From Alphaproteobacteria bacterium (lineage in GTDB: Bacteria; Pseudomonadota; Alphaproteobacteria; Rs-D84), in NCBI GenBank assembly GCA_017618175.1, contig JAFZUT010000020.1:5728-69727 (forward strand): 64,000 nucleotides of DNA, written 5' to 3'. Both the position numbers and the translations under genes were made by a program. This document shows positions 1-64,000 of this stretch, piece after piece (positions within the stretch are counted from its first letter, which is position 1; every line of letters begins with the position of its first letter). The notes beneath the pieces were generated by a model. The model worked only from the letters and a program-made list of their open reading frames with translations. It had not been told where the DNA came from and did not search any database.

Positions 1-1057
1 TGCGAATCGGTTCAATATAAATCGCGACAACCACACCCAACGCAGTCCCAAATACTGCACCAATAACACCGATACTGGTCCCAGACAAAATAAATATCTT
101 CATCATCGAACGCCGCGACACACCGAACGTGCGCAATACAGCAATATCTTTGGATTTATCCTTGACCAACATAACCAACGAAGACACGATATTAAAGGCC
201 GCCACAATCACAATCAACATCAAAATCAAAAACATAACATTGGTTTCAACCTGAAGCGCACCAACAAATCCGCGATTCAAATCGCGCCAATCGCGCACCA
301 CATAACCATCCGGTAATTCCGCAATCAACGCCTCGCGAACGGCGGTTGTATCTTCGGGGTCTTTCAAGAACAAATCAATATGCGTCACCGCATCCCCAAG
401 GTTCAAGTATTTTTGGGCCGTTTCCAATGGCATAAATATATAACCCGAATCGTATTCATACATTCCCATAAAGAATGAAGTCATAACCGGGTAAGACATG
501 ATACGCGGCATGGTTCCAAACGCGGTCGGTGTTGCACCATTTGCCGATACCAAAGACACCGTGTCACCCATATGTACATTCAAATTGCGTGTAAGTGATG
601 CACCCGCAACCAATTCCCCGTCACGAATTTGATTTAATGCCTTGCCATACATACGCGTGCCGGTCACCGTTTTCGCCGCCAAATCAGTCATTCGAATCCC
701 GCGCACCATCGCACCGGTATTATTCCCATCATGTGTCACCATAACCTGGCCTTCGGCGATTGGAACAATAGAAGATACCGCACGTGCAACCGTTTTACTG
801 TCCCGCATTTTATCAATCAAAAAATCATAATCTGCGATTGCACCATCTTGGTGATAAACAACGACATGGCCGTTCATCCCGACAATTCGCGACAACAACG
901 TATCATGAAAACCGCCCATAACAGACATAACCACAATCAGCGTTGCAACGCCCAACATTATCCCAATCAGTGATACCCACGACACCACAGAACCAAACCC
1001 ACGCCGCCGCGCGCCCAGGTACCGAAATGCAATTTTTCTTTCTAACTTTGTGAACAT
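1..1057 (-). CDS. lolC: Lipoprotein-release ABC transporter permease, LolC/LolE (FtsX) family; C-terminus lies beyond the window start
   Basis: Minus-strand translation from the ATG at 1055-1057 gives MFTKLERKIAFRYLGARRRGFGSVVSWVSLIGIMLGVATLIVVMSVMGGFHDTLL..., with a second membrane segment near the window edge (LILMLIVIVAAFNIVSSLVMLVKDK). This is the usual LolCE/MacB-type N-terminus and periplasmic-domain layout. It is absent from the ORF track because it runs off the window. Confidence 0.8.
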   Translation of the reverse strand, partial: MFTKLERKIAFRYLGARRRGFGSVVSWVSLIGIMLGVATLIVVMSVMGGFHDTLLSRIVGMNGHVVVYHQDGAIADYDFLIDKMRDSKTVARAVSSIVPIAEGQVMVTHDGNNTGAMVRGIRMTDLAAKTVTGTRMYGKALNQIRDGELVAGASLTRNLNVHMGDTVSLVSANGATPTAFGTMPRIMSYPVMTSFFMGMYEYDSGYIFMPLETAQKYLNLGDAVTHIDLFLKDPEDTTAVREALIAELPDGYVVRDWRDLNRGFVGALQVETNVMFLILMLIVIVAAFNIVSSLVMLVKDKSKDIAVLRTFGVSRRSMMKIFILSGTSIGVIGAVFGTALGVVVAIYIEPIR

Positions 1058-1083
1058 AATGTTCCCTATTCTATCATTCAATT

Positions 1084-2409
1084 TTAATCACGCAAGAAAT
1101 TCCGTAACGCATCACCCACCAATTGCGGTTCATCCGGGATATCCGCCGGATTCACAATTGAAACAATGCGTGGTGACATAAACACAACCAGTTCTGCAAA
1201 CGGACTTATCAATGTTTCCGGTGTCGTCACAAACGAATGCGTTGGAATACCAATGATGACATAGTTATCACCGATGCTGGACGGTATGGTGAACGAAGAT
1301 AATTCGCCCTTGCCGGTCCGCAGGACAATTTTCGCATCAATTTTTTGACGACCCGCAAAATCCCCATATTTAGCAGTCGCCCCAACAATCAAATCCGTCT
1401 CTATACGGTCTTCCTTGCTGCATTGGCCAATATCAAAACGCGATTGCCAACCATCCGGCACAACAAAATGGCCCTGGGATATAAGGACAACATTGGCCTG
1501 GCGCGATAAAAATTCTTGCAAAGTTTTTGTGTTCACTTCTGGCCCAACAACCAACGCACGCCCAACGACACCCGGCACAGACATTTTGATATTTTTTTCA
1601 CCAAACGCCGGCAACATATTCATCCAAACAATCGGGTTATCGGTGCGCGGATAAACACGATACACATCCATATCCCACGCCAACACATATTTTTTAGACG
1701 CAATATCCGCGATTATACGCGCAACCTCGCGCTCGGTTTGGTAATTTCCTTCGAACACAACGGTTTTATCGGCCCAATCTACAATAAGGTTTCTTACATC
1801 CGCGCCGTGCATTGCATCCAACAACGCCATAATTATATCTTGTTCCGCCGGCATTTTTATCAACCATTTGGCCCGATTCGAAAGTTTAATTTCACCACCT
1901 GCGGCATCATACGAATAATACATACGTCCAAGTCTTGCAATCAAATCAACCGTATCCGCCAAGTTCCCCGATGCAACCGACCCCGATACTTTTTCATATC
2001 CCGGTTCTTCTTCTACAACGGCGATATCAACACCCTCTAACAATTTATTCAATGCGTTTGCAACAGTCTGTTTTCTAAAATCATAATCCGACACATTTAA
2101 TTCCGGTAAATCGTCACCCCGGTCAAGTCGCACCATTTCAATCTTTTCATCCGGTACAACGGACACCACCGATTGATTATCCCAATTCACTGTGCATCGG
2201 CGTGGCAACTCAATCGAAAACCGCCGCGCAGTATCGGTCGTCAACGCCGCCTTTTTTGGGAAAATTGGCACAGAATTATCATCTATGACCAAATTATCAA
2301 TAACCTGGACTGTGTCATAATATACTTTTTCGTCACGCGCATCATCGCGCATACACGCCCCCAACAAAATACACACAGACATTAAAACAAAATTCGTAAT
2401 TCTTTTCAT
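1084..2409 (-). CDS. Secretin-family outer-membrane lipoprotein (type IVb pilus / T2SS secretin-like, PilN/BfpB/TcpC style)
   Basis: 441 aa with a lipoprotein signal (MKRITNFVLMSVCILLGAC). The C-terminus resembles the secretin signature (..NYVIIGIPTHSFVTTPETLISPFAELVVFMSPRIV, compare GDIPxLGxLF...ELLVFITPRIV). The family assignment is from motif memory only. Confidence 0.45.
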   Translation of the reverse strand: MKRITNFVLMSVCILLGACMRDDARDEKVYYDTVQVIDNLVIDDNSVPIFPKKAALTTDTARRFSIELPRRCTVNWDNQSVVSVVPDEKIEMVRLDRGDDLPELNVSDYDFRKQTVANALNKLLEGVDIAVVEEEPGYEKVSGSVASGNLADTVDLIARLGRMYYSYDAAGGEIKLSNRAKWLIKMPAEQDIIMALLDAMHGADVRNLIVDWADKTVVFEGNYQTEREVARIIADIASKKYVLAWDMDVYRVYPRTDNPIVWMNMLPAFGEKNIKMSVPGVVGRALVVGPEVNTKTLQEFLSRQANVVLISQGHFVVPDGWQSRFDIGQCSKEDRIETDLIVGATAKYGDFAGRQKIDAKIVLRTGKGELSSFTIPSSIGDNYVIIGIPTHSFVTTPETLISPFAELVVFMSPRIVSIVNPADIPDEPQLVGDALRNFLRD

Positions 2410-2423
2410 TTGCCTACCCCGGG

Positions 2424-2795
2424 TTATATGTTCATCACCTTTTCAAATTCTTCCAACGTCATTTCATATATCGGTTTTTCCGAAGGTGTCGTCAAATCGC
2501 GCACATGTTCGAACTGGGCACGAAAACGTTCCAACACCGCAGCAACATCCGGCGACACATTCTTAGATGATTTTACCAAACGTTCACCATATTCTACAAC
2601 AAATTCTAACACGTCCGCCGCAAAAAAACGTCCAACATAATTTTCAATTGGAATTCCGCCCTTATTAACGCAGATTGCAGACATAGTTTTTGCAGTTTGA
2701 TTATAAAAATTTGCCAATTTAATAAAATTTTGAACTGTTATCGCCATCTTTTCCCCCGATACATTTTTATACATTATAAAAACTATTGCCACCAA
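2424..2795 (-). CDS. hypothetical protein (start may be the internal Met MAITVQNF)
   Basis: 123-aa ORF with no recognised motifs, in the gap between the secretin-like gene and a divergent lipoprotein gene. Confidence 0.3.
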   Translation of the reverse strand: MVAIVFIMYKNVSGEKMAITVQNFIKLANFYNQTAKTMSAICVNKGGIPIENYVGRFFAADVLEFVVEYGERLVKSSKNVSPDVAAVLERFRAQFEHVRDLTTPSEKPIYEMTLEEFEKVMNI

Positions 2796-2821
2796 AACGC
2801 AATTAAATTATAATAGGAAAT

Positions 2822-3211
2822 ATGAGAATGTTAAAAATATTTTTATTTGTCGGTTTATTCGGCCTGACCGCGTGTACATCCCCCAATGGGGGCAGTATTG
2901 ATGACGCAACAATTTTGAATTGGGAAAATGAATCTGTGACGACCGAACAATTTGTTCGCGACCACAGGGCATGCCTTGGGATAACACAACCGTCGTATAT
3001 GCCACGGTCGCGCCTTGCAAAACTGCTTTCACCGAATCAGAGTACGCGTATGCCTGATTGGGACGGCCTTTGGGTGACATTTCAATCAAATGAATACAAA
3101 GATGTCGGCCAACGCGCCTTGTTGTCGGTGCCACGCAACACAACATCTAAATCTGTGGGTTCGTATCGCCGGTGTATGTTTCGCCGCGGATATTTGTTGC
3201 GTGCAATGTAA
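2822..3211 (+). CDS. putative lipoprotein
   Basis: ATG start with a signal peptide and lipobox (MRMLKIFLFVGLFGLTAC), 129 aa. Confidence 0.4.
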   Translation: MRMLKIFLFVGLFGLTACTSPNGGSIDDATILNWENESVTTEQFVRDHRACLGITQPSYMPRSRLAKLLSPNQSTRMPDWDGLWVTFQSNEYKDVGQRALLSVPRNTTSKSVGSYRRCMFRRGYLLRAM

Positions 3212-3265
3212 TTTTTTTGCGCCCGCACTTTTACATTTAATATAAAGTATGCTATAATACGCCAT

Positions 3266-3946
3266 ATGAAACGTAACCTTTGGTTTTGGCTTTATTTTAT
3301 TGCCGCCATTTTGTTGGCGATATACTTTGCAACCCGCATAATTATGACATTTATGGGATACGGGCCGATATCCACGGTTCGCAACATATCTATATCGGCG
3401 GACACGAAAAATAAAGATTTAACCCAAATGGTTGCCGCAACCGGCGTATCACCCGGAACACACGCATATTCTGTGAACTTGGAATTGATAAATGAAAGAT
3501 TATTAAACACCCCCGGGGTCCGCGAATCGGCGGTGCGCCGTATGCCGAATGGTAATTTATCAGTACGTGTTCACCTGTATCGTGCGGTTGCCGGTTGGAC
3601 GGATGGCACATATTATTATCCTTTGTCGGCGGATGGAACCGTGGTCAACAGTCCATCGGAAGAACAAAAACCCGGTGTGGTTATGTTTCGTGGGCCGGTT
3701 CCAAACGATATATCTGATATAACCAAGGCCGCAACAAACCTTATCGGTGAATTGGATTATATGGAATGGATTGACGACCGGCGTTGGAATATTGTGACAA
3801 CCGGGGGCATTACGGTTATGTTACCGGAAAATGACCCGGTGGCGGCAATTGCTTCGCTGGTTGTTTTGGACAAAAAGCATAATATCTTATCTAAAAATCT
3901 TAAAACAATCGATATGCGCGATAGCGCCAGGATTTTGGTCAAATAA
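3266..3946 (+). CDS. ftsQ: Cell division protein FtsQ (POTRA-domain bitopic protein)
   Basis: N-terminal TM (WFWLYFIAAILLAIYFATRII), then a periplasmic domain. It sits immediately upstream of ftsA (TAA-ATG junction). A TATAAT is present at 3253-3258. Confidence 0.7.
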   Translation: MKRNLWFWLYFIAAILLAIYFATRIIMTFMGYGPISTVRNISISADTKNKDLTQMVAATGVSPGTHAYSVNLELINERLLNTPGVRESAVRRMPNGNLSVRVHLYRAVAGWTDGTYYYPLSADGTVVNSPSEEQKPGVVMFRGPVPNDISDITKAATNLIGELDYMEWIDDRRWNIVTTGGITVMLPENDPVAAIASLVVLDKKHNILSKNLKTIDMRDSARILVK

Positions 3947-5734
3947 ATGAATATGTTGGATTCATCTTTTCTGTGTTTGGACATTGGGTCATGCGGTGTC
4001 CGCGGCATGGCATATCGCATTCGTAATGCAGAAATAGACAAAAGCGCATATTATTCCATAGATGATTTTGATACGGTGTTTGCATTAAAATCTGTGATTG
4101 ATGAATTAGAACGTCAAATTGGCACACACTTTGGTTCGGCATACATAACGGGGAACTTTGGACCATCTTATTTCAAGATGACCGCCAAAAACACAACTTG
4201 GCCAAACGACCATAAAATAACCGCGGCCGACATAAAATCTCAAATTGCCGAAATTGATGCGCCTGATGGATTTTATCCAATGCATATAATTCCATTGCGA
4301 TATGATACACCAAAAATCCGTAATATGTTATCGCCAATTGGGCACAGTGACCGACAATTAGTATCCGCGTTTTCCGCATTATTTTTTGACAATGAATATA
4401 TGCAAAAAATACAAACACTTTTGCGCCACGCCCATATTCAATCAACCGCGTTCTATACGCCGCATTTCTTGGGAAATTCCGTTTATCGTGAAAAAAAACA
4501 AACAATTATGTTTATCGATTTCGGTGCAGAAAATACGACCGTGTCCATATGGACCGACCGCGGACCGGTTTGGTATAATGGTCGCGCAATTGCCGGGAAT
4601 GATTTAACAACTGAAATATCAACCCGGCTTGACATACCTTTTGCCGAGGCCGAACGTATTAAACGCGCGGCGGCGGACCTTAAATCAAATGAAATGGCGC
4701 GTTTCAGTCCGGCAGATTCCTCATATGCTTTTTCCTGTGCAGATGTGAACGAAATTGTTGTTCCCTTCTATACCAATTTAATAGAAAGCATAAAAAATGA
4801 TGCAACCGAATATATTGAAAAATATTCACCAACACAAATTATTATCAGTGGTGGTGGTACACGCATAAACGGAATTGACGAATTAATCGCATCCACGTTC
4901 GATATACCATTTATCAAAAAAGATACAGATTGGGCGGTCCGCACATTGGGCGAATATATATGGGCATGCGAATTACCACGCCGGCGCGCATACATTGCAC
5001 GTACCCAGAAAGTACAAAATCGTATAGATAAAATACTGAAAATATTCAAACGCAAAAAGAAACAACGTCAACATCAAATACCAATTTTACCAAGTACTTT
5101 ATGTTTTGATATGACACGCCCAGAAACATATACAATGTTTCAAACCGGCGGAATTTCGGTCATACATGTTGATATTATGGATGGACTTTATGTCAATCAA
5201 ATTGCGGGTGGAATTGATGAATTGCGTCAAATTCGTGCATCTTGGGGTGGACACTTGCATGTTCACCTTATGACCGATGCACCCGCCGAATGGGCCCGCA
5301 GTGCGGTTGATGCCGGCGCAGATACGGTAATTGTTTCAACAAACACCGCCGGCCTGCGCGAAGCGGTACAAATTGTACGCGCGGCACACCGCCGTATTGG
5401 AATCGCACTGAATCCTGAATCACCGGTGTCTTTATTAAAAACAATTTTACGGGAATTAGATGAAGTTATGATTATGGGTGTCGCACCCGGTGCCGCTGGT
5501 CAAGATTTTGACCGCGATGTGCTGCATAAAATAACCGTGTTAGATGCAACACGAAAAAAATATGGATTAAAATTCACAATATCTGTGGACGGTGGCATCA
5601 ACCCGGAAACCGCCCGTTTATGTTGGGCCGCCGGCGCCGATGCATTGGTAAGCGGTTCATACCTTGCATCCGCCCCTGATTTTCCATTGGCGGTTTTATC
5701 ACTGTTGCCGCCCGAAAAAACTAACGCACAATAA
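3947..5734 (+). CDS. ftsA: FtsA (actin-like cell-division ATPase) continuing in-frame into a complete ribulose-phosphate 3-epimerase (Rpe) domain
   Basis: N-terminal ~375 aa carry the FtsA motifs (LCLDIGSCGVRG, FIDFGAENTTVSIW, IIISGGGTRINGIDEL) and a basic amphipathic tail (IDKILKIFKRKKK). From about 5083 the frame encodes Rpe (ILPSTLCFD..ISVIHVDIMDGLYVNQIAGG...ISVDGGINPETA) with no intervening stop. Confidence 0.7.
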   Translation: MNMLDSSFLCLDIGSCGVRGMAYRIRNAEIDKSAYYSIDDFDTVFALKSVIDELERQIGTHFGSAYITGNFGPSYFKMTAKNTTWPNDHKITAADIKSQIAEIDAPDGFYPMHIIPLRYDTPKIRNMLSPIGHSDRQLVSAFSALFFDNEYMQKIQTLLRHAHIQSTAFYTPHFLGNSVYREKKQTIMFIDFGAENTTVSIWTDRGPVWYNGRAIAGNDLTTEISTRLDIPFAEAERIKRAAADLKSNEMARFSPADSSYAFSCADVNEIVVPFYTNLIESIKNDATEYIEKYSPTQIIISGGGTRINGIDELIASTFDIPFIKKDTDWAVRTLGEYIWACELPRRRAYIARTQKVQNRIDKILKIFKRKKKQRQHQIPILPSTLCFDMTRPETYTMFQTGGISVIHVDIMDGLYVNQIAGGIDELRQIRASWGGHLHVHLMTDAPAEWARSAVDAGADTVIVSTNTAGLREAVQIVRAAHRRIGIALNPESPVSLLKTILRELDEVMIMGVAPGAAGQDFDRDVLHKITVLDATRKKYGLKFTISVDGGINPETARLCWAAGADALVSGSYLASAPDFPLAVLSLLPPEKTNAQ

Positions 5735-6131
5735 TTTTGCGTCCATTTTCATATTCATCTATATTAATATGAATCGTGTTTTCTGGCAACATATGTGTCG
5801 CGATATCCGGCCATTCTATTAATGTAATATCATTTTGAATTGCGTAATCCAAACCAATTTCAACCAATTCTGCCGCATCTGCAACGCGGTATAAATCAAA
5901 GTGTGAAATTCTTTTATCACCCGCAACATAGGTTTGCACCAATGTAAATGTTGGACTTGGCACAACGGTATTCGTCCCACACAGTGTTTGAATTATCGTC
6001 CGCGCAATTTCACTTTTACCAACACCCAAATCCCCGTGCAACGCAACGGTTACCGGCGCACGCAAACTTTTTGCAAAATCACGCGCCCAATCACGCGTTT
6101 CATCAATATTTTTCGTTACGAATGTTTTCAT
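5721..6131 (-). CDS. tsaE: tRNA threonylcarbamoyladenosine biosynthesis ATPase TsaE (YjeE)
   Basis: 136 aa with P-loop GDLGVGKSEIAR and a conserved TsaE C-terminal region. Confidence 0.8.
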   Translation of the reverse strand: MKTFVTKNIDETRDWARDFAKSLRAPVTVALHGDLGVGKSEIARTIIQTLCGTNTVVPSPTFTLVQTYVAGDKRISHFDLYRVADAAELVEIGLDYAIQNDITLIEWPDIATHMLPENTIHINIDEYENGRKIIVR

Positions 6132-6134
6132 ATC

Positions 6135-8129
6135 TTACTCCAATACCAACAAATCATCTTCCATCCTGCGAATCGCGTCACGAATTTCTGCGGCGGTTTC
6201 AAAATCCAGATTTTCTGCGGCCGCGTGCATTTTTTTATTCAATGTTTTTATTTCGCGCCGCAATGTTTCTGCATCTTTGATTCCTTCTTTGGTGTACAAG
6301 AATCTTTGTTTTTTATCAACCTTTTCTTGTTTTTCGGTCACTTCATCAAATATTGCCTTGGACACAGTCTTTGGCGTAATTCCGTGTTCAATATTATACG
6401 CCTTTTGTTTTTCACGCCGGCGCGCCGTCTCGGTTAACGCCGCATTCATAGAATCGGTTATCACATCCGCGTATAATATCACACGACCGTTTGCATTTCG
6501 TGCCGCACGACCAATTGTTTGAATAAGCGAACGCGCCGAACGCAAAAAGCCTTCTTTGTCGGCATCCATAATCGCAACCAATTCGCATTCCGGAACATCC
6601 AAACCTTCACGCAACAAATTGATACCAACCAACACATCAAATTTTCCAACACGCAAATCACGCAACAATTCTATACGCTCCAATGTCTCGATATCACTGT
6701 GCAGGTATCGCGCCCGCACACCGTTTTCAACCAAGTAATCTGTCAATTGTTCGGCCATTTTTTTGGTCAATGTTGTGACCAACGCACGCCCAGAAATTGA
6801 TTTTAATTCACCCAGCAAATCATCTACCTGATTCTTGATTGGACGAACAAAACATTCCGGATCCAAAAGACCGGTTGGGCGAATAACCTGTTCGGCAACG
6901 ATTCCACCCGATTGCGCCAATTCCCATTCTGCGGGGGTTGCAGAAACAAAAATTGTTTGCGGACGCATTGAATCCCATTCGTCAAATGTAAGCGGTCGAT
7001 TATCAACACACGAAGGAAGTCGAAAACCATATTGCGCCAATGTTTCTTTGCGCGCCCGGTCCCCGCGTGACATCGCCCCAATTTGCGGCACGGTCACATG
7101 ACTTTCATCAATGAACAATATTGCATCTTTTGGCAAATATTCGAACAGTGTCGGCGGTGGCTGGCCGGGTGCACGGCCCGATAAATATCGTGAATAATTT
7201 TCAATTCCGCGACATGTTCCGGTTGATTCCATCATTTCTATGTCCATATTTACACGTTCGCGCAAACGTTGTTCTTCAACATATTTCATATTTTCGTGAA
7301 AATATGCCAACCGTTCATTAAGGTCGCCACGTATTTGACCAATCGCCTGAACAATTGACGGCATCGGTGTAGCATAGTGTGTATTTGGGTACACCGCGAC
7401 CCGGTCTATTTTGAATAATTTGGCACCGGTCAATGTATCAAATTCCCAAATTTCTTCTATTTCATCACCCCAAAAAGAAATTTTCCATGCGCGGTCTTGG
7501 CTGTGTGACGGGAAAATATCCAACGTGTCACCACGAACACGAAAATCCCCGCGTGATGGTGCAACGTCATTTCTTTTGTATTGAATATTTACCAATTCAC
7601 GAACCATGTCGGCCACCCCAATCATGTCACCCGTGTGCAAAACCAATTTCATTTCTGAATATTGTTCGGGTGTCCCCAACCCGTATATAGAAGAAACCGA
7701 AGAAACAACGACAACATCGCGTTCTTCCAACATTGCACGCGTTGCGCTGTGCCGCATACGGTCCAATTGTTCATTTATAGACGCATCTTTATCAATATAT
7801 GTATCTGTGGTTGGAACATATGCTTCGGGTTGGTAATAATCATAATATGACACAAAATATTCCACATGATTATGCGGAAAAAATGATTTCATTTCTGTGT
7901 ACAATTGTGCCGCCAAAATTTTGTTTGGTGCCATAATCAATGCCGGCCGCCCCAGTTCAGCAATAACATTTGCCATTGTGAATGTTTTCCCAGACCCCGT
8001 CACACCAAGCAAAACCTGAGACTGGCGACCGTCTTTGATGCCTTGAACCAAATCGCAAATGGCGGCCGGTTGGTCGCCCATTGGTTTGTAATTACTTTCA
8101 AGATTAAAAATTTTTTTATTCACATTCAC
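6135..8129 (-). CDS. uvrB: Excinuclease ABC subunit B
   Basis: 664 aa. GVTGSGKTFTMAN Walker A, helicase motifs, and the C-terminal UVR domain (AAENLDFETAAEIRDAIRRMEDDLL). Confidence 0.95.
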   Translation of the reverse strand: MNVNKKIFNLESNYKPMGDQPAAICDLVQGIKDGRQSQVLLGVTGSGKTFTMANVIAELGRPALIMAPNKILAAQLYTEMKSFFPHNHVEYFVSYYDYYQPEAYVPTTDTYIDKDASINEQLDRMRHSATRAMLEERDVVVVSSVSSIYGLGTPEQYSEMKLVLHTGDMIGVADMVRELVNIQYKRNDVAPSRGDFRVRGDTLDIFPSHSQDRAWKISFWGDEIEEIWEFDTLTGAKLFKIDRVAVYPNTHYATPMPSIVQAIGQIRGDLNERLAYFHENMKYVEEQRLRERVNMDIEMMESTGTCRGIENYSRYLSGRAPGQPPPTLFEYLPKDAILFIDESHVTVPQIGAMSRGDRARKETLAQYGFRLPSCVDNRPLTFDEWDSMRPQTIFVSATPAEWELAQSGGIVAEQVIRPTGLLDPECFVRPIKNQVDDLLGELKSISGRALVTTLTKKMAEQLTDYLVENGVRARYLHSDIETLERIELLRDLRVGKFDVLVGINLLREGLDVPECELVAIMDADKEGFLRSARSLIQTIGRAARNANGRVILYADVITDSMNAALTETARRREKQKAYNIEHGITPKTVSKAIFDEVTEKQEKVDKKQRFLYTKEGIKDAETLRREIKTLNKKMHAAAENLDFETAAEIRDAIRRMEDDLLVLE

Positions 8130-8174
8130 CAGTATAATTCATTATAATAGAAAAACAAGAGGGGGAAAAATAAT

Positions 8175-10649
8175 ATGATTATCAAGCCACACCATAGACG
8201 CAGGACATTCTGGGCATTTATTGTTACGATTGGTATTATTGCCATTGGCCTGTTGGTTGCGCCCAATTTCATCAATTTGAACAAATTACGCCCTCACCTT
8301 GAATCTGCCATTTTTGCCCAAACGGGGGTCAATTTGAAAATCAACGGCAATGTGAACTTTGGTTTTTTGGGAACGACCCATATCATCGCGCACGATATTA
8401 AAACCCCAAATGGACACACAGACATCCTTGCGGTAAACCTGCCATTTTCCAGTTTGTTTGATTTAGAAAATGTGGAACTGGGGACAATAACCGTGTACAG
8501 GCCGTACATAGACTTGCATTCGCTTTCTATGTTGCAATTAAAATATCATATGGCCGTGAATAATGCCACATTGCACTTTATGGGCAAAGATTATCAAATC
8601 ATTCGTGGTATGTTCTATAATGGAACATTTGATGGTCAAATTCGTACAGGCCAACATAAGTATGATATGAGTTTCCAAGGAAGCGAATTCAAAATCAAAA
8701 ACAAAAATCTTAAATTGAATATTACCGGCGAATACTTTCCGTCTGGCGGTGCGGCCGGTATCTTGGAAATAAACACAAACAAGATAAATTCGTGGTTTGG
8801 ATTTTCGGAACCAAACATAACACACAATGTTAATTTAACAACGAACTTTTATTGGGATGGTGGATACGGATTCAAATTCACAGACATTGTGGCAAATAAT
8901 GTTCGTGGCAACATAATCATAGAATCCAACGGATGGCACACAATCAATTTGACATCAGACAACACATCTTTTGATTTTTCGTTTTTATCAAAACCAACAA
9001 AATTGATGGAAAACACCACATTAAATATTGATTTTTATGGAGACCTGGTTTTCAACAACCGCAGATTTGAACACGTGAAAATTGATGCCGTTGGAACCGA
9101 AGAATACATACAAATAAACAAAATTATCGCAGATTCTTCTTCTTTTACCGGCGGAACAATTGATAAAAACGGCGGCCACGAAATAATGATTAGAACCGTT
9201 ATAGACGACAAAAAAACAGAATGCCTTTTTTCAGGAACCGATGATGATTTTGAATGTCAAGAATTCGTATATGGTGACATATCCGGCCGTTTGAAATATA
9301 AAAACAAAATACTTGATGCAGATATCACATCAAATCGCAAATTAGATTTACAAGAATTAGAATCATATATTAAAAGAATCGGGGCAATACGTGCAACCGT
9401 ACATTTCAAATTTTCAAATATGGGCGGTGTATTCACAAAAACAAACAAAGGTTCAAATATAACATACGATTATATATACGGTAAAACCCTTGCCTGGTTA
9501 AATCCGCATATGAAATCTTTACCGGAATTTATGCTAAACGCGCCCGGAAATATGGTATGGTCCGGCGACAGTTTTTCATTCACCCCGAATACAAACGATT
9601 GGTCTTTGACATTGCACGACAATTTCTTTTACATATCTGGGAAAGACATAAAACGGTGGTTCCCTGATTTAGACCTGCGAACAATAAACAGTCACGAATA
9701 CATAATAACAGGTTTTTACAATAACAAAGGTGATGTGTCCGATTTAACAATCAAAATCGCCGGTCATACATTTACCGGAAACGCGGATAAACGTTCATTA
9801 ACATTGCACACCGACAAATTGTACATAGACGTATTTTTAACGCCGGAATTTTTTGAACGATATGAAGAATTAGAATTCCTTACGAATTCACCGATACTGT
9901 TACCATTTGAATTTACGAAAAATATATATTTGACCGCCGACACATTGGTATACGGCGACAATTCATACAACAATTTTGTATATTCGTTAAAATCTGGGAC
10001 ACAGACGTTTTCTATTACCGACAACGCGCGCGGAAATTTGTTGGCAACAATTATCAAAGAACACTCGGCTTATGATATATTCATTCAATTAAACAAATTC
10101 TTGGTAAACGGAAATTTATTGTCCACTCAATTCCCACTGAATATCGCGGACACATCCATAACCGCAGAAATAAACCTTAAAACCCACGGTCACATTGCAC
10201 ACGATATAATGTATAATATGATGGGCGATGTGGATTTAACATTTGACGGTGGATACATTACCGGGATTGGCATTGACCAATTTTATATGGATACAGATAA
10301 CCTTACCCGATTAAATGTAGAAGACCGTATTATGATTGCATTGGAATCTGGCACAACGCGGTTAAAAAATATGCGTGTTATTGGCGAATATAAAAATGGT
10401 AATTTCACAACGACCAAACCAATAGAATTATCCATACGCCACGCAACCGCGGTCGGTATGTTAGATATCACAGACAATGCAATGAATGCGAAATTTGATA
10501 TAACAATGCGTGCGGTTGCACCTGATGCTGTTACGGTATCATTAACGGTTGCACCAAATGGCCGGCGCGGATATTCAATATCTGAATTGATGCGATATTT
10601 CGACCCGGCCTTTATGCGCAGTTTTATAAAAACACACGATAAGTTTTAA
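8175..10649 (+). CDS. AsmA-family outer-membrane biogenesis protein (AsmA/TamB-like)
   Basis: 824 aa. N-terminal TM anchor followed by an AsmA-like start (NFINLNKLRPHLESAIFAQTGVNLKINGNVNFGFLGTTHIIAHDIKTPNG). The remainder is a long Asn-rich beta-rich domain. Confidence 0.45.
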   Translation: MIIKPHHRRRTFWAFIVTIGIIAIGLLVAPNFINLNKLRPHLESAIFAQTGVNLKINGNVNFGFLGTTHIIAHDIKTPNGHTDILAVNLPFSSLFDLENVELGTITVYRPYIDLHSLSMLQLKYHMAVNNATLHFMGKDYQIIRGMFYNGTFDGQIRTGQHKYDMSFQGSEFKIKNKNLKLNITGEYFPSGGAAGILEINTNKINSWFGFSEPNITHNVNLTTNFYWDGGYGFKFTDIVANNVRGNIIIESNGWHTINLTSDNTSFDFSFLSKPTKLMENTTLNIDFYGDLVFNNRRFEHVKIDAVGTEEYIQINKIIADSSSFTGGTIDKNGGHEIMIRTVIDDKKTECLFSGTDDDFECQEFVYGDISGRLKYKNKILDADITSNRKLDLQELESYIKRIGAIRATVHFKFSNMGGVFTKTNKGSNITYDYIYGKTLAWLNPHMKSLPEFMLNAPGNMVWSGDSFSFTPNTNDWSLTLHDNFFYISGKDIKRWFPDLDLRTINSHEYIITGFYNNKGDVSDLTIKIAGHTFTGNADKRSLTLHTDKLYIDVFLTPEFFERYEELEFLTNSPILLPFEFTKNIYLTADTLVYGDNSYNNFVYSLKSGTQTFSITDNARGNLLATIIKEHSAYDIFIQLNKFLVNGNLLSTQFPLNIADTSITAEINLKTHGHIAHDIMYNMMGDVDLTFDGGYITGIGIDQFYMDTDNLTRLNVEDRIMIALESGTTRLKNMRVIGEYKNGNFTTTKPIELSIRHATAVGMLDITDNAMNAKFDITMRAVAPDAVTVSLTVAPNGRRGYSISELMRYFDPAFMRSFIKTHDKF

Positions 10650-10660
10650 TTAGAAAATCG

Positions 10661-10680
10661 CCCGCAATTGCGGGCGACAC
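10661..10680 (-). terminator. Perfect palindrome TCGCCCGCAATTGCGGGCGA followed on the minus strand by TTTTCT; likely terminator for aspS
   Basis: A 20-bp perfect inverted repeat in the convergent asmA-like/aspS intergenic gap. Confidence 0.4.
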
Positions 10681-10734
10681 TAATCACTAACACCCGTCGC
10701 GGCACGCCGCGCCGCAGTCGTGACGGACTAACCA

Positions 10735-12504
10735 CTAATTTTTCTTTCTAACCTGGATATGAACGTCACGCAATTGTTGTTCGCTGACTTCGTTCGGTGA
10801 CCCCATCAGCAAATCTTGTCCACGTTGGTTCGCCGGGAACGCTACAATCTCACGCAGGCTGTCACCATTACCTAACACTTCGGAAATCAAGCGTTCAATT
10901 CCAAACGCGCATCCGCCGTGTGGTGGTGCACCATATTGGAATGATGTGTATAAACCCGAAAAGTTCTTTTCAACCGCCTCGATTGGATATCCGGCAATTT
11001 CAAAACACTTTTTCATAATATCTGGGTTATAGTTGCGTAATCCCCCACTGCACAATTCCATACCATTTAACACCATATCAAACTGGGCCGCCTTAATCGT
11101 GAACGGGTCACGCGTAGACAGTTCTTCCAGTGTTGCCAATGGGTACGAAAACGGGTTATGCGTGAACATTGGTGCCCCACCCCGTTCTTCATCGGGTTCA
11201 AAGAATGGGAAATTATCAACCCAACAAAACGCAAAATCATTTTCTTTGACCAAACCTAAATCTGCGCCCAATTTATTACGCAACTTGCCCGCCGCTTTGG
11301 ACGCGACATCGACCGTATCACAAACAAAGAACAAAGATGAATTATCGCCGGCAATTTCACGCAGTTTTGCAATACGATCCGCATCCAATTTCTTGGCAAC
11401 CGGGCCTTTGGCTTCTTCGGCAAAGACGATATAACCCAATCCACCAAGTCCAAGTTCTTTGGTCGCATATTCACCCAATTTATCAAACCAAGAACGTGGT
11501 TTGTTCGCACTGTTTGGTGCCGGAATTGCACGTACGACGCTGCCCGATTCTATCGCGTTCGCAAATATTCCAAAATCTGATCCGCGGAAAATTTCGGTCA
11601 CATCACTTATCAAAATCGGGTTACGCAAATCCGGTTTATCACTGCCATACTTCAACATCGCATCATCAAACGAAATATGCGGAATTTCCGGATATATATT
11701 CGCACCCGGCAAAAATGTCCGTATAAATTCAGGCATTATCGCCTCGCCTACGGCCTGAATATCTGGCAAATCAACAAAAGACATTTCCAAATCTAATTGA
11801 TAGAATTCCAACAAACGGTCTGCACGCAAATCTTCGTCACGAAAACACGGCGCAATTTGAAAGTATCTATCAAACCCAGACACCTGTAATAATTGTTTGA
11901 ACATCTGGGGCGCCTGGGGCAATGCATAAAATTTTCCATGATGTAAACGACTTGGGACCAAGAAACTGCGCGCACCTTCGGGCGAATCCGCGGTCAACAA
12001 CGGGGTTTGGAATTCTGAAAAACCCAATTCCCACATTTTATCGCGTAACCATTTAATCATTTTGTTACGCATTAAAATATTGTGGTGCAGTTTTTCACGC
12101 CGTAAATCCAAGAAACGATATTTATACCGCAATTCTTCATTTGTTTCATCATCACCAAAAACCTGGAACGGCAAAACTTCGGCAGATGTTAAAACATTCC
12201 ACGATTGAACACTTATTTCAATTTCACCGGTTGGAATTTTATCATTTACCTGACTCGCATCACGCGCAACAACCCGCCCGGTCACCTGTAATACAGATTC
12301 CGGACGCACACGTTCCAAATCTTCGTTTCCGCCGTCCATAACAATTTGCGTAATTCCATAATTATCGCGCAGGTCAATAAATAATAATGACCCGTGGTCA
12401 CGTTTACGATGAACCCAACCCGAAAGCGTCACCGTTTCACCAACATTTTTCGCATTCAGTTCCCCGCATGTGTGCGTTCTGTATTTTGATTTCAGTGATA
12501 ACAT
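10735..12504 (-). CDS. aspS: Aspartyl-tRNA synthetase
   Basis: RTHTCGELNAKNVGETVTLSGWVHRKRDHGSLLFIDLRDNYG matches the AspRS N-terminal anticodon-binding domain, and class II motifs are present. The ORF-track start at 12534 is TTG; the ATG at 12504 has an AAGGGA RBS and is preferred. Confidence 0.93.
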   Translation of the reverse strand: MLSLKSKYRTHTCGELNAKNVGETVTLSGWVHRKRDHGSLLFIDLRDNYGITQIVMDGGNEDLERVRPESVLQVTGRVVARDASQVNDKIPTGEIEISVQSWNVLTSAEVLPFQVFGDDETNEELRYKYRFLDLRREKLHHNILMRNKMIKWLRDKMWELGFSEFQTPLLTADSPEGARSFLVPSRLHHGKFYALPQAPQMFKQLLQVSGFDRYFQIAPCFRDEDLRADRLLEFYQLDLEMSFVDLPDIQAVGEAIMPEFIRTFLPGANIYPEIPHISFDDAMLKYGSDKPDLRNPILISDVTEIFRGSDFGIFANAIESGSVVRAIPAPNSANKPRSWFDKLGEYATKELGLGGLGYIVFAEEAKGPVAKKLDADRIAKLREIAGDNSSLFFVCDTVDVASKAAGKLRNKLGADLGLVKENDFAFCWVDNFPFFEPDEERGGAPMFTHNPFSYPLATLEELSTRDPFTIKAAQFDMVLNGMELCSGGLRNYNPDIMKKCFEIAGYPIEAVEKNFSGLYTSFQYGAPPHGGCAFGIERLISEVLGNGDSLREIVAFPANQRGQDLLMGSPNEVSEQQLRDVHIQVRKKN

Positions 12505-12716
12505 TTCTGTTCCCTTTTTATTTCGGGCAACCAAGATTCAAATGATTTTGGCACCCATTGGTTAAACAACTTTTTTTCGGGGCGCATAAATATTCAACTA
12601 TGCGCGGTGCCACCCGAATTTATCACTTTTTTGTTTTTGGAACCGGCTCCGTGGTTGTCGGCCACATCAACGCCACCCCCAAAACCCGAACAAACGCAAA
12701 ACAGATTATGCATTTG

Positions 12717-12790
12717 TGGTGCCCTAAGCAAGAATCGGACTTGCGACTCGTCCTTACCAAGGACGTGTTTTACCACTAGACTATTAGGGC
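12717..12790 (-). tRNA. tRNA-Thr (anticodon GGU)
   Basis: The minus-strand sequence GCCCTAATAGTCTAGTGGTAAAACACGTCCTTGGTAAGGACGAGTCGCAAGTCCGATTCTTGCTTAGGGCACCA folds as a cloverleaf: 7-bp acceptor stem, anticodon loop TTGGTAA, perfect T-stem GCAAG/CTTGC. The T-loop reads TCCGATT, which is slightly atypical. Confidence 0.7.
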
Positions 12791-12855
12791 AATTCGTAAA
12801 TCACCCACCGATTATACAGTCGCCAACATAAAAATCAAGCAAAAACCGCCCCACC

Positions 12856-13440
12856 CTATTTTTCAATTTTCACACGAATATCGATATCTTCCGGCATCTT
12901 GGGCGATGGTTGCTCTGCGATTCCACCAAACGGCATTTCGGCAACCAAGACCCAGGCTTCGGGCAAATCAAACATTCGCGCAACCATTTTATCTATGACC
13001 GGGTTATAGTGTTGCAAATTTGCCCCGACACCCATTTCCGCCAAACCCGTCCAAATTGCGAATTGCAACATTCCGTTCGATTGCATCACCCAATCGTGAA
13101 AATTGCCGGCATACAGCGGATATTTCACACGCGTTTCATTCACCACCGCCGAATCAAAAAAATACAGAATTGTTCCCGCCGCGGCCGCAAAAGAATCCAA
13201 CCGCTCACGGGGAATTGGGCCACCGGTATATTTTACCAATTCATCATAAACTGCGTTCCAGAATTTTTCATGTGCATCACCCATAACAACGATAACACGT
13301 TGACTTTTCATATCAAATGCATCCGGCACATAACGTACCGAATTGCGGACTAAATTGATAATTTTATCGGTAAATACCGGCAAATTTTTGTTCAACCCGT
13401 ACACAGATCTGCGAGTCTTTAACATACCAGAAAAATCCAT
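12856..13440 (-). CDS. Nitroreductase-family oxidoreductase
   Basis: 194 aa. RRSVYGLNKNLP start and the overall layout are typical of NfsB/YdjA-like nitroreductases. Confidence 0.65.
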   Translation of the reverse strand: MDFSGMLKTRRSVYGLNKNLPVFTDKIINLVRNSVRYVPDAFDMKSQRVIVVMGDAHEKFWNAVYDELVKYTGGPIPRERLDSFAAAAGTILYFFDSAVVNETRVKYPLYAGNFHDWVMQSNGMLQFAIWTGLAEMGVGANLQHYNPVIDKMVARMFDLPEAWVLVAEMPFGGIAEQPSPKMPEDIDIRVKIEK

Positions 13441-13605
13441 TTTGCGCCCTCTTTTGTTCTATGACTTTGGCAATCATAGTATCAAAACATACAACAACTA
13501 AACAATAAGAAAAAAGCCATATACAACAAATTCGCGCATACAAATTTATTGATATTTTCGTGCATTATGATTAAAATCCTATATCATTATATTAAAAGGA
13601 GATTT

Positions 13606-15006
13606 ATGAATAAAAAATTGATTAAAATTTTTATCTCGTTATTTATTATCGTATTTTTTGCATGGGTTTTAAAATGGATTCATAATCAATTTGGGCGAAT
13701 AAATTTTGATGAAATCGCGATAGTATTAAATTCCGGAATTGGCGGCACAGATTCCAAGATTCTGTGGTCTTTTGTCCGCAAAGTTCTTTTACGTTCCATA
13801 TTTTATGCGGCATTGGGAACATTTATTTGTCATCGGTTCAAATACAAACGAAACATTTTATTATTGGTGTTCGGGTGTTATACGGCGTTTATGGTCATAC
13901 AAATTGCCATACGCAATGTTCAATTCGGCAGTTTTTTCAATTTTACAAAATCAAATTTTTATGAAACAGAATATGTTGACCCCGAAAAAGCAAACATCCA
14001 ATGGCCCCAAAAAAGAAATGTTTTAATAATTGCGTTGGAAAGTATTGAAAAAGTATATGGCGACCAGGAAAAATTTGGCGAAGTATTAACCCCGCATATA
14101 ACCGAATTGGAACACAAAAATATATCATTTGAAAATTATCATTCTATATCTGGCCTGTCACATACAATTGCCGCAATTACTGGATTCGTATCTGGCCTGC
14201 CACTTTTCTATACCAGTTATCGAAACACCGACAAAATGACCGGCGCATACGGCATAGGAAAAATATTAAACCGTGCCGGATATCAAACATGGTCTATTTT
14301 CCCGGCCAGTGGGAATTTTTCCAAAAAAGAATCTTTTATGTACAACATGGGTTTTGACCATGTAATTGACGGCGAAAAAATATATGCCGAATTAAAAAAT
14401 CCCCCGAAACAAAGACCATTTAAGGGTGTTGATGATGGTGTTTTATTTGAATGGTCTAAACCCATGTTATCAAATATAATAAAATCTAAACAACCGTATT
14501 TCATATTTATGGAAACAATCAACACCCATTTAGAAGGGTTCTTTACGGATTACTGTCGCAATATGGGATTCAAACAAGAAACCATGCAAGACATTACAAA
14601 ATGTGATGATAAAATTATCTATGATTTTGTAAAATGGTTTCGTAACGCGGACCCAACCGCCGTTATAATACTTTTGAACGACCATAAACAACACTCGGGA
14701 TCATTGATGAAAAAATTAAATACTATATCGGACAGACCTTTGGCCAATGTATTTATAAACACGAAAATCTTTGATGGTTCCGATTTACACCGCCCTGTAT
14801 CTGCTATGGACTTTTTCCCAACAATGTTGGAATCTGCCGGCGCAAAAATAGATGGATGCAAACTGGCGTTGGGGGTATCATTAAGTGCACGATGCAGGAC
14901 CACAAAAACCCTACGCGAAAGGTTTTCTGATGCAGAACTGCAAATTAAAATGGAACAAAAAAATGACCTATACTATGAACTTGCCACTGGAAAGGATAAA
15001 AAATGA
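13606..15006 (+). CDS. Sulfatase-like membrane protein (LtaS/OpgB/phosphoglycerol-transferase family)
   Basis: N-terminal polytopic region followed by the sulfatase core (NVLIIALESIEKVYGD, DHKQHSG). The ORF-track start at 13549 is TTG; the ATG at 13606 is preceded by AAGGAG. Confidence 0.55.
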   Translation: MNKKLIKIFISLFIIVFFAWVLKWIHNQFGRINFDEIAIVLNSGIGGTDSKILWSFVRKVLLRSIFYAALGTFICHRFKYKRNILLLVFGCYTAFMVIQIAIRNVQFGSFFNFTKSNFYETEYVDPEKANIQWPQKRNVLIIALESIEKVYGDQEKFGEVLTPHITELEHKNISFENYHSISGLSHTIAAITGFVSGLPLFYTSYRNTDKMTGAYGIGKILNRAGYQTWSIFPASGNFSKKESFMYNMGFDHVIDGEKIYAELKNPPKQRPFKGVDDGVLFEWSKPMLSNIIKSKQPYFIFMETINTHLEGFFTDYCRNMGFKQETMQDITKCDDKIIYDFVKWFRNADPTAVIILLNDHKQHSGSLMKKLNTISDRPLANVFINTKIFDGSDLHRPVSAMDFFPTMLESAGAKIDGCKLALGVSLSARCRTTKTLRERFSDAELQIKMEQKNDLYYELATGKDKK

Positions 15007-15365
15007 AATCATCTGATAAAGGCTTGCGTCGCATATTCCGCGCATTTCAACATTCCATTGATGGAATAATCGCCACATTTAAATCGGAATCCGCATTTCG
15101 ACAAGATATTGCTTTGTGTGTTTTGGCAATTATATTATCGTGCTTTTTGGATGTATCGACATTGTCGCGTATAATAATGTTGTTTTCTTTGGCATTTATT
15201 ATTATTGCCGAATTGGTCAACACCGCCATAGAAACCATCATCGACAGAATCAGCCCAATCAAACACCCATTATCGAAAAAAGCAAAAGATATAGGCAGCG
15301 CAATCGTAATGATAACCATAATATGCGTGTGCGCGCTTTGGTGTGCATTGATATTTTTTAATTAA
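15003..15365 (+). CDS. dgkA: Diacylglycerol kinase
   Basis: 120 aa with three TMs and the DgkA signature (FRAFQHSIDGI, AELVNTAIETIIDRIS). It overlaps the upstream gene by ATGA. Confidence 0.75.
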   Translation: MKSSDKGLRRIFRAFQHSIDGIIATFKSESAFRQDIALCVLAIILSCFLDVSTLSRIIMLFSLAFIIIAELVNTAIETIIDRISPIKHPLSKKAKDIGSAIVMITIICVCALWCALIFFN

Positions 15366-16057
15366 TGCACATACAATTGTCTTAATTTTGATTTGTTTGG
15401 TTGCGAAATGCGCCGCGATTGCAGTGCCTTTTGAATCGCGCGGTTATGTGTCCATGAATCCAACGCTACTTTTTCAAAATATGGAAAAATGGCGTCCCAT
15501 TGCTTTATAATTGCGGTTGAAAAATACCATGCCTGCATCATATTTATGTAGTATTCTTTGGATTTAACCCTAACAACCATATTAACATATTTGGTATCAA
15601 ATTTATCTTCCAAAAAATATCGCATCAGGCAAAGAATCGCAAAACGCACCGTATAGACGTGTTCTGATTTAATCCATTTTTTTATATACGGTAATGATTT
15701 TTCCGGTTTTTCTGCGAACACTTTTGGTGACATCTGGTCACATGTTGCCCAATTATCAATGTATGGCAAGAATCTATCAACCTCTTTCGCCACAAAATCG
15801 AAATCAAGAAGTTCTGAAAGTATAAATGCATGCAACTGGTTTTCTTCAAAGAAATGATGTGGCAAATCTGCAATAAATTCACGCCAATCGCCATTTGCCA
15901 CCATATCCCGCGCCATTTCACGCAAATTTGGTGTTAGCACCCCAATGATACTATCTTTGTCAATTGATGTTATTAAATTACTAATGTAATCTTTGTGTTC
16001 TTTATCTGCCGCCGTATACAACAAATCAAGAATTTCTTTTTTGTTCATAACAACCAT
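15362..16057 (-). CDS. DNA alkylation repair protein (AlkD/AlkC-like HEAT-repeat glycosylase family)
   Basis: 231 aa. The repeat architecture and tryptophan-rich helices are typical of the DNA_alkylation family. Confidence 0.55.
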   Translation of the reverse strand: MVVMNKKEILDLLYTAADKEHKDYISNLITSIDKDSIIGVLTPNLREMARDMVANGDWREFIADLPHHFFEENQLHAFILSELLDFDFVAKEVDRFLPYIDNWATCDQMSPKVFAEKPEKSLPYIKKWIKSEHVYTVRFAILCLMRYFLEDKFDTKYVNMVVRVKSKEYYINMMQAWYFSTAIIKQWDAIFPYFEKVALDSWTHNRAIQKALQSRRISQPNKSKLRQLYVH

Positions 16058-16149
16058 CCATAAAATTAAATTTATTTATTTTTCCACCGTTTTAATGTTG
16101 GAAAAACCGTTTCGCAATGATGCCGCATTTGCCCCGCGGTCATACCTGC

Positions 16150-16326
16150 CTAGGCCGCAAAAGGAACCATCATATTAATATATTCATCCATAGAAACTTT
16201 ATCTATGAATTCGCCATTTTTATAACAATAAATACAATAATCCGCATTTGGTGTTCCGTCTTTATTTGTTCCAAAGACATTTTTATCTTTCATTGGCATA
16301 CTGCAACTTTGACATATCCGCGACAT
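16150..16326 (-). CDS. Small zinc-ribbon protein (58 aa, below the ORF-track threshold)
   Basis: Minus-strand ATG..TAG ORF: MSRICQSCSMPMKDKNVFGTNKDGTPNADYCIYCYKNGEFIDKVSMDEYINMMVPFAA, with two CxxC pairs (CQSC...CIYC). Confidence 0.35.
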   Translation of the reverse strand: MSRICQSCSMPMKDKNVFGTNKDGTPNADYCIYCYKNGEFIDKVSMDEYINMMVPFAA

Positions 16327-16401
16327 TCAAAACCCCTTGTTTTCACGGTAATTATAATTTAAAAAAACCAAAACGGTATAAAAATATGATTCGGCGACCA
16401 T

Positions 16402-16415
16402 GCGGCGAAGGGATT
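16402..16415. repeat. 14-bp direct repeat (GCGGCGAAGGGATT) of the 3' end of the tRNA at 16604-16678
   Basis: Identical to 16609-16622 inside the tRNA, in the same orientation, 194 bp downstream of the tRNA 3' end. The intervening 16421-16603 is GC-rich with nested inverted repeats (CCGTCGCGA/TCGCGACGG, GTGATTTTAATCAC, GGACCCGGGGTCC). Confidence 0.5.
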
Positions 16416-16603
16416 GCACATTCCCACCGCTTCGCGTCGGGACCCCTTTCCACTCGTAAGGCTCGAACTGCGCACTTGCTTGTTCTCGCCAACTATCGTG
16501 TCGGACCCGGGGTCCTCATCCGTCGCGACATCCATTTCGCGTGATTAAAATCACATCGCTCCGCCCGATTTTACCAATCGCGACGGAGCGAAGCGAAGAC
16601 GGA

Positions 16604-16678
16604 TGGTAGCGGCGAAGGGATTCGGACCCCTGACCAAAGGATTATGATTCCTCTGCTCTACCACTGAGCTACGCCGCC
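16604..16678 (-). tRNA. tRNA with CAU anticodon (elongator Met or lysidine-modified Ile2; G1-U72, not an initiator)
   Basis: The minus-strand sequence GGCGGCGTAGCTCAGTGGTAGAGCAGAGGAATCATAATCCTTTGGTCAGGGGTCCGAATCCCTTCGCCGCTACCA has a canonical D-arm, anticodon loop ATCATAA, and a T-arm. Its variable region TTGGTC resembles E. coli ileX. Confidence 0.7.
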
Positions 16679-16831
16679 ATACGAAAACTGAACCGATTAT
16701 AACAGACAATTTTCCAAATGCAAGAACTTATGTTACCGGCACAAATCGTATGATTTTATTCCGGTCGCACACACCAAACAAAAACAATACAGTTTGAATA
16801 ATCATCAAAAAAGGTGTATAATATATAACCA

Positions 16832-17398
16832 ATGAAGTGTTTTGTTTTTATTTTATCCGCAATTTTTTTAACCGCGATGCCGGCGTTTGGGGCGGATGGC
16901 AAAAACACCTTTACCGGTTTTTATAAAAATCAATTATCGTTTAATGTTGGCCAGGGTATAAACAGTGGTTTCATATTACCCCCACCGAACCAATTTGTTC
17001 CATTTAACCTGTTCAGTCTAAGTTATTCGCAACCAACCACTTTTTTTGGTGTTCCGGCACGCCAATCTTTGAACATAAACCAAACATTGGGATACGGCGA
17101 CAAATACGGTTGGCATTGGTCGGATTATACGATTCCAATGGTTATGTTATCTGGCGATGTGCGGTTATCAGAATACAAAAATTTCTATGTTGCGGCCGGT
17201 GCAGGCGTTGGTATGCAGGCCCAACAGAACGAACGTTTGGGTGCAAAATTATTGTTTCAGTTCAAGGTTATCGCGGGTTGGCACATAAACGATAAATGGG
17301 GATTTGAAATATTTATGCACCATTTTTCGAACGGCAACACCGCAGACGAAAATTATTCCTATGCGTTCTATGGCATCGGCGTAAATTATAATTTCTAG
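16832..17398 (+). CDS. pagL: Outer-membrane lipid A deacylase-like beta-barrel (PagL family)
   Basis: Signal peptide (MKCFVFILSAIFLTAMPAFGA) and a C-terminal HHFSNGN matching the PagL His-x-Ser dyad. A TATAAT is present at 16816-16821. Confidence 0.45.
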   Translation: MKCFVFILSAIFLTAMPAFGADGKNTFTGFYKNQLSFNVGQGINSGFILPPPNQFVPFNLFSLSYSQPTTFFGVPARQSLNINQTLGYGDKYGWHWSDYTIPMVMLSGDVRLSEYKNFYVAAGAGVGMQAQQNERLGAKLLFQFKVIAGWHINDKWGFEIFMHHFSNGNTADENYSYAFYGIGVNYNF

Positions 17399-17399
17399 A

Positions 17400-18062
17400 C
17401 TACCATTCAATCGGTTGACCACCGTGTGCGACAATGTATTCATTTGCACGGGAAAAATGGTGATTACCAAAGAATCCACGATGTGCAGAAAGCGGTGACG
17501 GGTGAACGCTTTTCAAAACCAGGTTTTTGGATGCATCCACAAATTCCGCCTTTCTTTGCGCATATGAACCCCAGAGCATATAAACCAAACCGTCTTTTTG
17601 TGCGGTGGCACGAATAACCGCATCGGTAAATTGTTCCCAACCCCGCCCCGCGTGCGATGCCGCCAAATGCGCGGCAACCGTCAATGTAGAATTTAACAGT
17701 AACACACCCTGCTTTGCCCAAGATGTTAAATCACCATGTGTGGGGCTAGGTCGTCCCAAATCTGATTCTATTTCTTTGTAAATATTTACCAATGACGGTG
17801 GTGGCGTAATTCCATCCGGTACCGAAAAGCATAAACCGTGTGCCTGGCCGGGTTCATGATATGGGTCTTGACCAATGATAACCACACGCACAGAATCAAA
17901 CGGACAAAGATTGAACGCATTAAAAATATTCTTGGCCGCCGGATAGATTTTTTTGCCCGCCAAATATTCCGCGCGCACAAAGTCAGTCAATTTGATAAAA
18001 TATTCTTTATCAAATTCGTCCCGCAACGCCCGTTTCCAAGATTCTTCTATTTTTACATCCAT
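17400..18062 (-). CDS. ung: Uracil-DNA glycosylase
   Basis: GQDPYH, HGLCFSV and HPSPLSA motifs are present. Confidence 0.92.
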   Translation of the reverse strand: MDVKIEESWKRALRDEFDKEYFIKLTDFVRAEYLAGKKIYPAAKNIFNAFNLCPFDSVRVVIIGQDPYHEPGQAHGLCFSVPDGITPPPSLVNIYKEIESDLGRPSPTHGDLTSWAKQGVLLLNSTLTVAAHLAASHAGRGWEQFTDAVIRATAQKDGLVYMLWGSYAQRKAEFVDASKNLVLKSVHPSPLSAHRGFFGNHHFSRANEYIVAHGGQPIEW

Positions 18063-18071
18063 TTGGCACCC

Positions 18072-21139
<3,068 letters not shown>

Positions 21140-21232
21140 TTATGCTATAATTGTCAAAGAAAAAGGCAAAAAATAAAGGAATTTTATAACAATATTTAAT
21201 AACAAAACTAAAAGAATCCAAGAGGCAAAAAA

Positions 21233-21805
21233 ATGAAGTTTAAGTTATTGTATTTTGGCGAAATTTTAATAAACCCAAAGAAACGGGCCCAACATATATC
21301 CGACATCCGTATGCAATTTCACCCGCAATTAAAGAAATTGGTCGAACACCAACCGTGGGACAAATTGACTCAGTATATGGCGCCGAACCCGGCCAAAAGC
21401 CCAATTATCACCCGTCATGTTGGCGGCATAGATTGGAACCCGATTATTACACCAAAATTAAAATTGATTGCGGAATTAGACATCCAAATGTTGCACCCAG
21501 AAATTATCGGCGTACCGCGTTCAGATATTGACAACCGCATTAAAACATTGTTTGACGGCCTGCGTTGCCCACAAAACGAACACGAAATTGGTCAAAATGT
21601 TCCACGTGATGCGGGCCCGATATACACACTTTTAGATGACGACCATTTGATAACCAAGATTTCTGTTAACACAAGCCACTTGTTATCAACACATATGTTT
21701 CACCCAGATTTGGTCACATCCAGTCCCGATTGCGTATTTATGATGATTGACGTGAACCTGCGTGTCGCCGAAGGAACATTAGAAAACCTGCCGTTTATGG
21801 TGTAG
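21233..21805 (+). CDS. hypothetical protein
   Basis: 190-aa ORF with an AGAGG RBS and an ATG start. It is followed by the intrinsic terminator at 21875-21897. No motifs were recognised. Confidence 0.35.
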   Translation: MKFKLLYFGEILINPKKRAQHISDIRMQFHPQLKKLVEHQPWDKLTQYMAPNPAKSPIITRHVGGIDWNPIITPKLKLIAELDIQMLHPEIIGVPRSDIDNRIKTLFDGLRCPQNEHEIGQNVPRDAGPIYTLLDDDHLITKISVNTSHLLSTHMFHPDLVTSSPDCVFMMIDVNLRVAEGTLENLPFMV

Positions 21806-21874
21806 AGTGGCCAGTGGTTAGTAGATTCTGGAATTTTATATTTTATTTTGAATTTTACTTTGAATCTGGTAATA

Positions 21875-21897
21875 ACGGCGCATTTCTGCGCCGTTTT
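21875..21897 (+). terminator. Rho-independent terminator ACGGCGCA-TTTC-TGCGCCGT + TTT
   Basis: An 8-bp GC stem followed by a T-run, 70 nt after the stop at 21805. Confidence 0.5.
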
Positions 21898-21912
21898 ACT
21901 AATCACTAACCA

Positions 21913-22983
21913 CTACGACAAAAATGCTGTAATCTGATCTTGCATCTGGAATGTCCCCAATACTATCCACGCAATGACACCCGATATCAATAAAATCCCG
22001 ATTGTATTTAGTGTTTCTGATACAGATTCTATTTTTTTGACAGAATTTTCCAAATAGTCATTTGAAATCTGGGTCAAGTTTTCATCAAAATCGTTCATAT
22101 CGGCATAAATTGTCAAATCGCCAATAAGTTCATTGTTTGGAAAATCCATCCCCGTATTCTGTAAAGCATTTCCAAGGTTGTCACCATTTGCGATATAATG
22201 CAATGTTTCTTCTAAAATACGCCGCAGATACCTGTTTGAATTATCCGCCAACATTCGCATTGCGTCCGGAATCGTCACACCCGCGGCCACCATCGCAGAA
22301 AGTGACATCATCCAACTGACCGAAAGACGAATTTTATATATGTTCCACGGGGGCAAAGCGTCCAAAATCACACGTATACGCCCAGAAAACCGCGGTAAAG
22401 ACCACCATATCAAAAACATCATTGCCACAAACACTATCGAAAAAGCCTGCCAATACTTGCCGGCCAAATTGGACAACCATATAAGTGATGCCGCCCCACC
22501 GGACCAAACCATGCCTTCGCCGGCAACCGCGGACAAAGGCGGCACCAAATAAAGCCCGACCATAATTATAATTGCAAAAACCAAAACCAATAATAATGTT
22601 GGATATGCAATGGCACTGAACACCGCGCCACCTATTCTTTTATTTGCGACAATTATGCGACCAACATTTTCCAACGCGACAATCAAACTGGACATATTCC
22701 CGGATGTAAGCAACAGGGTTTCTTCGGCCGGAACCCAACCACGTGTGGCCTCGGAAAAACTAAGACCGCGTTCAAGGTTTTTTTCCCATTCACGCATACA
22801 TATTGCAAACGGTTCGTTCGGTTTTGCACCACCATGCGATTCTATCATTTGCAACCGGTTCAATGCATTTACCAAAGTGAAATCATTTTTCAGCAATGAA
22901 ACCAATTTACGCCAAATCGATATCCGTTTGTCATTACTAAAACGGCAAACCATTTTGGCGTAAAATATTTCAAGTCTGTTCAT
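21913..22983 (-). CDS. GspF/PilC-family inner-membrane platform protein (type IV pilus / T2SS)
   Basis: Polytopic protein with GspF-domain features (RYLRRILEETLHYIANGDNLGNALQNTGMDFPNNELIGDL). The internal ATG at 22981-22983 sits 1 nt after the ATPase stop; the ORF track extends to 23043. Confidence 0.6.
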   Translation of the reverse strand: MNRLEIFYAKMVCRFSNDKRISIWRKLVSLLKNDFTLVNALNRLQMIESHGGAKPNEPFAICMREWEKNLERGLSFSEATRGWVPAEETLLLTSGNMSSLIVALENVGRIIVANKRIGGAVFSAIAYPTLLLVLVFAIIIMVGLYLVPPLSAVAGEGMVWSGGAASLIWLSNLAGKYWQAFSIVFVAMMFLIWWSLPRFSGRIRVILDALPPWNIYKIRLSVSWMMSLSAMVAAGVTIPDAMRMLADNSNRYLRRILEETLHYIANGDNLGNALQNTGMDFPNNELIGDLTIYADMNDFDENLTQISNDYLENSVKKIESVSETLNTIGILLISGVIAWIVLGTFQMQDQITAFLS

Positions 22984-22984
22984 A

Positions 22985-24622
22985 TCAATAAACCCCCGGT
23001 CTGTCCAGAAGTCCAACCCAGCGTTCCAACTCATCAACACCAATTATACCCTGCAACATCAAAGAACACGCAGATTCTTTTAATGTGCGGCCATCCATTT
23101 CTTCCAACCAATATTTGACGGCTGCATCGGTATTACCGGCCAACGCCAATTGTAAAAATTCACTGTTGGTTATTATGATTTCACCGGCCTTGATACGTCC
23201 CAATGTACCGGTTCCATTGCACGCATCACAACCCGGACCACGGACATATACCTGATTTAATCCCAAATCACCAAAAGTATCCATCACACGGGCATATTCC
23301 GGATATTCCGGATGATTCTTTAATTTTTCGCGACAATGCGGACACAGTCTTTTGAACAAACGCATAGAAACCAAACCACGCATCATTGTTTCTTCTTTTA
23401 ACTTGAACGCTTCGACCCCCATATCTAATAACCTGACCAAAGCCGCCATCGCAGAATTCGCGTGCAATGTTGTCCACACATTATGCCCCGACAACGCACC
23501 CTTAACCGTCAATTGCGCGGCGGCCAAAGTTCTTATTTCACCAACCATCAATGTATCGGGGTCGCTTCGCAATGCGGCGGCCAACGCCTCGGTATATTCA
23601 GCCTCGCGCTGTTCTTCACTTGCGGTATTTACAACCGGAATTTGATGCGCACCAAAAATCTTTTGTTCAACCGGGTCTTCCACTGTTATAAGATTGATTT
23701 CATAATTATGCTCTTTTAACATCAACACCATATTGCGAACCAACGTTGTTGATTTACCAGAACTGGTTGGGCCGGCAACAACAACCAAACCCGTTGGATA
23801 CGAACGCAGACGCCGCAAAAGTATTTGTTCATATTTTCCAAATTCTTGTTCCGTTGTTATATTTTCCGAAGGATTATCATACAACAACCGCATAACCACA
23901 TACCGCGAACCAAATGCGATTGGATTAAATTGCATTCTTATACTTAGCACCCCTTGCGGCAGATACAAATCTTTGGTTCCACGCAATGGTGTACGCCCGT
24001 CTTTCTGGGCCGATTGATATTCGTTTTGGGCATAGTTCGCATTCGAAATATCGGCCGATGCAAACGCAGCACGAACAAAAGATTCGCCCCACCCCGAATT
24101 AAATTCCAGAACCGGTTGCATACTGCCGTCTATACGAAAATATATTGTTGTTTGGTCTGCAACTTCGATATGAATATCTGAAACCTTTTGAGCGGCGGCC
24201 TTGGCAATAATATCAACAAAATCCTTTTGCATTTGGTTGTTAAAATCGACACGCGAACGATTTCCATCACCCAAAGTATTTTCATAATATTTATATATTG
24301 CAGACACCAAACCTAAATCAGAATAAAACGGTATACGCATAGGACGATTTTTCTTGCGCAACAAATCCATAAACGCAATTACACGCCCATCATACCGATG
24401 TGTACGTGAAATAATAAGACATCCGCCCGAAAAGTACGCCAATAAACCCTGGGTTTCTTTTGGCAATTCAAATTCTGCGCCCGGTGCCGTCAACAGGTGA
24501 TTATCTTCGGTAAACAGGTATTCAATTATCTCTTTATTATCCGCGTGTTCCAATCCCGCCGGCACAGACGGTTTTTGGGAATCAGGCGTTTTTTCTAAAA
24601 CATTCTTGTCATCGTTTTTCAT
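22985..24622 (-). CDS. GspE/PilB-family secretion/pilus-assembly ATPase (type IVb/T2SS type with tetracysteine zinc motif)
   Basis: Walker A VVVAGPTSSGKSTTL, Asp and His boxes, and CPHCREK...GPGCDACNGTG (the tetracysteine arrangement typical of GspE/BfpD/TcpT-class ATPases), all in a 545-aa protein. Confidence 0.8.
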   Translation of the reverse strand: MKNDDKNVLEKTPDSQKPSVPAGLEHADNKEIIEYLFTEDNHLLTAPGAEFELPKETQGLLAYFSGGCLIISRTHRYDGRVIAFMDLLRKKNRPMRIPFYSDLGLVSAIYKYYENTLGDGNRSRVDFNNQMQKDFVDIIAKAAAQKVSDIHIEVADQTTIYFRIDGSMQPVLEFNSGWGESFVRAAFASADISNANYAQNEYQSAQKDGRTPLRGTKDLYLPQGVLSIRMQFNPIAFGSRYVVMRLLYDNPSENITTEQEFGKYEQILLRRLRSYPTGLVVVAGPTSSGKSTTLVRNMVLMLKEHNYEINLITVEDPVEQKIFGAHQIPVVNTASEEQREAEYTEALAAALRSDPDTLMVGEIRTLAAAQLTVKGALSGHNVWTTLHANSAMAALVRLLDMGVEAFKLKEETMMRGLVSMRLFKRLCPHCREKLKNHPEYPEYARVMDTFGDLGLNQVYVRGPGCDACNGTGTLGRIKAGEIIITNSEFLQLALAGNTDAAVKYWLEEMDGRTLKESACSLMLQGIIGVDELERWVGLLDRPGVY

Positions 24623-24636
24623 CTGTTATGCCAAAA

Positions 24637-25341
24637 CTAATTTTTATTACCAACATTTAATGTTTGAATTTCACCGTCTTTGATAAACACGACACCTTCG
24701 TCCAACGATATAGACTTAACAGTATAACCATCCAATTGTTTTCCAACACTAAGACGTTTGTTTTGCCCATTGGATAAATCCTGAACGGTCGCCTGTAATT
24801 GTGCGCCGGCACCGAACACATTCAACAGTTTGTAATTTTTCTCGATTTCGACATCTTTTGGTGCCTCGGCCACAAACGATTGTTGTTTTTGCGGTTGATT
24901 TTGCGCATCTTGTTGTTTATTAACCATAGATTCTTTTTCCAATTCCAAACGTTTTGCTTCGGCCTCTAAACGCGCACGTTCCGTTTCAAATTCTTGTTGT
25001 TGTTGTTCTGCGCGTCCCGACAGCGTATCGATTTCCATATGCAATTTGATTTTTTCTGCGGCCAAGCGGTCCAAATCCAGATTCAATTGCGCGCGTTCTT
25101 TTTCCAATTGCATCAAAACTTTTTCTTGTTCCAAATCTGTGATTTGTTGAAACAACGAACCTTCAACTTGGTAATCTTCGATTGCGTCCGCAGAAAATTC
25201 TTCATTTGCCGCAATATCATTTGAATTTACTTCTTCGATAACATCAACAACATTCTCAAAGACCGTGTCTGCACAATATCCGGATGTCACACCGAACAAA
25301 AAACAAACCGAAACAAATAACATTTTTATTTTATTTTGCAT
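24637..25341 (-). CDS. PilP/GspC HR-domain-like periplasmic protein
   Basis: Signal/anchor, a long E/Q/K-rich coiled coil, and a C-terminal beta domain (YKLLNVFGAGAQLQATVQDLSNGQNKRLSVGKQLDGYTVKSISLDEGVVFIKDGEIQTLNV) that follows the PilP pattern. Confidence 0.45.
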   Translation of the reverse strand: MQNKIKMLFVSVCFLFGVTSGYCADTVFENVVDVIEEVNSNDIAANEEFSADAIEDYQVEGSLFQQITDLEQEKVLMQLEKERAQLNLDLDRLAAEKIKLHMEIDTLSGRAEQQQQEFETERARLEAEAKRLELEKESMVNKQQDAQNQPQKQQSFVAEAPKDVEIEKNYKLLNVFGAGAQLQATVQDLSNGQNKRLSVGKQLDGYTVKSISLDEGVVFIKDGEIQTLNVGNKN

Positions 25342-26593
25342 AGATTATCACCTCATAGTTCCATGTTTTTCTGGCCACGTTCCACGCCGCCTTGGTCATA
25401 TATACGCCGCCAAAATCTTCAAAAATCAACATAAACTGGGACGGTATCAATTTAGATTCCACCGCAACTTCGACAACGTATACCTCTGCCGATTGGGTTT
25501 CATTCGAAACCGCATCAACGACAACTGTTATATTTGGGTCCAAGTTTATTGCCTGGAAACGACTGGTCAATTCGCGAACAATTGAATCCGGGTCACGAAC
25601 ATCTTGCGATGACACCGCGATACGTTCGGGCAATTTCGCACGCGCCAAAATTTCGTTATCATTTATTTCCTGAACGAATATACCGGGCATAACATTTGCG
25701 GCAACCGAATAAAAATCATCTAATGTTCCAAAAGAACGTTTGAATGTTGCAAACGCGTGTGTTTCGCCACATTCGGCAACCGTTTGATTCCACCCGGCCA
25801 CCTGTTGCATCAAAAATCCAATTGCACGATAACACAAATCTGCACGCTCGGCCGGTTCCGGCAAAGATTCGTACGGCATTACCAACGGTTCAATCGGCGC
25901 AGGTTGACGCATATTAAATTCTTTATCCAGTTCTTTATTTTTTTCTTCTATTTGCCGATGATATTCGGCGGCCAATTCAGGATTTTGACGCGCCATCTGC
26001 GGCTTTGGCGAAAACATTTCGTTTATCGGTTCACGGAAAATATATAAAAACACGAAAACGAACAATGCAAAAATTGCCAACGACATAAGACCCGCACCAA
26101 AGTGACTTATCGAACGCAAAACGCCATGCGAAGGACCAAAAATCAAATCCGTTAAATCACGTTCCACCGTACGTGGCATTCCCCAAGAAGCCGGCGCAAA
26201 CAACGCATTCCAATCAGGTATTTCGGCTAATTCAGCATATTTTTCACGGGCCGCCGATTCAGAATCGAAAATCAAATCATAAATTATCACACCATTTCTA
26301 ACGGCAACCAAAACAAATTTATTATCAACCATAAACACGCACAGCATTGACGCATAACCGGGTAATGCCTCTACTATCTCGACTGCGATGGACGGCATAC
26401 CCGAACGTTGACCGTTCACACGTGCGCCCAAACCAACCATACCATTATAAGAAATATATTGATTTAACCTGCGGTCTATTCCGCGCGCCAATTTATACGC
26501 ATACGCGCGTGGTGTAAACCCCGCAACCAACGGTTGCCAAAGCAAGCCCGCCGCATACTTTTTTCTTTTAATATGTACGTATTGTCCCGACAA
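25331..26593 (-). CDS. Bitopic pilus/secretion assembly protein (BfpC/PilO-R64/GspL-like topology)
   Basis: 420 aa. A ~170-aa cytoplasmic domain, one TM (LMSLAIFALFVFVFLYIF), and a ~230-aa periplasmic domain. It overlaps the next gene by 11 nt. The start is TTG with a GAGAGAG RBS. Family assignment rests on topology and synteny only. Confidence 0.35.
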   Translation of the reverse strand: MSGQYVHIKRKKYAAGLLWQPLVAGFTPRAYAYKLARGIDRRLNQYISYNGMVGLGARVNGQRSGMPSIAVEIVEALPGYASMLCVFMVDNKFVLVAVRNGVIIYDLIFDSESAAREKYAELAEIPDWNALFAPASWGMPRTVERDLTDLIFGPSHGVLRSISHFGAGLMSLAIFALFVFVFLYIFREPINEMFSPKPQMARQNPELAAEYHRQIEEKNKELDKEFNMRQPAPIEPLVMPYESLPEPAERADLCYRAIGFLMQQVAGWNQTVAECGETHAFATFKRSFGTLDDFYSVAANVMPGIFVQEINDNEILARAKLPERIAVSSQDVRDPDSIVRELTSRFQAINLDPNITVVVDAVSNETQSAEVYVVEVAVESKLIPSQFMLIFEDFGGVYMTKAAWNVARKTWNYEVIIYAK

Positions 26594-26599
26594 AATCTC

Positions 26600-26630
26600 T
26601 CTCTTGCACTACCTGTGATAGATTATAACA
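26600..26630 (-). promoter_or_regulatory. Putative promoter of the four-gene pilus-like operon (-10 TATAAT at 26623-26628 on the minus strand)
   Basis: The minus strand reads ..GGAATTAAATATTGTTTTTATGTTATAATCTATCACAGG.. about 30 nt upstream of the TTG start. Confidence 0.3.
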
Positions 26631-26655
26631 TAAAAACAATATTTAATTCCAGTGT

Positions 26656-26684
26656 AAAAAACCGTTATTTTCATAACGGTTTTT
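26656..26684 (-). terminator. Palindromic terminator AAAAACCGTTATTTTCATAACGGTTTTT (bidirectional; terminates the lipoprotein gene)
   Basis: An 8-bp stem flanked by an A-run and a T-run. Confidence 0.45.
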
Positions 26685-26704
26685 GATTTTTTTGTTTTTT
26701 TATT

Positions 26705-27139
26705 TTATTGGAAACATTTGCCGTCATTCACACCATTAAATGTGACACCACGACACGGTTTTATTTCATATTCCGGCATCGCCGAATCAGACCGTGCGGT
26801 CCGCACCGTTCTTGGGTTTGGACAATCATAAACATTTGCCGCCAAAACGAACGCGCGTTCCGGTCCAAAAATCACCCATTCATTTGGACGTGTTCTTTGA
26901 CTAACAATCCAATACGCATTACCGGGGCGTGCCTGGTCTGCTATACGGTTTTCCAAATACCGCCGTGCATCATCTTGGTCATAAACCGAAACTTCTGATT
27001 CTAATTTATAAAGGAAAGTGCACCCAATCGGTTCACCATCCAATTGTTTAATATACTCACTGCCGTTTTCATTTTTGATATATCCGCCACATCCCCAAAG
27101 TACAATCGCAGACAAAACCATAATTAAATATTTTTTCAT
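26705..27139 (-). CDS. Small lipoprotein (possible pilotin-like accessory protein)
   Basis: MKKYLIMVLSAIVLWGCGG lipobox, 144 aa, immediately upstream of the pilus-like operon. No motifs were recognised. Confidence 0.4.
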   Translation of the reverse strand: MKKYLIMVLSAIVLWGCGGYIKNENGSEYIKQLDGEPIGCTFLYKLESEVSVYDQDDARRYLENRIADQARPGNAYWIVSQRTRPNEWVIFGPERAFVLAANVYDCPNPRTVRTARSDSAMPEYEIKPCRGVTFNGVNDGKCFQ

Positions 27140-27156
27140 CCTTTTTCCTTTTTTGT

Positions 27157-28092
27157 TTACGCATCTATTATATCATAATTATCCGGATTACTGAACAATT
27201 TTTTAAGCAACATATTATTCATTGCATGACTGCCCTTGTACGATTCCAAATTTCCTATGATAAAGCCGTTCGATGTGAACATATCACCAATTGCGTCTAT
27301 GATTTTATGACGCACAAATTCATCAGGCCAGAAAGTTTTATTTAATGTTCCATCCCCTGCATCATTCAACGCAATAACATTGTTTTCATTTGCCCCACGT
27401 GCCATACCACGTTTTTTAAGGTATTCCCATTCGGCATATTTTCCAAATGTTCGCGCGCGCGCAATATTTTTAACAAAATCTGCGACCGATTTTTTTGTCC
27501 CGTCATAAGTGTATGAAAAACTTTGATAACCTATGATTTTTTCACGATAAACCAAAGTCGCATATATATTCAAAGAATTATTATCATTCGGCGTTAATTT
27601 AACAAAACCATCAATATTGCGCCGGGTCAATAAATTCATAAACCAAATTTTTGCACGCATCCAAAATGGCAAAGACCGAAAAACATCATACGCCCCAACA
27701 TAAACGGGACGCCGCACAAAAACACGTTTTATCTTGCCACCTGTTGTGCCCGCCGCCGATATCGCACGGTAAAATTCTATCGCACTGCCATCCAATATTG
27801 GGGTCTCCGGTCCGTCTATATCAACAATTGCACTGTCAATTCCGGCCATAAACATTGCCGCCATAAAATGTTCAATTGTTTTCACATGCGCCGAATCTAA
27901 ATCACCAATTGTGGTGTTCCGCATTTTTGTATCACCAACATTATCAAATTTCACAGGTATTAAATTTTTATCTAAATCTGTACGCCGAAAAAATATTCCG
28001 CGCCGCCTGGACGGTTTAACAACCATATTCACCGGTGCCCCCGAATGAATTCCAACCCCAGAAAACTTAACCGACTTTTTTATCGTTGGCAT
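27157..28092 (-). CDS. lpxC: UDP-3-O-acyl-N-acetylglucosamine deacetylase
   Basis: FSGVGIHSG N-terminus and an overall LpxC layout. Confidence 0.9.
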   Translation of the reverse strand: MPTIKKSVKFSGVGIHSGAPVNMVVKPSRRRGIFFRRTDLDKNLIPVKFDNVGDTKMRNTTIGDLDSAHVKTIEHFMAAMFMAGIDSAIVDIDGPETPILDGSAIEFYRAISAAGTTGGKIKRVFVRRPVYVGAYDVFRSLPFWMRAKIWFMNLLTRRNIDGFVKLTPNDNNSLNIYATLVYREKIIGYQSFSYTYDGTKKSVADFVKNIARARTFGKYAEWEYLKKRGMARGANENNVIALNDAGDGTLNKTFWPDEFVRHKIIDAIGDMFTSNGFIIGNLESYKGSHAMNNMLLKKLFSNPDNYDIIDA

Positions 28093-28993
28093 TTAATTTC
28101 TCCTTTAACCAATCAAAAAATTTTTCATCTATATTTGTTTCTAATCTAACATATTTTATTTTGTCGCGCACATTTTCAGGCAACCGGACCCAGTCTTTCT
28201 CTGTGGTCACCAGTTTTGCATTTTTTCGTGTTGCCAAATTCATTAAATATTCTATATCTTTTTCTGTATATTGATAATGGTCACCAAACGAACGCCGCGC
28301 AACAACATTTGGCAACGCCCGAAAGAATTTTTTTGGATACCCAATACCCGCAAAGGCAACAATTCTGTCATATCGGCCATTTGGCATAACATTTTTATTT
28401 GTTGCATAAAATACCGGCACATTTTCAGGTAACTTTATTTTGCGTTTTGATTTTTCACGTTTAATAACAATTATCGCATCTGCACGCCGTAAATGTTTTT
28501 TGGGTTCACGTAACGGTCCGGCCGGCAATAAAAAACCATTTCCAAAACCCAAACTTTCATCCAACACAACAACAGAGACATCTTTTTTGATAGACGGATT
28601 TTGCAAACCATCATCCATTAAAATTGGTCCATTTTCATTTTTTTGGCGATTTAATAACATTATATTACTTTTCCGGTGACCGACATGAACCGCAATTCCA
28701 TCATTCATTAACATTGTCGCCTCGTCACCAATATTCCCGGTTTTTGCACTGCGTTTATATCCACGCATAACAACCGGTATATCCAACCGATTGGCAATTG
28801 CACGCACAATTGGTGTTTTTCCAACCCCGCCTGCGAACAATCCACCAATGCATATAATTTTACGGCGCGATTTATACGCAAAAATTTTACGCCAAGAATA
28901 AACAATACGTGAAAATAAATAATATACACCCGCGGCCGGCAACAATAAAAATGCCAACGGAGTTTTATATAAAAACCACCAAGGTGTTTTCAT
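28067..28993 (-). CDS. lpxK: Tetraacyldisaccharide 4'-kinase
   Basis: ICIGGLFAGGVGKTPIV P-loop typical of LpxK. Confidence 0.8.
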   Translation of the reverse strand: MKTPWWFLYKTPLAFLLLPAAGVYYLFSRIVYSWRKIFAYKSRRKIICIGGLFAGGVGKTPIVRAIANRLDIPVVMRGYKRSAKTGNIGDEATMLMNDGIAVHVGHRKSNIMLLNRQKNENGPILMDDGLQNPSIKKDVSVVVLDESLGFGNGFLLPAGPLREPKKHLRRADAIIVIKREKSKRKIKLPENVPVFYATNKNVMPNGRYDRIVAFAGIGYPKKFFRALPNVVARRSFGDHYQYTEKDIEYLMNLATRKNAKLVTTEKDWVRLPENVRDKIKYVRLETNIDEKFFDWLKEKLNANDKKVG

Positions 28994-29773
28994 CTATCTG
29001 TACCTTTTGGTTAGTTTTGGTTCACGCCCTTCCCTTTTAAGACGCTTAAATTCACCGGTTTTCAAATCTTGTTCAACCACATAATGATTAAATTCTGCAT
29101 CCAATTCACGCAGTTGTTTAACCATAATATCTTCTAATTCCGTGCGTTTAGATTCAAAATCTTCGTGTGAAATCTTGGAATCTATATACATTGGTTCACC
29201 AACCCGGCATTTTATTTTTGTAAATGGATACACCAACATATATCGGTCCCAACGATTTTGAATCCAAACATGCCGCGCAGAAAAGCACACCGGAATAATC
29301 GGCGCACCCGTCATTTTTGCGAAATATAACGCACCTTCTTGGACACGCAGTGACGGTCCACCCGGTCCATCGGGCGAAATACACAAAGAATGATCGCCGC
29401 GACGCAATGCGCGTACACCTTCGCGCAGAACCGATATACCGCCGTTATGCGAACTGCCATAAATTGCACGCAGACCAAACAAATGCTGTAATTTTGCCAT
29501 CATTTTACCATCTTTGTGGCGCGAAGCAATGGCATAGGATTTCATACCACCCAAACACACAATCGGCGACAACATTAAACTGCGCCCGTGCCAGAAAACA
29601 AATATAGCGGGTTTATTGTGAAATTTCTTGAAAATTTCATAATTTATAACCTGTTTACGGCTGGTAAAATATATAAACCATATTATTGCGGCCATAACGG
29701 CGGCAATAATCCATTGAAACCCGGAAAACCCGAGTATAGGTTCCCAAAATTTTTTCCATAACTTTCTAAACAT
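28994..29773 (-). CDS. Lysophospholipid-acyltransferase-like protein (DUF374 family, commonly upstream of lpxK/kdtA in alphaproteobacteria)
   Basis: N-terminal TM and a conserved FVFWHGR...ISPDGPGGP core. Confidence 0.55.
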   Translation of the reverse strand: MFRKLWKKFWEPILGFSGFQWIIAAVMAAIIWFIYFTSRKQVINYEIFKKFHNKPAIFVFWHGRSLMLSPIVCLGGMKSYAIASRHKDGKMMAKLQHLFGLRAIYGSSHNGGISVLREGVRALRRGDHSLCISPDGPGGPSLRVQEGALYFAKMTGAPIIPVCFSARHVWIQNRWDRYMLVYPFTKIKCRVGEPMYIDSKISHEDFESKRTELEDIMVKQLRELDAEFNHYVVEQDLKTGEFKRLKREGREPKLTKRYR

Positions 29774-29860
29774 AATACAAATATCCCATATAAAAACATT
29801 GGCATTTTACCAATAAAAAAAGCACTTTTCAAGTATGTATTAGGAATAAAATCAACTCGC

Positions 29861-30652
29861 TTAATGCCCCGATGGAATGTAAACATTTTCTATTAAATGT
29901 AAATGTGATATACGATTCCAAACATCAGAAAAATTGCCACTTGTCCAACCTGACGAACCATTAACTTGAACAACTAAATATTTAATACTATTATCTGTAA
30001 CCTTGAAAATATATTCTGGATATGTTTGTGAATTTGAAATTACATCCGCCCCACGCACACCATTTGACTTGTATGCCTCAATTTTTTTATTTGTTTTGGT
30101 TGGAACATTGTTTGTTTTAACAAAAAAAACTCGATAAATAGAAGAATCCCCCCCACTGTCCCAATACAGTTTATATTCAACATTTGGTTTTATTGGTATC
30201 CTGATACTGGCCGAAGCATCCTCATAATAACTCCAAACTTTTTCATTTGAATAATAATATGCCCTAAACCATTCACCATCACCCGGTTGAATACCCACAT
30301 CGGCACCCTGAATCCGTGTCAATAAACAATTGCCATTTCCATCTTCTTCTACACACTCAAACTCGCTGTCTATTGCATTTTGAACGGCGGTATTCATTGT
30401 TTGTGCATCAATCAATGCGTCACTTTGCCCCGCATACGAACCAGTCGAGTCATAAATATTCTTGGTGCCAATCTCGCCCGCAGTGCCGGTATTGGTTAAA
30501 ACCTGGGCTGCGCCGTTATTCGCGGTAATTTTATCTTGCTTGGTCGCGATTTCTGCGTCTACATACGATTTAGATGTGGGAACATTTTCACCCGCGGCAA
30601 ACGCGCCATACGACAATAAAACAGAAAACAAAAATACAAAAAATCTTTTCAT
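29861..30652 (-). CDS. Secreted protein, paralog A of a two-member family
   Basis: Signal peptide MKRFFVFLFSVLLSYGAFAAG. The N-terminal domain (TSKSYVDAEIATKQDKI...TNTGTAGEIGTK...LIDAQTMNTAVQNAIDSEFECVEEDGNGNC) is shared with the adjacent gene. Confidence 0.4.
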   Translation of the reverse strand: MKRFFVFLFSVLLSYGAFAAGENVPTSKSYVDAEIATKQDKITANNGAAQVLTNTGTAGEIGTKNIYDSTGSYAGQSDALIDAQTMNTAVQNAIDSEFECVEEDGNGNCLLTRIQGADVGIQPGDGEWFRAYYYSNEKVWSYYEDASASIRIPIKPNVEYKLYWDSGGDSSIYRVFFVKTNNVPTKTNKKIEAYKSNGVRGADVISNSQTYPEYIFKVTDNSIKYLVVQVNGSSGWTSGNFSDVWNRISHLHLIENVYIPSGH

Positions 30653-30656
30653 AATC

Positions 30657-31025
30657 CTACTCTGGCATATATGTCCCAGATAATTGATTTATACTCCATA
30701 AAATACATTCACCATTTTCACTTTCGTAACATGTCACATGCGCGTTCAAACCGTTCTGAATCGCGCTGTTGGCGTGGTTTGCCTCTATCAAAGAATTTGT
30801 TTGTGAACTGTACGCGGTGGTTGTTTTATAGACCCCTTTGGCACCAACCGTCCCGGCCGCCCCAGTATTTGTAATAACGGTATCTGCGGTACCACCACCA
30901 ATTTTATTTTGTTTCTGGCCAACTTCATAATCAACATAGGACTTTGATGTAACGGTATTATCCGCCGTTGCAAACGCACATACTGGGGCTATCAGCAAAA
31001 TAAATGCTATAAATTTGTATTTCAT
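30657..31025 (-). CDS. Secreted protein, paralog B (short form)
   Basis: Signal peptide MKYKFIAFILLIAPVCAFATA. The region TSKSYVDYEVGQKQNKI...TNTGAAGTVGAK...LIEANHANSAIQNGLNAHVTCYESENGEC aligns with paralog A. Confidence 0.4.
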   Translation of the reverse strand: MKYKFIAFILLIAPVCAFATADNTVTSKSYVDYEVGQKQNKIGGGTADTVITNTGAAGTVGAKGVYKTTTAYSSQTNSLIEANHANSAIQNGLNAHVTCYESENGECILWSINQLSGTYMPE

Positions 31026-31217
31026 TGCTTATTTGTATCCCCCTGGTAAATAACATGTCCTCGGGGTATATTCTATCAAAAATAGAAATTTGATACAAGC
31101 ATAAAATCAACCCGGAAAAAAACGGCTATATACGGCGGAAATCTCGGGTTACTGCAAGATACTTTGTGTAAATGCGCAAAAAAATCTGCAAAAAAATACA
31201 AAAAATTTGATTTTTAT

Positions 31218-31245
31218 TTGACATCATAATTTAATAAACTATAAT
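31218..31245 (+). promoter_or_regulatory. Sigma70-type promoter for tRNA-fMet (TTGACA-N16-TATAAT)
   Basis: TTGACA at 31218-31223 and TATAAT at 31240-31245; the tRNA begins at 31258. Confidence 0.5.
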
Positions 31246-31257
31246 ACGCCTGTTTAT

Positions 31258-31334
<77 letters not shown>

Positions 31335-31346
31335 ATTAAATAAAAA

Positions 31347-31375
31347 TTGCACCAAAAACGGTGCAATTTTTATTT
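31347..31375 (+). terminator. Rho-independent terminator TTGCACC-AAAAAC-GGTGCAA + T-run after tRNA-fMet
   Basis: Hairpin followed by TTTTTATTT. Confidence 0.6.
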
Positions 31376-31506
31376 AACGTGTGTTGTGTTGGGTTTGAAC
31401 CACCGAGATAAGGTGGTTCACCACAAGCGAAAGCCAGACGGAAGTATGGCGGTCGCCCAACAGGCGATGAGCGCAGTTGGCGCGAAAATAAAATTTTTGC
31501 GAAATC

Positions 31507-31517
31507 ATCCCCCGCAA
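31507..31517. repeat. 11-bp copy (ATCCCCCGCAA) of the tRNA-fMet 3' end
   Basis: A direct repeat of 31321-31331. It may be chance or an old att remnant. Confidence 0.3.
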
Positions 31518-31545
31518 TACCCACAAAAAGTTCGAAAGTTGATAT

Positions 31546-31570
31546 TAAAAAAGTGGCGAAAAATCGCCAC
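31546..31570 (-). terminator. Terminator hairpin GTGGCGA-AAAAT-TCGCCAC with flanking A/T runs (ends the NADAR gene)
   Basis: A 7-bp stem, 18 nt after the stop at 31588. Confidence 0.5.
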
Positions 31571-31587
31571 TTTTGAACCATTTTCTA

Positions 31588-32046
31588 TTATTTTTGAAGT
31601 TCTTTCCTGATTTTCATCAAGATATTTCCTATACGATTTGTGCCACTACCTATACCAAAACCACACTTATAACACACCGGACAAGATTTTATTAATATCG
31701 CTTCACCTGTCTGTTTTAACATTTCTGCAACATCTGGATTTTGAGAAAATTTCGCACGCAGCCCATCTTCCATAATATCAAATTTATTCTCATCAAAATT
31801 CTTTCTGCGATTTATTTTATATTCTGGTGTTTTAGTAATAAGTCGCGCATCATCGGCATTTTCCAGATTTAAAATATTATTAAAACGCTCGTCATTGGCA
31901 TAAAATTTCATTGCCTGATAATAGTGTTCCACACTTGGAAATACATAAATATCACCATCAACAGACATCTTTATTGGAAATTTAGCCAAAGGACTTAAAA
32001 ACCAATATTTTCCAGTTGGAGTACAAAATCTAATCTCTTTCGGCAT
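31588..32046 (-). CDS. NADAR-domain protein (YbiA-like N-glycosidase / ADP-ribose-processing family)
   Basis: FLSPLAKFPIKMSVDGDIYVFPSVEHYYQAMKF matches E. coli YbiA FSNFAAWPIKVDGKTWPTSEHYFQAQKF, and RAKFSQNPDVAEML and GSGTNRIGNILMKIR align with later YbiA segments. Confidence 0.7.
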   Translation of the reverse strand: MPKEIRFCTPTGKYWFLSPLAKFPIKMSVDGDIYVFPSVEHYYQAMKFYANDERFNNILNLENADDARLITKTPEYKINRRKNFDENKFDIMEDGLRAKFSQNPDVAEMLKQTGEAILIKSCPVCYKCGFGIGSGTNRIGNILMKIRKELQK

Positions 32047-32199
32047 ATAAACACGTATCCTTTTTGTAGATTATATTCTAAACAGTTTTATTTGCAATAA
32101 CATTCTATTTCTATCAATCTCCTGCCCAATATCAACAATTCGGCTCGAGAACAGCATAGCGAAGTTCGAATAACTACAAATTTGCCCGCAGACACCAAC

Positions 32200-32226
32200 G
32201 GTGGCGAGGAAAATCCATCCCCGCGG
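32200..32226. repeat. Degenerate direct copy of the tRNA-fMet T-arm/3' acceptor end (GGTGGCGAGGAAAATCCATCCCCGCGG versus GGTGGTTCAAATCCATCCCCCGCAACC)
   Basis: About 20 of 27 positions are shared, in the same orientation, 866 bp downstream of the tRNA. Together with the tRNA it brackets the NADAR gene. Confidence 0.45.
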
Positions 32227-32318
32227 AAATATATAAATAATATTTATATATTTTTTACTTGTGTATATTTTTACAATTTTGCTAGCCTTGAAATAAGTAT
32301 AAAAGTGTTTGAGGGCAC

Positions 32319-33392
32319 ATGCAGGTATTAAAACGGATAATTTTTGCCGTTGTTTTTGCTATTGGAATTTTATTCCGTACGTCTGTTTATGCCGAAGACC
32401 AAAATAATTTTGAAGTTAAATTTACATTTACCGCCAGTGTGTCCAGGGCAAATCAATCAACAACATATTTTAAAATCAGTGCCCAAGGAACATTTTTTGT
32501 TGATTGGGGTGATGGAAATAAACAAACAATAACTCGAACAAATACAACCCAGGCAAGTTATTCACATACCTATACCAGCACAGGTACAAAAACAATAAAA
32601 CTTGGTGGACTTGCCACAGGATACAGCACAGCAAGTGAAGAAGCCAACGCCGCGATAAGTTTTGCGGATATAACCGTACTAACAGGAATATCCGGTTCAA
32701 TTGGACGAATCTTTCCAACCTTGGCAAACGGTTCACAACCATTATTTCGTGCGACATTTGCCGAATGTACTAATTTAGCAGGTTCAATTCCCCCAGAATT
32801 ATTTCAGGATGTTTATGGGGCGCCCCGTGAACATATGTTCCGCAGCCTTTTTTACAAAGATACAAAATTAACCGGTTCTATACCCGGTGAATTATTCAGC
32901 AGTATAAGGGGTGATCAAAAAACATCTTTATTCCAAGGAACATTTTATAATTGTTCTGGATTATCTTCGTTTATTCCACCTGAATTATTTGCGGGTATAA
33001 ACAAAACACCAACTGTTAGCAGTGCATTTTCAAATGTTTTTAACGGTTCTGGTTTGGTAACTTCGTGTCCAAGCGGTTACAAAAAATACACAACCGGTTT
33101 TGAAAGCAGTTTTAACAATAAAGTTTCATGTGAACCAAACGTGACTTGTTCCAGTGGATATGCAAGATATGGTTCTACATGTTATAGAATCTGTTCATTT
33201 GGTTCAAAATTTATGGTATCAACCGGTCTTAGTTTTGATGTATTTGGTGAACTTGAACCATCGGGTAATCCATCAATACACATAAAACTTGGTAACCAAG
33301 AATGTTATGTGTTTTCAAAACCCGGGGCATCAAATGGATTTAATTTCAAACATACCGATGGACAAACATATCATCTTGTTGGTGCGAATTGA
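32319..33392 (+). CDS. Secreted repeat protein with BspA-type leucine-rich-repeat-like units
   Basis: Signal peptide, then three repeats of F..C.nL.GSIPpELF (FAECTNLAGSIPPELFQDV / FYKDTKLTGSIPGELFSSI / FYNCSGLSSFIPPELFAGI), and a Cys-rich C-terminus. Confidence 0.4.
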   Translation: MQVLKRIIFAVVFAIGILFRTSVYAEDQNNFEVKFTFTASVSRANQSTTYFKISAQGTFFVDWGDGNKQTITRTNTTQASYSHTYTSTGTKTIKLGGLATGYSTASEEANAAISFADITVLTGISGSIGRIFPTLANGSQPLFRATFAECTNLAGSIPPELFQDVYGAPREHMFRSLFYKDTKLTGSIPGELFSSIRGDQKTSLFQGTFYNCSGLSSFIPPELFAGINKTPTVSSAFSNVFNGSGLVTSCPSGYKKYTTGFESSFNNKVSCEPNVTCSSGYARYGSTCYRICSFGSKFMVSTGLSFDVFGELEPSGNPSIHIKLGNQECYVFSKPGASNGFNFKHTDGQTYHLVGAN

Positions 33393-33395
33393 TGT

Positions 33396-34475
33396 TTAAT
33401 TATTAAACAAGAAATGGCAAATGTCGCCTTCCTGCATAACATAGTCACGCCCAACCAGGCGCATTTTACCCGCTTCTTTTACCGCAACTTCGCCACCATA
33501 TGTTATATAATCTTCGGGGGAAATAACCTCGGCCCGGATAAAACCACGTTCAAAATCTGTATGAATTTTACCGGCCGCCTGTGGCGCGGTCATACCCCGC
33601 GTTATTGTCCATGCGTGGGCTTCTTTGGGTCCAACGGTATAAAAAGTTTGCAACCCCAATGTTTCATATCCAGTTTTTATCACCTGCTCTAGCCCCGAAT
33701 GTTTCAAACCTAAATCTTCCAAAAACATTTTTCTTTCATCCGGGTCAACTATTTGCGCAATTTCCATCTCTATTTTCCCAGAAATTATCAACACTGGGTT
33801 TTTACCACTAAATTTATCAACAACCATTTGCGAATATTTATTCCCGGTTGCGGCGGACGATTCTTCCACATTACACACATAAATAACCGGTTTAGCGGTC
33901 AATAAATTAAACGGCTTACTATCAACATCTGTATCACGCGCCGGCACAGATTTTTCCAAATTTTCCCGTATTAAATTTGCATCGGCCAACAGTTTGATAG
34001 CGACTTTATCCAAACCATGTGCCTTTTTTTCAAGGTTTTTTATTTGTTTTGCCAAACTTTCCAAATCCGCCATCATCAATTCTGTTTCAATAGTATCAAT
34101 GTCGGCAATCGGGTCTATACGGCCGTCAACATGCACTATATCATCATTTTCAAAGCAACGAACAACATGGATTATTGCATCTGTTTCCAAAATATTCCCA
34201 AGGAATTTATTTCCCAACCCTTCCCCATTTGACGCACCACGCACCAGGCCCGCAATATCAACAATTTCCAATTGTGTGGGTATAATTTTGGCCGAATTAT
34301 CAACCGCCGCCAATTTATGCAGTGTTTCGTCCGGTACAACCACACGCCCTGTATTTGGTTCAATGGTACAAAAAGGATAATTTTGCGCATCCGCCGCGGC
34401 ACTTTGTGTCAATGCATTAAACAATGTTGATTTTCCAACATTTGGTAAACCAACAATTCCACAATTGAAACCCAT
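33396..34475 (-). CDS. ychF: Ribosome-binding ATPase YchF (Obg-family GTPase)
   Basis: MGFNCGIVGLPNVGKSTLFNALT and a TGS-like C-terminus. Confidence 0.9.
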   Translation of the reverse strand: MGFNCGIVGLPNVGKSTLFNALTQSAAADAQNYPFCTIEPNTGRVVVPDETLHKLAAVDNSAKIIPTQLEIVDIAGLVRGASNGEGLGNKFLGNILETDAIIHVVRCFENDDIVHVDGRIDPIADIDTIETELMMADLESLAKQIKNLEKKAHGLDKVAIKLLADANLIRENLEKSVPARDTDVDSKPFNLLTAKPVIYVCNVEESSAATGNKYSQMVVDKFSGKNPVLIISGKIEMEIAQIVDPDERKMFLEDLGLKHSGLEQVIKTGYETLGLQTFYTVGPKEAHAWTITRGMTAPQAAGKIHTDFERGFIRAEVISPEDYITYGGEVAVKEAGKMRLVGRDYVMQEGDICHFLFNN

Positions 34476-34502
34476 AACAAAATCCTTTATAATACAATTA
34501 AT

Positions 34503-35189
34503 ATGTCATACATGTGGAATGAATTCAATATAAAAACTTTTCCGGCGGAAACTATTGTTTACCGCGATGGTATTTATCAAGAAAAAATTTCAACTCTGCC
34601 GGAATTAAAAAATATAAATAAAAAATATGATTTACCGGTTCATATTATATATATTGGTAAAATCACCGGCGAAAATACATTAAATATAAACCTGAATCAA
34701 TCAAACCAACCGGTATTTTTAAGTGTAAATATAAAAAACAATTTCCCGGCTTTTTTTAATATTTTTATCAAAAATGCCGGGAAAAATTCCAACATTCTTG
34801 GTCATATTTTATTACAAAATTCATCTGATTTGGTTGTTAAAATAACCGCGGAACATTCTGCGCCAAATACCGGCATTTTATTACAAACAAAAATTATAGG
34901 TGAAAAAAACAGTTTTTCTAAAATTTCCGGCACGGCAATAATAGATAAAAATTGCGAAAATACCAAATCTGATATTCGGTTTGCAGGACACGCATTAGAT
35001 AAAAGTGCAAAAATAAGATTTACCCCAAAACAAAGAATATTATCTGTACCTGAATTTGCCGATCATAGTGCGTATATATTTCATCCAAATAAAGAACAAG
35101 AAAATTACCTACAAAGCGCCGGTCTTTCCAGTGCAGATTTGAAAGATGTACTTATAGAATCATTTATAAAAGATTTTAACCTGTTTTAA
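34503..35189 (+). CDS. SufD/SufB-family Fe-S assembly beta-helix domain protein (short, stand-alone)
   Basis: C-terminal ILLQTKIIGEKNSFSKISGTAIIDKNCENTKSDIRFAGHALDKSAKIRFTPKQRILSVPEFADHSAYIFHPNKEQENYLQSAGLSSADLKDVLIESFI follows the conserved SufBD pattern. No sufB or sufC gene is adjacent. Confidence 0.5.
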   Translation: MSYMWNEFNIKTFPAETIVYRDGIYQEKISTLPELKNINKKYDLPVHIIYIGKITGENTLNINLNQSNQPVFLSVNIKNNFPAFFNIFIKNAGKNSNILGHILLQNSSDLVVKITAEHSAPNTGILLQTKIIGEKNSFSKISGTAIIDKNCENTKSDIRFAGHALDKSAKIRFTPKQRILSVPEFADHSAYIFHPNKEQENYLQSAGLSSADLKDVLIESFIKDFNLF

Positions 35190-35251
35190 GTATATAAAAA
35201 ATACGGCATCCAAAAACGAACACCGTAATTATAAATAGAAAAACACGGGGT

Positions 35252-35386
35252 TTATTTTCTTTTGAAACCCTGTTTTGCTTTGAATTTTGGGTTATCAGGG
35301 TCAATCAGCACAACTTGTTTGCCACGACGAACCTGTTTAATATTCCCGCGTTTCTTCCACGCTTTCAAAGAACTTAAAAATTTCAT
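35252..35386 (-). CDS. rpmJ: 50S ribosomal protein bL36, zinc-independent type B (YkgO-like); below the ORF-track threshold
   Basis: MKFLSSLKAWKKRGNIKQVRRGKQVVLIDPDNPKFKAKQGFKRK aligns with E. coli YkgO [46 protein letters not shown]. It lacks the Cys ligands. Confidence 0.7.
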   Translation of the reverse strand: MKFLSSLKAWKKRGNIKQVRRGKQVVLIDPDNPKFKAKQGFKRK

Positions 35387-35440
35387 ATCTATATCCTTTT
35401 TGCCAAGGCATTATAAACACTTTTTAACAAAAATCAAATA

Positions 35441-35670
35441 ATATATTAATATTTTGTTATTATTGTTTAGGTTGTTGAAATTGTTGAAAAAGTATTTTTA
35501 ACAAAGTTTTCAACAATTTTATCCAATATTACCGGCATTTTTATCAAAATTGTTAAAAAAAGCCGGTATTCAAAATATGTTAAAAAATAAACAGTTTTTC
35601 AACAAATCTAACAATTTTATATTTTTATTTTTTATGCTTGTTGAAAATTGTTGAAATTGTTATAATAAGA
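35441..35670 (+). promoter_or_regulatory. Array of TTGTTGAAA(A/T)TTGTTGAAA motifs in both orientations, ending in a TTGTTG-N17-TATAAT promoter for virB3-virB4
   Basis: Copies at ~35462-35482, 35503-35518 (inverted), 35540-35550, 35594-35618 and 35637-35662. TATAAT is at 35661-35666, with RBS GGAGGG and the ATG at 35699. Confidence 0.45.
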
Positions 35671-35698
35671 TAAGTCCATATGGAGGGATTTTAATAAA

Positions 35699-36004
35699 AT
35701 GAAACAGCAGGTGCTGAAAGCTTTGGCGAATCCGTCGCATTTGTTTTATGTGCCATATACTTTGGCGGTGCTGAATTTTATGGTGCAATTTATTGTTTTT
35801 ACTATTTTATATATAATTGGAATATTTATTTTGAAAATAGATAAAGTTAATACTTATCTAAATCCTTTATATTTTTTAGCATCGGTTATAATTGTTCATA
35901 TGATTTTGGCTACTTTTTCAAAACGGGATGCACAACTGGGGCAAATTTTGGTGGCAAAAATAAAAATGTTCAAAAATAAAATTCCACGGAGATTGCCTGC
36001 ATGA
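35699..36004 (+). CDS. virB3: Type IV secretion system protein VirB3
   Basis: 101 aa with the VirB3-like LANPSHLFYVPYTLAVLNFMVQFIVFTILYIIGIF segment. It overlaps virB4 by ATGA. Confidence 0.65.
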   Translation: MKQQVLKALANPSHLFYVPYTLAVLNFMVQFIVFTILYIIGIFILKIDKVNTYLNPLYFLASVIIVHMILATFSKRDAQLGQILVAKIKMFKNKIPRRLPA

Positions 36005-38418
36005 TGAATAATTTTTTTGAATTTTTTGCCGGTGGTGGAATTTCCAATAACATGACTTTAACAGTTATGGTGGTGGCTGTTATTTTTATGTTTATTATAC
36101 TAATGATATTTATTCCAACAATTATTAAACATATATTTCCAAAGTTTGGATATAAACATTATGCGGAATATATACCATTTCAAACGGTTTATACAGATAA
36201 TTCGATTGAATTAGATGATGGTTGTTTGGTTCGTGTTTATTCGGTTGCCGGTGTTCAAACCAGTATGCAAACCGAAGAAAATCGTGCAAAATTCTTGGAC
36301 CTGCGTGCACAATTGTTTAATCAAATACATGATCCGAATGTTGTTATGCGATTTTTCACAATTCGTGATGCGGCGGGCGAAAATACAAATTACGAATTTG
36401 ATCAACCGGTTTTGCAAAAAATATATGATAAATGGCATTCCCAAGGATTAAAAATTTTCCTTAATAATTATTATATAGTTTTGTCTGTGCGCGGTGTATC
36501 TGCACGTGATAAATTAAATCAGTATGGAAATTATATTGAATCTATACTTGCACCATATAAACCAAAGGTATTAAAGAATAATTCGCGTGATAATATGGCA
36601 CGGTTTTTTGGTCGTATATTTTCACCAATTACTAAACCGGCACCCGCCGTTTGTGATGATAAAATCAAAGAATTATCGACTGTTGATGATGTTGAATTTC
36701 TACGTAATGGAAATGTTAAATATATAAGTGGTAGTCGTGAATATTATGCTGCACTTATTTCTTTCCGTGGTGCACCAGATTATTTAGATGAAGACTTTTT
36801 TGATTCTGTGAATACTATTCAAACAGAAATGATTTGTATGAATGGATTTAAAATTATGGATGCCGCCGCGGTCGAGGCCACATTACGTCAGCGCCGTAGT
36901 GCCGCCGACAAAGAACACGATACAACCGAAGAACAAATTTCCAGTGCAGAATCTGTAATGGATGAAAATGTATCTGGAAATCAAACATTGGTTAATTATT
37001 ATCCTTTGTTTGTTTTGTTTGGTAAAACACAGGAAGAATTAACAGAATATGTTGACGAATTTAAGAAGATATCCGCATCTTTTGGTGTGTCACCAATTCA
37101 AGAAAATTTTGCATCAAAAGTTTCTTGGTTCTCTATGATACCTGGGTTTGATACATTCCCACGAACCTTTAAAATGTTATCACGTGCTGCGGCTATATCT
37201 ATACCAATGTCTACAACTCCACGCGGTGTTACAAATTCTGATTGGGGTCCGGGACCATTGGTTGTATTCCCAACTGCCCAGGGTACACCATATCAATTCC
37301 AATTCCATGTTTCTGACAAACCTGCGGCGGTTGCACATACTTTAACAATTGGTCCAACCGGAGGTGGTAAAACAACATTATTCTCTTTTCTTATTGCACA
37401 ATCATTGCGGCATAAAAAATTAAAAGCATTTTTCTTTGACCGTAACAAAGGTGCCGAAATATTCACTCTTGCGGTTGGTGGCAAATACGTGACCATGCAG
37501 GGTAAAGAGAAAAATGAAACAGAATTTTTAACACACCTTAATCCATTAAAAATGCCGGATACGGTTGCGAACCGGGCATTTTTGCGCCGTTGGTTTGCGA
37601 TGATATCCGAACAAAACGATGCGTTATCCGCGGACGAGATTGCACGTGCGGTATCTGTGAATTTTGATTATTTGTCTGATAAAGACCGTATGTTAAAAAA
37701 TCTTTATGAAAGTTGTTTTTCATCCAGTGGGAAAATGCGTGCCGCATTAAAAAAATGGGTTGATCCATTACAATATGGTGAAATATTTAATGAAAATAGT
37801 GACACATTAGATTTACAATCGCGTTTAACAACATTTGATTTTACCGATATTTTACAAGACGCAACATTGGCGCCCGCGGTTATATCATATATATTACACA
37901 GAATAAATAATACGACCGTATCTGGTGGAAACCCATCATTAATTATGATTGATGAAACCGCACCTATGTTAGAAAACAAAATGTTCCGTGATAATTTTAT
38001 TGCCGGCCTGCAAGAAGGAAGAAAAAATCGCCAGGCATATATGGTCGCGTTCCAACGCGCAAATGTTTTGGATAAATTGGGTATTGGTGATGTTGTCCGT
38101 GGCCAGGCACAAACGATTATGTTCTTCCGTAATCCTGCGGCGGATGCGGCGGATTATGAACATTGGAATTTGAATCCGTTAGAAATGGCGTTTATCCAAG
38201 GCAAGGCATATCCTAATCTAAAACGTGCGGTGTTATTATCGCGCCCGGTGAATAATGAATCTGTAATTTTGAATACGGAACTTGGTGGGCTGGGGAATCT
38301 TTTAAGATTATTTGAATCTGGTCGTTCATCGGTGTTATTGGCCGAAGAATTATATAATCAATTTGGTTCAAATTTTGTCGCAGAATACCTTAAAAAGCAA
38401 GGTGCAGGTGATTTTTAA
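36001..38418 (+). CDS. virB4: Type IV secretion system ATPase VirB4
   Basis: 805 aa. Walker A TIGPTGGGKTTLFSFL, Walker B LIMIDE, and the CagE/TrbE/VirB4 domain layout. Confidence 0.9.
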   Translation: MMNNFFEFFAGGGISNNMTLTVMVVAVIFMFIILMIFIPTIIKHIFPKFGYKHYAEYIPFQTVYTDNSIELDDGCLVRVYSVAGVQTSMQTEENRAKFLDLRAQLFNQIHDPNVVMRFFTIRDAAGENTNYEFDQPVLQKIYDKWHSQGLKIFLNNYYIVLSVRGVSARDKLNQYGNYIESILAPYKPKVLKNNSRDNMARFFGRIFSPITKPAPAVCDDKIKELSTVDDVEFLRNGNVKYISGSREYYAALISFRGAPDYLDEDFFDSVNTIQTEMICMNGFKIMDAAAVEATLRQRRSAADKEHDTTEEQISSAESVMDENVSGNQTLVNYYPLFVLFGKTQEELTEYVDEFKKISASFGVSPIQENFASKVSWFSMIPGFDTFPRTFKMLSRAAAISIPMSTTPRGVTNSDWGPGPLVVFPTAQGTPYQFQFHVSDKPAAVAHTLTIGPTGGGKTTLFSFLIAQSLRHKKLKAFFFDRNKGAEIFTLAVGGKYVTMQGKEKNETEFLTHLNPLKMPDTVANRAFLRRWFAMISEQNDALSADEIARAVSVNFDYLSDKDRMLKNLYESCFSSSGKMRAALKKWVDPLQYGEIFNENSDTLDLQSRLTTFDFTDILQDATLAPAVISYILHRINNTTVSGGNPSLIMIDETAPMLENKMFRDNFIAGLQEGRKNRQAYMVAFQRANVLDKLGIGDVVRGQAQTIMFFRNPAADAADYEHWNLNPLEMAFIQGKAYPNLKRAVLLSRPVNNESVILNTELGGLGNLLRLFESGRSSVLLAEELYNQFGSNFVAEYLKKQGAGDF

Positions 38419-38419
38419 T

Positions 38420-39037
38420 ATGTTAAAAAAATTAATTGTTTTTTTATGTATTATTTCACCATTTTCATTATTTGCGAATGATTGTGTTAAATATAAACAA
38501 ACACCAAAAATTTCAGTTTTATCGCCTTTATATTCAACCAAAGTGGTTCAACCAGATGAACCAATGGATAAATATCACGGAAATGTGGTCGCAACATTTG
38601 TTGAAGATTATGATATATCTGTTGATATTTTTTATGATACGGACGGATATTGTGTCGCATTGAAATCTGTGGACGCATTGGTTGGTTATAATGATTTTTT
38701 AATCAAGATTGATAATTCAAACATTAAAAATTCTTGTTCATATAATGCAATATTAAATCACGAATATAAACATATTGACGAATATTTATCGGTTATGAAC
38801 GATTTAGGTCCAGATGTAAAAAGTTCAATATTTAATGCGGCAAATTCTGTTATGCCTGTATTTGCCCTAACGCGCGATGATATAGATTATGTAATAGAAA
38901 AAATGAATTATGAAATGCGCGACCATCCGGAATTGATTTTAATAAAGCAAAAAATAAATGCGGCCCAAGAAATTCGCAATAAACGCATCGACCAAAATGA
39001 AGATAATCACGAATTGAAATCATGTTTAATAAATTAA
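38420..39037 (+). CDS. Exported hypothetical protein immediately downstream of virB4
   Basis: ATG 2 nt after the virB4 stop, signal peptide MLKKLIVFLCIISPFSLFA, 205 aa. It is not VirB6-like (no polytopic region). Confidence 0.4.
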   Translation: MLKKLIVFLCIISPFSLFANDCVKYKQTPKISVLSPLYSTKVVQPDEPMDKYHGNVVATFVEDYDISVDIFYDTDGYCVALKSVDALVGYNDFLIKIDNSNIKNSCSYNAILNHEYKHIDEYLSVMNDLGPDVKSSIFNAANSVMPVFALTRDDIDYVIEKMNYEMRDHPELILIKQKINAAQEIRNKRIDQNEDNHELKSCLIN

Positions 39038-40647
39038 ACTAACATTTCAAATTTTTTACGCATACGGGAAATTTCATCGTCTATACGGCGGATTTCCGTG
39101 CTTACATCATTTTCGCCGGCAAGACCGCGCGCGGTTAAATCACGCTTTTGTTTTTCTAAACTTTCAATATATTTTTGAATTTTTAACGAAATTATATATT
39201 TTTCTGCGGCATTCAAATCTAAATCAAAATCTATTTTGACATTTGAATCTAAATCCAGATTAAATTTACTTATAAAATCACCGTACCTTTCGGCAATTTC
39301 TGGATATTTATTCACAATATATATAAGTGTATTTTTGATAACATTATCTATTTCTGGGACTTCTATATGAACATTTTCTGCGGTTTTTTTCCATTTGTGC
39401 CATTCATTAAATTTACGATTATTGTATTCGCGTTCATATTCTGCGCGTAATAATTTATCGGTAATTTTATCTGTTTGTGATTTCAAAAATTTTTCTGCTT
39501 GGACTTTTCCAGACGGGGTATTTATTAAATAATTTTTATTTGTAATTTTCCACATGAAATCAACCAATGGAACTGCATTGTTTATAATTTTCTCCATATC
39601 CCCCCTGCCCGATTTGCGCAAAATTTCATCCGGGTCTTTGCCGCCCGTCACAAATGCAAAACAGACATTTGAATTATCACGCAAAAATGGTAATATAATA
39701 CCGCACGCACGTGCCGCGGCCTTTTGTCCCGCGTTGTCACCATCAAAACAGAAAACAATATTCCGGTTTGCTTTGCACAAAATTGCGATATGGTCTTCGG
39801 TCAATGCAGTGCCAAGTGGTGCAACCGTTTCACCAAAACCATTACATTGCATTTGAATTGCATCAATTTGCCCCTCCACAATAATTGCGCGGTTTGCGCG
39901 GTGTATATTTTCGCGTGCAAAGTTAAAACCGAATAATGTTTGCCGTTTATGAAACATTTCCGTATCGGTTGTATTTATATACTTTGGTTCAGACCCATCA
40001 AGACTGCGCCCGGAAAAGGCGACAATTTGTCCACGTGCGTTAAAAATTGGAAACATCAATTTATCGCGAAAAAAATCGTATAACCCGTATTCACCGCGGC
40101 GGACCAAACCTGTTGCAATCAATTTATCTTGTTTAGTATTCACAAATTTATTCGCGATAATATTATTTTTTGGCGCATATCCAATACCATATTTTTTTAT
40201 CATTTCATCACTGAAACCGCGGCCGCGTATATATGAAAGTGCATGTGTACCTTCGGGTGTGAATAATTTTTCCGCATATATTTTTGCCGCCGCGGTCGTA
40301 ATTGTCACATATGTTTCTTCGGCTTCGATTTGTTCCGCGGTTTTTGGTTTATATTCCGGCAACTTTAATCCCGCCATATCCGCCAGTTCGGCAATCGCAG
40401 TTTTGAAATCAACATGTTCGCTTTCCATAGTAAAAGAAATAATATCGCCATGTTTTCCGCAACCAAAACAGTGGAAAAATCCTTTATCTTCACTGACCGA
40501 AAAAGACGGAGTTTTTTCATTATGAAACGGGCAACATCCCCAATAATTTTGACCCTTTTTGACCAATGGTACACGGCGGGATATAACGTCTACGATGGAA
40601 AGTCGTTCACGCAATTGGTCGGTAAAATTATTATCATATTTCGTCAT
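39034..40647 (-). CDS. dnaG: DNA primase
   Basis: CHC2 zinc finger (CPFHNEKTPSFSV...CFGCGKHGD) and a TOPRIM domain, 537 aa. Confidence 0.85.
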   Translation of the reverse strand: MTKYDNNFTDQLRERLSIVDVISRRVPLVKKGQNYWGCCPFHNEKTPSFSVSEDKGFFHCFGCGKHGDIISFTMESEHVDFKTAIAELADMAGLKLPEYKPKTAEQIEAEETYVTITTAAAKIYAEKLFTPEGTHALSYIRGRGFSDEMIKKYGIGYAPKNNIIANKFVNTKQDKLIATGLVRRGEYGLYDFFRDKLMFPIFNARGQIVAFSGRSLDGSEPKYINTTDTEMFHKRQTLFGFNFARENIHRANRAIIVEGQIDAIQMQCNGFGETVAPLGTALTEDHIAILCKANRNIVFCFDGDNAGQKAAARACGIILPFLRDNSNVCFAFVTGGKDPDEILRKSGRGDMEKIINNAVPLVDFMWKITNKNYLINTPSGKVQAEKFLKSQTDKITDKLLRAEYEREYNNRKFNEWHKWKKTAENVHIEVPEIDNVIKNTLIYIVNKYPEIAERYGDFISKFNLDLDSNVKIDFDLDLNAAEKYIISLKIQKYIESLEKQKRDLTARGLAGENDVSTEIRRIDDEISRMRKKFEMLV

Positions 40648-40922
40648 TTTTGATTTTGTTTTCCATATTCGAATAATTTTTTTGCCATTAAACCATCAAA
40701 TTTTATAACGCTTTTTTTATTTTTTTCTTTAACACTGGCAAAATACTTTGTTTTCCAAAAACGTGGTTTAATATATACAAAATCTGATTTTTTAATAGAA
40801 TAAATATCAACTTTATAGTCATCTGTATCATAAATCATATACTTATTATTATGAACAATAACACAGATTGGTTTCTGCTTCATAATATTTCTGTAAAGTT
40901 TATATTTATCCAAAAATTTCAT
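40644..40922 (-). CDS. hypothetical protein
   Basis: 92-aa basic protein between topA and dnaG; it overlaps dnaG by 4 nt. Confidence 0.3.
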   Translation of the reverse strand: MKFLDKYKLYRNIMKQKPICVIVHNNKYMIYDTDDYKVDIYSIKKSDFVYIKPRFWKTKYFASVKEKNKKSVIKFDGLMAKKLFEYGKQNQK

Positions 40923-40925
40923 ACC

Positions 40926-43163
40926 TTAACTCTTTTTACTAAATCTTTTACTTGGTTTTTTATTGTTTATTAAATCTATTGCGGTTTCTAAATCCGGTTG
41001 TTCGGTCACACTAACATTTACTTTATTAGATGATATATATGCGCCATATCGACCGGTTGGATAGAAATAAATCATTTTATCGGTCTTTGGGTTTTTTCCA
41101 ATTTGAATTGGTTCGACCTTTTTCTTGTCCGTCGATAATAATTCTTTTGCGATTTCTAATGTTATATTTTCGCGTGTATATTTTTTTGCAGATGCGTTTT
41201 TATTACCATCTGTCACATATGGACCAAATTTACCAATACGATAAGATATCCCGTTTCCCAATTCCAACGGTTCGTTTTTGTTTTGTTTTGTATCATTTGA
41301 ATCATCATTATTTAGCCGCATAGTATAATCGCACTTTGGATAATTTTCACAACCCACAAACGGTCCAAATTTTGAAAGTTTTATACCCAACGCTCCACCA
41401 CATTTTGGACATTTACTGTTACCATTTGGGAACAAGTGTTTTTTCATAAACGCGTTTATTTCATTTATAATATCACCGGTTTTAACATCACGTGCGCCGG
41501 AAATCATACCGCGCGTATCGTCCCAAAATTCATTTAACGCCGCAATTTTTTCGGTTTTGCCATTTGATACATCGTCCAAAGTATCTTCGGTGTTTGCGGT
41601 AAAATTCACATCAACCAAATCGGCAAAATATTTTGCCAAATACGCCGCAATAACCCAACCGCCCGATGTTGGATGGAACCTGCGCTGTTTATCTTGTTCA
41701 ACATATTTGCGGTCAACAATGGTTGACATAATCGTTGCATACGTTGATGGACGGCCTATACCCAATTCTTCCAATTTTTTAACCAAAGATGCCTCGGTAT
41801 ACCGTGCGGGTGGTTGTGTAAAATGCTGGGCAGGTGTTATTTCGGTGATTGTTATTTTATCACCGACATTCATTGCCGGTAATTTTGCATCTGTATCGTC
41901 ATCATTGTCATCGCGGTCTTCGATATAAACCTTCATAAATCCGTCAAATGTGCGTGTACGGCCCACCGCGTGAAAAGTTGCAATTTTATTATCGGTTAAA
42001 ATATCGGCTGCAACAGAATCAAATTCTGCATTTGTCATTTGACACGCAATGGTTCGTTTCCATATCAAATCATACAGTTTCTTTTCGTCACTCGACAATT
42101 CGTTTGCAGGCGTATCAAAGTGTGTTGGACGAATTGCTTCGTGTGCCTCTTGTGCATTTTTTGATTTGGTCACATAAATATTTGGCGATGCGGGTAAAAA
42201 TTTATCACCATAATTTTTTGAAATAAATTTTCGTATCTCACTAACTGCCTCGTTCGAAAGGTTTGTTGCATCGGTACGCATATATGTAATAAAACCATTT
42301 TCATAAAGTTTTTGCGCAACCGACATGGTCTTTTTCGATGAAAAATAAAGTTTGCGCGCGGCTTCTTGTTGCAACGTACTGGTTGTGAATGGCGCATACG
42401 GTTTATTTGAAACCTTTTTTCGTTCTATACGTGATATATCGGCATTCAGCGGCACATTCAGTTTTGATAAAACATTATCAACCATAGAATGATTCGTTAA
42501 TGTCATCTTGTCGATTTTGTCGCCATTAAAAACCGTTAATGTTGAATTAAAATATTGTTTATTAAAATTACATTTTGCGCCTATGGACCAATATTCGGTT
42601 GCCGTAAAATCTTCTATTTCACGTTCACGGTCAACAACCAATTTAACCGCAACCGATTGCACGCGTCCGGCGGATTTCCCAAGGTTGCGCCGCCACAACA
42701 ATGGTGATATTTCAAAACCAATAAGGTAATCCAACGCGCGGCGCACAAGGTACGCATCCACCAAATTAGAATCAATATCGCGCGGATGTGCAATCGCATC
42801 CAGAACCGCGTTTTTCGTTATTTCGTGAAACGCAACACGATATACCGGTGTTTTTCCCAACAATTTTTTTGAATTTAATATGTCCAGTATATGCCATGCA
42901 ATTGCTTCCCCTTCACGGTCAGGATCCGATGCCAGGTATACCGCATCTGCCTTTTTAACATTGTCTGTAATAAGTTTAATTTGTTTTTCTTTACCCGGCA
43001 TAATTTGCCAACGCATTTCAAAACTGTGTTCTGTATCAACACTGCCACTTTCTGGGACCAAGTCACGCACGTGACCAACCGATGCAATAACATGCCATCC
43101 GTTTCCAAGGTATTTTTCAATCGTTTTGGCCTTTGATGGAGATTCCACAATAAGCAAATTCAT
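40926..43163 (-). CDS. topA: DNA topoisomerase I
   Basis: MNLLIVESPSKAKTIEKYLG TOPRIM start, an active-site Tyr region, and C-terminal zinc ribbons (CPKCGG...C..C). Confidence 0.92.
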   Translation of the reverse strand: MNLLIVESPSKAKTIEKYLGNGWHVIASVGHVRDLVPESGSVDTEHSFEMRWQIMPGKEKQIKLITDNVKKADAVYLASDPDREGEAIAWHILDILNSKKLLGKTPVYRVAFHEITKNAVLDAIAHPRDIDSNLVDAYLVRRALDYLIGFEISPLLWRRNLGKSAGRVQSVAVKLVVDREREIEDFTATEYWSIGAKCNFNKQYFNSTLTVFNGDKIDKMTLTNHSMVDNVLSKLNVPLNADISRIERKKVSNKPYAPFTTSTLQQEAARKLYFSSKKTMSVAQKLYENGFITYMRTDATNLSNEAVSEIRKFISKNYGDKFLPASPNIYVTKSKNAQEAHEAIRPTHFDTPANELSSDEKKLYDLIWKRTIACQMTNAEFDSVAADILTDNKIATFHAVGRTRTFDGFMKVYIEDRDDNDDDTDAKLPAMNVGDKITITEITPAQHFTQPPARYTEASLVKKLEELGIGRPSTYATIMSTIVDRKYVEQDKQRRFHPTSGGWVIAAYLAKYFADLVDVNFTANTEDTLDDVSNGKTEKIAALNEFWDDTRGMISGARDVKTGDIINEINAFMKKHLFPNGNSKCPKCGGALGIKLSKFGPFVGCENYPKCDYTMRLNNDDSNDTKQNKNEPLELGNGISYRIGKFGPYVTDGNKNASAKKYTRENITLEIAKELLSTDKKKVEPIQIGKNPKTDKMIYFYPTGRYGAYISSNKVNVSVTEQPDLETAIDLINNKKPSKRFSKKS

Positions 43164-43165
43164 TT

Positions 43166-44311
43166 CTAACTTCCTTTGGCAGACAATTGTTGGTCTTTAT
43201 GTATATGCGCATTTTCACAAAGTCCAAAGCCGAACATCAGTGATAAAAGACTGCTGCCGCCAAAGGACATAAGTGGTAATGGCACACCCACGGTTGGAAC
43301 AAGCCCAAGCACCATGGAAATATTTATAAAATAATAAATGAAAAAGTTCAACATAAAACCAAAACAAACTAATTGACCGAACCTGTTGCGGCACATTTTC
43401 GCGGACCAGAACAGAATTGCGACAATCACGCTGTACAAAAATAACAGGATAAAAGCACCCAAAAAGCCGAATTCTTCGCCCAACATTGTAAATATAAAAT
43501 CAGTTTGCTTTTCCGGCAAAAACGACTGTTGCGATTGAGAGCCGTTCAAATACCCTTTGCCAAAAATACCGCCACTGCCGAATGCAATTTTCGCCTGGTT
43601 TATTTGATAACCGGCACCACGCGCATCGTGGTCAGGGTTTATAAACGTTATAATCCGGTTACGTTGATATTGGTGCAGACCACCATACCAAACGACCGGT
43701 GCGGCCATAACGGCAAGTATTGCACCAATAATAAACCATTTTTTGTTTGCCCCAACAATATAAAACATCCCCACCGTAATCATCGCAATAGAAAGCGCGG
43801 TACCTAAGTCAGGCTGCATAACAATTAGTGCAAACGGAATCAGCATCATAAGTGACGGCACAATATAGTTTTTGAATTTGGTTAAATCAACCGAGTTCAT
43901 CCACGCAAAATATCGGGCCAATGCCAAAACAAGTGCCATTTTGAACATTTCTGATGGTTGAATATGTATGAACCCAAGGTTTAACCACCGTTGCGCCCCC
44001 ATACCAGTATACCCGACAAAAGTGACCAAAATAATAAGAACCAATGCAATTGCATAAATGATATTTGCCGATTTTATCCATAATTTTATGTTTGTGAACG
44101 CGGCTATGAAAAACACCCCAAATCCAATTATGATTTTTAACAATTGCGACAGGGCAAATGGGTGCCATGCGCCCCCGCCCGCGGAATACAGTATTACAAC
44201 CGATATAATCAAAACCAAACACATTGGAACAAACAAAGGCCACGAAAAACGGGACAGTTTTTCGGAAAAACTCATCATATTTGCATTAGAAACGCGCGTT
44301 TGTCTGTTCAT
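43166..44311 (-). CDS. mrdB: Peptidoglycan glycosyltransferase RodA (SEDS family)
   Basis: Polytopic SEDS protein downstream of PBP2. The preferred start is the internal ATG (MNRQTRV...) directly after the mrdA stop; the ORF track extends to 44404. Confidence 0.8.
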   Translation of the reverse strand: MNRQTRVSNANMMSFSEKLSRFSWPLFVPMCLVLIISVVILYSAGGGAWHPFALSQLLKIIIGFGVFFIAAFTNIKLWIKSANIIYAIALVLIILVTFVGYTGMGAQRWLNLGFIHIQPSEMFKMALVLALARYFAWMNSVDLTKFKNYIVPSLMMLIPFALIVMQPDLGTALSIAMITVGMFYIVGANKKWFIIGAILAVMAAPVVWYGGLHQYQRNRIITFINPDHDARGAGYQINQAKIAFGSGGIFGKGYLNGSQSQQSFLPEKQTDFIFTMLGEEFGFLGAFILLFLYSVIVAILFWSAKMCRNRFGQLVCFGFMLNFFIYYFINISMVLGLVPTVGVPLPLMSFGGSSLLSLMFGFGLCENAHIHKDQQLSAKGS

Positions 44312-44313
44312 CT

Positions 44314-46089
44314 TTATTGTTCGTTCTCTAACAGTTTTTTCATTGTTGCGGCGGCGGTGCGTGCGGCACTGCCACTGGACCCGGAATGTTCCGTAATTAC
44401 GCATACGGCGTATTTTGGCGCATTCGTCGGTGCATACCCCACGAACAGCCCGTGATTACGCATATTCCATTTTAATTGTTCATTCGTCAACACACCCTTT
44501 AATCGCTCTGTGCGCGATATACTGCGTACCTGGGATGTTCCGGTTTTGCCGCCCATTTTTGCACCGTTAACATTTATCGCACTGCCGTATGCGGTTCCGC
44601 CCTGCTTTAACACTTCTTCCAACCCGTTCAAAACCAATTTAATATTTTTTTCGCGAAGCCCCATACTTTTAAAATTTGGTTTTTTATCGTTTTGTATAAG
44701 TCTTGGTATAACCCGGCGATTTGATGCGACACGTGCCATCATAACCGCCAATTGCATACAGTTCACCAATATAAATCCTTGGCCTATGCCAGAAATAATT
44801 GTATCACCGTGAACCCATTTAGAACCAATGTTTGATTCTTTCCATTTTCTGTCGGGAATAACACCGGCCATCTGTTTAGAAATAACATTTTCAATATATT
44901 TTTCTGTCATACCCAAACGAATAGCCATACGTTTAATCGCATCAATACCAATGCGCAATGCCAATTGATAAAAATAAATATCGCAAGAATGTTTCAATGC
45001 GCCAACCAGGTTGACTTTGCCGTGACCTTTGGCCTCCCAACAATGATAACGCCGGTCACCATAATCCCAATGTCCCGGGCAAAAAACGGTTTCGTTTGGT
45101 GTGACAGCACCGGCCTCCAATGCGGCAAGTGCAACGATAATCTTGAATGTGGAACCCGGTGGATATAACCCCTCAAACACTTTGTTCATAAAAGGTTTTG
45201 CAAAATTTTGCCGTAAACTTTCCAAATATTCTTCTGAATCATCACCGGAAAAGTTGTTTGGATCAAAACTTGGGGTGGATGCCATTGCCAAAATATCACC
45301 GGTTTCTATATCCAGTGCGACCCCGCATCCGGCCTTGTGCAAAGTCAATGAATCGTACAAAGCCCTTTGTGCCGCATCATTTATTGTTGTTTTTATGTCA
45401 CCCCCACCCACAGATGGTTTGAATTGGGTTTTGTCTTCACCGGTCACGCGCCCAACCGCATTTGTTATCATAACGGTTTGTCCCGGCGTTCCACACATAT
45501 TTTTATTGAACGTTTTTTCCAATCCGGTTATACCCGTTGTATAAAAAGGCGCATTTGCAACCGGTTTTTCCGGCGCACCAACATACCCAAAAAACTGCGC
45601 CCCCGCCGGCCCCAATTCATATACCCGACCATACCCACTTTGTACATGCAACCCCGCCAAGTTTTTTGCCTGGACCTGCGCAAGTGTATCCCAATCGGTA
45701 TTTTCACTGATTAAAACAGGTTGAAATTTTTGTTGTTTTTTTATGCGTGCCCATATTTTATCAACACGTTTTTTTGAAAGTTTCAAATCATTGGCAACCG
45801 TATCCACCAATTGTTCCAATTCTTCTGTTTCTTCGGGAATAATGTATATGCGATAAATCGGTGCATCGTGCGATATAACCGACCCAGTACGAGATAAAAT
45901 CTTGCCCCGTTCAGGCATATTTATTTGAATACGAAACGAATTATTTTCACTTTTCTTTTTATACCCGCGATACCCAAAAATTTGCATTTGCAACATCCGC
46001 AACACCAACCCAGATGTAAGAATCATACCCGTTGTTAAAAACAGTGCACTGCGCCGGTCAAATTGTTTTGATATTTCTGTATCAATCAT
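44314..46089 (-). CDS. mrdA: Penicillin-binding protein 2 (elongasome transpeptidase)
   Basis: N-terminal anchor, a dimerisation domain, and a transpeptidase domain with the STFK/SGN/KTG-type motifs (PGSTFKIIVALAA, GKTGTSQV). Confidence 0.85.
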   Translation of the reverse strand: MIDTEISKQFDRRSALFLTTGMILTSGLVLRMLQMQIFGYRGYKKKSENNSFRIQINMPERGKILSRTGSVISHDAPIYRIYIIPEETEELEQLVDTVANDLKLSKKRVDKIWARIKKQQKFQPVLISENTDWDTLAQVQAKNLAGLHVQSGYGRVYELGPAGAQFFGYVGAPEKPVANAPFYTTGITGLEKTFNKNMCGTPGQTVMITNAVGRVTGEDKTQFKPSVGGGDIKTTINDAAQRALYDSLTLHKAGCGVALDIETGDILAMASTPSFDPNNFSGDDSEEYLESLRQNFAKPFMNKVFEGLYPPGSTFKIIVALAALEAGAVTPNETVFCPGHWDYGDRRYHCWEAKGHGKVNLVGALKHSCDIYFYQLALRIGIDAIKRMAIRLGMTEKYIENVISKQMAGVIPDRKWKESNIGSKWVHGDTIISGIGQGFILVNCMQLAVMMARVASNRRVIPRLIQNDKKPNFKSMGLREKNIKLVLNGLEEVLKQGGTAYGSAINVNGAKMGGKTGTSQVRSISRTERLKGVLTNEQLKWNMRNHGLFVGYAPTNAPKYAVCVITEHSGSSGSAARTAAATMKKLLENEQ

Positions 46090-46537
46090 CTTGTACCGCC
46101 CGGATAGTTGTTGTTATTGGGATATACATAATTACAAGAATTAAAAACATCACCGCCCCAGATAACATATTTACAAGACTTAAATGCGACAAAACCAACA
46201 ATAAAATCACAGTTCCAACAAAACCCATAAACGGGTATATGCCATCCCGATTGGTATGCGTCAAATCAATAAATGTTTGCAGGTTTATAACAACATAAAA
46301 CATACAATAAAAAACCGTCCATATCAAAAGAGTATTAAACTTGTAATCAAGAAGAAAACAAATCAGTATTGCAAACGCGGCAAAATACGGCACAGGCCGT
46401 ATAAAAGAACAATAAAATATTGGTACAATCGCCAATATCCCACCGGGATTTATCCATGGCGCAGATAACCGCCACAAAGCCACCGTGATAAAAAACGGAA
46501 ACAAAACCTGTAAAGATTTTATAATTTGCCCTTTCAT
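46082..46537 (-). CDS. mreD: Rod shape-determining protein MreD
   Basis: Small five-TM protein placed between mreC and mrdA (assigned by synteny). Confidence 0.6.
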   Translation of the reverse strand: MKGQIIKSLQVLFPFFITVALWRLSAPWINPGGILAIVPIFYCSFIRPVPYFAAFAILICFLLDYKFNTLLIWTVFYCMFYVVINLQTFIDLTHTNRDGIYPFMGFVGTVILLLVLSHLSLVNMLSGAVMFLILVIMYIPITTTIRAVQDD

Positions 46538-47358
46538 TTATATTTATTTTGTTCAAAATTAAACTTTAACACCATAACGCGCGATAATTCCCGTGGGGTA
46601 AGAACATCTACATCTGAATCGTTTTTCATTTTTCCAACAAATATATCTGGGGGTAAAACGCCGCTTATACCACTGGTCACCAACTTCACACCGGCATCAG
46701 GTTGAAATTTATGGTCATTGAAAAATCCAATTGTTGGTGTGTTTGAACCGTTCCCGGACAAAAACCCATAGACCTCAGATCCGGCGACACGAACGGCGAT
46801 ATTGGTATTTGAATCTATCAAAGACCGTACACGTGCAAAATTTGCACCCGCATCGATTATTATGCCGGCCAATGTGTTATCAAAAGACACAACAACCATA
46901 CCCGCCCCAATCCCATCACGCGAACCACGGTTTATAAGAAAGGTTCCGTGATGCAATGCGGAATTATCAAATATAACATCTGCAACAACACTGGCATACG
47001 GATGGTTACGAACTATATCCAATTCGCGTTCTAATTCCTGGTTTTCAAGTAACGCAATATCACATTTGTTCTTATCGGCCAAAGCCTGGTCCAATCGGGC
47101 GCGTAATTCTTCGTTTTCTTGTTCAAGATTATAAATATCATGCACCCTTTTTATAATTTTCCCGCCCGCCCTAATCGGCCAAGTCACCAAATCACCAACA
47201 CCATTTACAACGGGCAACGCAATATGGGCAAACCCGTTCATAACACGATAATCCGGCTTTGCAACGACAATATATATAAAAACAAATGGCAAAACCGCCG
47301 CGACAATCGCGGATTTTATAATTGTGTGCAATCTGGAAGATATTTTCTTTGGGTTCAT
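46534..47358 (-). CDS. mreC: Rod shape-determining protein MreC
   Basis: N-terminal anchor, a coiled coil (NLEQENEELRARLDQALADKNK), and a beta-rich C-terminal domain. Confidence 0.72.
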   Translation of the reverse strand: MNPKKISSRLHTIIKSAIVAAVLPFVFIYIVVAKPDYRVMNGFAHIALPVVNGVGDLVTWPIRAGGKIIKRVHDIYNLEQENEELRARLDQALADKNKCDIALLENQELERELDIVRNHPYASVVADVIFDNSALHHGTFLINRGSRDGIGAGMVVVSFDNTLAGIIIDAGANFARVRSLIDSNTNIAVRVAGSEVYGFLSGNGSNTPTIGFFNDHKFQPDAGVKLVTSGISGVLPPDIFVGKMKNDSDVDVLTPRELSRVMVLKFNFEQNKYK

Positions 47359-47496
47359 TTGTGGTCAGTTTAAACTTAAAAAAATTATTATTCAATAAAA
47401 ACTTGATTTTCCATTTATTTATGTCAAAATACACCCGTTAAACGGTCTGAAATGGCAAGGCATTGCCATAAGGATTATTAAAAAAGAGGTTAAAAA

Positions 47497-47700
47497 ATGC
47501 CAAAATTGAAAACCAAGTCATACTTGAAAAAGCGTGCAAGAATGACCGCGACCGGGAAAATCAACGTTCGCAGAAACGCCCACAAAAAACTGTTGCGTAA
47601 AAAATCCGCGCGTGCAAATAACGCCGGTTCTAAACCACAGTATCTTAACGAAAACATGGTCGGCCAGGCTAAAATCTTGGCTCCATACGGTTTGAAATAA
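47497..47700 (+). CDS. rpmI: 50S ribosomal protein bL35
   Basis: [36 protein letters not shown]. Confidence 0.85.
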
Positions 47701-47713
47701 AAGGGGGCGTAAA

Positions 47714-48079
47714 ATGGCAAGAGTAAAACGTGGAACAACGGTTCGTCAAAAACACAATAAAATTCTTGAAAGGGCCAAAGGTTATCTTGGCCGCCACAGC
47801 AGCACATATCGTGCCGCGCGCGAAAAATCTGAAAAGGCGGGTCAATACGCGTATCGCGATCGCCGTGCCAAAAAACGTGATTTTCGCAGTTTGTGGATTG
47901 TCCGTATCAATGCGGCGGTTCGCCCCAGTGGCATCACATACAGCCAGTTTATGAACGGCCTGCGCAAGGCGGGGATTGAATTGGACCGCAAGGTTTTGGC
48001 GGAAATGGCCTATGCCGGCGATAAAAACTTCGCCAAATTGGTAGAAACGTCAAAACGATTTATCAAGGGTGAAAAATAA
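47714..48079 (+). CDS. rplT: 50S ribosomal protein bL20
   Basis: [24 protein letters not shown]... Confidence 0.92.
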
Positions 48080-48157
48080 ACCCTTGGCGGCGAATTGTTT
48101 TTTGTTTATTATTATGGGGCCGCGTATGCGACCCCATATTTATTAAAAGGTAAGGTT

Positions 48158-49108
48158 ATGTTAAAACATCAAATTGAAAAAACGAAATCGTTGAATGAAT
48201 TACAGGAACTTTATACGTCCACATTTGGAAAAAATGGTACAATGACGGCGCGATTGCGCGATATGAAAAATCTTGATAACGATGCGCGTGCAGAATTAAA
48301 CCGTGAAAATACCGAATTGCGCGAATTGTTCAAAAACAAACAAACCGAATTAGAAAACGCGGCATTAAACGCGGCGTTGGCAGAACAGAAATTGGATGTC
48401 ACGTTGAACGGTGAACCGGAAAACAAAGGCACAATTCATCCGCTGACACAAAGTTTGCGCGAAATTTCCGCAATTTTGGAATCATTTGGATACAAACGTC
48501 ACACGGGCCCAGAAATCGAAGACGATTGGCATAACTTTACGGCATTAAACACACCGTCTTATCATCCGGCACGCGATATGCAGGATACATTTTTCTTGCA
48601 GAATGGTAATGTTTTGCGCACCCAGACATCTGCAATACAAATTCGTACGATGGAAAAATTGGGTGCGCCGATAAAAATGTTCGCCGTTGGTTCTACATAC
48701 CGTCGTGAAATGGATGCAACCCACGGCCCGATGTTTGGTCAAATAGAAGGTCTGTATATAGATAAAAATGTCACATTGGCTGATTTGATTGGTGATATAC
48801 GCGCGTTTTTCAAACGTTTTTTTGAATTGGATAATGTGGAATTGCGTATTCGTCCGTCATACTTTCCATTTACTGACCCCAGTATAGAGGTTGATATGAA
48901 ATGGAATGGTGAACGTTGGTTAGAAATGATGGGTGCGGGTATGGTTCATCCAAATGTTTTGCGTAATTGCGGCATAGACCCGGATAAATACCAAGGTTTC
49001 GCGTTTGGCTTTGGTTGGGACAGACTTACAATGTTGAAATATAACCTGCCGGATTTGCGCGATTTGTATGGCAACGATGTTCGGTGGCTGAAATCATGTG
49101 GATTTTAA
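48158..49108 (+). CDS. pheS: Phenylalanyl-tRNA synthetase alpha subunit
   Basis: Class II motifs (FPFTDPSIEVD, GFAFGFGWDRLTML). The ATG at 48158 with RBS AAAGGTAAGG is preferred over the TTG at 48095. Confidence 0.9.
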   Translation: MLKHQIEKTKSLNELQELYTSTFGKNGTMTARLRDMKNLDNDARAELNRENTELRELFKNKQTELENAALNAALAEQKLDVTLNGEPENKGTIHPLTQSLREISAILESFGYKRHTGPEIEDDWHNFTALNTPSYHPARDMQDTFFLQNGNVLRTQTSAIQIRTMEKLGAPIKMFAVGSTYRREMDATHGPMFGQIEGLYIDKNVTLADLIGDIRAFFKRFFELDNVELRIRPSYFPFTDPSIEVDMKWNGERWLEMMGAGMVHPNVLRNCGIDPDKYQGFAFGFGWDRLTMLKYNLPDLRDLYGNDVRWLKSCGF

Positions 49109-49123
49109 TTTTGGGGGTGTGAA

Positions 49124-51430
49124 ATGAAATGGACATTTGATTGGTTAAAAGATTATTTGAAAACAGATTTATCTGCGGCGGAAATTGCGGACACACTTAC
49201 ACGGACGGGATTAGAGGTTGAAGACCTTGTATCCCCTGTTCCGCCAATTGCGGCAAAAATTGTTGAATGCAAACCGCATGAAAACAGTGACCATTTGCAT
49301 GTGTTAATGGTTGATGATGGTTCCGGAACATTGCGCCAGGTTGTATGTGGCGCACCCAATGCACGCGTTGGTTTAATTTCTGCGCTGGCGGTGCCGGGAT
49401 GCGTAATCGCGGGGCAAAAAATAGAAAGCGGAAAACTTCGTGGTGTGGTATCAAACGGTATGATGTGCAGTGGTCGTGAATTGGGCATAAATGATGACCA
49501 CAGTGGTATTATCGAATTACCCAAAAACACAAAAATCGGTTCACCTGTTATCGATTGCCCAACGGTTTTTGATGCGGGGATTACACCAAACAGACCGGAC
49601 TATTTGGCGGTGCGCGGTGTGGCGCGTGACCTGTCTGCGGCGGGTGCAGGTGAATATATCGCCCCACATGATGATAAATTTGCGGTATCCGGCAATTCGC
49701 GCGGTGTTGAAATTAAAACCGATAAATGTCGCGCATATAAATTGGCGGAAATTCACAACATCAAAATTGGCCCAAGTACGCCGCGTATTGCAAATCGCCT
49801 GCGTGCGATTGGCATAAATCCCAAAAACGCACCAATCGATGCAACAAACTATATTTGCTATGATATGGCCCAGCCAATGCATTGTTTTGATGCAGATGAA
49901 ATTCATGGGAATATTGTTGTGCGTATGGCAAAACCAAAAGAAAAATTTACTGACCTGTTTGGGGTTGAACACGAATTGGTTGATACAGATATGGTTATCG
50001 CTGATGATAACAGTATTTTGGCGTTGGCCGGCGTGATTGGTGGCGCCCGCGGCATGACAACCGATAAGACAAAAAATATTATTTTGGAAAGTGCGTATTT
50101 TGACCCGGTCTGTGTCCGTAAAACATCAAAACGCCTGTCGATATCAACCGACGCATCATATCGGTATGAGCGCGGCATTGACCCAACAATTACCGGTTCG
50201 GCGTTGATGTGTGCGGTTAAAATTATAACCGATGCGTGCGGTGGAAAAATAATTGGTTTCGCGGCGGCGGGAATTGATACACCAACAAATGTTGCGATAA
50301 AATATTCGCCGGATGTATTCGCAAAAAAAACCGGATTGGAAATGTCCGTAAAAGATATGGAAAAAATATTAAAGCGTCTTGGCTATACGGGGGATTTCGC
50401 CGGCAAGACGTGGAAGATAACCGCACCAAATTCACGTACAGATGTTTCAATACCTGAAACAATAATCGCCGATTTAATTCGTATATATGGCTATGAAAAA
50501 ATCGCCCAGAACGACAAACATACAACCGGCGAAATTTTTGTAACACCTGATTATGAATTGAAATTAAAAGAATTATTGGCGGCACGTGGATTAAACGAAT
50601 GTCGTTCGTATGGCTTTGGTAATTCACGGGTCGAAGAATTGTTAGATAAAAAACCGTCTGTAATGGTTGCAAATCCAATAGTTGCAGATTTAGATACCGC
50701 GCGCAATACGGTATTGGGTGGGCTTTTGATTGCGGTGGCAAACAATGAAAAACGTGGATACCCAGATATGAATCTATTCGAATTGGGTACCGCATTTGAT
50801 GGTGACGAACCGAATGCCCAACACACAGAAATCGCGATTGTTCGCACCGGTGACACATCACCGAAACATTGGCAAAAACGCAATCGCCCTGTTGATATAT
50901 ATGATGTCAAGGCAGATGTTGTTTCATTATTAAATGGTCAAAACTTTACGATTGAAACCGAAAATCCGCCGCTTTGGGCGCACCCATATCGTTATGGTCG
51001 CATTGTCCAAGGTAAAAAGGTAATTGCCGAATTTGGTGAATTGCATCCGTCCGTTGCAAGGCGGTTAAAAATCAAAACCAAAGTTGTAATTGGGTTGGTT
51101 GACGATATAAATAACCTGCCCCGCCCTGTGGCAAAAAGAAAAACAATAAAAATGTCTGAATTTCAACCGATAACGCGCGATTTCGCATTTGTTGTGCCGA
51201 ATGATTTTCCGGCGGCCGGCTTGACGGCGGCGGCGCGGGCGGCATCGAACCTTATAACCGATGTTGTTGTTTTTGATTCGTTTGAAATGGGTGACGGAAA
51301 TAAATCTGTGGCATTTACGACAACGATTGTTCCGCCACAAAAAATGACCGAAGACGATTTGTCGAAACTGCACAGCGACATTATTGCGGCGGTGGAAAAA
51401 AAGTGCCCTGCCCGTGTGCGTGATAAATGA
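49124..51430 (+). CDS. pheT: Phenylalanyl-tRNA synthetase beta subunit
   Basis: 768 aa with the tRNA-binding N-terminal domain, B3/4, B5 and the C-terminal FDX-ACB domain. Confidence 0.9.
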   Translation: MKWTFDWLKDYLKTDLSAAEIADTLTRTGLEVEDLVSPVPPIAAKIVECKPHENSDHLHVLMVDDGSGTLRQVVCGAPNARVGLISALAVPGCVIAGQKIESGKLRGVVSNGMMCSGRELGINDDHSGIIELPKNTKIGSPVIDCPTVFDAGITPNRPDYLAVRGVARDLSAAGAGEYIAPHDDKFAVSGNSRGVEIKTDKCRAYKLAEIHNIKIGPSTPRIANRLRAIGINPKNAPIDATNYICYDMAQPMHCFDADEIHGNIVVRMAKPKEKFTDLFGVEHELVDTDMVIADDNSILALAGVIGGARGMTTDKTKNIILESAYFDPVCVRKTSKRLSISTDASYRYERGIDPTITGSALMCAVKIITDACGGKIIGFAAAGIDTPTNVAIKYSPDVFAKKTGLEMSVKDMEKILKRLGYTGDFAGKTWKITAPNSRTDVSIPETIIADLIRIYGYEKIAQNDKHTTGEIFVTPDYELKLKELLAARGLNECRSYGFGNSRVEELLDKKPSVMVANPIVADLDTARNTVLGGLLIAVANNEKRGYPDMNLFELGTAFDGDEPNAQHTEIAIVRTGDTSPKHWQKRNRPVDIYDVKADVVSLLNGQNFTIETENPPLWAHPYRYGRIVQGKKVIAEFGELHPSVARRLKIKTKVVIGLVDDINNLPRPVAKRKTIKMSEFQPITRDFAFVVPNDFPAAGLTAAARAASNLITDVVVFDSFEMGDGNKSVAFTTTIVPPQKMTEDDLSKLHSDIIAAVEKKCPARVRDK

Positions 51431-51436
51431 TAAAAA

Positions 51437-51459
51437 GACCGGCATTTGCCGGTCTTTTT
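51437..51459 (+). terminator. Rho-independent terminator GACCGGCA-TTTG-CCGGTC + TTTTT after pheT
   Basis: A perfect 7-bp GC stem followed by a T-run. The ORF-track TTG start of the next ORF lies inside it. Confidence 0.6.
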
Positions 51460-51526
51460 CAAAATAATCATTGAAAATTCACCAAAATGTTGTAATAAAG
51501 CTAAAAAAAGAACGAAAGGGTACGAT

Positions 51527-52897
51527 ATGTCCAATGTTATAAAAGTAGAACAAATTGCAGAAACAAACCTTGAACCAACTTTATTGGCATCACATGCGGC
51601 ACGTATGTGCTATACGGCGGAATCCCCAAAGATTGGCGAGAAAATAGATGTAGAAAATCGGTTGTTTAAAACCGGTCATCACACAACATTGGAACATAAT
51701 TATTTTACATTCAAAATAGAAGATATTCCGGTGTCCAGCGTGGTGTTTGGATTACACCTGACTGCACCGTTTTATAACACAGACCAACGTTCTGGGCGCT
51801 TTTCAAAAATGTACGAGAACCCAAATATGGCCGATATAAGAAACACATTGGAAACATATTATCCAGGTGTGTCCCCAAGAAATATAGGGTGCGCATGCGA
51901 TTTTATTTATATGGGTTTGAATACATACGCCGAAAATAAAAATCATATCACAGAACTTGCGCGTGACGCGATTCATCGTGAACGCCCAAAGGCAAGTGAT
52001 AAATACATTGAACAAAATGCGCCAAAATTTGCCCAGGAACAATTGCGTATGTTTGTGTCTATGATTGCGCCAACGGCATTGGATTACACAATCGATTTGC
52101 CGACATTGGCGGCATTTTATCGTACTGCGTGGACACCGTTTATGCGTGATGCGGTCGGTAAAATGGTGCATACGGTTGTTTCAAATCACCCAGATATTGC
52201 ATATATGTTTGATAGTTTTGCACGTGAACACAAAGACTGGTCGCCCAAGATGCGGGAATATTATCGTGGTATTCGTACAAAACCAGATTTTACATTACTG
52301 GATTACAAATATGACAAAGATACTTTCGCCCAGGACAAATCGCACGATATGGTGGATACTTTGCAATTTCATCCAGATTATATGGGTAATTCACTTGGAT
52401 ATGTGCATACGAAAATTCATATCGATGCCGGTGCAACAATGGGTCAAGACCAACGCCACCGCAGTATTAAACGTTCTGCACCGGTCTTTACGGGATACTT
52501 TTATTTGCCACCTTTGTTGGGCGATTTAAAAACCAACGCAGACAAATTTATGAAAGAATATTATAGTTTGGTACGCGATAAAAACATTCCGCGCAGTATG
52601 ATAACCGCGATTGCGCCATATGGTGCGATGGTTCAATATGAAAAACGTGCAGATTTAAATGCACTGATTCACGAACAAGGCAAACGCACATGTTGGTGTG
52701 CACAAGAGGCGATATATCATATCTCTTGTGATTTGCGGCGTGATTTGGCGCAATATATCGGTGAAAATGCGAAATTGATGAAATATTTAACACCACCGTG
52801 CCTTGCACATGGCAAATGTCCCGAAGGTTCGCGTTATTGCGGGCGCGATATTATTGCCGACAAAATAAATGGGTATTTCAAACAAAGGCAAATATAA
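51527..52897 (+). CDS. thyX: Flavin-dependent thymidylate synthase ThyX, long (~456 aa) pseudo-duplicated form
   Basis: N-terminal half GHHTTLEHNYFTF...QRSGRFS matches ThyX GHE..EH..FTF...SGRYS but lacks the RHR motif. The C-terminal half carries QDQRHRSIKRS. The ATG at 51527 has an AAAGGG RBS. Confidence 0.6.
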   Translation: MSNVIKVEQIAETNLEPTLLASHAARMCYTAESPKIGEKIDVENRLFKTGHHTTLEHNYFTFKIEDIPVSSVVFGLHLTAPFYNTDQRSGRFSKMYENPNMADIRNTLETYYPGVSPRNIGCACDFIYMGLNTYAENKNHITELARDAIHRERPKASDKYIEQNAPKFAQEQLRMFVSMIAPTALDYTIDLPTLAAFYRTAWTPFMRDAVGKMVHTVVSNHPDIAYMFDSFAREHKDWSPKMREYYRGIRTKPDFTLLDYKYDKDTFAQDKSHDMVDTLQFHPDYMGNSLGYVHTKIHIDAGATMGQDQRHRSIKRSAPVFTGYFYLPPLLGDLKTNADKFMKEYYSLVRDKNIPRSMITAIAPYGAMVQYEKRADLNALIHEQGKRTCWCAQEAIYHISCDLRRDLAQYIGENAKLMKYLTPPCLAHGKCPEGSRYCGRDIIADKINGYFKQRQI

Positions 52898-52899
52898 AG

Positions 52900-53313
52900 A
52901 TGAATGCCGGGGAAAAGAATTTTCATGCCGACCGTCGTGCATTTATAATAATGCCGGATACAGGCCTTACCGTCGCACCCGTAGGGTTTTCTGGTGGACA
53001 TACAGAATTGCTTGTAAAATTGCACTATCCACGGTTGCGGTATGCTATGGATAACTTTCCACGTGGTTATTTTATGAACGATGAATTATGTATCTATACC
53101 GGACATGATATGACGCCGGGCGCGGTATGGGAAATCAAAGAAAAAGACATGGATGTTGTAAAAAAAGCCATCCCCGATTTTCGCCGTGTCTTTTCTGTAA
53201 ACGATGCAACGCCGGTATATCTGGGGGTGCGTGTTGGTGAAATCGGCCAGATTTGGGAAAAAATTCGCCGCACAACAATCAAAATGCTTGAAAAAGGGAA
53301 TATTGTTATGTAA
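52900..53313 (+). CDS. hypothetical protein
   Basis: 137 aa starting at the ATG 3 nt after the thyX stop; the ORF-track GTG start at 52798 overlaps thyX. No motifs were recognised. Confidence 0.3.
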   Translation: MNAGEKNFHADRRAFIIMPDTGLTVAPVGFSGGHTELLVKLHYPRLRYAMDNFPRGYFMNDELCIYTGHDMTPGAVWEIKEKDMDVVKKAIPDFRRVFSVNDATPVYLGVRVGEIGQIWEKIRRTTIKMLEKGNIVM

Positions 53314-53328
53314 AGTGTGTCGCGATAT

Positions 53329-53404
53329 GCCGGTGTAGCTCAGTTGGTAGAGCATCTCATTCGTAATGAGGGGGTCGTAGGTTCAAGTCCTATCACCGGC
53401 ACCA
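53329..53404 (+). tRNA. tRNA-Thr (anticodon CGU)
   Basis: GCCGGTGTAGCTCAGTTGGTAGAGCATCTCATTCGTAATGAGGGGGTCGTAGGTTCAAGTCCTATCACCGGCACCA forms a canonical cloverleaf with anticodon loop TTCGTAA. Confidence 0.8.
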
Positions 53405-53410
53405 CGAAAA

Positions 53411-53651
53411 ATTGTTATCGCGCACAATAAAGTGCGCGATTAAAATTTTTCAGTGCCGCGCCGTAGCATTGTACAGAATGCAAACGTAAATTTTCGTATG
53501 TATTGGCGAAGGCGGGCCAAGCATATAATTGTTAATGCGCACAGTAAAGTGCGCATTTAAAATTTTTCAGTGTCGCGCCGTAGCATAGTTCGTAGTTGTA
53601 ACGATTACTTCACATTTATCGGCGTAGGCGGACAGTGCCGCGCCGTTCCGC
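53411..53651 (+). repeat. Tandem ~117-bp repeat: two full units and a partial third, each with a terminator-like hairpin (GCGCAC-ANTAAA-GTGCGC + TTAAAATTTTT) followed by CAGTG(C/T)CGCGCCGTAGCAT
   Basis: Core 53411-53469 versus 53527-53586 is about 90% identical. The third partial copy, CAGTGCCGCGCCGTTCCGC, is at 53633-53651. The array lies directly 3' of tRNA-Thr. Confidence 0.6.
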
Positions 53652-53704
53652 TTTCACTTCGTTACAGTGAGATTTAGCGCAGGCGGACAGAATTCCATAT
53701 AATT

Positions 53705-54262
53705 TTACTTTCTTTTTTGCATCACTATTTTGGCCAAATAATCGGACAGTTCCGGTGAAATCGCGGCAATATGTCTGTTTTTGCCGTGTACATCGGTTTT
53801 GTTGATATACCCATTTCCACGTATGCCACCGCACCATTTTGTCCCATCGGATGCAAAGTTTATTGTATAATCATCAATATGGCAAAATTGTGGCGTGTGG
53901 CGTTGATGTTCTGTTTCTTCAAAAAACACCACAGATATCCAATCGGCCGTTTTTATTTTTTCAACAACATCGCCAAGTTTTTTTCTTTCAATTTCTGAAG
54001 TGGGATAAACATTTCTTCTTGTGACATATCGTACAAATACCCGGCCAGACAGTCGGTCATTGTTATGTTTTTTGACATGTTCAACAAAATGTTTTTTATA
54101 TGTTTTGAACACGGGAACCCATTTAGTGATATTTTCTATGGCCATCATATCTTCACGAACTTTTTTACCCGCAACAAAAACACCTGTTGTGGCGGCAATG
54201 ACATAATCACCAAACCACGCGACATAACCAAGTCCTGTGTCTAATTTTTTAGTATTTTTCAT
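53705..54262 (-). CDS. hypothetical protein
   Basis: 185-aa ORF (MKNTKKLDTGLGYVAWFGDYVIAATTG...HIDDYTINFASDGTKWCGGIRGNGY). No family was recognised. Confidence 0.35.
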   Translation of the reverse strand: MKNTKKLDTGLGYVAWFGDYVIAATTGVFVAGKKVREDMMAIENITKWVPVFKTYKKHFVEHVKKHNNDRLSGRVFVRYVTRRNVYPTSEIERKKLGDVVEKIKTADWISVVFFEETEHQRHTPQFCHIDDYTINFASDGTKWCGGIRGNGYINKTDVHGKNRHIAAISPELSDYLAKIVMQKRK

Positions 54263-54369
54263 TTGTTATATTCCTTTACTCTTTTTTACTATTCCATAAA
54301 AATCGCATCAGTCAATAATTTTGTAAAAAAACTGGACATTTGAAAAACAATATACTAAAATCATCGGCG

Positions 54370-54456
54370 ATGAAAACAAAAATAATAATTATCATTAGAT
54401 AACTGGCGTGGCGCTTTGGCGTTGGCTGGGGCGCGTATGGCGCCCGTTTTTTTATG
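54370..54456 (+). promoter_or_regulatory. Candidate ileS attenuator: an 11-codon leader ORF MKTKIIIIIR (54370-54402) followed by a GC hairpin GGGGCGCG-TAT-GGCGCCC + T7 (54431-54456)
   Basis: Five consecutive Ile codons (ATA ATA ATT ATC ATT) sit immediately upstream of an intrinsic-terminator-like structure. The ileS RBS (GGAG) and ATG at 54480 follow. A possible TGGACA-N17-TAAAAT promoter lies at 54333-54361. Confidence 0.5.
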
Positions 54457-54479
54457 ATAAGAAACACGGAGTACAAAAG

Positions 54480-57400
54480 ATGGCATATCCAAAAACAGAA
54501 CCCAAAGCCAATTTTACAGAATTGGAACACAATATAATGGAATTCTGGCGCAGCGATGATACTTTTCACAAAAGTTTGAATAAAACCAAACTTGGGCATC
54601 CTTTTACGTTCTATGACGGGCCACCCTTTGCCAATGGTTTGCCACACTGGGGGCATTTGGGTGTTTCTGCGGTCAAAGATATGGTTTCGCGTTATCAAAC
54701 GATGAAGGGACGCTATGTTGAACGCGCATTGGGGTGGGATTGTCACGGTCTGCCGGCCGAGGCATCGGTTGAGAAAAAGCAAGGTCGCACCGCGAAAACA
54801 ATCGTGGCGGATGACGGTATTGCGGCATTCTGTGATATGTGTCGGCGTGATGTTATGACATATTCTAATGAATGGCTGAAATTTATAGAACGCGTTGGCC
54901 GGTGGGTTGATGGTGGTGATAATTATGGATATCGCACAATGGATAAAAATTTTATGGAATCCGTGATTTGGGCGATAAAAGAACTTTATAAAAAAGGTTT
55001 ACTGTACAAAGATTTCAAAGTTAATCCGTATGATTGGAAACTGGGTACGGTTTTGTCTAATAGTGAGGCATCCAGTGAATATCAAGATGTTGTTGATGAC
55101 ACGGTTACGGTTTGGTTTGAGTTAGAAAATGGCGACCGGATGGTCGCATGGACAACAACCCCGTGGACATTGCCGGCAAATTCTGCGTTGGCGGTGAACA
55201 AGAATATGAAATATGTTCGTATGCGTCACGATGATGGTCATATTTATGTTTTGGCGGAATCACGGGTTTCTGCGTATGAAAAAATCTTTGCCAATTCTAC
55301 CAAGGTTGGTGAATATGTGGGTGCAGAATTGGTTGGATTGCGCTATACGCCGATTTTCCCATATTACCCGGATTTGGCCGCGGCGGGTCACGGACTGTAT
55401 ACGGTGATTTCTGGGGACTATGTGTCTGACAGTGATGGTACCGGCATCGTTCATATTGCGCCCGCATATGGTGAAGATGACTATTTTGTTGCAAAAGCCA
55501 TTGACCCGATGTTCCCGGTTATATTAAATGTTGATGATTATGGCAACTTTGATTCAACGGTTAAAGATTGGGCGGGTGAAAATATCTTTGTCGCAAATCC
55601 AAAGATAATCGATTGGTTGCGCGCCAATGGCCGCCTGGTTAAAAAAGACCAGCATAAGCATAGTTATCCATTTGGACCGCGCAGTAAAGAAAAACTTATC
55701 TATCGTGCGACGGACGCATGGTATGTCGATGTACCGAAAATTCGCGATCGCCTTGTTGAAATAACCAAGAACGATACAACGTGGACATCTGCGGGAAATC
55801 GCTTTTTGTCTTGGATAGAAGGTGCGCGTCCGTGGGGACTTTCGCGGAATCGTTTTTGGGGTGTGCCATTACCAATTTGGGAACGTGACGGGGAATATAA
55901 AATCTTTGGTTCAATTGCAGAAATGGAAGAATTCTTTGGTGTAAAAATAGATGACCTGCATCGTCCTACATTGGATTCTTTGGAACGGGATGGTTGGAAA
56001 CGCATTCCTGATGTTTTGGATTGTTGGTTTGAATCGGGTTCTATGCCGTTTGCATCTCTGCATTATCCGTTTGAAAACAAAGATTTGTTCGAAAAAACAT
56101 TCCCGGCGGATTATATTATCGAAGGTCAAGACCAAACACGTGGTTGGTTTTACACTTTGATGATAATGGCGGTTGCTTTATTTGATCGGCCGGCATTTCG
56201 TGTTGTGTCCGCAAACGGCATGATTGTTGATGAAAACAAACGCAAGTTTTCAAAATCTTTGCATAACTATGTTGAACCAACTGAACAATTGGAAACATAT
56301 GGCGCAGATGCAATTCGACTGTTTATATTGGGCAGTAATTTCTTAAAGGCCGAACCGGTGCCTGTTGACAAAGATGGCAAGGTTTTTGCGGAATCAATTA
56401 AAACAATTTTAACACCGTTGTGGAATGCATATCATTTCTTTACATTGTATGCAAATGCCGGAAATATTACGGCACACGATGTGTGGGGCGCCCCGACACA
56501 CAATGTGTTGGATGAATATATCTTGGCAGAAACAAATGTGTTGATAAAAATTGTTGATAACGCATTGGCGGAATATAAACCAGACACGGCCGTCAAAGAA
56601 TTTGTTCGATTCTTGGACGTATTGAACAATTGGTACATACGTCGTTCGCGTGCGCGTTTCTGGGATGAAGACACGGATGCGTTTAACACGTTGTACACGG
56701 TACTGGTTATGGTGTGCCGCGTACTGGCGCCATTTGCACCGTTTATCGCGGAATATATCTATAAAAATTTAACTGGCGCAGAATCTGTGCATTTGACGGA
56801 TTGGCCGACCTCGATAGAAATGAACGAAAAAATTGTTTCCGATATGCGCCGTGTGCAAGAAATTGTGTCGGTTGGAAAACAATTGCGCGAACAATACAAA
56901 TTGCGTAATCGGTTGCCATTGGCAAAATTGACTGTTGCGGGCGGTGCGCCGATGACGGAATATACCAATATTATACGCGATGAATTAAATGTAAAATCTG
57001 TTGAATGGTTGAATACTGCATCCAAGGTTGCGGACAGTTTTGTATATTTAATCACACCAAAGATTGGCGCGCGTTTGGGTGGTGCATTGCGTGAGATAAT
57101 CCCGGCGGTAAAGCGTGGTGATTACGAATTGAATGGTGACAAATTGATTGTTGGCGAATATACATTGACGCGGGAAGAATTTGAAAACCGTATGAACATT
57201 CGTGAAGGTGTGACGGGCGCACCATTACCGGACAATACCGCGGTTATAATCTTGGATACAGAATTAAACGCGGAATTGATTGCCGAAGGTTTGGCAAACG
57301 ATGCATTGCGGTTCATCCAAGATACCCGTAAAGAAATAGGTTTGGATGTATCCGACCGCGTAAAATTGACCTATACGGCGGATTTGGCACTGGCCGGGGC

Positions 57401-57524
57401 AATTGAACAGCATAAAAAGCGCATTATGGCGGACGCCCTTGTCCGTGAAATGTCACCGGGTGCGGCGGAATATTTCAAAGATATCGAAGGGTATCGGTTT
57501 GGTATTTCCATAAAAAAGGCCTAA
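54480..57524 (+). CDS. ileS: Isoleucyl-tRNA synthetase (eukaryote/archaeal-like type 2 form, C-terminal extension without the bacterial zinc-finger tail)
   Basis: HLGH-type motif PHWGHLGVSAV, the KMSKS region (KFSKSLHNY), and a CP1 editing domain, 1014 aa. The ORF-track GTG at 54408 is inside the leader hairpin region. Confidence 0.93.
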   Translation: MAYPKTEPKANFTELEHNIMEFWRSDDTFHKSLNKTKLGHPFTFYDGPPFANGLPHWGHLGVSAVKDMVSRYQTMKGRYVERALGWDCHGLPAEASVEKKQGRTAKTIVADDGIAAFCDMCRRDVMTYSNEWLKFIERVGRWVDGGDNYGYRTMDKNFMESVIWAIKELYKKGLLYKDFKVNPYDWKLGTVLSNSEASSEYQDVVDDTVTVWFELENGDRMVAWTTTPWTLPANSALAVNKNMKYVRMRHDDGHIYVLAESRVSAYEKIFANSTKVGEYVGAELVGLRYTPIFPYYPDLAAAGHGLYTVISGDYVSDSDGTGIVHIAPAYGEDDYFVAKAIDPMFPVILNVDDYGNFDSTVKDWAGENIFVANPKIIDWLRANGRLVKKDQHKHSYPFGPRSKEKLIYRATDAWYVDVPKIRDRLVEITKNDTTWTSAGNRFLSWIEGARPWGLSRNRFWGVPLPIWERDGEYKIFGSIAEMEEFFGVKIDDLHRPTLDSLERDGWKRIPDVLDCWFESGSMPFASLHYPFENKDLFEKTFPADYIIEGQDQTRGWFYTLMIMAVALFDRPAFRVVSANGMIVDENKRKFSKSLHNYVEPTEQLETYGADAIRLFILGSNFLKAEPVPVDKDGKVFAESIKTILTPLWNAYHFFTLYANAGNITAHDVWGAPTHNVLDEYILAETNVLIKIVDNALAEYKPDTAVKEFVRFLDVLNNWYIRRSRARFWDEDTDAFNTLYTVLVMVCRVLAPFAPFIAEYIYKNLTGAESVHLTDWPTSIEMNEKIVSDMRRVQEIVSVGKQLREQYKLRNRLPLAKLTVAGGAPMTEYTNIIRDELNVKSVEWLNTASKVADSFVYLITPKIGARLGGALREIIPAVKRGDYELNGDKLIVGEYTLTREEFENRMNIREGVTGAPLPDNTAVIILDTELNAELIAEGLANDALRFIQDTRKEIGLDVSDRVKLTYTADLALAGAIEQHKKRIMADALVREMSPGAAEYFKDIEGYRFGISIKKA

Positions 57525-57526
57525 GT

Positions 57527-58180
57527 ATGATAACGCCACGGCAATTTTTTGAAATTGTACCGAATAATCTAAATATGAATATTCGGTCGGAGCTTTATTA
57601 TACAAACGAATTCACTTTTGCTGTGGCGGTAATTTTGTCGGCCCAAGCCACCGATAAAAAAGTCAATGAAGTCACACCTGCCCTGTTCAGTGTCGCACCA
57701 ACACCACGAAAAATGCTGGAATTGGGAATTGACGGATTAAAGAAGTATATTCGTGTAATTTCGTTCTTTAATAACAAGGCAACAAATATAATCGCTTTGG
57801 CCGAAAAATTGGTAGAATTTGACGATGGTGACGACACCCAATGGGTGTTTCCAAAAAAATATCATAAACGTGAAGAGCTTATGAATTTACCGGGCATCGG
57901 GCAAAAAACCGCAAATGTAATAATGAATGTTTTGTGGGGTGCGCCGAATATCGGGGTGGATACCCACGTTTTCCGCCTTGCCCATAGATATGGTTGGGTT
58001 GCAACTTCGGCAAATACACCGGCCCGGGTTGAAGCGGCGTTGTTGAAAAAAATCCCTAAAAAATATCACGCAATAACAAACCATGTAATGGTTCTGTTCG
58101 GGCGATACACATGCACCGCCCTGCGCCCGAAATGTGAAAATTGCCCAATTTCACAATATTGTAATTGTGTAAAACATTAA
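57527..58180 (+). CDS. nth: Endonuclease III
   Basis: HhH LPGIGQKTANVIM...GVDTHVFRLAHRYG and Fe-S cluster C-x6-C-x2-C-x5-C (CTALRPKCENCPISQYC). Confidence 0.85.
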   Translation: MITPRQFFEIVPNNLNMNIRSELYYTNEFTFAVAVILSAQATDKKVNEVTPALFSVAPTPRKMLELGIDGLKKYIRVISFFNNKATNIIALAEKLVEFDDGDDTQWVFPKKYHKREELMNLPGIGQKTANVIMNVLWGAPNIGVDTHVFRLAHRYGWVATSANTPARVEAALLKKIPKKYHAITNHVMVLFGRYTCTALRPKCENCPISQYCNCVKH

Positions 58181-58214
58181 TTTATTGTTTTACACCAGGT
58201 ATTATGCCATTTTT

Positions 58215-58679
58215 TTATTTTGTATAATGCTTTTTTAATCTTTGTATTAAAACCTTTTTCATTTCGGTAATTGTTCTTAAACGTTCTTGTTTTGACATAT
58301 CATACGGTAAAAAATCATCTGCATTTTCTGATAATTGTTTAAGAAAACACTTTGTTGAATCTTTTATTGCAACATCCGCAGGAATATTTTTATATGGGTC
58401 TATGTATTCTTTACCTTCTGATTTGTTTTTTACAGCGGTATATATTTTATAAATATCATTTTCTTTGGAATCATCCTCGTCCCATATCATATCGTTTACA
58501 TAAACAAAACAGTTAGCAGTTTTATTGAATTTGAGTATAGCTATATAATCACAATTTTGCTCTATACAGTAAGAACCAAATTTATAAAGCAAACGCCAAT
58601 ATGGCCGTTCTTCTTCTGTTGGTATAACTGTTTTTTTACTCAGTTCATAATAAATATTTCTTTTTAAACCTTCTTTCAT
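58215..58679 (-). CDS. hypothetical protein
   Basis: 154-aa ORF with no recognised motifs. Confidence 0.3.
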   Translation of the reverse strand: MKEGLKRNIYYELSKKTVIPTEEERPYWRLLYKFGSYCIEQNCDYIAILKFNKTANCFVYVNDMIWDEDDSKENDIYKIYTAVKNKSEGKEYIDPYKNIPADVAIKDSTKCFLKQLSENADDFLPYDMSKQERLRTITEMKKVLIQRLKKHYTK

Positions 58680-58690
58680 ATTTGCCCCTT

Positions 58691-60343
58691 TTAATTGTTT
58701 CCAATTTTAATCTTTCGCAAAACGACCATTATTCCCGCCGGTGTTATGCCGGGAATTTTTTGCAATTCGGCGATTGTTGCCGGACGCGTCCGTTTCAATT
58801 TTTCGCGCAATTCGTTGGTTAACCCCGACAGCGCATCATAATCAAAATTTGCCGGTATTTTTACCGTTTTATCCCGGCCATAAGATTCAATTTCCCGGTT
58901 GTTTCGCGCAATATAACCGGCATAAAATTTATCATTTTTGGAAATTTCCCCGGCTTTTTTGTTCATTTTGTTCAAAAAAGCCGGCAAATCTATTAAACCC
59001 AAATCTACACCGGTTTGTCCCAAACGCGCAATTGCATTGTCGGCCCTTAGGTTCAATCGGTATTCTGCACGCGATGTGAACATACGATATGGTTCGTCCA
59101 CCCCCAGTGTTGTTATATCGTCTATCATAACCCCAATCATAGAATTTGTGCGGTCCAAATTTAATGTTTGTGTCCCCAAAGCATATGCGGCGGCATTTGC
59201 ACCCGCAACTAATCCTTGGGCGGCGGCTTCTTCGTAACCGGATGTCCCATTTATTTGACCGGCAAAGAACAACCCGGGGCGTTCGTGCGACATCAATGTC
59301 GAATTTAATGCGCGTGCATCAATTGCGTCATATTCAATCGCATATCCATAACGCGCAATACGCACATTTCTAAGGCCCGGTATGGTGCGAATCCATTTAT
59401 CTTGGATATCAATACCAAAACTGGTTGAAATGCCATTTGGATAAATTAAATCACTGTTTAACCCTTCGGGTTCTAAAAACACGTGATGTGAAGTATGTTC
59501 GGGAAACCGCATAACCTTGTCTTCCAGGCTTGGGCAATACCGTGGCCCAATCCCCGTAATTTCGCCGTTATACATTGGTGCGTTTTTTATGTTTTCACGA
59601 ATAATATTGTGCGTTTGTTCAGTTGTATGCGTGATAAAACATACCGCGGTATTATTATCCGTTTCACATCCATTTGAAAACCAATCATGCGGGTTGTCGG
59701 GATATTGTTCTTCACACACCGAAAAATCAATAGAATCACGATATATGCGTGCCGGCGTTCCGGTTTTAAGTCGCATAATATCAAACCCCGCCCCGCGCAA
59801 TACGTTGGAAATAAAGGCGTCTGGCGATTGGTATTCACCATCGTCCATAATTCGTCCAGACGGTGTTTTTTCATTTCCCATTGTGACAAGGCCGCGCAAA
59901 AATGTTCCGGTTGTAAAAACTATTGATTTTCCGGCGTATACACCGTTTATAATTTTTTTATCAATATCTATTGTTTCAACCGTATCAAATTCAATACTCA
60001 GGTTTTTATATTCATTTAATATTTTTACAATCGCGTTGTGATAGAGTGTTCTGTCAATTTGTGCACGCAGTGCCCGGGTCGCCGGGCCATGCGATGCATT
60101 CAGTGTACGAAAATGTATTCCCGCCATATCGGCCGCGACGGGCATCACACCACCCAACGCGTCCATTTCGGCGACCATTTGTGATTTGCCCGGACCGCCG
60201 ATTGACGGATTACAAGACATTGCACCCAAATCAGATTTGCGCATTGTTATCAATAATGTTTGTGCGCCACGTCGCGCAGATGCCGCCGCGGCCTCGACCC
60301 CGGCGTGCCCACCACCGATAACAATAACATCAAATTTTTTCAT
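58691..60343 (-). CDS. mnmG: tRNA uridine 5-carboxymethylaminomethyl modification enzyme MnmG (GidA), shortened C-terminus
   Basis: FDVIVIGGGHAGVEAA...MSCNPSIGG and GPRYCPSLEDKVMRF align with E. coli MnmG throughout. It is 550 aa versus ~629 in E. coli. Confidence 0.85.
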   Translation of the reverse strand: MKKFDVIVIGGGHAGVEAAAASARRGAQTLLITMRKSDLGAMSCNPSIGGPGKSQMVAEMDALGGVMPVAADMAGIHFRTLNASHGPATRALRAQIDRTLYHNAIVKILNEYKNLSIEFDTVETIDIDKKIINGVYAGKSIVFTTGTFLRGLVTMGNEKTPSGRIMDDGEYQSPDAFISNVLRGAGFDIMRLKTGTPARIYRDSIDFSVCEEQYPDNPHDWFSNGCETDNNTAVCFITHTTEQTHNIIRENIKNAPMYNGEITGIGPRYCPSLEDKVMRFPEHTSHHVFLEPEGLNSDLIYPNGISTSFGIDIQDKWIRTIPGLRNVRIARYGYAIEYDAIDARALNSTLMSHERPGLFFAGQINGTSGYEEAAAQGLVAGANAAAYALGTQTLNLDRTNSMIGVMIDDITTLGVDEPYRMFTSRAEYRLNLRADNAIARLGQTGVDLGLIDLPAFLNKMNKKAGEISKNDKFYAGYIARNNREIESYGRDKTVKIPANFDYDALSGLTNELREKLKRTRPATIAELQKIPGITPAGIMVVLRKIKIGNN

Positions 60344-61083
60344 TAAAAACGCCCCAGGCCACCGTTTACATGCAATACCTGGCCGTTGATATATGATGCC
60401 TCGTCACTTGCCAAGAATACACATGCGTTCGCAATGTCTTCGGGTTCGCCAAATCGGCCGGCCGGTATTTGCGACAAATAATTTTTCTTTAATTCATCCG
60501 GCAAAACATCCGTCATCGGTGTTTTAATAAATCCCGGTGCGATTGCGTTTGCGGTAATGCCGCGGGATGCAACCTCGGCCGCGATAGATTTTGTCATCGC
60601 AATCATTCCGCCCTTGCTTGCGGCATAGTTCGCCTGGCCCGGGCCACCGATAACACCGATAATAGACGCCATATTTATAATGCGCCCCGCGCGTTGTTTC
60701 ATCATCGGCATAATCGCCGCACGGCACATTTTGAAACAAGACCGTAAATTTGTGTTGATAACATTATCAAATTGTTCATCGGTCATACGCATTAACAATG
60801 TATCGGCGGTAATTCCGGCATTATTTATCAACACGTCAATGCGACCACATTTTTCGATTGTATCCATAACCAATTCAACCGCTGCGCCTTCGGCCGATAA
60901 ATCACACGGAATTTTAATATAAGAATCATCAAATTCGGCGTTCATTTTTGCCACATTGCGACCAGACACAACAACCTTTGCGCCGGCTTCCTTCATCTTG
61001 TGTGCGATTGCACCACCGATTCCGCCGGTTGCGCCGGTAATTAAAACAACTTTATTTTTCAAATCGAACATTTCTGCCCCCAT
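60343..61083 (-). CDS. fabG: 3-oxoacyl-ACP reductase
   Basis: VVLITGATGGIGGAIA Rossmann motif, the YAASKGG catalytic motif, 246 aa. Confidence 0.85.
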   Translation of the reverse strand: MGAEMFDLKNKVVLITGATGGIGGAIAHKMKEAGAKVVVSGRNVAKMNAEFDDSYIKIPCDLSAEGAAVELVMDTIEKCGRIDVLINNAGITADTLLMRMTDEQFDNVINTNLRSCFKMCRAAIMPMMKQRAGRIINMASIIGVIGGPGQANYAASKGGMIAMTKSIAAEVASRGITANAIAPGFIKTPMTDVLPDELKKNYLSQIPAGRFGEPEDIANACVFLASDEASYINGQVLHVNGGLGRF

Positions 61084-61087
61084 ATTA

Positions 61088-61312
61088 TTATGACTTTATT
61101 TGACCCATTCCCAAATTTGGATGTGACATAGATTTGTTAAAGAATAACCGTAATCCATAATCCAAAGTTGTTGTCGGGGTCACGTTCATTTTGAACCATT
61201 TATTATAAACCAAGATATAATTTTTATTGTTTGATTTTGCCAGTTTAATAACTTCTGTGATGGCATCGCCCACATATGTTCCAATATCATATTCTTTAAT
61301 TTCTTTTGACAT
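61088..61312 (-). CDS. small hypothetical protein between fabD and fabG (not ACP-like)
   Basis: 74-aa ORF from the internal ATG immediately after the fabD stop (MSKEIKEYDIGTYVGDAITEVIKLAK...). It has no DSLD phosphopantetheine site. It could be spurious. Confidence 0.25.
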   Translation of the reverse strand: MSKEIKEYDIGTYVGDAITEVIKLAKSNNKNYILVYNKWFKMNVTPTTTLDYGLRLFFNKSMSHPNLGMGQIKS

Positions 61313-61314
61313 AA

Positions 61315-62196
61315 TTACACCTCTAATTTCTTGCCATCCATATCGGCACATATGCGTTTGGTTAAACCCGTCAATACCGCCCCGGGACCAACCTCTATCG
61401 TTTCTGTAATACCCAAATCGTGCATAGCCAAAACACTTTCGCGCCAACGCACACCGTGGGTTATTTGATAAACCAAGCATCCGCGGATTTCATCTGGGTC
61501 ACTTATTGGTGTGCAGGTTTTATTAGAAATCAATGCCGCCGATGGGATTTTGATTTCTGTTTTTTCCAACGCCGCACGCATTTCGTCCGCCGCAGGCGCC
61601 TGAATCCGGCAATGAACCGGAACCGACAGTGCCAATGGCATCGCGCGCCGCGCACCCGCGGCCGTGGCGTCCGCCAATGTTTTTTCTACAATCTCTTTTG
61701 CGCCCGAAATCACAACCTGGCCCGGGGAATTATCGTTTGCAACATCGCAATCATTTTTTGCACAAATATCACGCACAACATCGATATCCAATCCCAATAT
61801 AACCGCCGTTAAACCGTGCCCCACCGGCACCGCGCGTTGCATCGCATCGCCACGCAGGCGCAGAAGTCTTGCCGTATCCGCCAACGATAACGCACCCGCC
61901 GCACACAGCGCAGTATATTCCCCCAAAGAATGCCCCGCGACATATTCCGTCAATGGAATGCCAGACGCACGCAACATTGCGATGGATGTGGCCATAATTG
62001 CGGGCTGAACATTACGCGTCAATGTTAAATCTTCCATTGGTCCGTTAAAAATTATATTGGACAGTTTTTGATTTAACGCATCGTCCACTTCATCAAAGAC
62101 CGCACGCGCGGCGGCATTGCTTTCGTAAAGTTCGCGCCCCATACCAACGCTTTGTGAACCTTGGCCGGGAAATACAAGTATAGATGACATAATCAC
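61315..62196 (-). CDS. fabD: Malonyl CoA-ACP transacylase
   Basis: VFPGQGSQ, GHSLGEY active-site motif, 293 aa. Confidence 0.85.
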   Translation of the reverse strand: MIMSSILVFPGQGSQSVGMGRELYESNAAARAVFDEVDDALNQKLSNIIFNGPMEDLTLTRNVQPAIMATSIAMLRASGIPLTEYVAGHSLGEYTALCAAGALSLADTARLLRLRGDAMQRAVPVGHGLTAVILGLDIDVVRDICAKNDCDVANDNSPGQVVISGAKEIVEKTLADATAAGARRAMPLALSVPVHCRIQAPAADEMRAALEKTEIKIPSAALISNKTCTPISDPDEIRGCLVYQITHGVRWRESVLAMHDLGITETIEVGPGAVLTGLTKRICADMDGKKLEV

Positions 62197-62220
62197 ACCT
62201 TTGGTTATGTTATATGGGGA

Positions 62221-62763
62221 TTATACTTTACGAATACTGAATTCGCAACCGCAATAATTTTGGCGGTAGAAATCGCTTTCTCGATTGATTTTTTGACGCA
62301 ATGCTTCGTCCCATTTTATTGGCATGTACCTTATGTCGTCCAGTGCGGATTCCGCGGATGTATCAACTTGGTTTTGGTCTTTATGCCGCGATACGCCCAA
62401 TACAGACGCCACCGCATCATATCCGTTTTCACGCGCAAATCGTTTTGCATATTCAAATCGGTATGCAAAGCAAACACTGCACCGCCCCCCGCGTTCGGGT
62501 TCGGCCTCTAACCCGCGGACCGCCGCACGCCATGCATCGTGGTCATATTCGCCAATTTTATATTTTACGCCCAATTTTTCACAGTATTTTACTTGTTCCT
62601 GCATACGGCGCATATACTCACTTTCGGGGTAAATATTCGGATTAAAAAACAGGACGATAAAGTCATCAACACCGGGAATTTCGCCGCATGCCAATTGTTT
62701 TATTGCGCCCGCGCTGCACGGCGCACAACAAGACACCAAAACAAGTTTTGTTTTATCTGGCAT
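62221..62763 (-). CDS. queH: Epoxyqueuosine reductase QueH (DUF208)
   Basis: LVLVSCCAPCS Cys motif and an overall QueH layout. Confidence 0.72.
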   Translation of the reverse strand: MPDKTKLVLVSCCAPCSAGAIKQLACGEIPGVDDFIVLFFNPNIYPESEYMRRMQEQVKYCEKLGVKYKIGEYDHDAWRAAVRGLEAEPERGGRCSVCFAYRFEYAKRFARENGYDAVASVLGVSRHKDQNQVDTSAESALDDIRYMPIKWDEALRQKINRESDFYRQNYCGCEFSIRKV

Positions 62764-63378
62764 TTACCGTGCTTTTTCTTGATTAAACAACCGCGTCAAA
62801 CCAACCGGCAATTTCCCGGTATTTTCCGGCCAAAGTTGATTAAGGTTTTTATCCACCACAATATCTTTTTCCGATAATGGTTTGTAATCAACAGTATGCC
62901 ATTTCATATGTGTTGGTGCACCAGTTCTTGAATCGCGTAATCCAATACTGCTGTGTTCACAAATATCAAGAAACATAGGTGTTTTTTGGTCAAAATTTTC
63001 AGGCTTAAAATCAAACTTTTGACCATATTTTTTTATCAAATATTCGGCCACATCATTTGGATACATCAATTGTGGCAAAATAAGTTCAATTTTTGCGTCC
63101 GTATCGGTCGCAATAATCGGATGACCATCGATATATCTATTTTGATGATAAAATGGAATATTTTTGATTTTTTTATCCATATTCACAACACAACTTTCAC
63201 GCAGAATCGTCACACGATATGTCCTATCATCACGTGGACCGGATTTATTAACAAATTCGCGCAATTCATTGATGTTTGAAACATTACCATGCTCGATACT
63301 TACCAAACCGGGAAAGTGCGTAGTTGCGTTGAATCTTGTAAACACTTCTGGTTTCATTTTATTACTCCTTGTCATCAT
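62764..63378 (-). CDS. hypothetical protein
   Basis: 204-aa ORF adjacent to queH. No motifs were recognised. Confidence 0.3.
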   Translation of the reverse strand: MMTRSNKMKPEVFTRFNATTHFPGLVSIEHGNVSNINELREFVNKSGPRDDRTYRVTILRESCVVNMDKKIKNIPFYHQNRYIDGHPIIATDTDAKIELILPQLMYPNDVAEYLIKKYGQKFDFKPENFDQKTPMFLDICEHSSIGLRDSRTGAPTHMKWHTVDYKPLSEKDIVVDKNLNQLWPENTGKLPVGLTRLFNQEKAR

Positions 63379-64000
63379 TTAATTCAATCCGTGTGAACAG
63401 GTTTTCTGGCACGGTGAATTTTTCGCCTGATTCGATTCTGTGTTCGTACATTGTTGGCCAAGATAAATCATGTTCGCCCGCAAATATATTTTGAATTCTC
63501 TCCGCCGCGTCCGGTATAAACGGCGCAGATACACGCGCGAACAAATCAATCAATTGGAAACATTCGTGCAAAACCGCCGCCGCACCAGCCGTATCACCAT
63601 TTTTAACCAATGCCCACGGCTCTTTTTCGGTCATATATTCGTTCGCAATTCCGTAAATATCACGCAGGGCAACGATAGATTTCCGGAATTCGCACGCGTC
63701 CAGGCAACCCGTCAATTCCGCCAATTTTTCGTTTATGCGGTGTGCCAACGTTTCATCCATTTTTGCACCCGCCGGCACAGTGTCACCGAAATTCTTGGCG
63801 GACAGTTTGCACACGCGCGACACAAAGTTTCCAAGCAGACCATTCAAATCTTTATTTACAATTTCCGCAAAGCGCGTCATTGTAAAGTCTGTATCATCCG
63901 TTTCGGGTGCAGACGCCAGCAACGCATAACGCCAACAATCACTTGGTGCGATGTTCAATGCTTCATCCAAGAAAATTCCATTTCCGGTTGATTTTGAAAT
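63362..64000 (-). CDS. metG: Methionyl-tRNA synthetase, C-terminal anticodon-binding portion (N-terminus beyond the window end)
   Basis: ...DLNGLLGNFVSRVCKL...EKEPWALVK...PENLFTRIE is typical of the MetRS anticodon-binding domain. The ORF runs off the window. Confidence 0.8.
   Translation of the reverse strand: MSKSTGNGIFLDEALNIAPSDCWRYALLASAPETDDTDFTMTRFAEIVNKDLNGLLGNFVSRVCKLSAKNFGDTVPAGAKMDETLAHRINEKLAELTGCLDACEFRKSIVALRDIYGIANEYMTEKEPWALVKNGDTAGAAAVLHECFQLIDLFARVSAPFIPDAAERIQNIFAGEHDLSWPTMYEHRIESGEKFTVPENLFTRIELNDDKE

Follow-up and report, generated by a model that had tools for sequence, protein, structure and literature searches.

A single open reading frame in the window (the whole 64,000-nt stretch of DNA analysed here) quite probably represents a genuine and anciently fixed gene fusion, in which the divisome protein FtsA of the Rs-D84/Candidatus Enterousia lineage carries a complete and catalytically competent ribulose-phosphate 3-epimerase (Rpe) as its C-terminal domain, the two forming one polypeptide of ~66 kDa; the product is most likely a membrane-tethered bifunctional protein. 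The case for a genuine ancient fusion is built on the presence of a single ORF in every relative, its position after ftsQ, the folds and motifs of both halves, their co-evolution, and purifying selection. An earlier note on this DNA had pointed out a 595-aa ORF with an FtsA-like followed by an Rpe part, which both the ORF coordinates and the Pfam domains bear out, and had left three readings side by side, that is, a real bifunctional fusion, a lost ftsA stop codon, and an Rpe with its own non-ATG start inside the ORF; only the first of these has stood up, with an ancient loss of the stop as its likely origin. The features of the region are as follows.

3266..3946, + strand: ftsQ-like gene upstream of the fusion (Pfam FtsQ_DivIB_C, 39.8 bits), also upstream in 62/62 related loci and in the distant locus L081
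3947..5734, + strand: ftsA::rpe fusion ORF, 595 aa, ATG start, ~66 kDa, both domains in one chain
3947..4972, + strand: FtsA actin-fold core, residues 1–342, as assigned by Foldseek, family profile against the PDB, invariant motifs and a dN/dS of 0.09
Within this core, + strand: putative ATP motifs, from invariance in homologues: D12/G14 (phosphate 1), D191/G193 (phosphate 2), G302/G303 (adenosine)
4973..5047, + strand: long predicted helix, residues 343–367 (AF2), the distal part of which (~355–369, RIDKILKIFKR) is amphipathic
5048..5077, + strand: predicted disordered and strongly basic linker, residues 368–377 (KRKKKQRQHQ), from AF2 pLDDT and charge
5078..5734, + strand: complete ribulose-phosphate 3-epimerase (β/α)8 barrel, residues 378–586, plus a short tail (2FLI alignment, Foldseek, dN/dS 0.06)
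5165–5167, + strand: predicted Rpe metal/catalytic residue H407 (H34 of 2FLI)
5171–5173, + strand: predicted Rpe metal/catalytic residue D409 (D36 of 2FLI)
5264–5266, + strand: predicted Rpe metal/catalytic residue H440 (H67 of 2FLI)
5588–5590, + strand: predicted Rpe metal/catalytic residue D548 (D176 of 2FLI)
5721..6131, − strand: tsaE, convergent and downstream (Pfam TsaE, 113 bits), syntenic in most related loci

The TAA stop of the ftsQ-like ORF abuts the ATG of the fusion with no intergenic base, and at the other end the fusion shares its final 14 nt with tsaE, which fills the position expected for ftsZ; according to Pfam and the comparison of loci, the fusion is flanked by ftsQ upstream and by tsaE/uvrB downstream. 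The absence of ftsZ directly behind ftsA, already remarked upon in the earlier note, is correct, the next gene being tsaE on the opposite strand. The FtsZ tubulin signature GGGTG[ST]G occurs neither in the 64-kb window nor within 10 kb on either side of the fusion in 62 related genomes, and Pfam detected no tubulin/FtsZ domain among the larger ORFs of the window that were scanned. With respect to the dcw cluster, the fusion directly follows ftsQ in all 62 related loci and follows ftsI-ftsQ in L081. Its surroundings are conserved beyond ftsQ (unk441-unk123-lipo129-ftsQ-fusion in the 62 related loci), and searches with the conserved unknown genes upstream returned no match in NCBIfam or among PDB sequences. 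No second ftsA or rpe was found by tblastn in the 64-kb window. Type IV pilus-like genes are likewise present in the window.

Within the protein, Pfam places FtsA (PF14450) at residues 189–321 with 41.2 bits (cut-off 31.8) and Ribul_P_3_epim (PF00834) at residues 382–573 with 133 bits (cut-off 21.1), the latter covering profile positions 4–197 of 198. The peptides quoted in the earlier note, IDKILKIFKRKKKQRQHQ (residues 360–377), ILPSTLCFD, VIHVDIMDG and SVDGGINPETA, are all found in the protein, for which AF2 predicts two folded domains (pLDDT 89.8).

An uninterrupted FtsA-Rpe frame, matched over its full length, is present in each of the 62 related species-level genomes retrieved, which belong to Candidatus Enterousia and other Rs-D84 gut Alphaproteobacteria, and the fused frame was seen in more than 120 protein clusters. 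The best 120 of these contain both domains in 588–598 aa at 57–100% identity, with two shorter exceptions of 567 and 529 aa, which are probably truncated entries. When the FtsA half alone was used in an exhaustive search, its nearest full-length relatives turned out to be of fusion length (542–623 aa), some at only 24–30% identity, and the Rpe domain was present in nine out of nine distant fusion-length relatives scanned (24–32% identity); canonical FtsAs of ~400 aa first appear at ~25% identity in the same search. The distant member P0148, encoded at locus L081, lies in the gene order ftsL-like, ftsI, ftsQ, fusion. Comparison with relatives had been proposed in order to see whether ftsA and rpe are separate genes there, and they are not: all 62 related genomes have the fused frame, and no split version exists among them or among the distant relatives of the FtsA half.

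Identities of the two halves, compared pairwise, correlate with r = 0.92 over 2,775 pairs, a pattern indicating that the FtsA and Rpe halves have co-evolved. Of the two, FtsA has changed more quickly (mean identity 0.43 versus 0.61 for Rpe), and dN/dS amounts to 0.09 for the FtsA core, 0.30 for helix plus linker, and 0.06 for Rpe; by this measure FtsA core, linker and Rpe are all under purifying selection. The frame has been kept where the DNA has diverged to saturation (dS ~1–1.5). Judged by the sequences, the proposal of a real bifunctional fusion is supported by the one ORF in 62/62 genomes and more than 120 clusters, and by the strong purifying selection and retained functional motifs of both halves.

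For the FtsA half, the 17 best PDB matches obtained with Foldseek are all FtsA (TM, normalized to the target, 0.65–0.74 over 345–386 columns) and PilM reaches 0.52, in keeping with an ASKHA/actin fold whose subdomains (1A, 1C, 2A, 2B) are arranged as in FtsA; a profile of the fusion family matches PDB FtsA at E-values of 1e-14 to 1e-12. D12, G14, D191, G193 and G302 do not vary among 56 close homologues, G303 hardly does, and the ATP motif residues are retained in 69–75 of 75 fused proteins, the distant ones included. The phosphate 2 motif reads DFGAENTT, not DxGGGT, and the AERIK motif is conserved. Five distant fused members (P0144, P0145, P0148, P0149 and P0158) match the SHS2_FTSA (1C) domain; in the fusion protein of the window it has no match at E ≤ 0.01. 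With the ftsA model TIGR01174 the fusion scores 69.4 bits, which is below the equivalog cut-off of 175.85. As read from its sequence, the FtsA half is a highly divergent member of FtsA, and its functional equivalence is suggested by motifs and fold, not by family thresholds. The PilM_2 model also matches this half, at 36.7 bits and above its gathering cut-off of 27. An identity as PilM, prompted by this match and by names given at NCBI, was considered and rejected because of the ftsQ/ftsI gene context and the better structural match to FtsA; no pilN, pilO, pilP or pilQ lies adjacent to the fusion in the related loci or in L081.

Compared with canonical FtsA, as known from E. coli, T. maritima, S. 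aureus and Vibrio (PDB 1E4G, 4A2A, 3WQT, 7Q6F), the fusion has in common the actin-like fold (at the TM values given above), the ATP-binding and AERIK motifs, the position right after ftsQ and, as far as modelled, a basic helix of amphipathic character that follows the core and resembles the membrane-targeting sequence. It is only ~15% identical to the solved FtsAs and ~25% to the nearest unfused ones. Canonical FtsA ends at its membrane helix, whereas in the fusion the helix-like segment is internal and followed by an enzyme of 220 residues; canonical FtsA further has a flexible linker between core and helix, for which none is predicted in the fusion, and has ftsZ as the next gene, which is not so for the fusion. 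PilM (PDB 2YCH, 5EOX) belongs to the related ASKHA fold, which it shares with the FtsA half, but the structural match is poorer and its context is pilNOPQ, while that of the fusion is ftsQ/ftsI.

The Rpe half aligns with residues 4–214 of the 220-residue Rpe from S. pyogenes (2FLI) at E = 4e-45 and 34% identity, and in the AF2 model the two superimpose with a TM of 0.93 and an rmsd of 1.5 Å (Foldseek). H407, D409, H440 and D548 are invariant in 56 homologues and retained in 74–75 of 75 fused proteins; the Met residues M411, M442 and M510 are likewise invariant in the 56, catalytic set and Met residues together being retained in 70–75 of the 75, and the Ser of strand β1 is conserved. The fused domain thus shares with the stand-alone enzyme the complete barrel, the His/Asp/His/Asp set, the three Met and the β1 Ser. 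It differs in that it has no start codon of its own and is joined to FtsA at strand β1, in variant loops (YV[DN]x for FVPN and PGAAGQ for PGFGGQ), and in sub-threshold equivalog scores: TIGR01163 (rpe) gives 142.6 bits (cut-off 212.6) and NF004076 gives 163, just under its cut-off of 165. The Rpe models outscore the model for allulose-6-phosphate epimerase (123); the substrate assignment is accordingly probable, not secure. By sequence the domain is closer to Rpes in the PDB from Firmicutes and from plastids/cyanobacteria than to proteobacterial ones (E of 4e-45 versus ~1e-27 to 1e-29). The Rpe half, too, is divergent; from its conserved residues and fold, not from family thresholds, the domain is apparently catalytically active.

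Between the two domains, the helical hydrophobic moment of the fusion protein peaks in the 11-mer at residues 359–369 (0.82), and this amphipathic character recurs, ranking among the top 10 in 31/60 orthologues. AF2 runs the amphipathic part straight on from the last helix of the core, without the flexible linker of canonical FtsA, and predicts linker residues 368–375 to be disordered (pLDDT <50). The sequence of the amphipathic segment is poorly conserved and the linker conserves only charge and length: every one of the 60 orthologues analysed has a linker with a net charge between +4 and +8, and the spacer is tightly kept at 43–44 residues in 49/59. The amphipathic segment is missing from P0153, P0158, P0159 and P0173, very distant fused members that retain only a basic or proline-rich linker. 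The earlier suggestion that the basic amphipathic segment is a membrane helix of the FtsA type finds support in hydrophobic moment, basic charge and predicted helicity; on this basis we infer that the helix at ~355–369 and the basic stretch at 368–377 represent the FtsA membrane-targeting sequence, located internally instead of at the C terminus. The spacing proposed for what follows was wrong: Rpe does not begin about eight residues after the basic segment but at once, I378-P379-I380-L381-P382-S383 aligning with residues 4–9 of S. pyogenes Rpe.

Could the long frame be a mere artefact or a recent accident, in which two normally separate genes are joined by an error of sequencing or assembly, or because a single strain has lost the ftsA stop? 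The A-rich run at the junction to which the earlier note had drawn attention does exist (~5055–5067), and indels can occur in metagenome assemblies. The same frame, however, is found in 62 assemblies made independently for different species, throughout which the junction DNA differs, and in the clusters mentioned above; linker length is constrained, linker dN/dS is below 1, and there is no split relative. Retention of the frame at dS ~1–1.5 and at 24–30% identity refutes a lost stop or homopolymer error as artefact or recent event, and only one systematic error common to all assemblies, implausible in view of their sequence divergence, could revive it; the probability left for such an explanation is negligible. 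It is very unlikely, too, that Rpe is mainly made alone from a start inside the linker, the long ORF being an overlap or giving a minor product. The codon preceding P-S of Rpe strand β1 is ATG (29) or TTG (7) in 36/60 orthologues, and Shine-Dalgarno motifs are so scarce in the genome (7/23 confident starts) that their absence at the linker proves nothing. But the residue encoded here varies (L, M, A or Y); in the window, before P382-S383, the codon is TTA and hence no start. No start codon is conserved in the linker and that of the window contains none, which gives no support to the non-ATG internal start that had been considered. The conserved F/I-P-I in front of it aligns with residues 5–7 in strand β1 of solved Rpe and belongs to that strand, so that a product starting there would be without part of β1. 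An FtsA that ended ahead of an independently started Rpe should have a stop codon of its own, and none of the species compared has one. A promoter and terminator scan of positions 2400–6400 gave counts equal to the shuffled expectation, with no sign of an internal promoter or of a terminator at the junction. Shine-Dalgarno motifs were discarded as a test of internal starts, as they are uninformative here: 7 of 23 confident starts in the window are SD-like and the ftsA start itself has none. Where an ATG does precede P-S, that is, in about half of the orthologues, occasional internal initiation could still supply some separate Rpe.

Two further possibilities accept the single chain. It might be translated as a polyprotein and afterwards cleaved within the basic, exposed linker, releasing free FtsA, with its helix C-terminal, and free Rpe. 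A predicted disordered segment rich in K/R would be accessible to proteases, and cutting would return the FtsA membrane helix to its canonical place; against this, there is no conserved cleavage motif, only charge and length of the linker being conserved, and the tight spacer length is more in keeping with a tether than with a site that serves only for cleavage. To our knowledge, no FtsA is known to be processed, and cleavage appears quite improbable. Alternatively, one half may have left its ancestral job, the FtsA-like half being a degenerate scaffold or PilM-like, or the Rpe half a non-catalytic sensor or oligomerization module. The FtsA equivalog score far under the cut-off, the PilM_2 match, the name "PilM" given to some members by NCBI, the faster evolution of the FtsA half, the non-adjacent ftsZ and the pilus-like genes in the window would all fit such a change. 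Yet the gene always follows ftsQ (ftsI-ftsQ in L081) with no pilNOPQ alongside, its fold is nearer to FtsA than to PilM, distant members match SHS2_FTSA, the ATP and AERIK motifs are conserved, and the dN/dS of the FtsA core signifies strong constraint; on the other side of the linker, the invariance of all catalytic, metal and Met residues and the even lower dN/dS would be unexpected for a purely structural module. A changed role of one half is therefore unlikely.

The fusion most likely originated when, as the genome of the common ancestor was being reduced, ftsA lost its stop codon next to a neighbouring rpe gene. Rs-D84 genomes are smaller than 1 Mb and the non-oxidative pentose-phosphate pathway is reported to be kept except for transaldolase (PMC12306168); MAG 125_22-69 of that study is locus L008 in the present comparison. 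Through the internal helix and basic stretch, the junction would come to lie against the cytoplasmic membrane on its inner side. A tether of ~10 residues would connect it to the Rpe barrel, whose N-terminal face would point to the membrane and whose active site would open into the cytoplasm. The FtsA part would be retained for division, and the Rpe part would interconvert ribulose-5-phosphate (Ru5P) and xylulose-5-phosphate in the truncated non-oxidative pathway.

Rpe enzymes are usually dimers or hexamers, for which reason joining Rpe to FtsA probably cross-links the FtsA protomers as well; such cross-linking, or metabolic coupling, may be why the fusion was retained. It is rather unlikely, if worth considering, that the fusion, instead of being a neutral consequence of genome shrinkage, acts as a hard-wired link between metabolism and division, or as a device for channelling Ru5P. 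As a link, the membrane-held Rpe domain would oligomerize and bind pentose phosphates, thereby control the polymer state of FtsA and hence divisome activation, and tie the division of nutrient-scavenging symbionts to their supply of pentose phosphates; alternatively, Ru5P would be channelled to envelope precursors at the septum. In an extreme version these bacteria would be without FtsZ, and arrays of FtsA-Rpe would organize division. Metabolic enzymes that regulate the divisome are UgtP of B. subtilis, OpgH of E. coli, and GdhZ and KidO of Caulobacter, all separate proteins which bind FtsZ reversibly and in a substrate-dependent manner. By analogy, an enzyme of central metabolism would be physically associated with the early division machinery in both cases, which might offer a route from nutrient status to division; unlike these proteins, Rpe would be attached to FtsA covalently and permanently.

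No description of an FtsA-Rpe fusion was found in the literature searched, most of it from outside the subscription journals. In public annotations the fused proteins are called "ribulose-phosphate 3-epimerase", "PilM" or "hypothetical"; therefore ftsA seems to be missing, or rpe to be ordinary, in metabolic reconstructions of Rs-D84/Enterousia. If the fusion were merely a tolerated product of genome compaction, it would be a curiosity of moderate interest. The membrane-targeting helix of FtsA is normally the extreme end of the protein, and a natural FtsA with a 24-kDa enzyme after this helix, kept throughout order-level diversification, would constitute a natural experiment on the tolerance of the C terminus and may also inform how oligomerization of an appended domain affects FtsA filaments. 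For the biology of these symbionts, the fusion would tie central carbon metabolism covalently to the divisome, links of this kind having previously been known only in the reversible form.

The ftsA::rpe reading frame opens with an ATG on the base directly after the TAA of the ftsQ-like gene, and its 3′ end reaches 14 nt into the convergent tsaE:

3266..3946, + strand, ftsQ-like gene (Pfam FtsQ_DivIB_C)
3947..5734, + strand, ftsA::rpe fusion, a single ORF of 595 codons with an ATG start
5721..6131, − strand, tsaE, convergent with the fusion

Pfam places FtsA (PF14450, residues 189–321) and ribulose-phosphate 3-epimerase (Rpe; PF00834, Ribul_P_3_epim, residues 382–573, profile positions 4–197 of 198, 133 bits) on the same chain. 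NCBIfam concurs on both domains, with both halves scoring below the equivalog cut-offs (69 versus 176 for ftsA, TIGR01174; 143 versus 213 for rpe, TIGR01163); both are therefore divergent. Every peptide quoted in the earlier note was found in the ORF; the Rpe, which had been thought to begin some eight residues past the basic stretch, follows it immediately, as I378-P379-I380-L381-P382-S383 aligns with residues 4–9 of the Streptococcus pyogenes enzyme.

That the read-through might be an artefact, as the earlier note had allowed, is refuted by its conservation. Among some 5.8 billion proteins searched, 768 matched. Both domains are present throughout the best 120 clusters (57–100% identity), at lengths of 588–598 aa apart from two entries of 567 and 529 aa that are probably truncated. 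With each species represented by one genome, 62 genomes had a full-length match, at identities between about 30% and 94%. They were sampled from the guts of goat, cattle, yak, sheep, horse, chicken, human (Hadza and Brazilian cohorts) and termite, and bear the names Candidatus Enterousia, Alphaproteobacteria bacterium or Rickettsiales bacterium; FtsA and Rpe form one unbroken ORF in all 62 loci. The order unk441(−), unk123(−), lipo129(+), ftsQ(+), fusion(+) is kept, usually followed by tsaE(−), uvrB(−) and asmA-like(+). As the earlier note had remarked, ftsZ does not lie downstream; neither the 64-kb window, Pfam annotation included, nor the 10 kb flanking the fusion on each side at any locus contains it. 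Nor is there a second rpe elsewhere in the window. One of these loci, L008, is that of MAG 125_22-69, placed in Enterousia, order Rs-D84, whose members are described as rod-shaped probable obligate symbionts or parasites with genomes <1 Mb, incomplete glycolysis and a non-oxidative pentose-phosphate pathway from which only transaldolase is missing (PMC12306168).

The fusion is also old. When the FtsA half alone (residues 1–376) was run against 1.84 billion cluster representatives in an exhaustive HMMER search, just 47 matches reached E ≤ 1e-10; the best full-length ones have the length of the fusion (542–623 aa), some at just 24–30% identity, while canonical FtsAs of about 400 aa do not appear until about 25% identity, with E values of 1e-16 or weaker. 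All nine long distant proteins scanned carry PF00834, and several also match the FtsA-specific SHS2 (1C) model. These distant fused members likewise come from Alphaproteobacteria or Rickettsiales MAGs and are named “ribulose-phosphate 3-epimerase” or “hypothetical protein” in the databases, closer members also “PilM”. At the locus of one of these distant members, P0148, the order is ftsL-like, ftsI, ftsQ, fusion, rpmB, so that the fusion sits where ftsA is classically found in the dcw cluster. Among 75 fused proteins (2,775 pairs), the pairwise identity of the FtsA half tracks that of the Rpe half (r = 0.92); the two have therefore descended as a unit from a single fusion event. Rough dN/dS values, from pairs 75–97% identical with dS near saturation, are low in Rpe (0.06) and the FtsA core (0.09) and higher in helix plus linker (0.30); the spacer from the conserved W339 to P382 measures 43–44 residues in 49 of 59 orthologues. 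Among close relatives P0126 alone looks short, and its contig breaks off within the Rpe domain.

Four very divergent fused members, L061 (= P0159/P0272), P0153, P0158 and P0173, have no amphipathic helix, their linker being just a short basic or proline-rich stretch, and among those scanned P0153 and P0158 no longer match the Pfam FtsA model. The FtsA half of these proteins may be degenerating, or its membrane attachment may differ.

AlphaFold2, given 56 homologues, yields a confident model (mean pLDDT 89.8), with a pTM of 0.61 as expected where the relative orientation of two domains is not fixed; a long helix (343–367) and a disordered segment (368–375) precede Rpe strand β1, which starts at about residue 380. 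The top 17 hits of a PDB structure search are FtsA (T. maritima, S. aureus, Vibrio, Xenorhabdus, E. coli; TM 0.65–0.74), whereas PilM structures reach 0.52. Of the ATP-motif residues, D12, G14, D191, G193 and G302 do not vary among the 56 homologues and G303 hardly does, and the FtsA-typical AERIK motif is conserved. The C-terminal half superimposes on S. pyogenes Rpe (2FLI) with TM 0.93, rmsd 1.5 Å and 34% identity; the metal and catalytic residues H34, D36, H67 and D176 of 2FLI correspond in a profile alignment to H407, D409, H440 and D548, invariant in the 56 homologues and kept in 74–75 of the 75 fused proteins. S383 and the methionines M411, M442 and M510 are conserved as well.

Among PDB entries, the Rpe half matches S. 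pyogenes (a Firmicute, E 4e-45) and plastid/cyanobacterial Rpe far better than Rpe of Proteobacteria, for which E is about 1e-27 to 1e-29 (Neisseria, Pseudomonas, Stenotrophomonas); this hints at sequence level that the fused rpe may be other than the ancestral alphaproteobacterial copy.

The 11-mer RIDKILKIFKR (359–369) has the top helical hydrophobic moment of the entire protein, and an amphipathic segment ranks among the top ten in 31 of 60 orthologues; in all 60 the 13 residues preceding Rpe are basic, at a net +4 to +8. Many orthologues show the pattern W-x-x-R-x-N-W-[IF]-x-[KR]-[IL]-F-[HK]-R, which resembles the membrane-targeting sequence of E. coli FtsA, a likeness taken as a lead only.

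The earlier note had considered an internal start for Rpe, and ATG or TTG does occupy the codon directly before P-S in 36 of 60 orthologues; however, the position varies (L, M, A or Y), in the window it is TTA, the conserved F/I-P-I upstream of it is part of strand β1, and no in-frame start codon is conserved in the linker. Promoter-like and terminator-like sites occur at chance level only. A Shine-Dalgarno-like motif lies 4–13 nt upstream of only 7 of 23 confident gene starts in the window, those of ftsQ and ftsA lacking one, so such evidence is uninformative in this genome; initiation in the lineage seems largely independent of these motifs. Separate initiation of Rpe is thus unsupported here and possible for some relatives, and the exposed basic linker might be cleaved post-translationally. 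The fusion is one conserved, selected polypeptide of a divergent but intact FtsA and an intact Rpe.

Three genes without Pfam, NCBIfam or PDB match lie directly upstream of ftsQ in 62 of 62 Rs-D84 loci:

1084..2409, − strand, unk441
2424..2795, − strand, unk123
2822..3211, + strand, small predicted lipoprotein with lipobox LTAC

The lipoprotein is more conserved across the order (67–98% identity) than FtsQ (33–96%) or the FtsA half (25–93%); it lies 54 nt before ftsQ on the same strand and so may represent a division or envelope protein that has gone unrecognised.

Elsewhere in the window, the elongasome operon (43166..47358, −; mreC, a possible mreD of 151 aa, mrdA (PBP2), rodA) is intact, so the lineage keeps rod-type wall synthesis despite its scattered dcw genes. 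In E. coli, lpxC directly follows ftsZ; this linkage is also broken in the window, where lpxC, lpxK and a DUF374 gene lie together (27157..29773, −), 22 kb from ftsA. Given these LPS synthesis genes, Ru5P-derived Kdo could, speculatively, be a sink for the Rpe product. A type II/IV secretion or type IVb-pilus-like cluster (21913..26593, −; T2SSF, T2SSE ATPase, PilO-like accessory protein) and a separate VirB4/TrbE-like ATPase (36001..38418, +) would suit the proposed partner-dependent lifestyle; type IV pili have been reported for UBA9783 only, not Rs-D84 (mSphere, PMC12306168). A 483-aa ORF (51446..52897, +) has a ThyX (Thy1) domain at residues 42–227 only, the other ~250 residues lacking a Pfam match, and may be another fusion or extension in a compact genome.

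We infer that the amphipathic helix and basic stretch are the FtsA membrane anchor, now internal, which would tether the Rpe barrel within about 10 residues of the membrane. All TIM barrels have their active site at the C-terminal strand ends; the N-terminal face would point toward the bilayer and the active site toward the cytoplasm. Both activities would be kept, and FtsA protomers in the fusion would probably be cross-linked through natural Rpe dimer or hexamer formation by the fusion protein. Its probable origin is loss of the stop codon separating adjacent ftsA and rpe genes in the reduced-genome ancestor. The fusion could since have been tolerated as neutral, or kept for co-regulation, for controlling FtsA oligomerisation, or for metabolic sensing or channelling.

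Full-text literature searches found neither an FtsA-Rpe fusion nor any Rpe-divisome link; the one metabolic description of the lineage consulted names Rpe among the Rs-D84 enzymes and handles it as an ordinary pathway enzyme, the fusion being unmentioned (PMC12306168). What is new is the architecture; with both domains from ordinary families, the system is not of a new kind. It is of interest for carrying an enzyme after the presumed FtsA membrane helix, an arrangement both unusual and long conserved, and for a possible coupling of metabolism to division.

Follow-up and report, generated by a model that had tools for sequence, protein, structure and literature searches.

A strongly conserved chromosomal gene cluster in Candidatus Enterousia likely encodes the core of a type IVb pilus assembly machine

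The 64-kb stretch of DNA analysed here (hereafter the window) belongs to Candidatus Enterousia. This lineage of the order Rs-D84 (Alphaproteobacteria) lives in gut and rumen and has a genome of about 0.9-1 Mb. All five ORFs of the cluster are on the minus strand, at the coordinates given by the first-pass annotation. The layout claimed there, a separate lipoprotein gene followed by a four-gene operon, was borne out, with a hairpin lying between the two. The features are as follows:

1084..2409, minus strand: divergent lipoprotein secretin (BfpB-like), 441 aa, assigned by AF2 fold and distant homology
21913..22983, minus strand: GspF/PilC/PilR-type inner-membrane platform, 356 aa (Pfam T2SSF)
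22985..24622, minus strand: type IVb assembly ATPase (BfpD/PilQ type), 545 aa (T2SSE, 221.6 bits)
24637..25341, minus strand: PilP-type periplasmic connector, 234 aa (NCBIfam TIGR03021, pilP_fam)
25331..26593, minus strand: PilO2/BfpC-type bitopic assembly protein, 420 aa (Pfam PAP_PilO, PF06864)
26622..26630, minus strand: candidate extended -10 promoter TGTTATAAT of the pilO-pilP-ATPase-platform operon, read from the sequence
26657..26684, no strand assigned: terminator-like perfect 12-bp hairpin, AAAAACCGTTAT-GAAA-ATAACGGTTTTT, flanked by A and T runs
26705..27139, minus strand: conserved lipoprotein, 144 aa, between lpxC and the pil operon (lipobox LWGC)

The operon is tightly packed: the pilP start overlaps the pilO2 stop by 11 nt, and gaps of 14 nt and 1 nt precede the ATPase and platform genes, respectively. 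The platform start most likely is the ATG at 22983, one base past the ATPase stop, and not the overlapping TTG at 23043 suggested earlier: gene callers place it at the ATG, giving 356 aa in loci L001, L003 and L005, and the protein is 355-357 aa long in 77 relatives. Upstream, the hairpin at 26657-26684 would close the lpx-lipoprotein unit as a terminator-like element; hairpins with an MFE of -8 kcal/mol or stronger are found in the lipoprotein-pilO gap of 73 of 74 relatives. For its transcription, the operon itself would have a conserved extended -10 promoter of its own, and TGTTATAAT is our candidate on grounds of conservation. Downstream of it are a purine-rich ribosome-binding box (26596-26604) and then the TTG start of pilO. 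In 73/74 relatives, a TA[A/T/C]AAT motif lies no more than 60 nt from the pilO start, and all 13 gaps sampled contain TG[T/G]TATAAT together with a GAGAGAGA box, even in species with only about 52% PilO identity.

The ATPase contains all expected motifs (Walker A at residues 284-291, Asp box, Walker B and His box) as well as a tetracysteine motif made of two CxxC pairs, 427-430 and 465-468. Its best relative of solved structure is BfpD (8dze, E 2.2e-76, residues 41-530); other matches are PilF and GspE (E around 1e-45) and DotB (1e-12). NCBIfam scores are 225 bits for GspE (equivalog cutoff 630), 196 for PilB, 55 for VirB11 and 40 for TadA. These scores and the BfpD match confirm the proposed GspE/BfpD type, and a VirB11/Tad type was rejected. 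Across 80 relatives, the protein is 76-99% identical; its dN/dS is 0.008-0.054. The platform matches Pfam T2SSF (85.4 bits, in two stretches), in agreement with the GspF type assigned to it at first; it scores 54 bits with GspF against an equivalog cutoff of 424, and is 30% identical over 345 residues (E 2e-54) to the platform of the plasmid cluster pMsip01.

Family searches also agreed with the first-pass assignment of the bitopic protein to the PilO2/BfpC type and of the 234-aa protein to PilP. PilO2 matches PF06864 with 38.3 bits (gathering score 26.7) and consists of a cytoplasmic N-domain, one strong transmembrane helix (168-186) and a periplasmic C-domain of repeated alpha-beta-beta units. 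It aligns with pMsip01 PilO2 in hhalign (probability 98%, E 1.6e-13), its family profile matches the PilO2 N-domain structures 4bz0/4byz (E 0.01), and its orthologues carry the NCBI name “type 4b pilus protein PilO2”. Only the C-domain is confident in the AF2 model, and a fold search with that model returned no matches because the model is poor. PilP comprises a signal peptide, a coiled coil at about residues 60-130, nearly invariant in 9 diverse orthologues, and a C-terminal PilP beta-domain. Its TIGR03021 score of 36.9 bits, covering residues 116-215, is barely over the cutoff of 34.65, and hhalign gives a weak match to the one PilP sequence of pMsip01 (E 0.0026, probability 11%).

The fifth component, the secretin, is unlinked from the operon: its gene, which is followed by lolC/E-lolD, lies 23 kb away in this window and 23-41 kb away overall, and in another species the orthologue and the pil operon are on one contig (JAZROX010000052.1). 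By sequence, the protein has no Pfam or PDB match, and it is not recognisable as PilN (hhalign probability 3.7%). A phmmer search of 1.8 billion representatives retrieved 141 relatives, the distant ones with Pfam Secretin, STN and TcpQ domains. Identity to the 120 best relatives of the secretin is 73-95%. The AF2 model (pLDDT 85.8) found secretin chains in all of its top 25 Foldseek matches in the PDB, the best being BfpB of the BfpBG T4bP complex (9u5s_A, E 2.4e-10, probability 1.00). Judging by this predicted fold, which is closest to BfpB, and by transitive homology, what had been listed as a candidate is a genuine, though divergent, secretin.

We compared the cluster with known systems. 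As the first-pass annotation had remarked, the gene order is that of R64 pilO-pilP-pilQ-pilR, and the closest annotated plasmid clusters have it too, in the form PilN-PilO2-PilP-ATPase-platform-pilin. R64 thin-pilus type members include IncI plasmids, PAPI-1, Burkholderia Tfp7, pMsip01 (Methylovorus) and pBSY19_1 (Bosea). They share with Enterousia the family-defining PilO2 (PF06864), PilP and the order pilO2-pilP-ATPase-platform, and the ATPase (33-35%) and platform (30%) are identical to theirs at these levels over near full length. Unlike them, Enterousia has these genes on the chromosome, vertically inherited among housekeeping genes, with an unlinked secretin and a longer PilP containing the invariant coiled coil; its operon has no adjoining TcpQ/PilL, major pilin, PilT-like ATPase, PilM, PilV or shufflon. 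The gene order is also equivalent to BfpB-BfpC-BfpU-BfpD-BfpE of the enteropathogenic E. coli bundle-forming pilus (BFP), of which BfpC is a PF06864-type bitopic protein (PMC3984277). The ATPase is closest to BfpD over nearly its full length, N-domain included, and the secretin model is closest to the lipoprotein secretin BfpB. Sequence identity to BFP is low, and neither bundlin (BfpA), BfpG, the BfpP peptidase, the BfpF retraction ATPase nor the minor pilins BfpI-K were found in the inspected region.

The Enterousia machine most likely belongs to an already known kind, the type IVb filament machines. Probably, the five components are the central part of a functional pilus assembly machine of type IVb (R64/BFP-like), chromosomal and vertically inherited, with its genes scattered round the chromosome. 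In such a machine, a hexameric BfpD-like ATPase would dock on the cytoplasmic actin-like domain of PilO2 and on the GspF-type platform, and ATP hydrolysis would turn or lift the platform, pulling processed pilin from the inner membrane into the filament. The C-terminal beta-domain and long coiled coil of PilP would connect the complex in the inner membrane with the N-terminal domain of the BfpB-like secretin, through which the filament would exit the cell.

Type IV pilus-like systems can also serve secretion or DNA uptake. A type II secretion system (T2SS)-like or competence machine, in which pilin-like proteins encoded elsewhere would build a short periplasmic pseudopilus that moves protein out through the secretin or DNA in, is thus a reading to be weighed; we consider it unlikely. 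The envelope-spanning logic is that of the T2SS (GspC-M, GspD, GspO), with a GspE-superfamily ATPase bearing the GspE-type tetracysteine motif, a GspF-type platform, a secretin and an HR-like connector. GspE is the top NCBIfam score of the ATPase, the operon has no retraction ATPase, tip adhesin (PilV) or major pilin gene linked to it, and the organism has to import many metabolites. However, the best matches of the components are all type IVb pilus proteins (E 2e-76 for BfpD versus 1e-44 for GspE; BfpB for the secretin fold). The families matched are PilO2 and PilP, and not GspL, GspM or GspC, the ATPase and the platform both score far under their equivalog cutoffs, and no pseudopilin genes were found either.

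The cluster had been described as lacking a pilin and a prepilin peptidase. Locally, this holds. The window was scanned twice in all six frames for class III signal peptides, and neither scan turned up a prepilin-like ORF; as a positive control, the relaxed pattern recovered three real examples in locus L088. No annotated ORF of the window matched peptidase A24. Prepilin-like ORFs and A24 peptidases were also not found in about 10 kb past either edge of the window, as read in this genome or that of a close relative, or in the 10 kb on each side of the cluster in 80 relatives. PilT-like, PilM, PilV and TcpQ/BfpG homologues were not seen in the inspected region. Directly after the platform, where R64-type clusters normally have the pilin gene and pMsip01 does, Enterousia has an unrelated gene on the opposite strand, and none of the relatives scanned has a pilin gene in this position. 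A genome-wide absence goes beyond these data, and as a title the claim was too broad because the search of the host covered about 84 kb (some 9% of the ~0.9-1 Mb genome), because the secretin is itself already unlinked, and because R64-type operons without their own peptidase, using one encoded elsewhere, are documented (PMC3984277). Most likely, the pilin(s), the prepilin peptidase and any retraction ATPase are encoded elsewhere on the chromosome.

The same gaps could mean that pilins and peptidase were lost, the ATPase, platform, PilO2, PilP and secretin being kept for another, pilin-independent envelope function. The extreme reduction of the genome and the empty pilin slot in all relatives scanned would fit such repurposing, which we nevertheless regard as improbable: the part of the genome inspected is small and the system already dispersed, the strong constraint on platform and ATPase fits canonical activity, and no finding of our analysis points toward it. 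No GspE/GspF-type machine is known to work without pilin-like substrates.

We then considered how the cluster has been maintained. A PilO2 relative is encoded in 151 species-level genomes, and in the best 80 of these the gene order is DUF374-lpxK-lpxC-lipoprotein-pilO-pilP-ATPase-platform-(orf190)-gyrB; the cluster is chromosomal, with lpxC on one side and gyrB on the other, in at least 75 species-level genomes. In 75-80 species, the genes are intact and their ORFs hardly vary in length; their dN/dS is 0.008-0.15, at or below that of lpxC, and their divergence tracks that of housekeeping genes. Their G+C content does not deviate, and no integrase, relaxase or shufflon was found near the cluster among the ORFs of the window. 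Together, the intact genes, the low dN/dS, the lpxC-gyrB position and the conserved promoter indicate that the cluster is neither decaying nor a mobile element. The suggestion that it might be decaying is refuted by these numbers: a remnant of a once-complete pilus locus, being lost in genome reduction, would suit the reduced genome and a local gene set incomplete by R64 standards, but is highly improbable given also the full set of ATPase motifs, the conserved promoter footprint and a lineage without pseudogene accumulation. Equally improbable is that the cluster was recently acquired by horizontal transfer, as the cargo of a plasmid or integrated conjugative element with a thin mating pilus of the R64/PAPI-1 type. 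In favour of this, IncI plasmids and ICEs typically carry PilO2 clusters, 2707 of the 4148 plasmid records matching the ATPase are conjugative, and there is a virB3-virB4 pair at a distance of 9 kb. The location, divergence and other features just described speak against it, and even the nearest homologues on plasmids share no more than 31-35% identity. That the reduced genome carries T4SS genes had been pointed out before, and the virB3-virB4 pair of the window agrees with this.

Thus, a gut bacterium with a tiny genome keeps the type IVb pilus genes for motor, platform and outer-membrane pore intact and strongly conserved. The Enterousia lineage, with genomes below 1 Mb that do not accumulate pseudogenes, has been proposed to depend on a partner (PMC12306168); type IV pili come up in a published survey of Rs-D84 genomes for another lineage only. 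The role of the machine may be partner attachment, DNA uptake or secretion. For an organism without most biosynthesis and thought to depend on a partner, the filament would most plausibly serve attachment to a partner or host surface, or DNA uptake. There is a functional analogy in Patescibacteria/CPR, ultra-small partner-dependent bacteria which have type IVa-like pili (PilB, PilC, PilM, PilN, PilO) and no outer membrane. There, too, a filament machine is under strong constraint in a genome of less than 1 Mb with most biosynthesis missing, and by this analogy the machine may presumably matter for partner contact. In contrast to theirs, the Enterousia system is of type IVb, with a secretin, in a diderm alphaproteobacterium.

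Finally, the 144-aa lipoprotein has no family match in Pfam, NCBIfam or PHROGs, and no relation to the TcpQ-family protein of pMsip01 was found. Its gene starts 17 nt past lpxC and is parted from pilO by the hairpin, which upholds the view that it is a transcription unit apart from the operon. Residues 17-107 of the protein form a conserved core, and its Cys-rich tail is variable. It is encoded at the same position in 75 of the 80 relatives; its dN/dS is 0.03-0.15.

The five ORFs that the first-pass annotation had described on the minus strand, a separate lipoprotein gene followed by a four-gene operon, were all recovered where it had placed them. The features of this region are:

26705-27139, minus strand: lipo144, a 144-aa lipoprotein
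26657-26684: perfect 12-bp hairpin between the lipo144 gene and pilO
26622-26630, minus strand: extended -10 element TGTTATAAT, read from the sequence, downstream of the hairpin
25331-26593, minus strand: PilO2, 420 aa (Pfam PAP_PilO, PF06864)
24637-25341, minus strand: PilP, 234 aa (NCBIfam TIGR03021)
22985-24622, minus strand: T2SSE-family ATPase, 545 aa (Pfam)
22983 (most likely start, ATG), minus strand: platform protein, 356 aa, two T2SSF domains
21233-21805, plus strand: orf190, a 190-aa ORF divergent to the platform gene

The four genes are packed as an operon: the first two overlap by 11 nt, and the spacers that follow measure 14 nt and 1 nt, the platform most likely starting at the ATG one base past the ATPase stop, on which the gene callers agree. 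The lipo144 gene begins 17 nt past lpxC and belongs to the lpx transcription unit. Its product is unrelated to TcpQ/BfpG, matches no family in Pfam, NCBIfam or PHROGs, and is encoded at the same position in 75 of 80 relatives carrying a PilO2 homologue. Between this gene and pilO, the -10 element TGTTATAAT is followed by a purine-rich box and then by the pilO start, a TTG. The hairpin recurs in 73 of 74 genomes, as does a TA[A/T/C]AAT -10 element no more than 60 nt from the pilO start. All 13 intergenic gaps sampled contain TG[T/G]TATAAT with a GAGAGAGA box after it.

The family searches place the 420-aa and 234-aa proteins in the PilO and PilP families, not in unrelated ones. PilO2 matches PF06864 at 38.3 bits (gathering score 26.7) and aligns with annotated plasmid PilO2 at an hhalign probability of 98% (E 1.6e-13); some of its orthologues are named "type 4b pilus protein PilO2" by the NCBI pipeline. 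The protein has one transmembrane helix (residues 168-186), and its family profile weakly matches the N-domain crystal structures 4bz0 and 4byz (E 0.01). The AF2 model is poor (pLDDT 65) and falls below 50 in the N-domain, so that it lends no support to an actin-like fold; Foldseek matches of this model to LAGLIDADG nucleases are insignificant and were disregarded. The likeness to bfpC-bfpU-bfpD-bfpE drawn by the first-pass annotation is fair, because BfpC belongs to PF06864 too, according to the paper that redefined this family (PMC3984277). PilP is encoded directly past pilO and overlaps it, as expected for an R64-type system. It passes TIGR03021 marginally (36.9 bits, cutoff 34.65), and its pairwise hhalign match to one plasmid PilP is weak. 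A coiled coil at residues ~60-130 (GSLFQQITDLEQEKVLMQLEKERAQL...SGRAEQQQQE) is almost invariant among PilP proteins although their C-domains and signal peptides have diverged, which suggests that it may bind a particular partner or act as a spacer that measures length.

The ATPase was confirmed not to group with VirB11 or Tad proteins. The NCBIfam models score it at 225 bits for GspE, 196 for PilB, 55 for VirB11 and 40 for TadA, and its best solved relative is, by a wide margin, BfpD (E 2.2e-76, residues 41-530), ahead of PilF and GspE (~1e-45), then PilT, then DotB. The Walker A, Asp box, Walker B and His box motifs and both CxxC pairs are intact. The platform, of GspF/PilR type, has two T2SSF domains.

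The only secretin candidate of the first-pass annotation, a 441-aa lipoprotein (1084-2409, minus strand), has no Pfam match down to E 10, no NCBIfam match across 28 family members, and no PDB sequence match by phmmer or profile search. With phmmer, 141 relatives were found in an exhaustive search among 1.8 billion representatives; distant, longer ones carry the Pfam Secretin and STN domains, in one case also TcpQ, and one distant relative is encoded directly upstream of a T2SSE-T2SSF pair. An AlphaFold model built from the 28 family members reached a pLDDT of 85.8, and its top 25 Foldseek matches in the PDB are all secretin chains. The best match is BfpB of the BfpBG type IVb complex (E 2.4e-10, probability 1.00), with PilQ, InvG and GspD ranking next. 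The domains of the relatives and the fold matches together therefore identify the lipoprotein as a genuine, very divergent secretin, as had been proposed. Its sequence shows no particular kinship with PilN (hhalign probability 3.7%), and its 120 best relatives share 73-95% identity. The gene lies 23 kb from the pil operon in the window; in a second species the two share one contig, ~41 kb apart.

The secretin neighbourhood was compared between the window (1-2795, minus strand) and two relatives (L091, 9663-13331, and L087, 6540-11158). Genes for a lipoprotein export ABC transporter, lolC/E-lolD, follow the secretin gene directly, an adjacency that persists in one relative with a secretin identity of only 42%. 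The secretin gene is preceded by a short, conserved ORF for a cytoplasmic protein (107 aa from MAITVQNF), which is similar to the C-terminal end of a 406-aa protein encoded upstream of the secretin in that same relative.

We then compared these genes with known systems. PilO2, PilP, a PilQ/BfpD-type ATPase and a GspF/PilR platform, all parts of R64-type systems, are present. R64-type clusters, however, include a PilN-family secretin, whereas the Enterousia secretin is encoded 23 kb away and has BfpB as its best fold match. The closest annotated clusters are those of plasmids from Bosea (pBSY19_1) and Methylovorus (pMsip01), with ATPases 33-35% identical to that of Enterousia and, for Methylovorus, a platform 30% identical. 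The plasmid gene order is TcpQ-family protein, PilN secretin, PilO2, PilP, ATPase, platform, major pilin, PilT-like ATPase, PilM and PilV; where the major pilin gene follows the platform on the plasmids, the place is taken in Enterousia by an unrelated gene in the opposite orientation. Of the BFP system, only B, C, (U), D and E equivalents are present in Enterousia, and not the set of BfpA bundlin, BfpG, BfpP and BfpF. The genes do not match a type II secretion system (T2SS): the ATPase reaches 225 of the 630 bits required by the GspE equivalog model and the platform 54 of the 424 required for GspF, and there are no matches to GspL, GspM, GspC or the pseudopilin families.

The first-pass annotation had also reported no prepilin-like ORF and no prepilin peptidase in or near the cluster, and six-frame scans and family searches found none either. 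Two six-frame scans detected no class III signal peptide in the window, at distances of up to 10 kb from the cluster in the 80 relatives, in the ~10 kb past the left end of the window as represented by a close relative, or in the ~10 kb past its right end. No A24 peptidase was matched among the ORFs of the window or the called genes of the flanking loci. The relaxed prepilin pattern, which permits proline in the hydrophobic stretch, recovered three real examples in a distant locus (L088) as a positive control, and the pilin and PilV of pMsip01 match the prepilin pattern by eye. The search for prepilins and peptidase covered ~9% of the genome, and the headline "no pilin or peptidase" so far extrapolates from the 64-kb window. 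An unlinked peptidase has precedent, since PAPI-1 and Burkholderia Tfp7 lack pilU2 and their peptidase is encoded elsewhere (PMC3984277).

The L088 examples (1-3413, minus strand; GCA_016735385.1, a 31% G+C alphaproteobacterial MAG) are three tandem, distant paralogues of 434-476 aa with textbook class III (prepilin) signal peptides (G|NLLFE, G|GSILE and G|GMLFE), encoded 7 kb from a distant homologue of the Enterousia secretin (P0253). As a route to an Enterousia pilin they proved a dead end: no homologue was found in the window or the other loci examined, and a search with one of the three against 5.8 billion proteins retrieved no other sequence.

On the simplest reading, Enterousia has a working type IVb filament machine encoded by genes scattered over a small chromosome. 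The ATPase would dock on PilO2 and the platform, PilP would bridge to the BfpB-like secretin, and pilins, processed by a peptidase encoded elsewhere, would polymerise through the secretin. We infer that the five parts work together as a single machine, that Enterousia has a pilin, and that the machine acts in attachment to a partner or host, in DNA uptake or in secretion. The role may be T2SS-like or one in competence instead of that of an adhesive pilus; GspE is the best-scoring NCBIfam model for the ATPase, and the T2SS scores stay below their cutoffs. Improbable, in our judgement, is that pilin and prepilin peptidase are missing from the whole ~0.9-Mb genomes of Enterousia and its relatives and that a minimal, strongly selected five-part type IVb chassis (secretin, PilP, PilO2, ATPase and platform) serves a task other than pilin polymerisation. 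The scans of the window and of the relatives agree with such a loss, and the precedent of peptidases encoded elsewhere speaks for unlinked genes. We regard a truly pilin-free, repurposed machine as unlikely. If it were true, the chassis could, for example, power material exchange with a partner cell on which this metabolically crippled bacterium depends.

Conservation across Enterousia bears on the remaining explanations. The exact ATPase sequence occurs on seven metagenome contigs, and PilO2 relatives are encoded in 151 genomes in a scan of one genome per species. The best 80 of these 151 are all "Candidatus Enterousia sp." or alphaproteobacterial MAGs from rumen or gut, one of them circular (958,618 bp). 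Nearly all 80 loci share the order DUF374-lpxK-lpxC-lipoprotein-pilO-pilP-ATPase-platform-(orf190, other strand)-gyrB. Identities to the proteins of the window across the 80 loci are:

ATPase: 76-99%
Platform: 61-94%
PilP: 52-97%
PilO2: 52-97%

ORF lengths of the cluster are nearly constant across the relatives. In comparisons with seven close relatives, the ATPase gene has a dN/dS of 0.008-0.054 and the genes for PilO2, PilP and the platform one of 0.03-0.14; the range for lpxC is 0.09-0.13. The G+C content of the cluster does not deviate, and no mobility genes flank it in the window. The five parts are of identified family, intact and under selective constraint. The conserved promoter footprint and purifying selection are indirect signs that the operon may be expressed and a filament assembled. 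Conserved order, ORF lengths, dN/dS, promoter, G+C and the absence of mobility genes together exclude both decay and recent mobile acquisition. The observation made in the first-pass annotation stands, as does its reading of the component families and the secretin; its suggestion of a decaying cluster falls to the intact ORFs of constant length, the low dN/dS and the conserved order and promoter. Cargo of a conjugative plasmid or ICE serving mating is ruled out by the lpxC...gyrB synteny of the cluster in at least 75 species and the lack of mobility genes nearby.

R64/BFP-type machinery is usually regarded as plasmid or pathogenicity-island cargo; the Enterousia operon indicates that it can settle as a stable chromosomal core function. 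The system type is not new, and the R64/BFP-like type IVb family gains a chromosomal, dispersed example in an ultra-reduced lineage of gut symbionts. Members of the order Rs-D84, to which Enterousia belongs, have genomes below 1 Mb that do not accumulate pseudogenes and lack upper glycolysis, the TCA cycle, respiration and most biosynthesis; Enterousia are thought to be obligate symbionts or parasites (PMC12306168). That survey makes no mention of pili for the order and speculates only on "intercellular connections" (PMC12306168), and the literature on Enterousia and on Rs-D84 pili yielded no description of the present system. For this widespread, uncultured gut and rumen lineage, a type IVb pilus machine retained by all species sampled and under tighter constraint than lpxC is a concrete candidate for contact with a host or partner. 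The BfpD-like ATPase, the divergent BfpB-like secretin missed by family models and the conserved promoter offer experimenters handles for metatranscriptomics, antibody- or FISH-guided imaging and a search for the missing pilin.

Several other genes of the window deserve mention. The product of orf190 is 79-100% identical in 62 relatives, with a dN/dS of 0.008-0.038, a tighter constraint than on lpxC; it has no match in Pfam, NCBIfam or PHROGs, and its stretch "DIDNRIKTLFDGL" presumably resembles a RusA-type motif. A further gene group is:

35699-39037, plus strand: virB3 (101 aa, PF05101), virB4 and a 241-aa secreted ORF (Pfam)

The virB4 gene, immediately after virB3, is divergent (805 aa; CagE_TrbE_VirB, E 1.6e-10). 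The three genes, in the stretch of lowest G+C in the window (31-36%), fit the earlier remark on a scattered rvh-like type IV secretion system. At 29861-31025 (minus strand) lie two adjacent secreted paralogues of 263 and 122 aa with a common "TSKSYVD...KQ.KI" motif near the N-terminus; only a few of the closest relatives have detectable counterparts, so the two represent a fast-evolving family of surface or secreted proteins. At 32319-33392 lies the gene for a secreted protein of 357 aa that is rich in repeats. Finally, a single 595-aa ORF at 3947-5734 (plus strand) joins an N-terminal FtsA to a ribulose-phosphate 3-epimerase (residues 382-573); since gene calling in the L091 species likewise gives a single gene of 595 aa, it appears to be a true gene fusion rather than an artefact of assembly.

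What the first reader, a model, noticed from the sequence alone, without database searches (positions are those of the whole stretch)
54328..54482. Ile-codon-run leader peptide plus terminator hairpin in front of ileS: candidate ribosome-mediated attenuator
A short ORF, atg aaa aca aaa ata ata att atc att aga taa (54370-54402), encodes MKTKIIIIIR. Five consecutive Ile codons are very unlikely by chance in an 11-codon ORF. It is followed within 30 nt by GGGGCGCG-TAT-GGCGCCC + TTTTTTT (54431-54456), which is an intrinsic-terminator shape. Upstream GC segments (GGCGTGGCGCTTTGGCG) could pair alternatively. The ileS RBS and ATG then follow. This is the his/thr/ilv/pheM attenuation design applied to the cognate aminoacyl-tRNA synthetase. 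I do not know of it being described for ileS, and this is the eukaryote-type IleS. The longest-ORF GTG start (54408) would hide it from annotation pipelines.
Basis: partly seen in the sequence, partly recalled or inferred. Interest (0 to 1): 0.75.

Follow-up and report, generated by a model that had tools for sequence, protein, structure and literature searches.

The report
Isoleucine-sensing leader peptide attenuator before ileS
A ten-codon mini-gene with four or five isoleucine codons in a row, followed by three competing RNA hairpins and a terminator, sits in front of the isoleucyl-tRNA synthetase gene in a whole clade of uncultured gut alphaproteobacteria, and is almost certainly a ribosome-read switch on that gene's transcription.

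Summary
MKTKIIIIIR* (54370-54402) and a GC hairpin plus T7 (54429-54453) lie 27 nt before ileS (54480). In one-genome-per-species data, all 53 Candidatus Enterousia-like loci with a complete upstream region carry the same leader: M-x4-IIII-[K/R]-stop. Ile codon positions 1-2 are invariant and position 3 varies A/T/C but never G. Stop codons interchange at a fixed position. The -10 box ends 7-8 nt before the ATG, so the ORF looks leaderless. Three mutually exclusive hairpins are conserved: P1, antiterminator and terminator. ileS has no room for its own promoter. Rfam has no match, T-box included.

This is a ribosome-mediated transcription attenuator, probability about 0.8. The geometry is not textbook. 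All the hairpins lie downstream of the stop codon. A ribosome at the last Ile codon only abuts P1, and one at the stop codon abuts the antiterminator. Sequence alone therefore does not fix the direction of regulation. I favour starvation giving read-through.

It is not wholly unprecedented. An "ileS leader CDS" is named in passing for Caulobacter (Schrader 2014), and pheM-pheST is the classic synthetase example. I rate it a new variant of a known kind, of moderate interest.

The parts
54333..54361 (+). Promoter-like site: -35 TGGACA (54333-54338), 17-nt spacer, -10 TAAAAT (54356-54361). The predicted transcription start is about 54368-54370, at or within 2 nt of the A of the leader ATG.
   Evidence: 10 of 12 match. 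In 51 distinct relatives a TAnnnT hexamer ends 7-8 nt before the ATG in 39, and a TGGAAA/TTGAAA/TTGATT hexamer lies 17 nt upstream in nearly all. Two different promoter sequence types keep the same spacing.
54370..54402 (+). Leader micro-ORF MKTKIIIIIR-stop: 10 sense codons, no Shine-Dalgarno sequence, inferred to be leaderless.
   Evidence: It is conserved as M-x4-IIII-[K/R/G/E/I]-stop in all 53 related loci with a complete upstream region. TAA, TAG and TGA interchange at the same position.
54382..54396 (+). Regulatory codons: five consecutive Ile codons (ATA ATA ATT ATC ATT). Relatives have four.
   Evidence: Codon positions 1 and 2 are invariant in 52 of 52 sequences. Position 3 varies A/T/C and is never G. 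Codon shares in the leaders are ATT 131, ATA 76, ATC 16, similar to genes of the window.
54405..54427 (+). P1 hairpin (regions 1:2, the anti-antiterminator and a possible pause hairpin): 54405-54407/54425-54427 and 54410-54414/54419-54423. It is compatible with the terminator.
   Evidence: window -9.0 kcal/mol; mean -10.8. 86% of alignment cells are paired, against 25-46% with slid partners. Pair 43/59 has 9 two-sided changes.
54411..54434 (+). Antiterminator (regions 2:3): GCGCUUUGGC / GCUGGGGCGC with loop GUUG. It excludes both P1 and the terminator. An optional outer extension pairs 54405-54409 with 54440-54444.
   Evidence: -14.3 kcal/mol. 95% of cells are paired, against 28-51% slid, and all changes are one-sided and pair-preserving. 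Its base lies 11-12 nt from the first base of the stop codon in 50 of 52 leaders.
54429..54453 (+). Intrinsic terminator (regions 3:4): GGGCGC-GUAUG-GCGCCC (54429-54445), then G, then T7 (54447-54453).
   Evidence: -14.1 kcal/mol. It is present in all 52 aligned leaders, with 4-7 bp stems and a U run of 5-9 in 51 of 52.
54389..54460 (+). Possible long-range A/U helix. The last Ile codons, the Arg codon and the stop (54389-54403) pair with the T-run and following bases (54446-54460). It encloses the other hairpins. Its role is unknown.
   Evidence: MFE of the full leader. 87.6% of cells are paired against 47-68% slid, with four U-A to C-G double changes. The evidence is weak because the region is A/U-rich and some of those sequences are close relatives.
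54468..57524 (+). Regulated gene: ileS ribosome-binding site GGAG (54468-54471) and ileS coding sequence (54480-57524, 1014 aa, type-2 IleRS).
   Evidence: TIGR00392 744.8 bits, cut-off 621.4; the next-best matches are MupA and MupB. Homologues are mostly 1012-1015 aa and start MAYPKTEP. Only 26 nt separate the T-run from the ileS ATG and no promoter-like site was found there.
57527..58180 (+). nth (endonuclease III). It starts 3 nt after the ileS stop and is probably co-transcribed, so it would be under the same attenuator.
   Evidence: TIGR01083 202.7 bits, just under the cut-off of 211.7.

Best explanation
This is a ribosome-mediated (leader-peptide) transcription attenuator of the ileS-nth operon. 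Transcription starts at or next to the leader AUG, and a 70S ribosome translates the 10-codon ORF. RNA polymerase meanwhile makes three overlapping segments that can form either P1 plus the terminator (transcription stops about 84 nt in) or the antiterminator (read-through into ileS). How fast the ribosome crosses the four or five Ile codons depends on charged tRNA-Ile, the product of IleRS. That speed sets where the ribosome is when the choice between the two folds is made. I commit to the classical sign. When Ile-tRNA is scarce, the ribosome lingers on the distal Ile codons and the ORF end. P1 then cannot trap the RNA, the antiterminator forms, and ileS is transcribed. When Ile-tRNA is plentiful, the ribosome finishes and leaves, or clashes with the antiterminator base, so P1 and the terminator form. 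Shown here: the anatomy, its conservation, the coding signature, the mutual exclusivity of the folds, and the absence of a separate ileS promoter. Inferred: leaderless translation, premature termination in vivo, and above all the sign. My confidence that this is an Ile-sensing attenuator of either sign is about 0.8. My confidence in the full statement, classical sign included, is about 0.5.
For: The leader is conserved in every one of 53 species-level relatives with a complete upstream region, at IleS N-terminal identity of 61-97%. It is absent from L053, L059 and all 20 more distant type-2 ileS loci. The coding signature is clear. Ile codon positions 1-2 are invariant and position 3 varies without ever giving ATG. 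Stop codons interchange, and residues 2-5 vary freely. All 29 invariant columns fall in the ATG, the Ile codons, the stop, the hairpin cores and the T-run. The terminator is present in 52 of 52 leaders. The antiterminator is 95% paired and P1 86% paired, both far above slid controls. Upstream neighbours differ among relatives, but the leader always stays with ileS. There is no room for, and no match to, a promoter between the T-run and ileS, so this essential gene must be transcribed through the terminator. For the classical sign: before region 4 emerges, the antiterminator is the equilibrium fold in the window whether there is no ribosome or a ribosome on the Ile codons, and it is weakened from -14.3 to -10.0 kcal/mol when the footprint at the stop reaches +12. 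The stop is UAA in 47 of 55 leaders and follows Lys or Arg, which from my own recollection of the termination literature favours fast release. From established knowledge, all characterised synthetase controls (T-box, pheM-pheST, thrS) are negative feedback. The masking method reproduced the textbook behaviour of the E. coli trp leader.
Against: There are no expression data of any kind, and all sequences come from metagenome-assembled genomes. The geometry is not classical. The P1 base lies 10-12 nt beyond the first base of the last Ile codon in 41 of 52 leaders (range 8-14), so a starved ribosome abuts P1 rather than covering it. The antiterminator base lies 11-12 nt beyond the first base of the stop codon, so a terminating ribosome barely touches it. 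In trp, by contrast, the stalled ribosome engulfs region 1 and the terminating ribosome removes the antiterminator even at +8. P1 is transcribed first, and the estimated barrier from P1 to the antiterminator is about 14 kcal/mol (a findpath upper bound that ignores pseudoknotted routes). By that estimate, ribosomes stalled at Ile codons 1-3, or no ribosome at all, would give P1 plus terminator. Only a ribosome on the last codons or the stop would give the antiterminator. Once region 4 is present, P1 plus terminator is the MFE in 44 of 52 leaders regardless of ribosome position. Covariation is mostly one-sided because most bases serve two structures.
Confidence: 0.5

Rival explanations
1. The anatomy is the same but the sign is inverted, giving a 'licensing' or arrival-timer attenuator. 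P1 forms by default and leads to termination. Only a ribosome that has already cleared the Ile run and sits on the last sense codon or the stop codon covers the 5' strand of P1 while leaving the antiterminator free. Prompt translation of the Ile codons would then switch ileS on, and Ile-tRNA shortage or absence of translation would switch it off.
For: With a ribosome edge at stop+8 or stop+10, or at the last Ile codon +12, the antiterminator is the fold in 52 of 52 leaders. With no ribosome or a ribosome at Ile1 it is the fold in only 30-32 of 52. P1 is a kinetic trap with a barrier of about 14 kcal/mol, while the antiterminator persists against a barrier of about 8-9 kcal/mol. The antiterminator base sits 11-12 nt from the first base of the stop codon in 50 of 52 leaders, which is just outside a terminating ribosome. 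This reading also explains why all four Ile codons are invariant, since each one adds delay.
Against: It would put positive feedback on an essential enzyme: less charged tRNA-Ile would give less IleRS. No characterised synthetase control works that way (established knowledge). A strong stop context (UAA after Lys or Arg) does not favour dwelling at the stop codon. The barrier estimate is a heuristic upper bound. The antiterminator is thermodynamically favoured over P1 in 49 of 52 leaders before region 4 emerges, so P1 may be only transient.
Confidence: 0.27
2. The structure acts without translation. The conserved leader would be an RNA element bound by a protein (for example IleRS repressing its own mRNA, as ThrRS does) or by tRNA or a small ligand, and the ORF would be incidental.
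For: Sequence conservation of GCGCUUUGGCG...GGGGCGC is very strong. The Ile-codon stretch can pair with the region after the T-run.
Against: The three-base periodicity of variation confined to Ile-synonymous third positions, the interchange of three different stop codons at one position, the invariant ATG, and the fixed -10-to-ATG spacing are not expected of a non-coding element. There is no Rfam match, T-box included, at E up to 10. The leader is about 84 nt, too short for a T-box. The antiterminator loop varies (GUUG, GGUG, GAUG), so it does not mimic the tRNA-Ile anticodon.
Confidence: 0.05
3. It is a constitutive, leaky terminator or a 5' stabilising structure with no amino-acid-specific control. 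Alternatively, ileS is transcribed from its own promoter just downstream of the T-run (TATGAT at 54453-54458; TATAAT in many relatives).
For: Many relatives read TTTTTTATAATAA after the hairpin, which contains a perfect -10 hexamer. The terminator is the MFE in every ribosome state once region 4 is present.
Against: The post-terminator hexamer is not conserved as a -10 box (variants include TAATAA, TATACA, ATGCAA and TACCAG). No -35 lies at 16-18 nt, because that stretch is the GC stem. An invariant run of four Ile codons in front of the Ile-specific synthetase across 53 species is not explained by this reading.
Confidence: 0.06

Closest known systems
E. coli pheM-pheST attenuator (leader peptide rich in Phe codons controlling phenylalanyl-tRNA synthetase)
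   Same: A short leader ORF carries a run of codons for the cognate amino acid, followed by alternative hairpins and an intrinsic terminator, in front of an aminoacyl-tRNA synthetase operon. The signal is the enzyme's own product. PMC1262725 cites pheST as the proteobacterial example.
   Different: The amino acid, enzyme and clade are different and there is no sequence relationship. Here the ORF is only 10 codons and apparently leaderless, and every hairpin lies downstream of the stop codon. I did not re-examine the pheM geometry; that part is from general knowledge.
Caulobacter crescentus 'ileS leader CDS' CCNA_03934 (Schrader et al. 2014, PMC4117421)
   Same: It is a small translated CDS upstream of ileS in an alphaproteobacterium, detected by ribosome profiling and called a leader CDS. 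That paper also shows a trpS leader CDS and ilvIH attenuation.
   Different: It is mentioned only as a negative control in a figure legend, with no sequence, structure or mechanism given. Caulobacter ileS is 2910 nt and is followed by the lipoprotein signal peptidase gene. From my own knowledge that arrangement suggests the bacterial type-1 enzyme, not the type-2 form found here. I could not retrieve the Caulobacter sequence, so homology is untested.
E. coli trp, his and ilv leader-peptide attenuators (trpL, hisL, ilvL, ivbL)
   Same: The logic of three competing hairpins is the same (1:2, 2:3, 3:4), with regulatory codons for the relevant amino acid and dependence on coupling between transcription and translation.
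   Different: In trp the regulatory codons lie inside region 1 and the stop codon lies next to region 2, so my masking test gives a clean switch. In the ileS leader the ribosome only abuts P1 (at the last Ile codon) or the antiterminator (at the stop). No Rfam leader family matches.
T-box riboswitches upstream of ileS (Firmicutes; translational variants in Actinobacteria, PMC1262725)
   Same: The regulated gene is the same and so is the physiological signal, tRNA-Ile charging. Most act through a terminator/antiterminator choice.
   Different: T-boxes read uncharged tRNA directly through an RNA of about 200 nt, with no leader peptide. There is no T-box match here and the leader is about 84 nt.
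Polycysteine leaderless short ORFs acting as Cys-responsive attenuators in mycobacteria (bioRxiv 10.1101/834739)
   Same: A leaderless short ORF at the 5' end of an operon has consecutive codons for one amino acid and senses supply of that amino acid (title and abstract).
   Different: The phylum, amino acid and target genes are different. I did not read that paper's mechanism. Here an intrinsic terminator with an explicit antiterminator is present.

Membership tests
Leader-peptide (ribosome-mediated) transcription attenuators | A short ORF upstream of the regulated gene, enriched in consecutive codons for the cognate amino acid | tested here: met
   MKTKIIIIIR at 54370-54402. Four or five consecutive Ile codons are present in all 53 complete related loci.
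Leader-peptide (ribosome-mediated) transcription attenuators | The ORF is under coding constraint, that is, translated | tested here: met
   This is comparative evidence only. Ile codon positions 1-2 are invariant and position 3 varies A/T/C but never G. TAA, TAG and TGA interchange in place, and the ATG is invariant. Direct translation could not be tested.
Leader-peptide (ribosome-mediated) transcription attenuators | A plausible translation start for the leader ORF | tested here: inconclusive
   There is no Shine-Dalgarno sequence. The -10 box ends 7-8 nt before the ATG in 39 of 51 relatives, with a -35 hexamer at 17 nt, which implies a leaderless mRNA. Leaderless translation is documented in Caulobacter (PMC4117421) but is unverified in this clade.
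Leader-peptide (ribosome-mediated) transcription attenuators | An intrinsic terminator between the leader ORF and the structural gene, with no intervening promoter | tested here: met
   GGGCGC-GUAUG-GCGCCC plus T7 at 54429-54453. It is present in 52 of 52 leaders. Only 26 nt lie between the T-run and the ileS ATG, with no promoter-like site.
Leader-peptide (ribosome-mediated) transcription attenuators | An antiterminator mutually exclusive with the terminator | tested here: met
   54411-54420 pairs with 54425-54434 and shares 54429-54434 with the terminator. 95% of cells are paired against 28-51% slid.
Leader-peptide (ribosome-mediated) transcription attenuators | An upstream 1:2 hairpin (anti-antiterminator or pause hairpin) | tested here: met
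   P1 at 54405-54427. 86% of cells are paired against 25-46% slid, with two-sided changes at one pair.
Leader-peptide (ribosome-mediated) transcription attenuators | The regulatory codons are placed so that a stalled ribosome masks region 1, and the stop codon so that a terminating ribosome masks region 2 | tested here: not met
   The P1 base lies 10-12 nt beyond the first base of the last Ile codon in 41 of 52 leaders (range 8-14). The antiterminator base lies 11-12 nt beyond the first base of the stop codon in 50 of 52. Masking gives no clean switch, whereas the trp control does. This is why I file it as a variant rather than a plain member.
Leader-peptide (ribosome-mediated) transcription attenuators | Premature termination in vivo that is relieved, or altered, by shortage of the cognate charged tRNA | not testable with these tools
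   It needs term-seq, RNA-seq or a reporter.
T-box riboswitch | Specifier loop, conserved T-box sequence and stem I architecture (Rfam T-box model) | tested here: not met
   There is no hit at gathering threshold in the window, nor at E up to 10 in 54200-54560.
Described Rfam amino-acid leader families (His, Thr, Leu, Trp and other leaders) | A match to a curated covariance model | tested here: not met
   Only chance-level matches to unrelated families appear in 54200-54560.
Type-2 ('eukaryote-like', mupirocin-resistance-type) isoleucyl-tRNA synthetase | IleRS equivalog match plus closer similarity to MupA/MupB-type enzymes and the type-2 C-terminal domain | tested here: met
   TIGR00392 scores 744.8 bits, above its cut-off. 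MupA scores 599 bits and MupB 576 bits over nearly full length, below their exception cut-offs. Close homologues carry PF19302. I assign PF19302 to the type-2 C-terminus from my own knowledge.

The most novel reading that the evidence does not exclude
The attenuator works with a logic not described for amino-acid leader peptides. Because every hairpin lies downstream of the stop codon, only a ribosome that has successfully crossed the Ile run and occupies the last codons or the stop can prevent the P1 trap. ileS transcription would then be licensed by timely translation of Ile codons on a leaderless transcript. That is an arrival-timer or positive-sign attenuator, rather than one induced by stalling.
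Probability: 0.27. Interest if true: 0.75.

Novelty: new variant of a known kind. Interest (0 to 1): 0.5.

Why it matters
Outside the T-box world, very few aminoacyl-tRNA synthetase genes are known to be controlled by leader peptides. pheST is the textbook case. This element gives a clean, clade-wide example for ileS in uncultured gut and rumen alphaproteobacteria (Candidatus Enterousia and relatives). [quoted passage not shown] The ribosome footprint edges coincide with the hairpin bases to within 1-2 nt, which makes it a good test bed for how precisely ribosome position is converted into an RNA folding choice. It could also show whether a leaderless attenuator can work without the stalled ribosome covering region 1. 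On the practical side, gene callers bury the element inside over-extended ileS starts, so similar leaders are probably under-reported.

Tried and rejected
(1) Rfam search of the whole window at gathering threshold, and of the leader at E up to 10, gave only tRNAs and chance hits, with no T-box or leader family.

(2) Simple MFE folding with ribosome masks, up to the T-run, predicted the terminator in almost every state. I rejected it as a read-out because the trp control behaves the same way at that stage. The snapshot taken before region 4 emerges is the informative one.

(3) I asked whether rare ATA codons are enriched in the leader. They are not: 34% in the leaders against 36% in genes of the window.

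(4) I checked other candidate leader ORFs in the window, VVVV at 4797-4868 and LLLL at 58601-58627. Both lie inside long ORFs and are chance occurrences.

(5) An own-promoter reading for ileS (TATGAT/TATAAT after the T-run) fails because the hexamer is not conserved as a -10 box and has no -35 partner.

(6) A tRNA-anticodon mimic for IleRS binding fails because the loop sequence varies.

(7) I tried to obtain the Caulobacter CCNA_03934 sequence from the paper's supplements, but it is not in the stored text.

(8) Lopatovskaya et al. 2010 is not held.

(9) An enforced-pair calculation of antiterminator energies gave values inconsistent. I used the and values instead.
Full report
OBSERVATION. An ATG at 54370 opens a 10-codon ORF, MKTKIIIIIR, that ends at TAA 54400-54402. 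Its five Ile codons are at 54382-54396. Downstream lies a GC hairpin, GGGCGC (54429-54434) / GCGCCC (54440-54445) with loop GUAUG, then G, then seven T (54447-54453). GGAG at 54468 and the ileS ATG at 54480 follow. This is the only run of 5 or more Ile in any frame of the 64-kb window and the only short ATG ORF with an Ile run. The GC core motif is unique in the window. The downstream gene is IleRS (TIGR00392, 744.8 bits). Its next-best matches are the MupA and MupB type-2 enzymes. nth follows 3 nt after the ileS stop.

ORGANISM AND RELATIVES. IleS homologues at 77-88% identity come from uncultured Alphaproteobacteria. A scan of one genome per species with the IleS N-terminus returned 80 loci. 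About 58 are Candidatus Enterousia-like gut and rumen MAGs with 59-97% identity. The rest are distant carriers of type-2 IleS, including Rickettsia, Chlamydiae, Verrucomicrobia and Spirochaetes. Candidatus Enterousia is classed as Alphaproteobacteria incertae sedis.

CONSERVATION. Every one of the 53 Enterousia-group loci with a complete upstream region has the same micro-ORF, M-x-x-x-x-I-I-I-I-[K/R, rarely G/E/I]-stop. Three further loci are cut by contig ends but show the 3' part. L053 (65% identity), L059 (59%) and all 20 distant loci lack it. Upstream neighbours differ among relatives: a divergent ORF in some, tRNA genes on either strand in others. The leader nevertheless always accompanies ileS. 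In the alignment of 52 distinct leaders (A1), all 29 invariant columns fall in the ATG, the Ile codons, the stop, the hairpin cores and the T-run. Codons 2-5, the hairpin loops and the spacer before ileS vary freely.

CODING SIGNATURE. In the four aligned Ile codons, positions 1 and 2 are invariant in 52 of 52 sequences. Position 3 varies among A, T and C in all four codons and is never G, which would give Met. Stop codons TAA (47), TAG (4) and TGA (3) interchange at the same position. ORF length is 10 sense codons in 50 of 52 leaders. An untranslated RNA element would not be expected to show this pattern. ATA is not enriched relative to genes of the window.

START OF TRANSLATION. There is no Shine-Dalgarno sequence. 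A promoter-like site, TGGACA-17-TAAAAT, ends at 54361. Across 51 distinct upstream regions, a TAnnnT hexamer ends 7-8 nt before the ATG in 39, and a -35-like hexamer lies 17 nt further upstream in nearly all. Two different promoter sequence types keep this spacing. Transcription should therefore begin at or next to the AUG, making the mRNA leaderless. This is an inference. Leaderless mRNAs are well documented in the alphaproteobacterium Caulobacter (PMC4117421).

STRUCTURES. Three mutually exclusive hairpins are conserved.
- The terminator (T) is present in 52 of 52 leaders, with 4-7 bp stems, and a U run of 5-9 in 51 of 52.
- The antiterminator (AT), 54411-54420 with 54425-54434, shares six bases with the terminator's 5' arm. 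It is 95% paired, against 28-51% for slid controls. All its variation is one-sided and pair-preserving, namely U·G to C-G and G·U to G-C or A-U.
- P1, 54405-54427, starts 3-8 nt after the first base of the stop codon and is compatible with T. It is 86% paired, against 25-46% slid, and has two-sided changes at one pair.
Window energies are P1 -9.0, AT -14.3 and T -14.1 kcal/mol. A long-range A/U helix between the last Ile codons plus stop and the T-run plus following bases has weak support. Only 26 nt separate the T-run from the ileS ATG, and no promoter-like site lies there. An essential gene must therefore be transcribed through this terminator, which is in itself a strong argument for attenuation.

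MECHANISM AND ITS UNCERTAIN SIGN. I masked ribosome footprints and folded the RNA available at two stages. With region 4 present, P1+T is the MFE in 44 of 52 leaders whatever the ribosome position. That stage is therefore uninformative.

The snapshot taken before region 4 emerges reproduces the textbook trp behaviour: 1:2 with no ribosome, 2:3 when stalled at Trp, and region 3 free at the stop. For the ileS leaders the same read-out gives the following.
- AT in 30-32 of 52 leaders, the window included, with no ribosome or with a ribosome at the first Ile codon.
- AT in 52 of 52 with the ribosome edge at the last Ile codon +12, or at stop +8 or +10.
- A weakened AT at stop +12 (window: -14.3 to -10.0 kcal/mol).

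The geometry is very tight. The AT base lies 11-12 nt from the first base of the stop codon in 50 of 52 leaders. The P1 base lies 10-12 nt from the first base of the last Ile codon in 41 of 52. Ribosomes therefore abut these hairpins rather than engulf them. AT is thermodynamically favoured over P1 in 49 of 52 leaders. However, P1 is transcribed first, and the direct-path barrier from P1 to AT is about 14 kcal/mol. The barrier from AT to P1+T is about 8-9 kcal/mol. These are heuristic upper bounds.

Two readings follow.
- Classical. AT forms by default, or when the ribosome lingers at the distal Ile codons. A terminating ribosome erodes the AT base or leaves quickly, so that P1 and T form. Starvation turns ileS on.
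- Inverted. P1 traps the RNA unless a ribosome that has cleared the Ile run covers its 5' strand. Prompt translation turns ileS on.

The classical reading is favoured by physiology, because negative feedback is the rule for synthetase genes. It is also favoured by the equilibrium snapshots and by the strong stop context. The inverted reading is favoured by a strictly kinetic view of the geometry. I put the odds at roughly 2:1 for classical, within a probability of about 0.8 that the element is an Ile-sensing attenuator at all.

COMPARISON WITH WHAT IS KNOWN. The element works like the pheM-pheST, trp and his attenuators. It fails one defining feature of that family, namely regulatory codons lying within region 1, and it matches no Rfam family. 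I therefore call it a variant. Actinobacterial and Firmicute ileS genes use T-boxes (PMC1262725), and there is no T-box here.

The claim that an ileS leader has never been described is too strong. Schrader et al. 2014 name an 'ileS leader CDS (CCNA_03934)' in Caulobacter, used only as a negative control, without sequence or mechanism. Six full-text searches about ileS leaders and synthetase attenuation found no other description. Lopatovskaya et al. 2010, whose title covers aminoacyl-tRNA synthetase operons, is not held, so this remains a gap in my check of prior art. Leaderless poly-Cys uORF attenuators in mycobacteria (bioRxiv 10.1101/834739) are a precedent for the leaderless feature.

ANNOTATION. 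The longest ORF starts at GTG 54408, in frame with ileS. Public proteins P0032, P0065 and P0076 (1027-1035 aa) have N-terminal extensions, for example MALVLGRANAHFFII..., that translate the hairpins.

VERDICT. The feature is real and strongly conserved, and it is almost certainly regulatory. It is a leaderless, very compact Ile-codon leader-peptide attenuator of ileS-nth, restricted to an Enterousia-like clade. The kind of system is known and its application to ileS has been noted before. The geometry and the unresolved sign make it a new variant of moderate interest.

Noticed in passing
window 54408-54479; proteins P0032, P0065, P0076: The longest ileS ORF starts at GTG 54408 and runs through the antiterminator and terminator. 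Some public gene calls in relatives (1027-1035 aa against the usual 1012-1015) carry exactly such extensions, so the leader is hidden inside mis-called ileS starts.
   Followed up: yes
window 54389-54403 with 54446-54460: A long-range A/U-rich helix may pair the last Ile codons, the Arg codon and the stop with the T-run and the bases after it. L050 has a perfect 12-mer complement. The helix is compatible with both folds. It might close a P1+T junction, or act as an A-tract to the U-tract that a ribosome on the Ile codons would mask. Its role is unknown.
   Followed up: partly
window 54428-54439: Read by eye, G54428/G54429 ... U54438 G54439 resembles the consensus elemental pause (G at -11/-10, pyrimidine at -1, G at +1). 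It lies 11 nt after the 3' end of P1, which is the spacing of hairpin-stabilised pauses. This could synchronise RNA polymerase with the ribosome. Many relatives, though not all, keep a pyrimidine-G step at this point.
   Followed up: no
window 31258-31334 (+) and 16604-16678 (-): Both genes are called tRNA-Met (CAT). The first has the C1/A72 mismatch and closely resembles my recollection of E. coli initiator tRNA-fMet. The second could be elongator tRNA-Met or the lysidine-dependent tRNA-Ile2 that reads ATA, which is the first Ile codon in 44 of 52 leaders. I could not tell which.
   Followed up: partly
window 57527-58180 (+): An endonuclease III (nth) gene starts 3 nt after the ileS stop, so a DNA-repair gene would share the Ile-dependent attenuator. 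Its TIGR01083 score of 202.7 bits is just under the cut-off of 211.7.
   Followed up: partly
window 53705-54262 (-) and 54288-54315 (-): A divergent 185-aa ORF has no NCBIfam match. A promoter-like site on the minus strand (TTGACT-16-AATAGT with a TG extension) lies back to back with the leader promoter. The 'cagtcaataatttt' stretch recurs in several relatives.
   Followed up: no
window 51446-52897 (+): A 483-aa ORF with a TTG start has only a weak, sub-threshold ThyX match (48.8 bits, cut-off 87.9) over residues 37-226. It is about twice the length of ordinary ThyX.
   Followed up: no
loci L053:2700-3003 and L059:2700-3003: Two alphaproteobacterial MAGs have IleS N-termini 65% and 59% identical to the window's, but have no leader ORF and no terminator upstream of ileS. 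L054 (64%) and L055 (61%) do have the leader. This marks the edge of the clade that carries it, and points to gain or loss near that depth.
   Followed up: partly
loci L011 and L054 (record titles): Contigs carrying Enterousia-like ileS and its leader sit in MAGs labelled Paludibacteraceae and Muribaculaceae (Bacteroidota). This probably reflects binning contamination rather than horizontal transfer.
   Followed up: no
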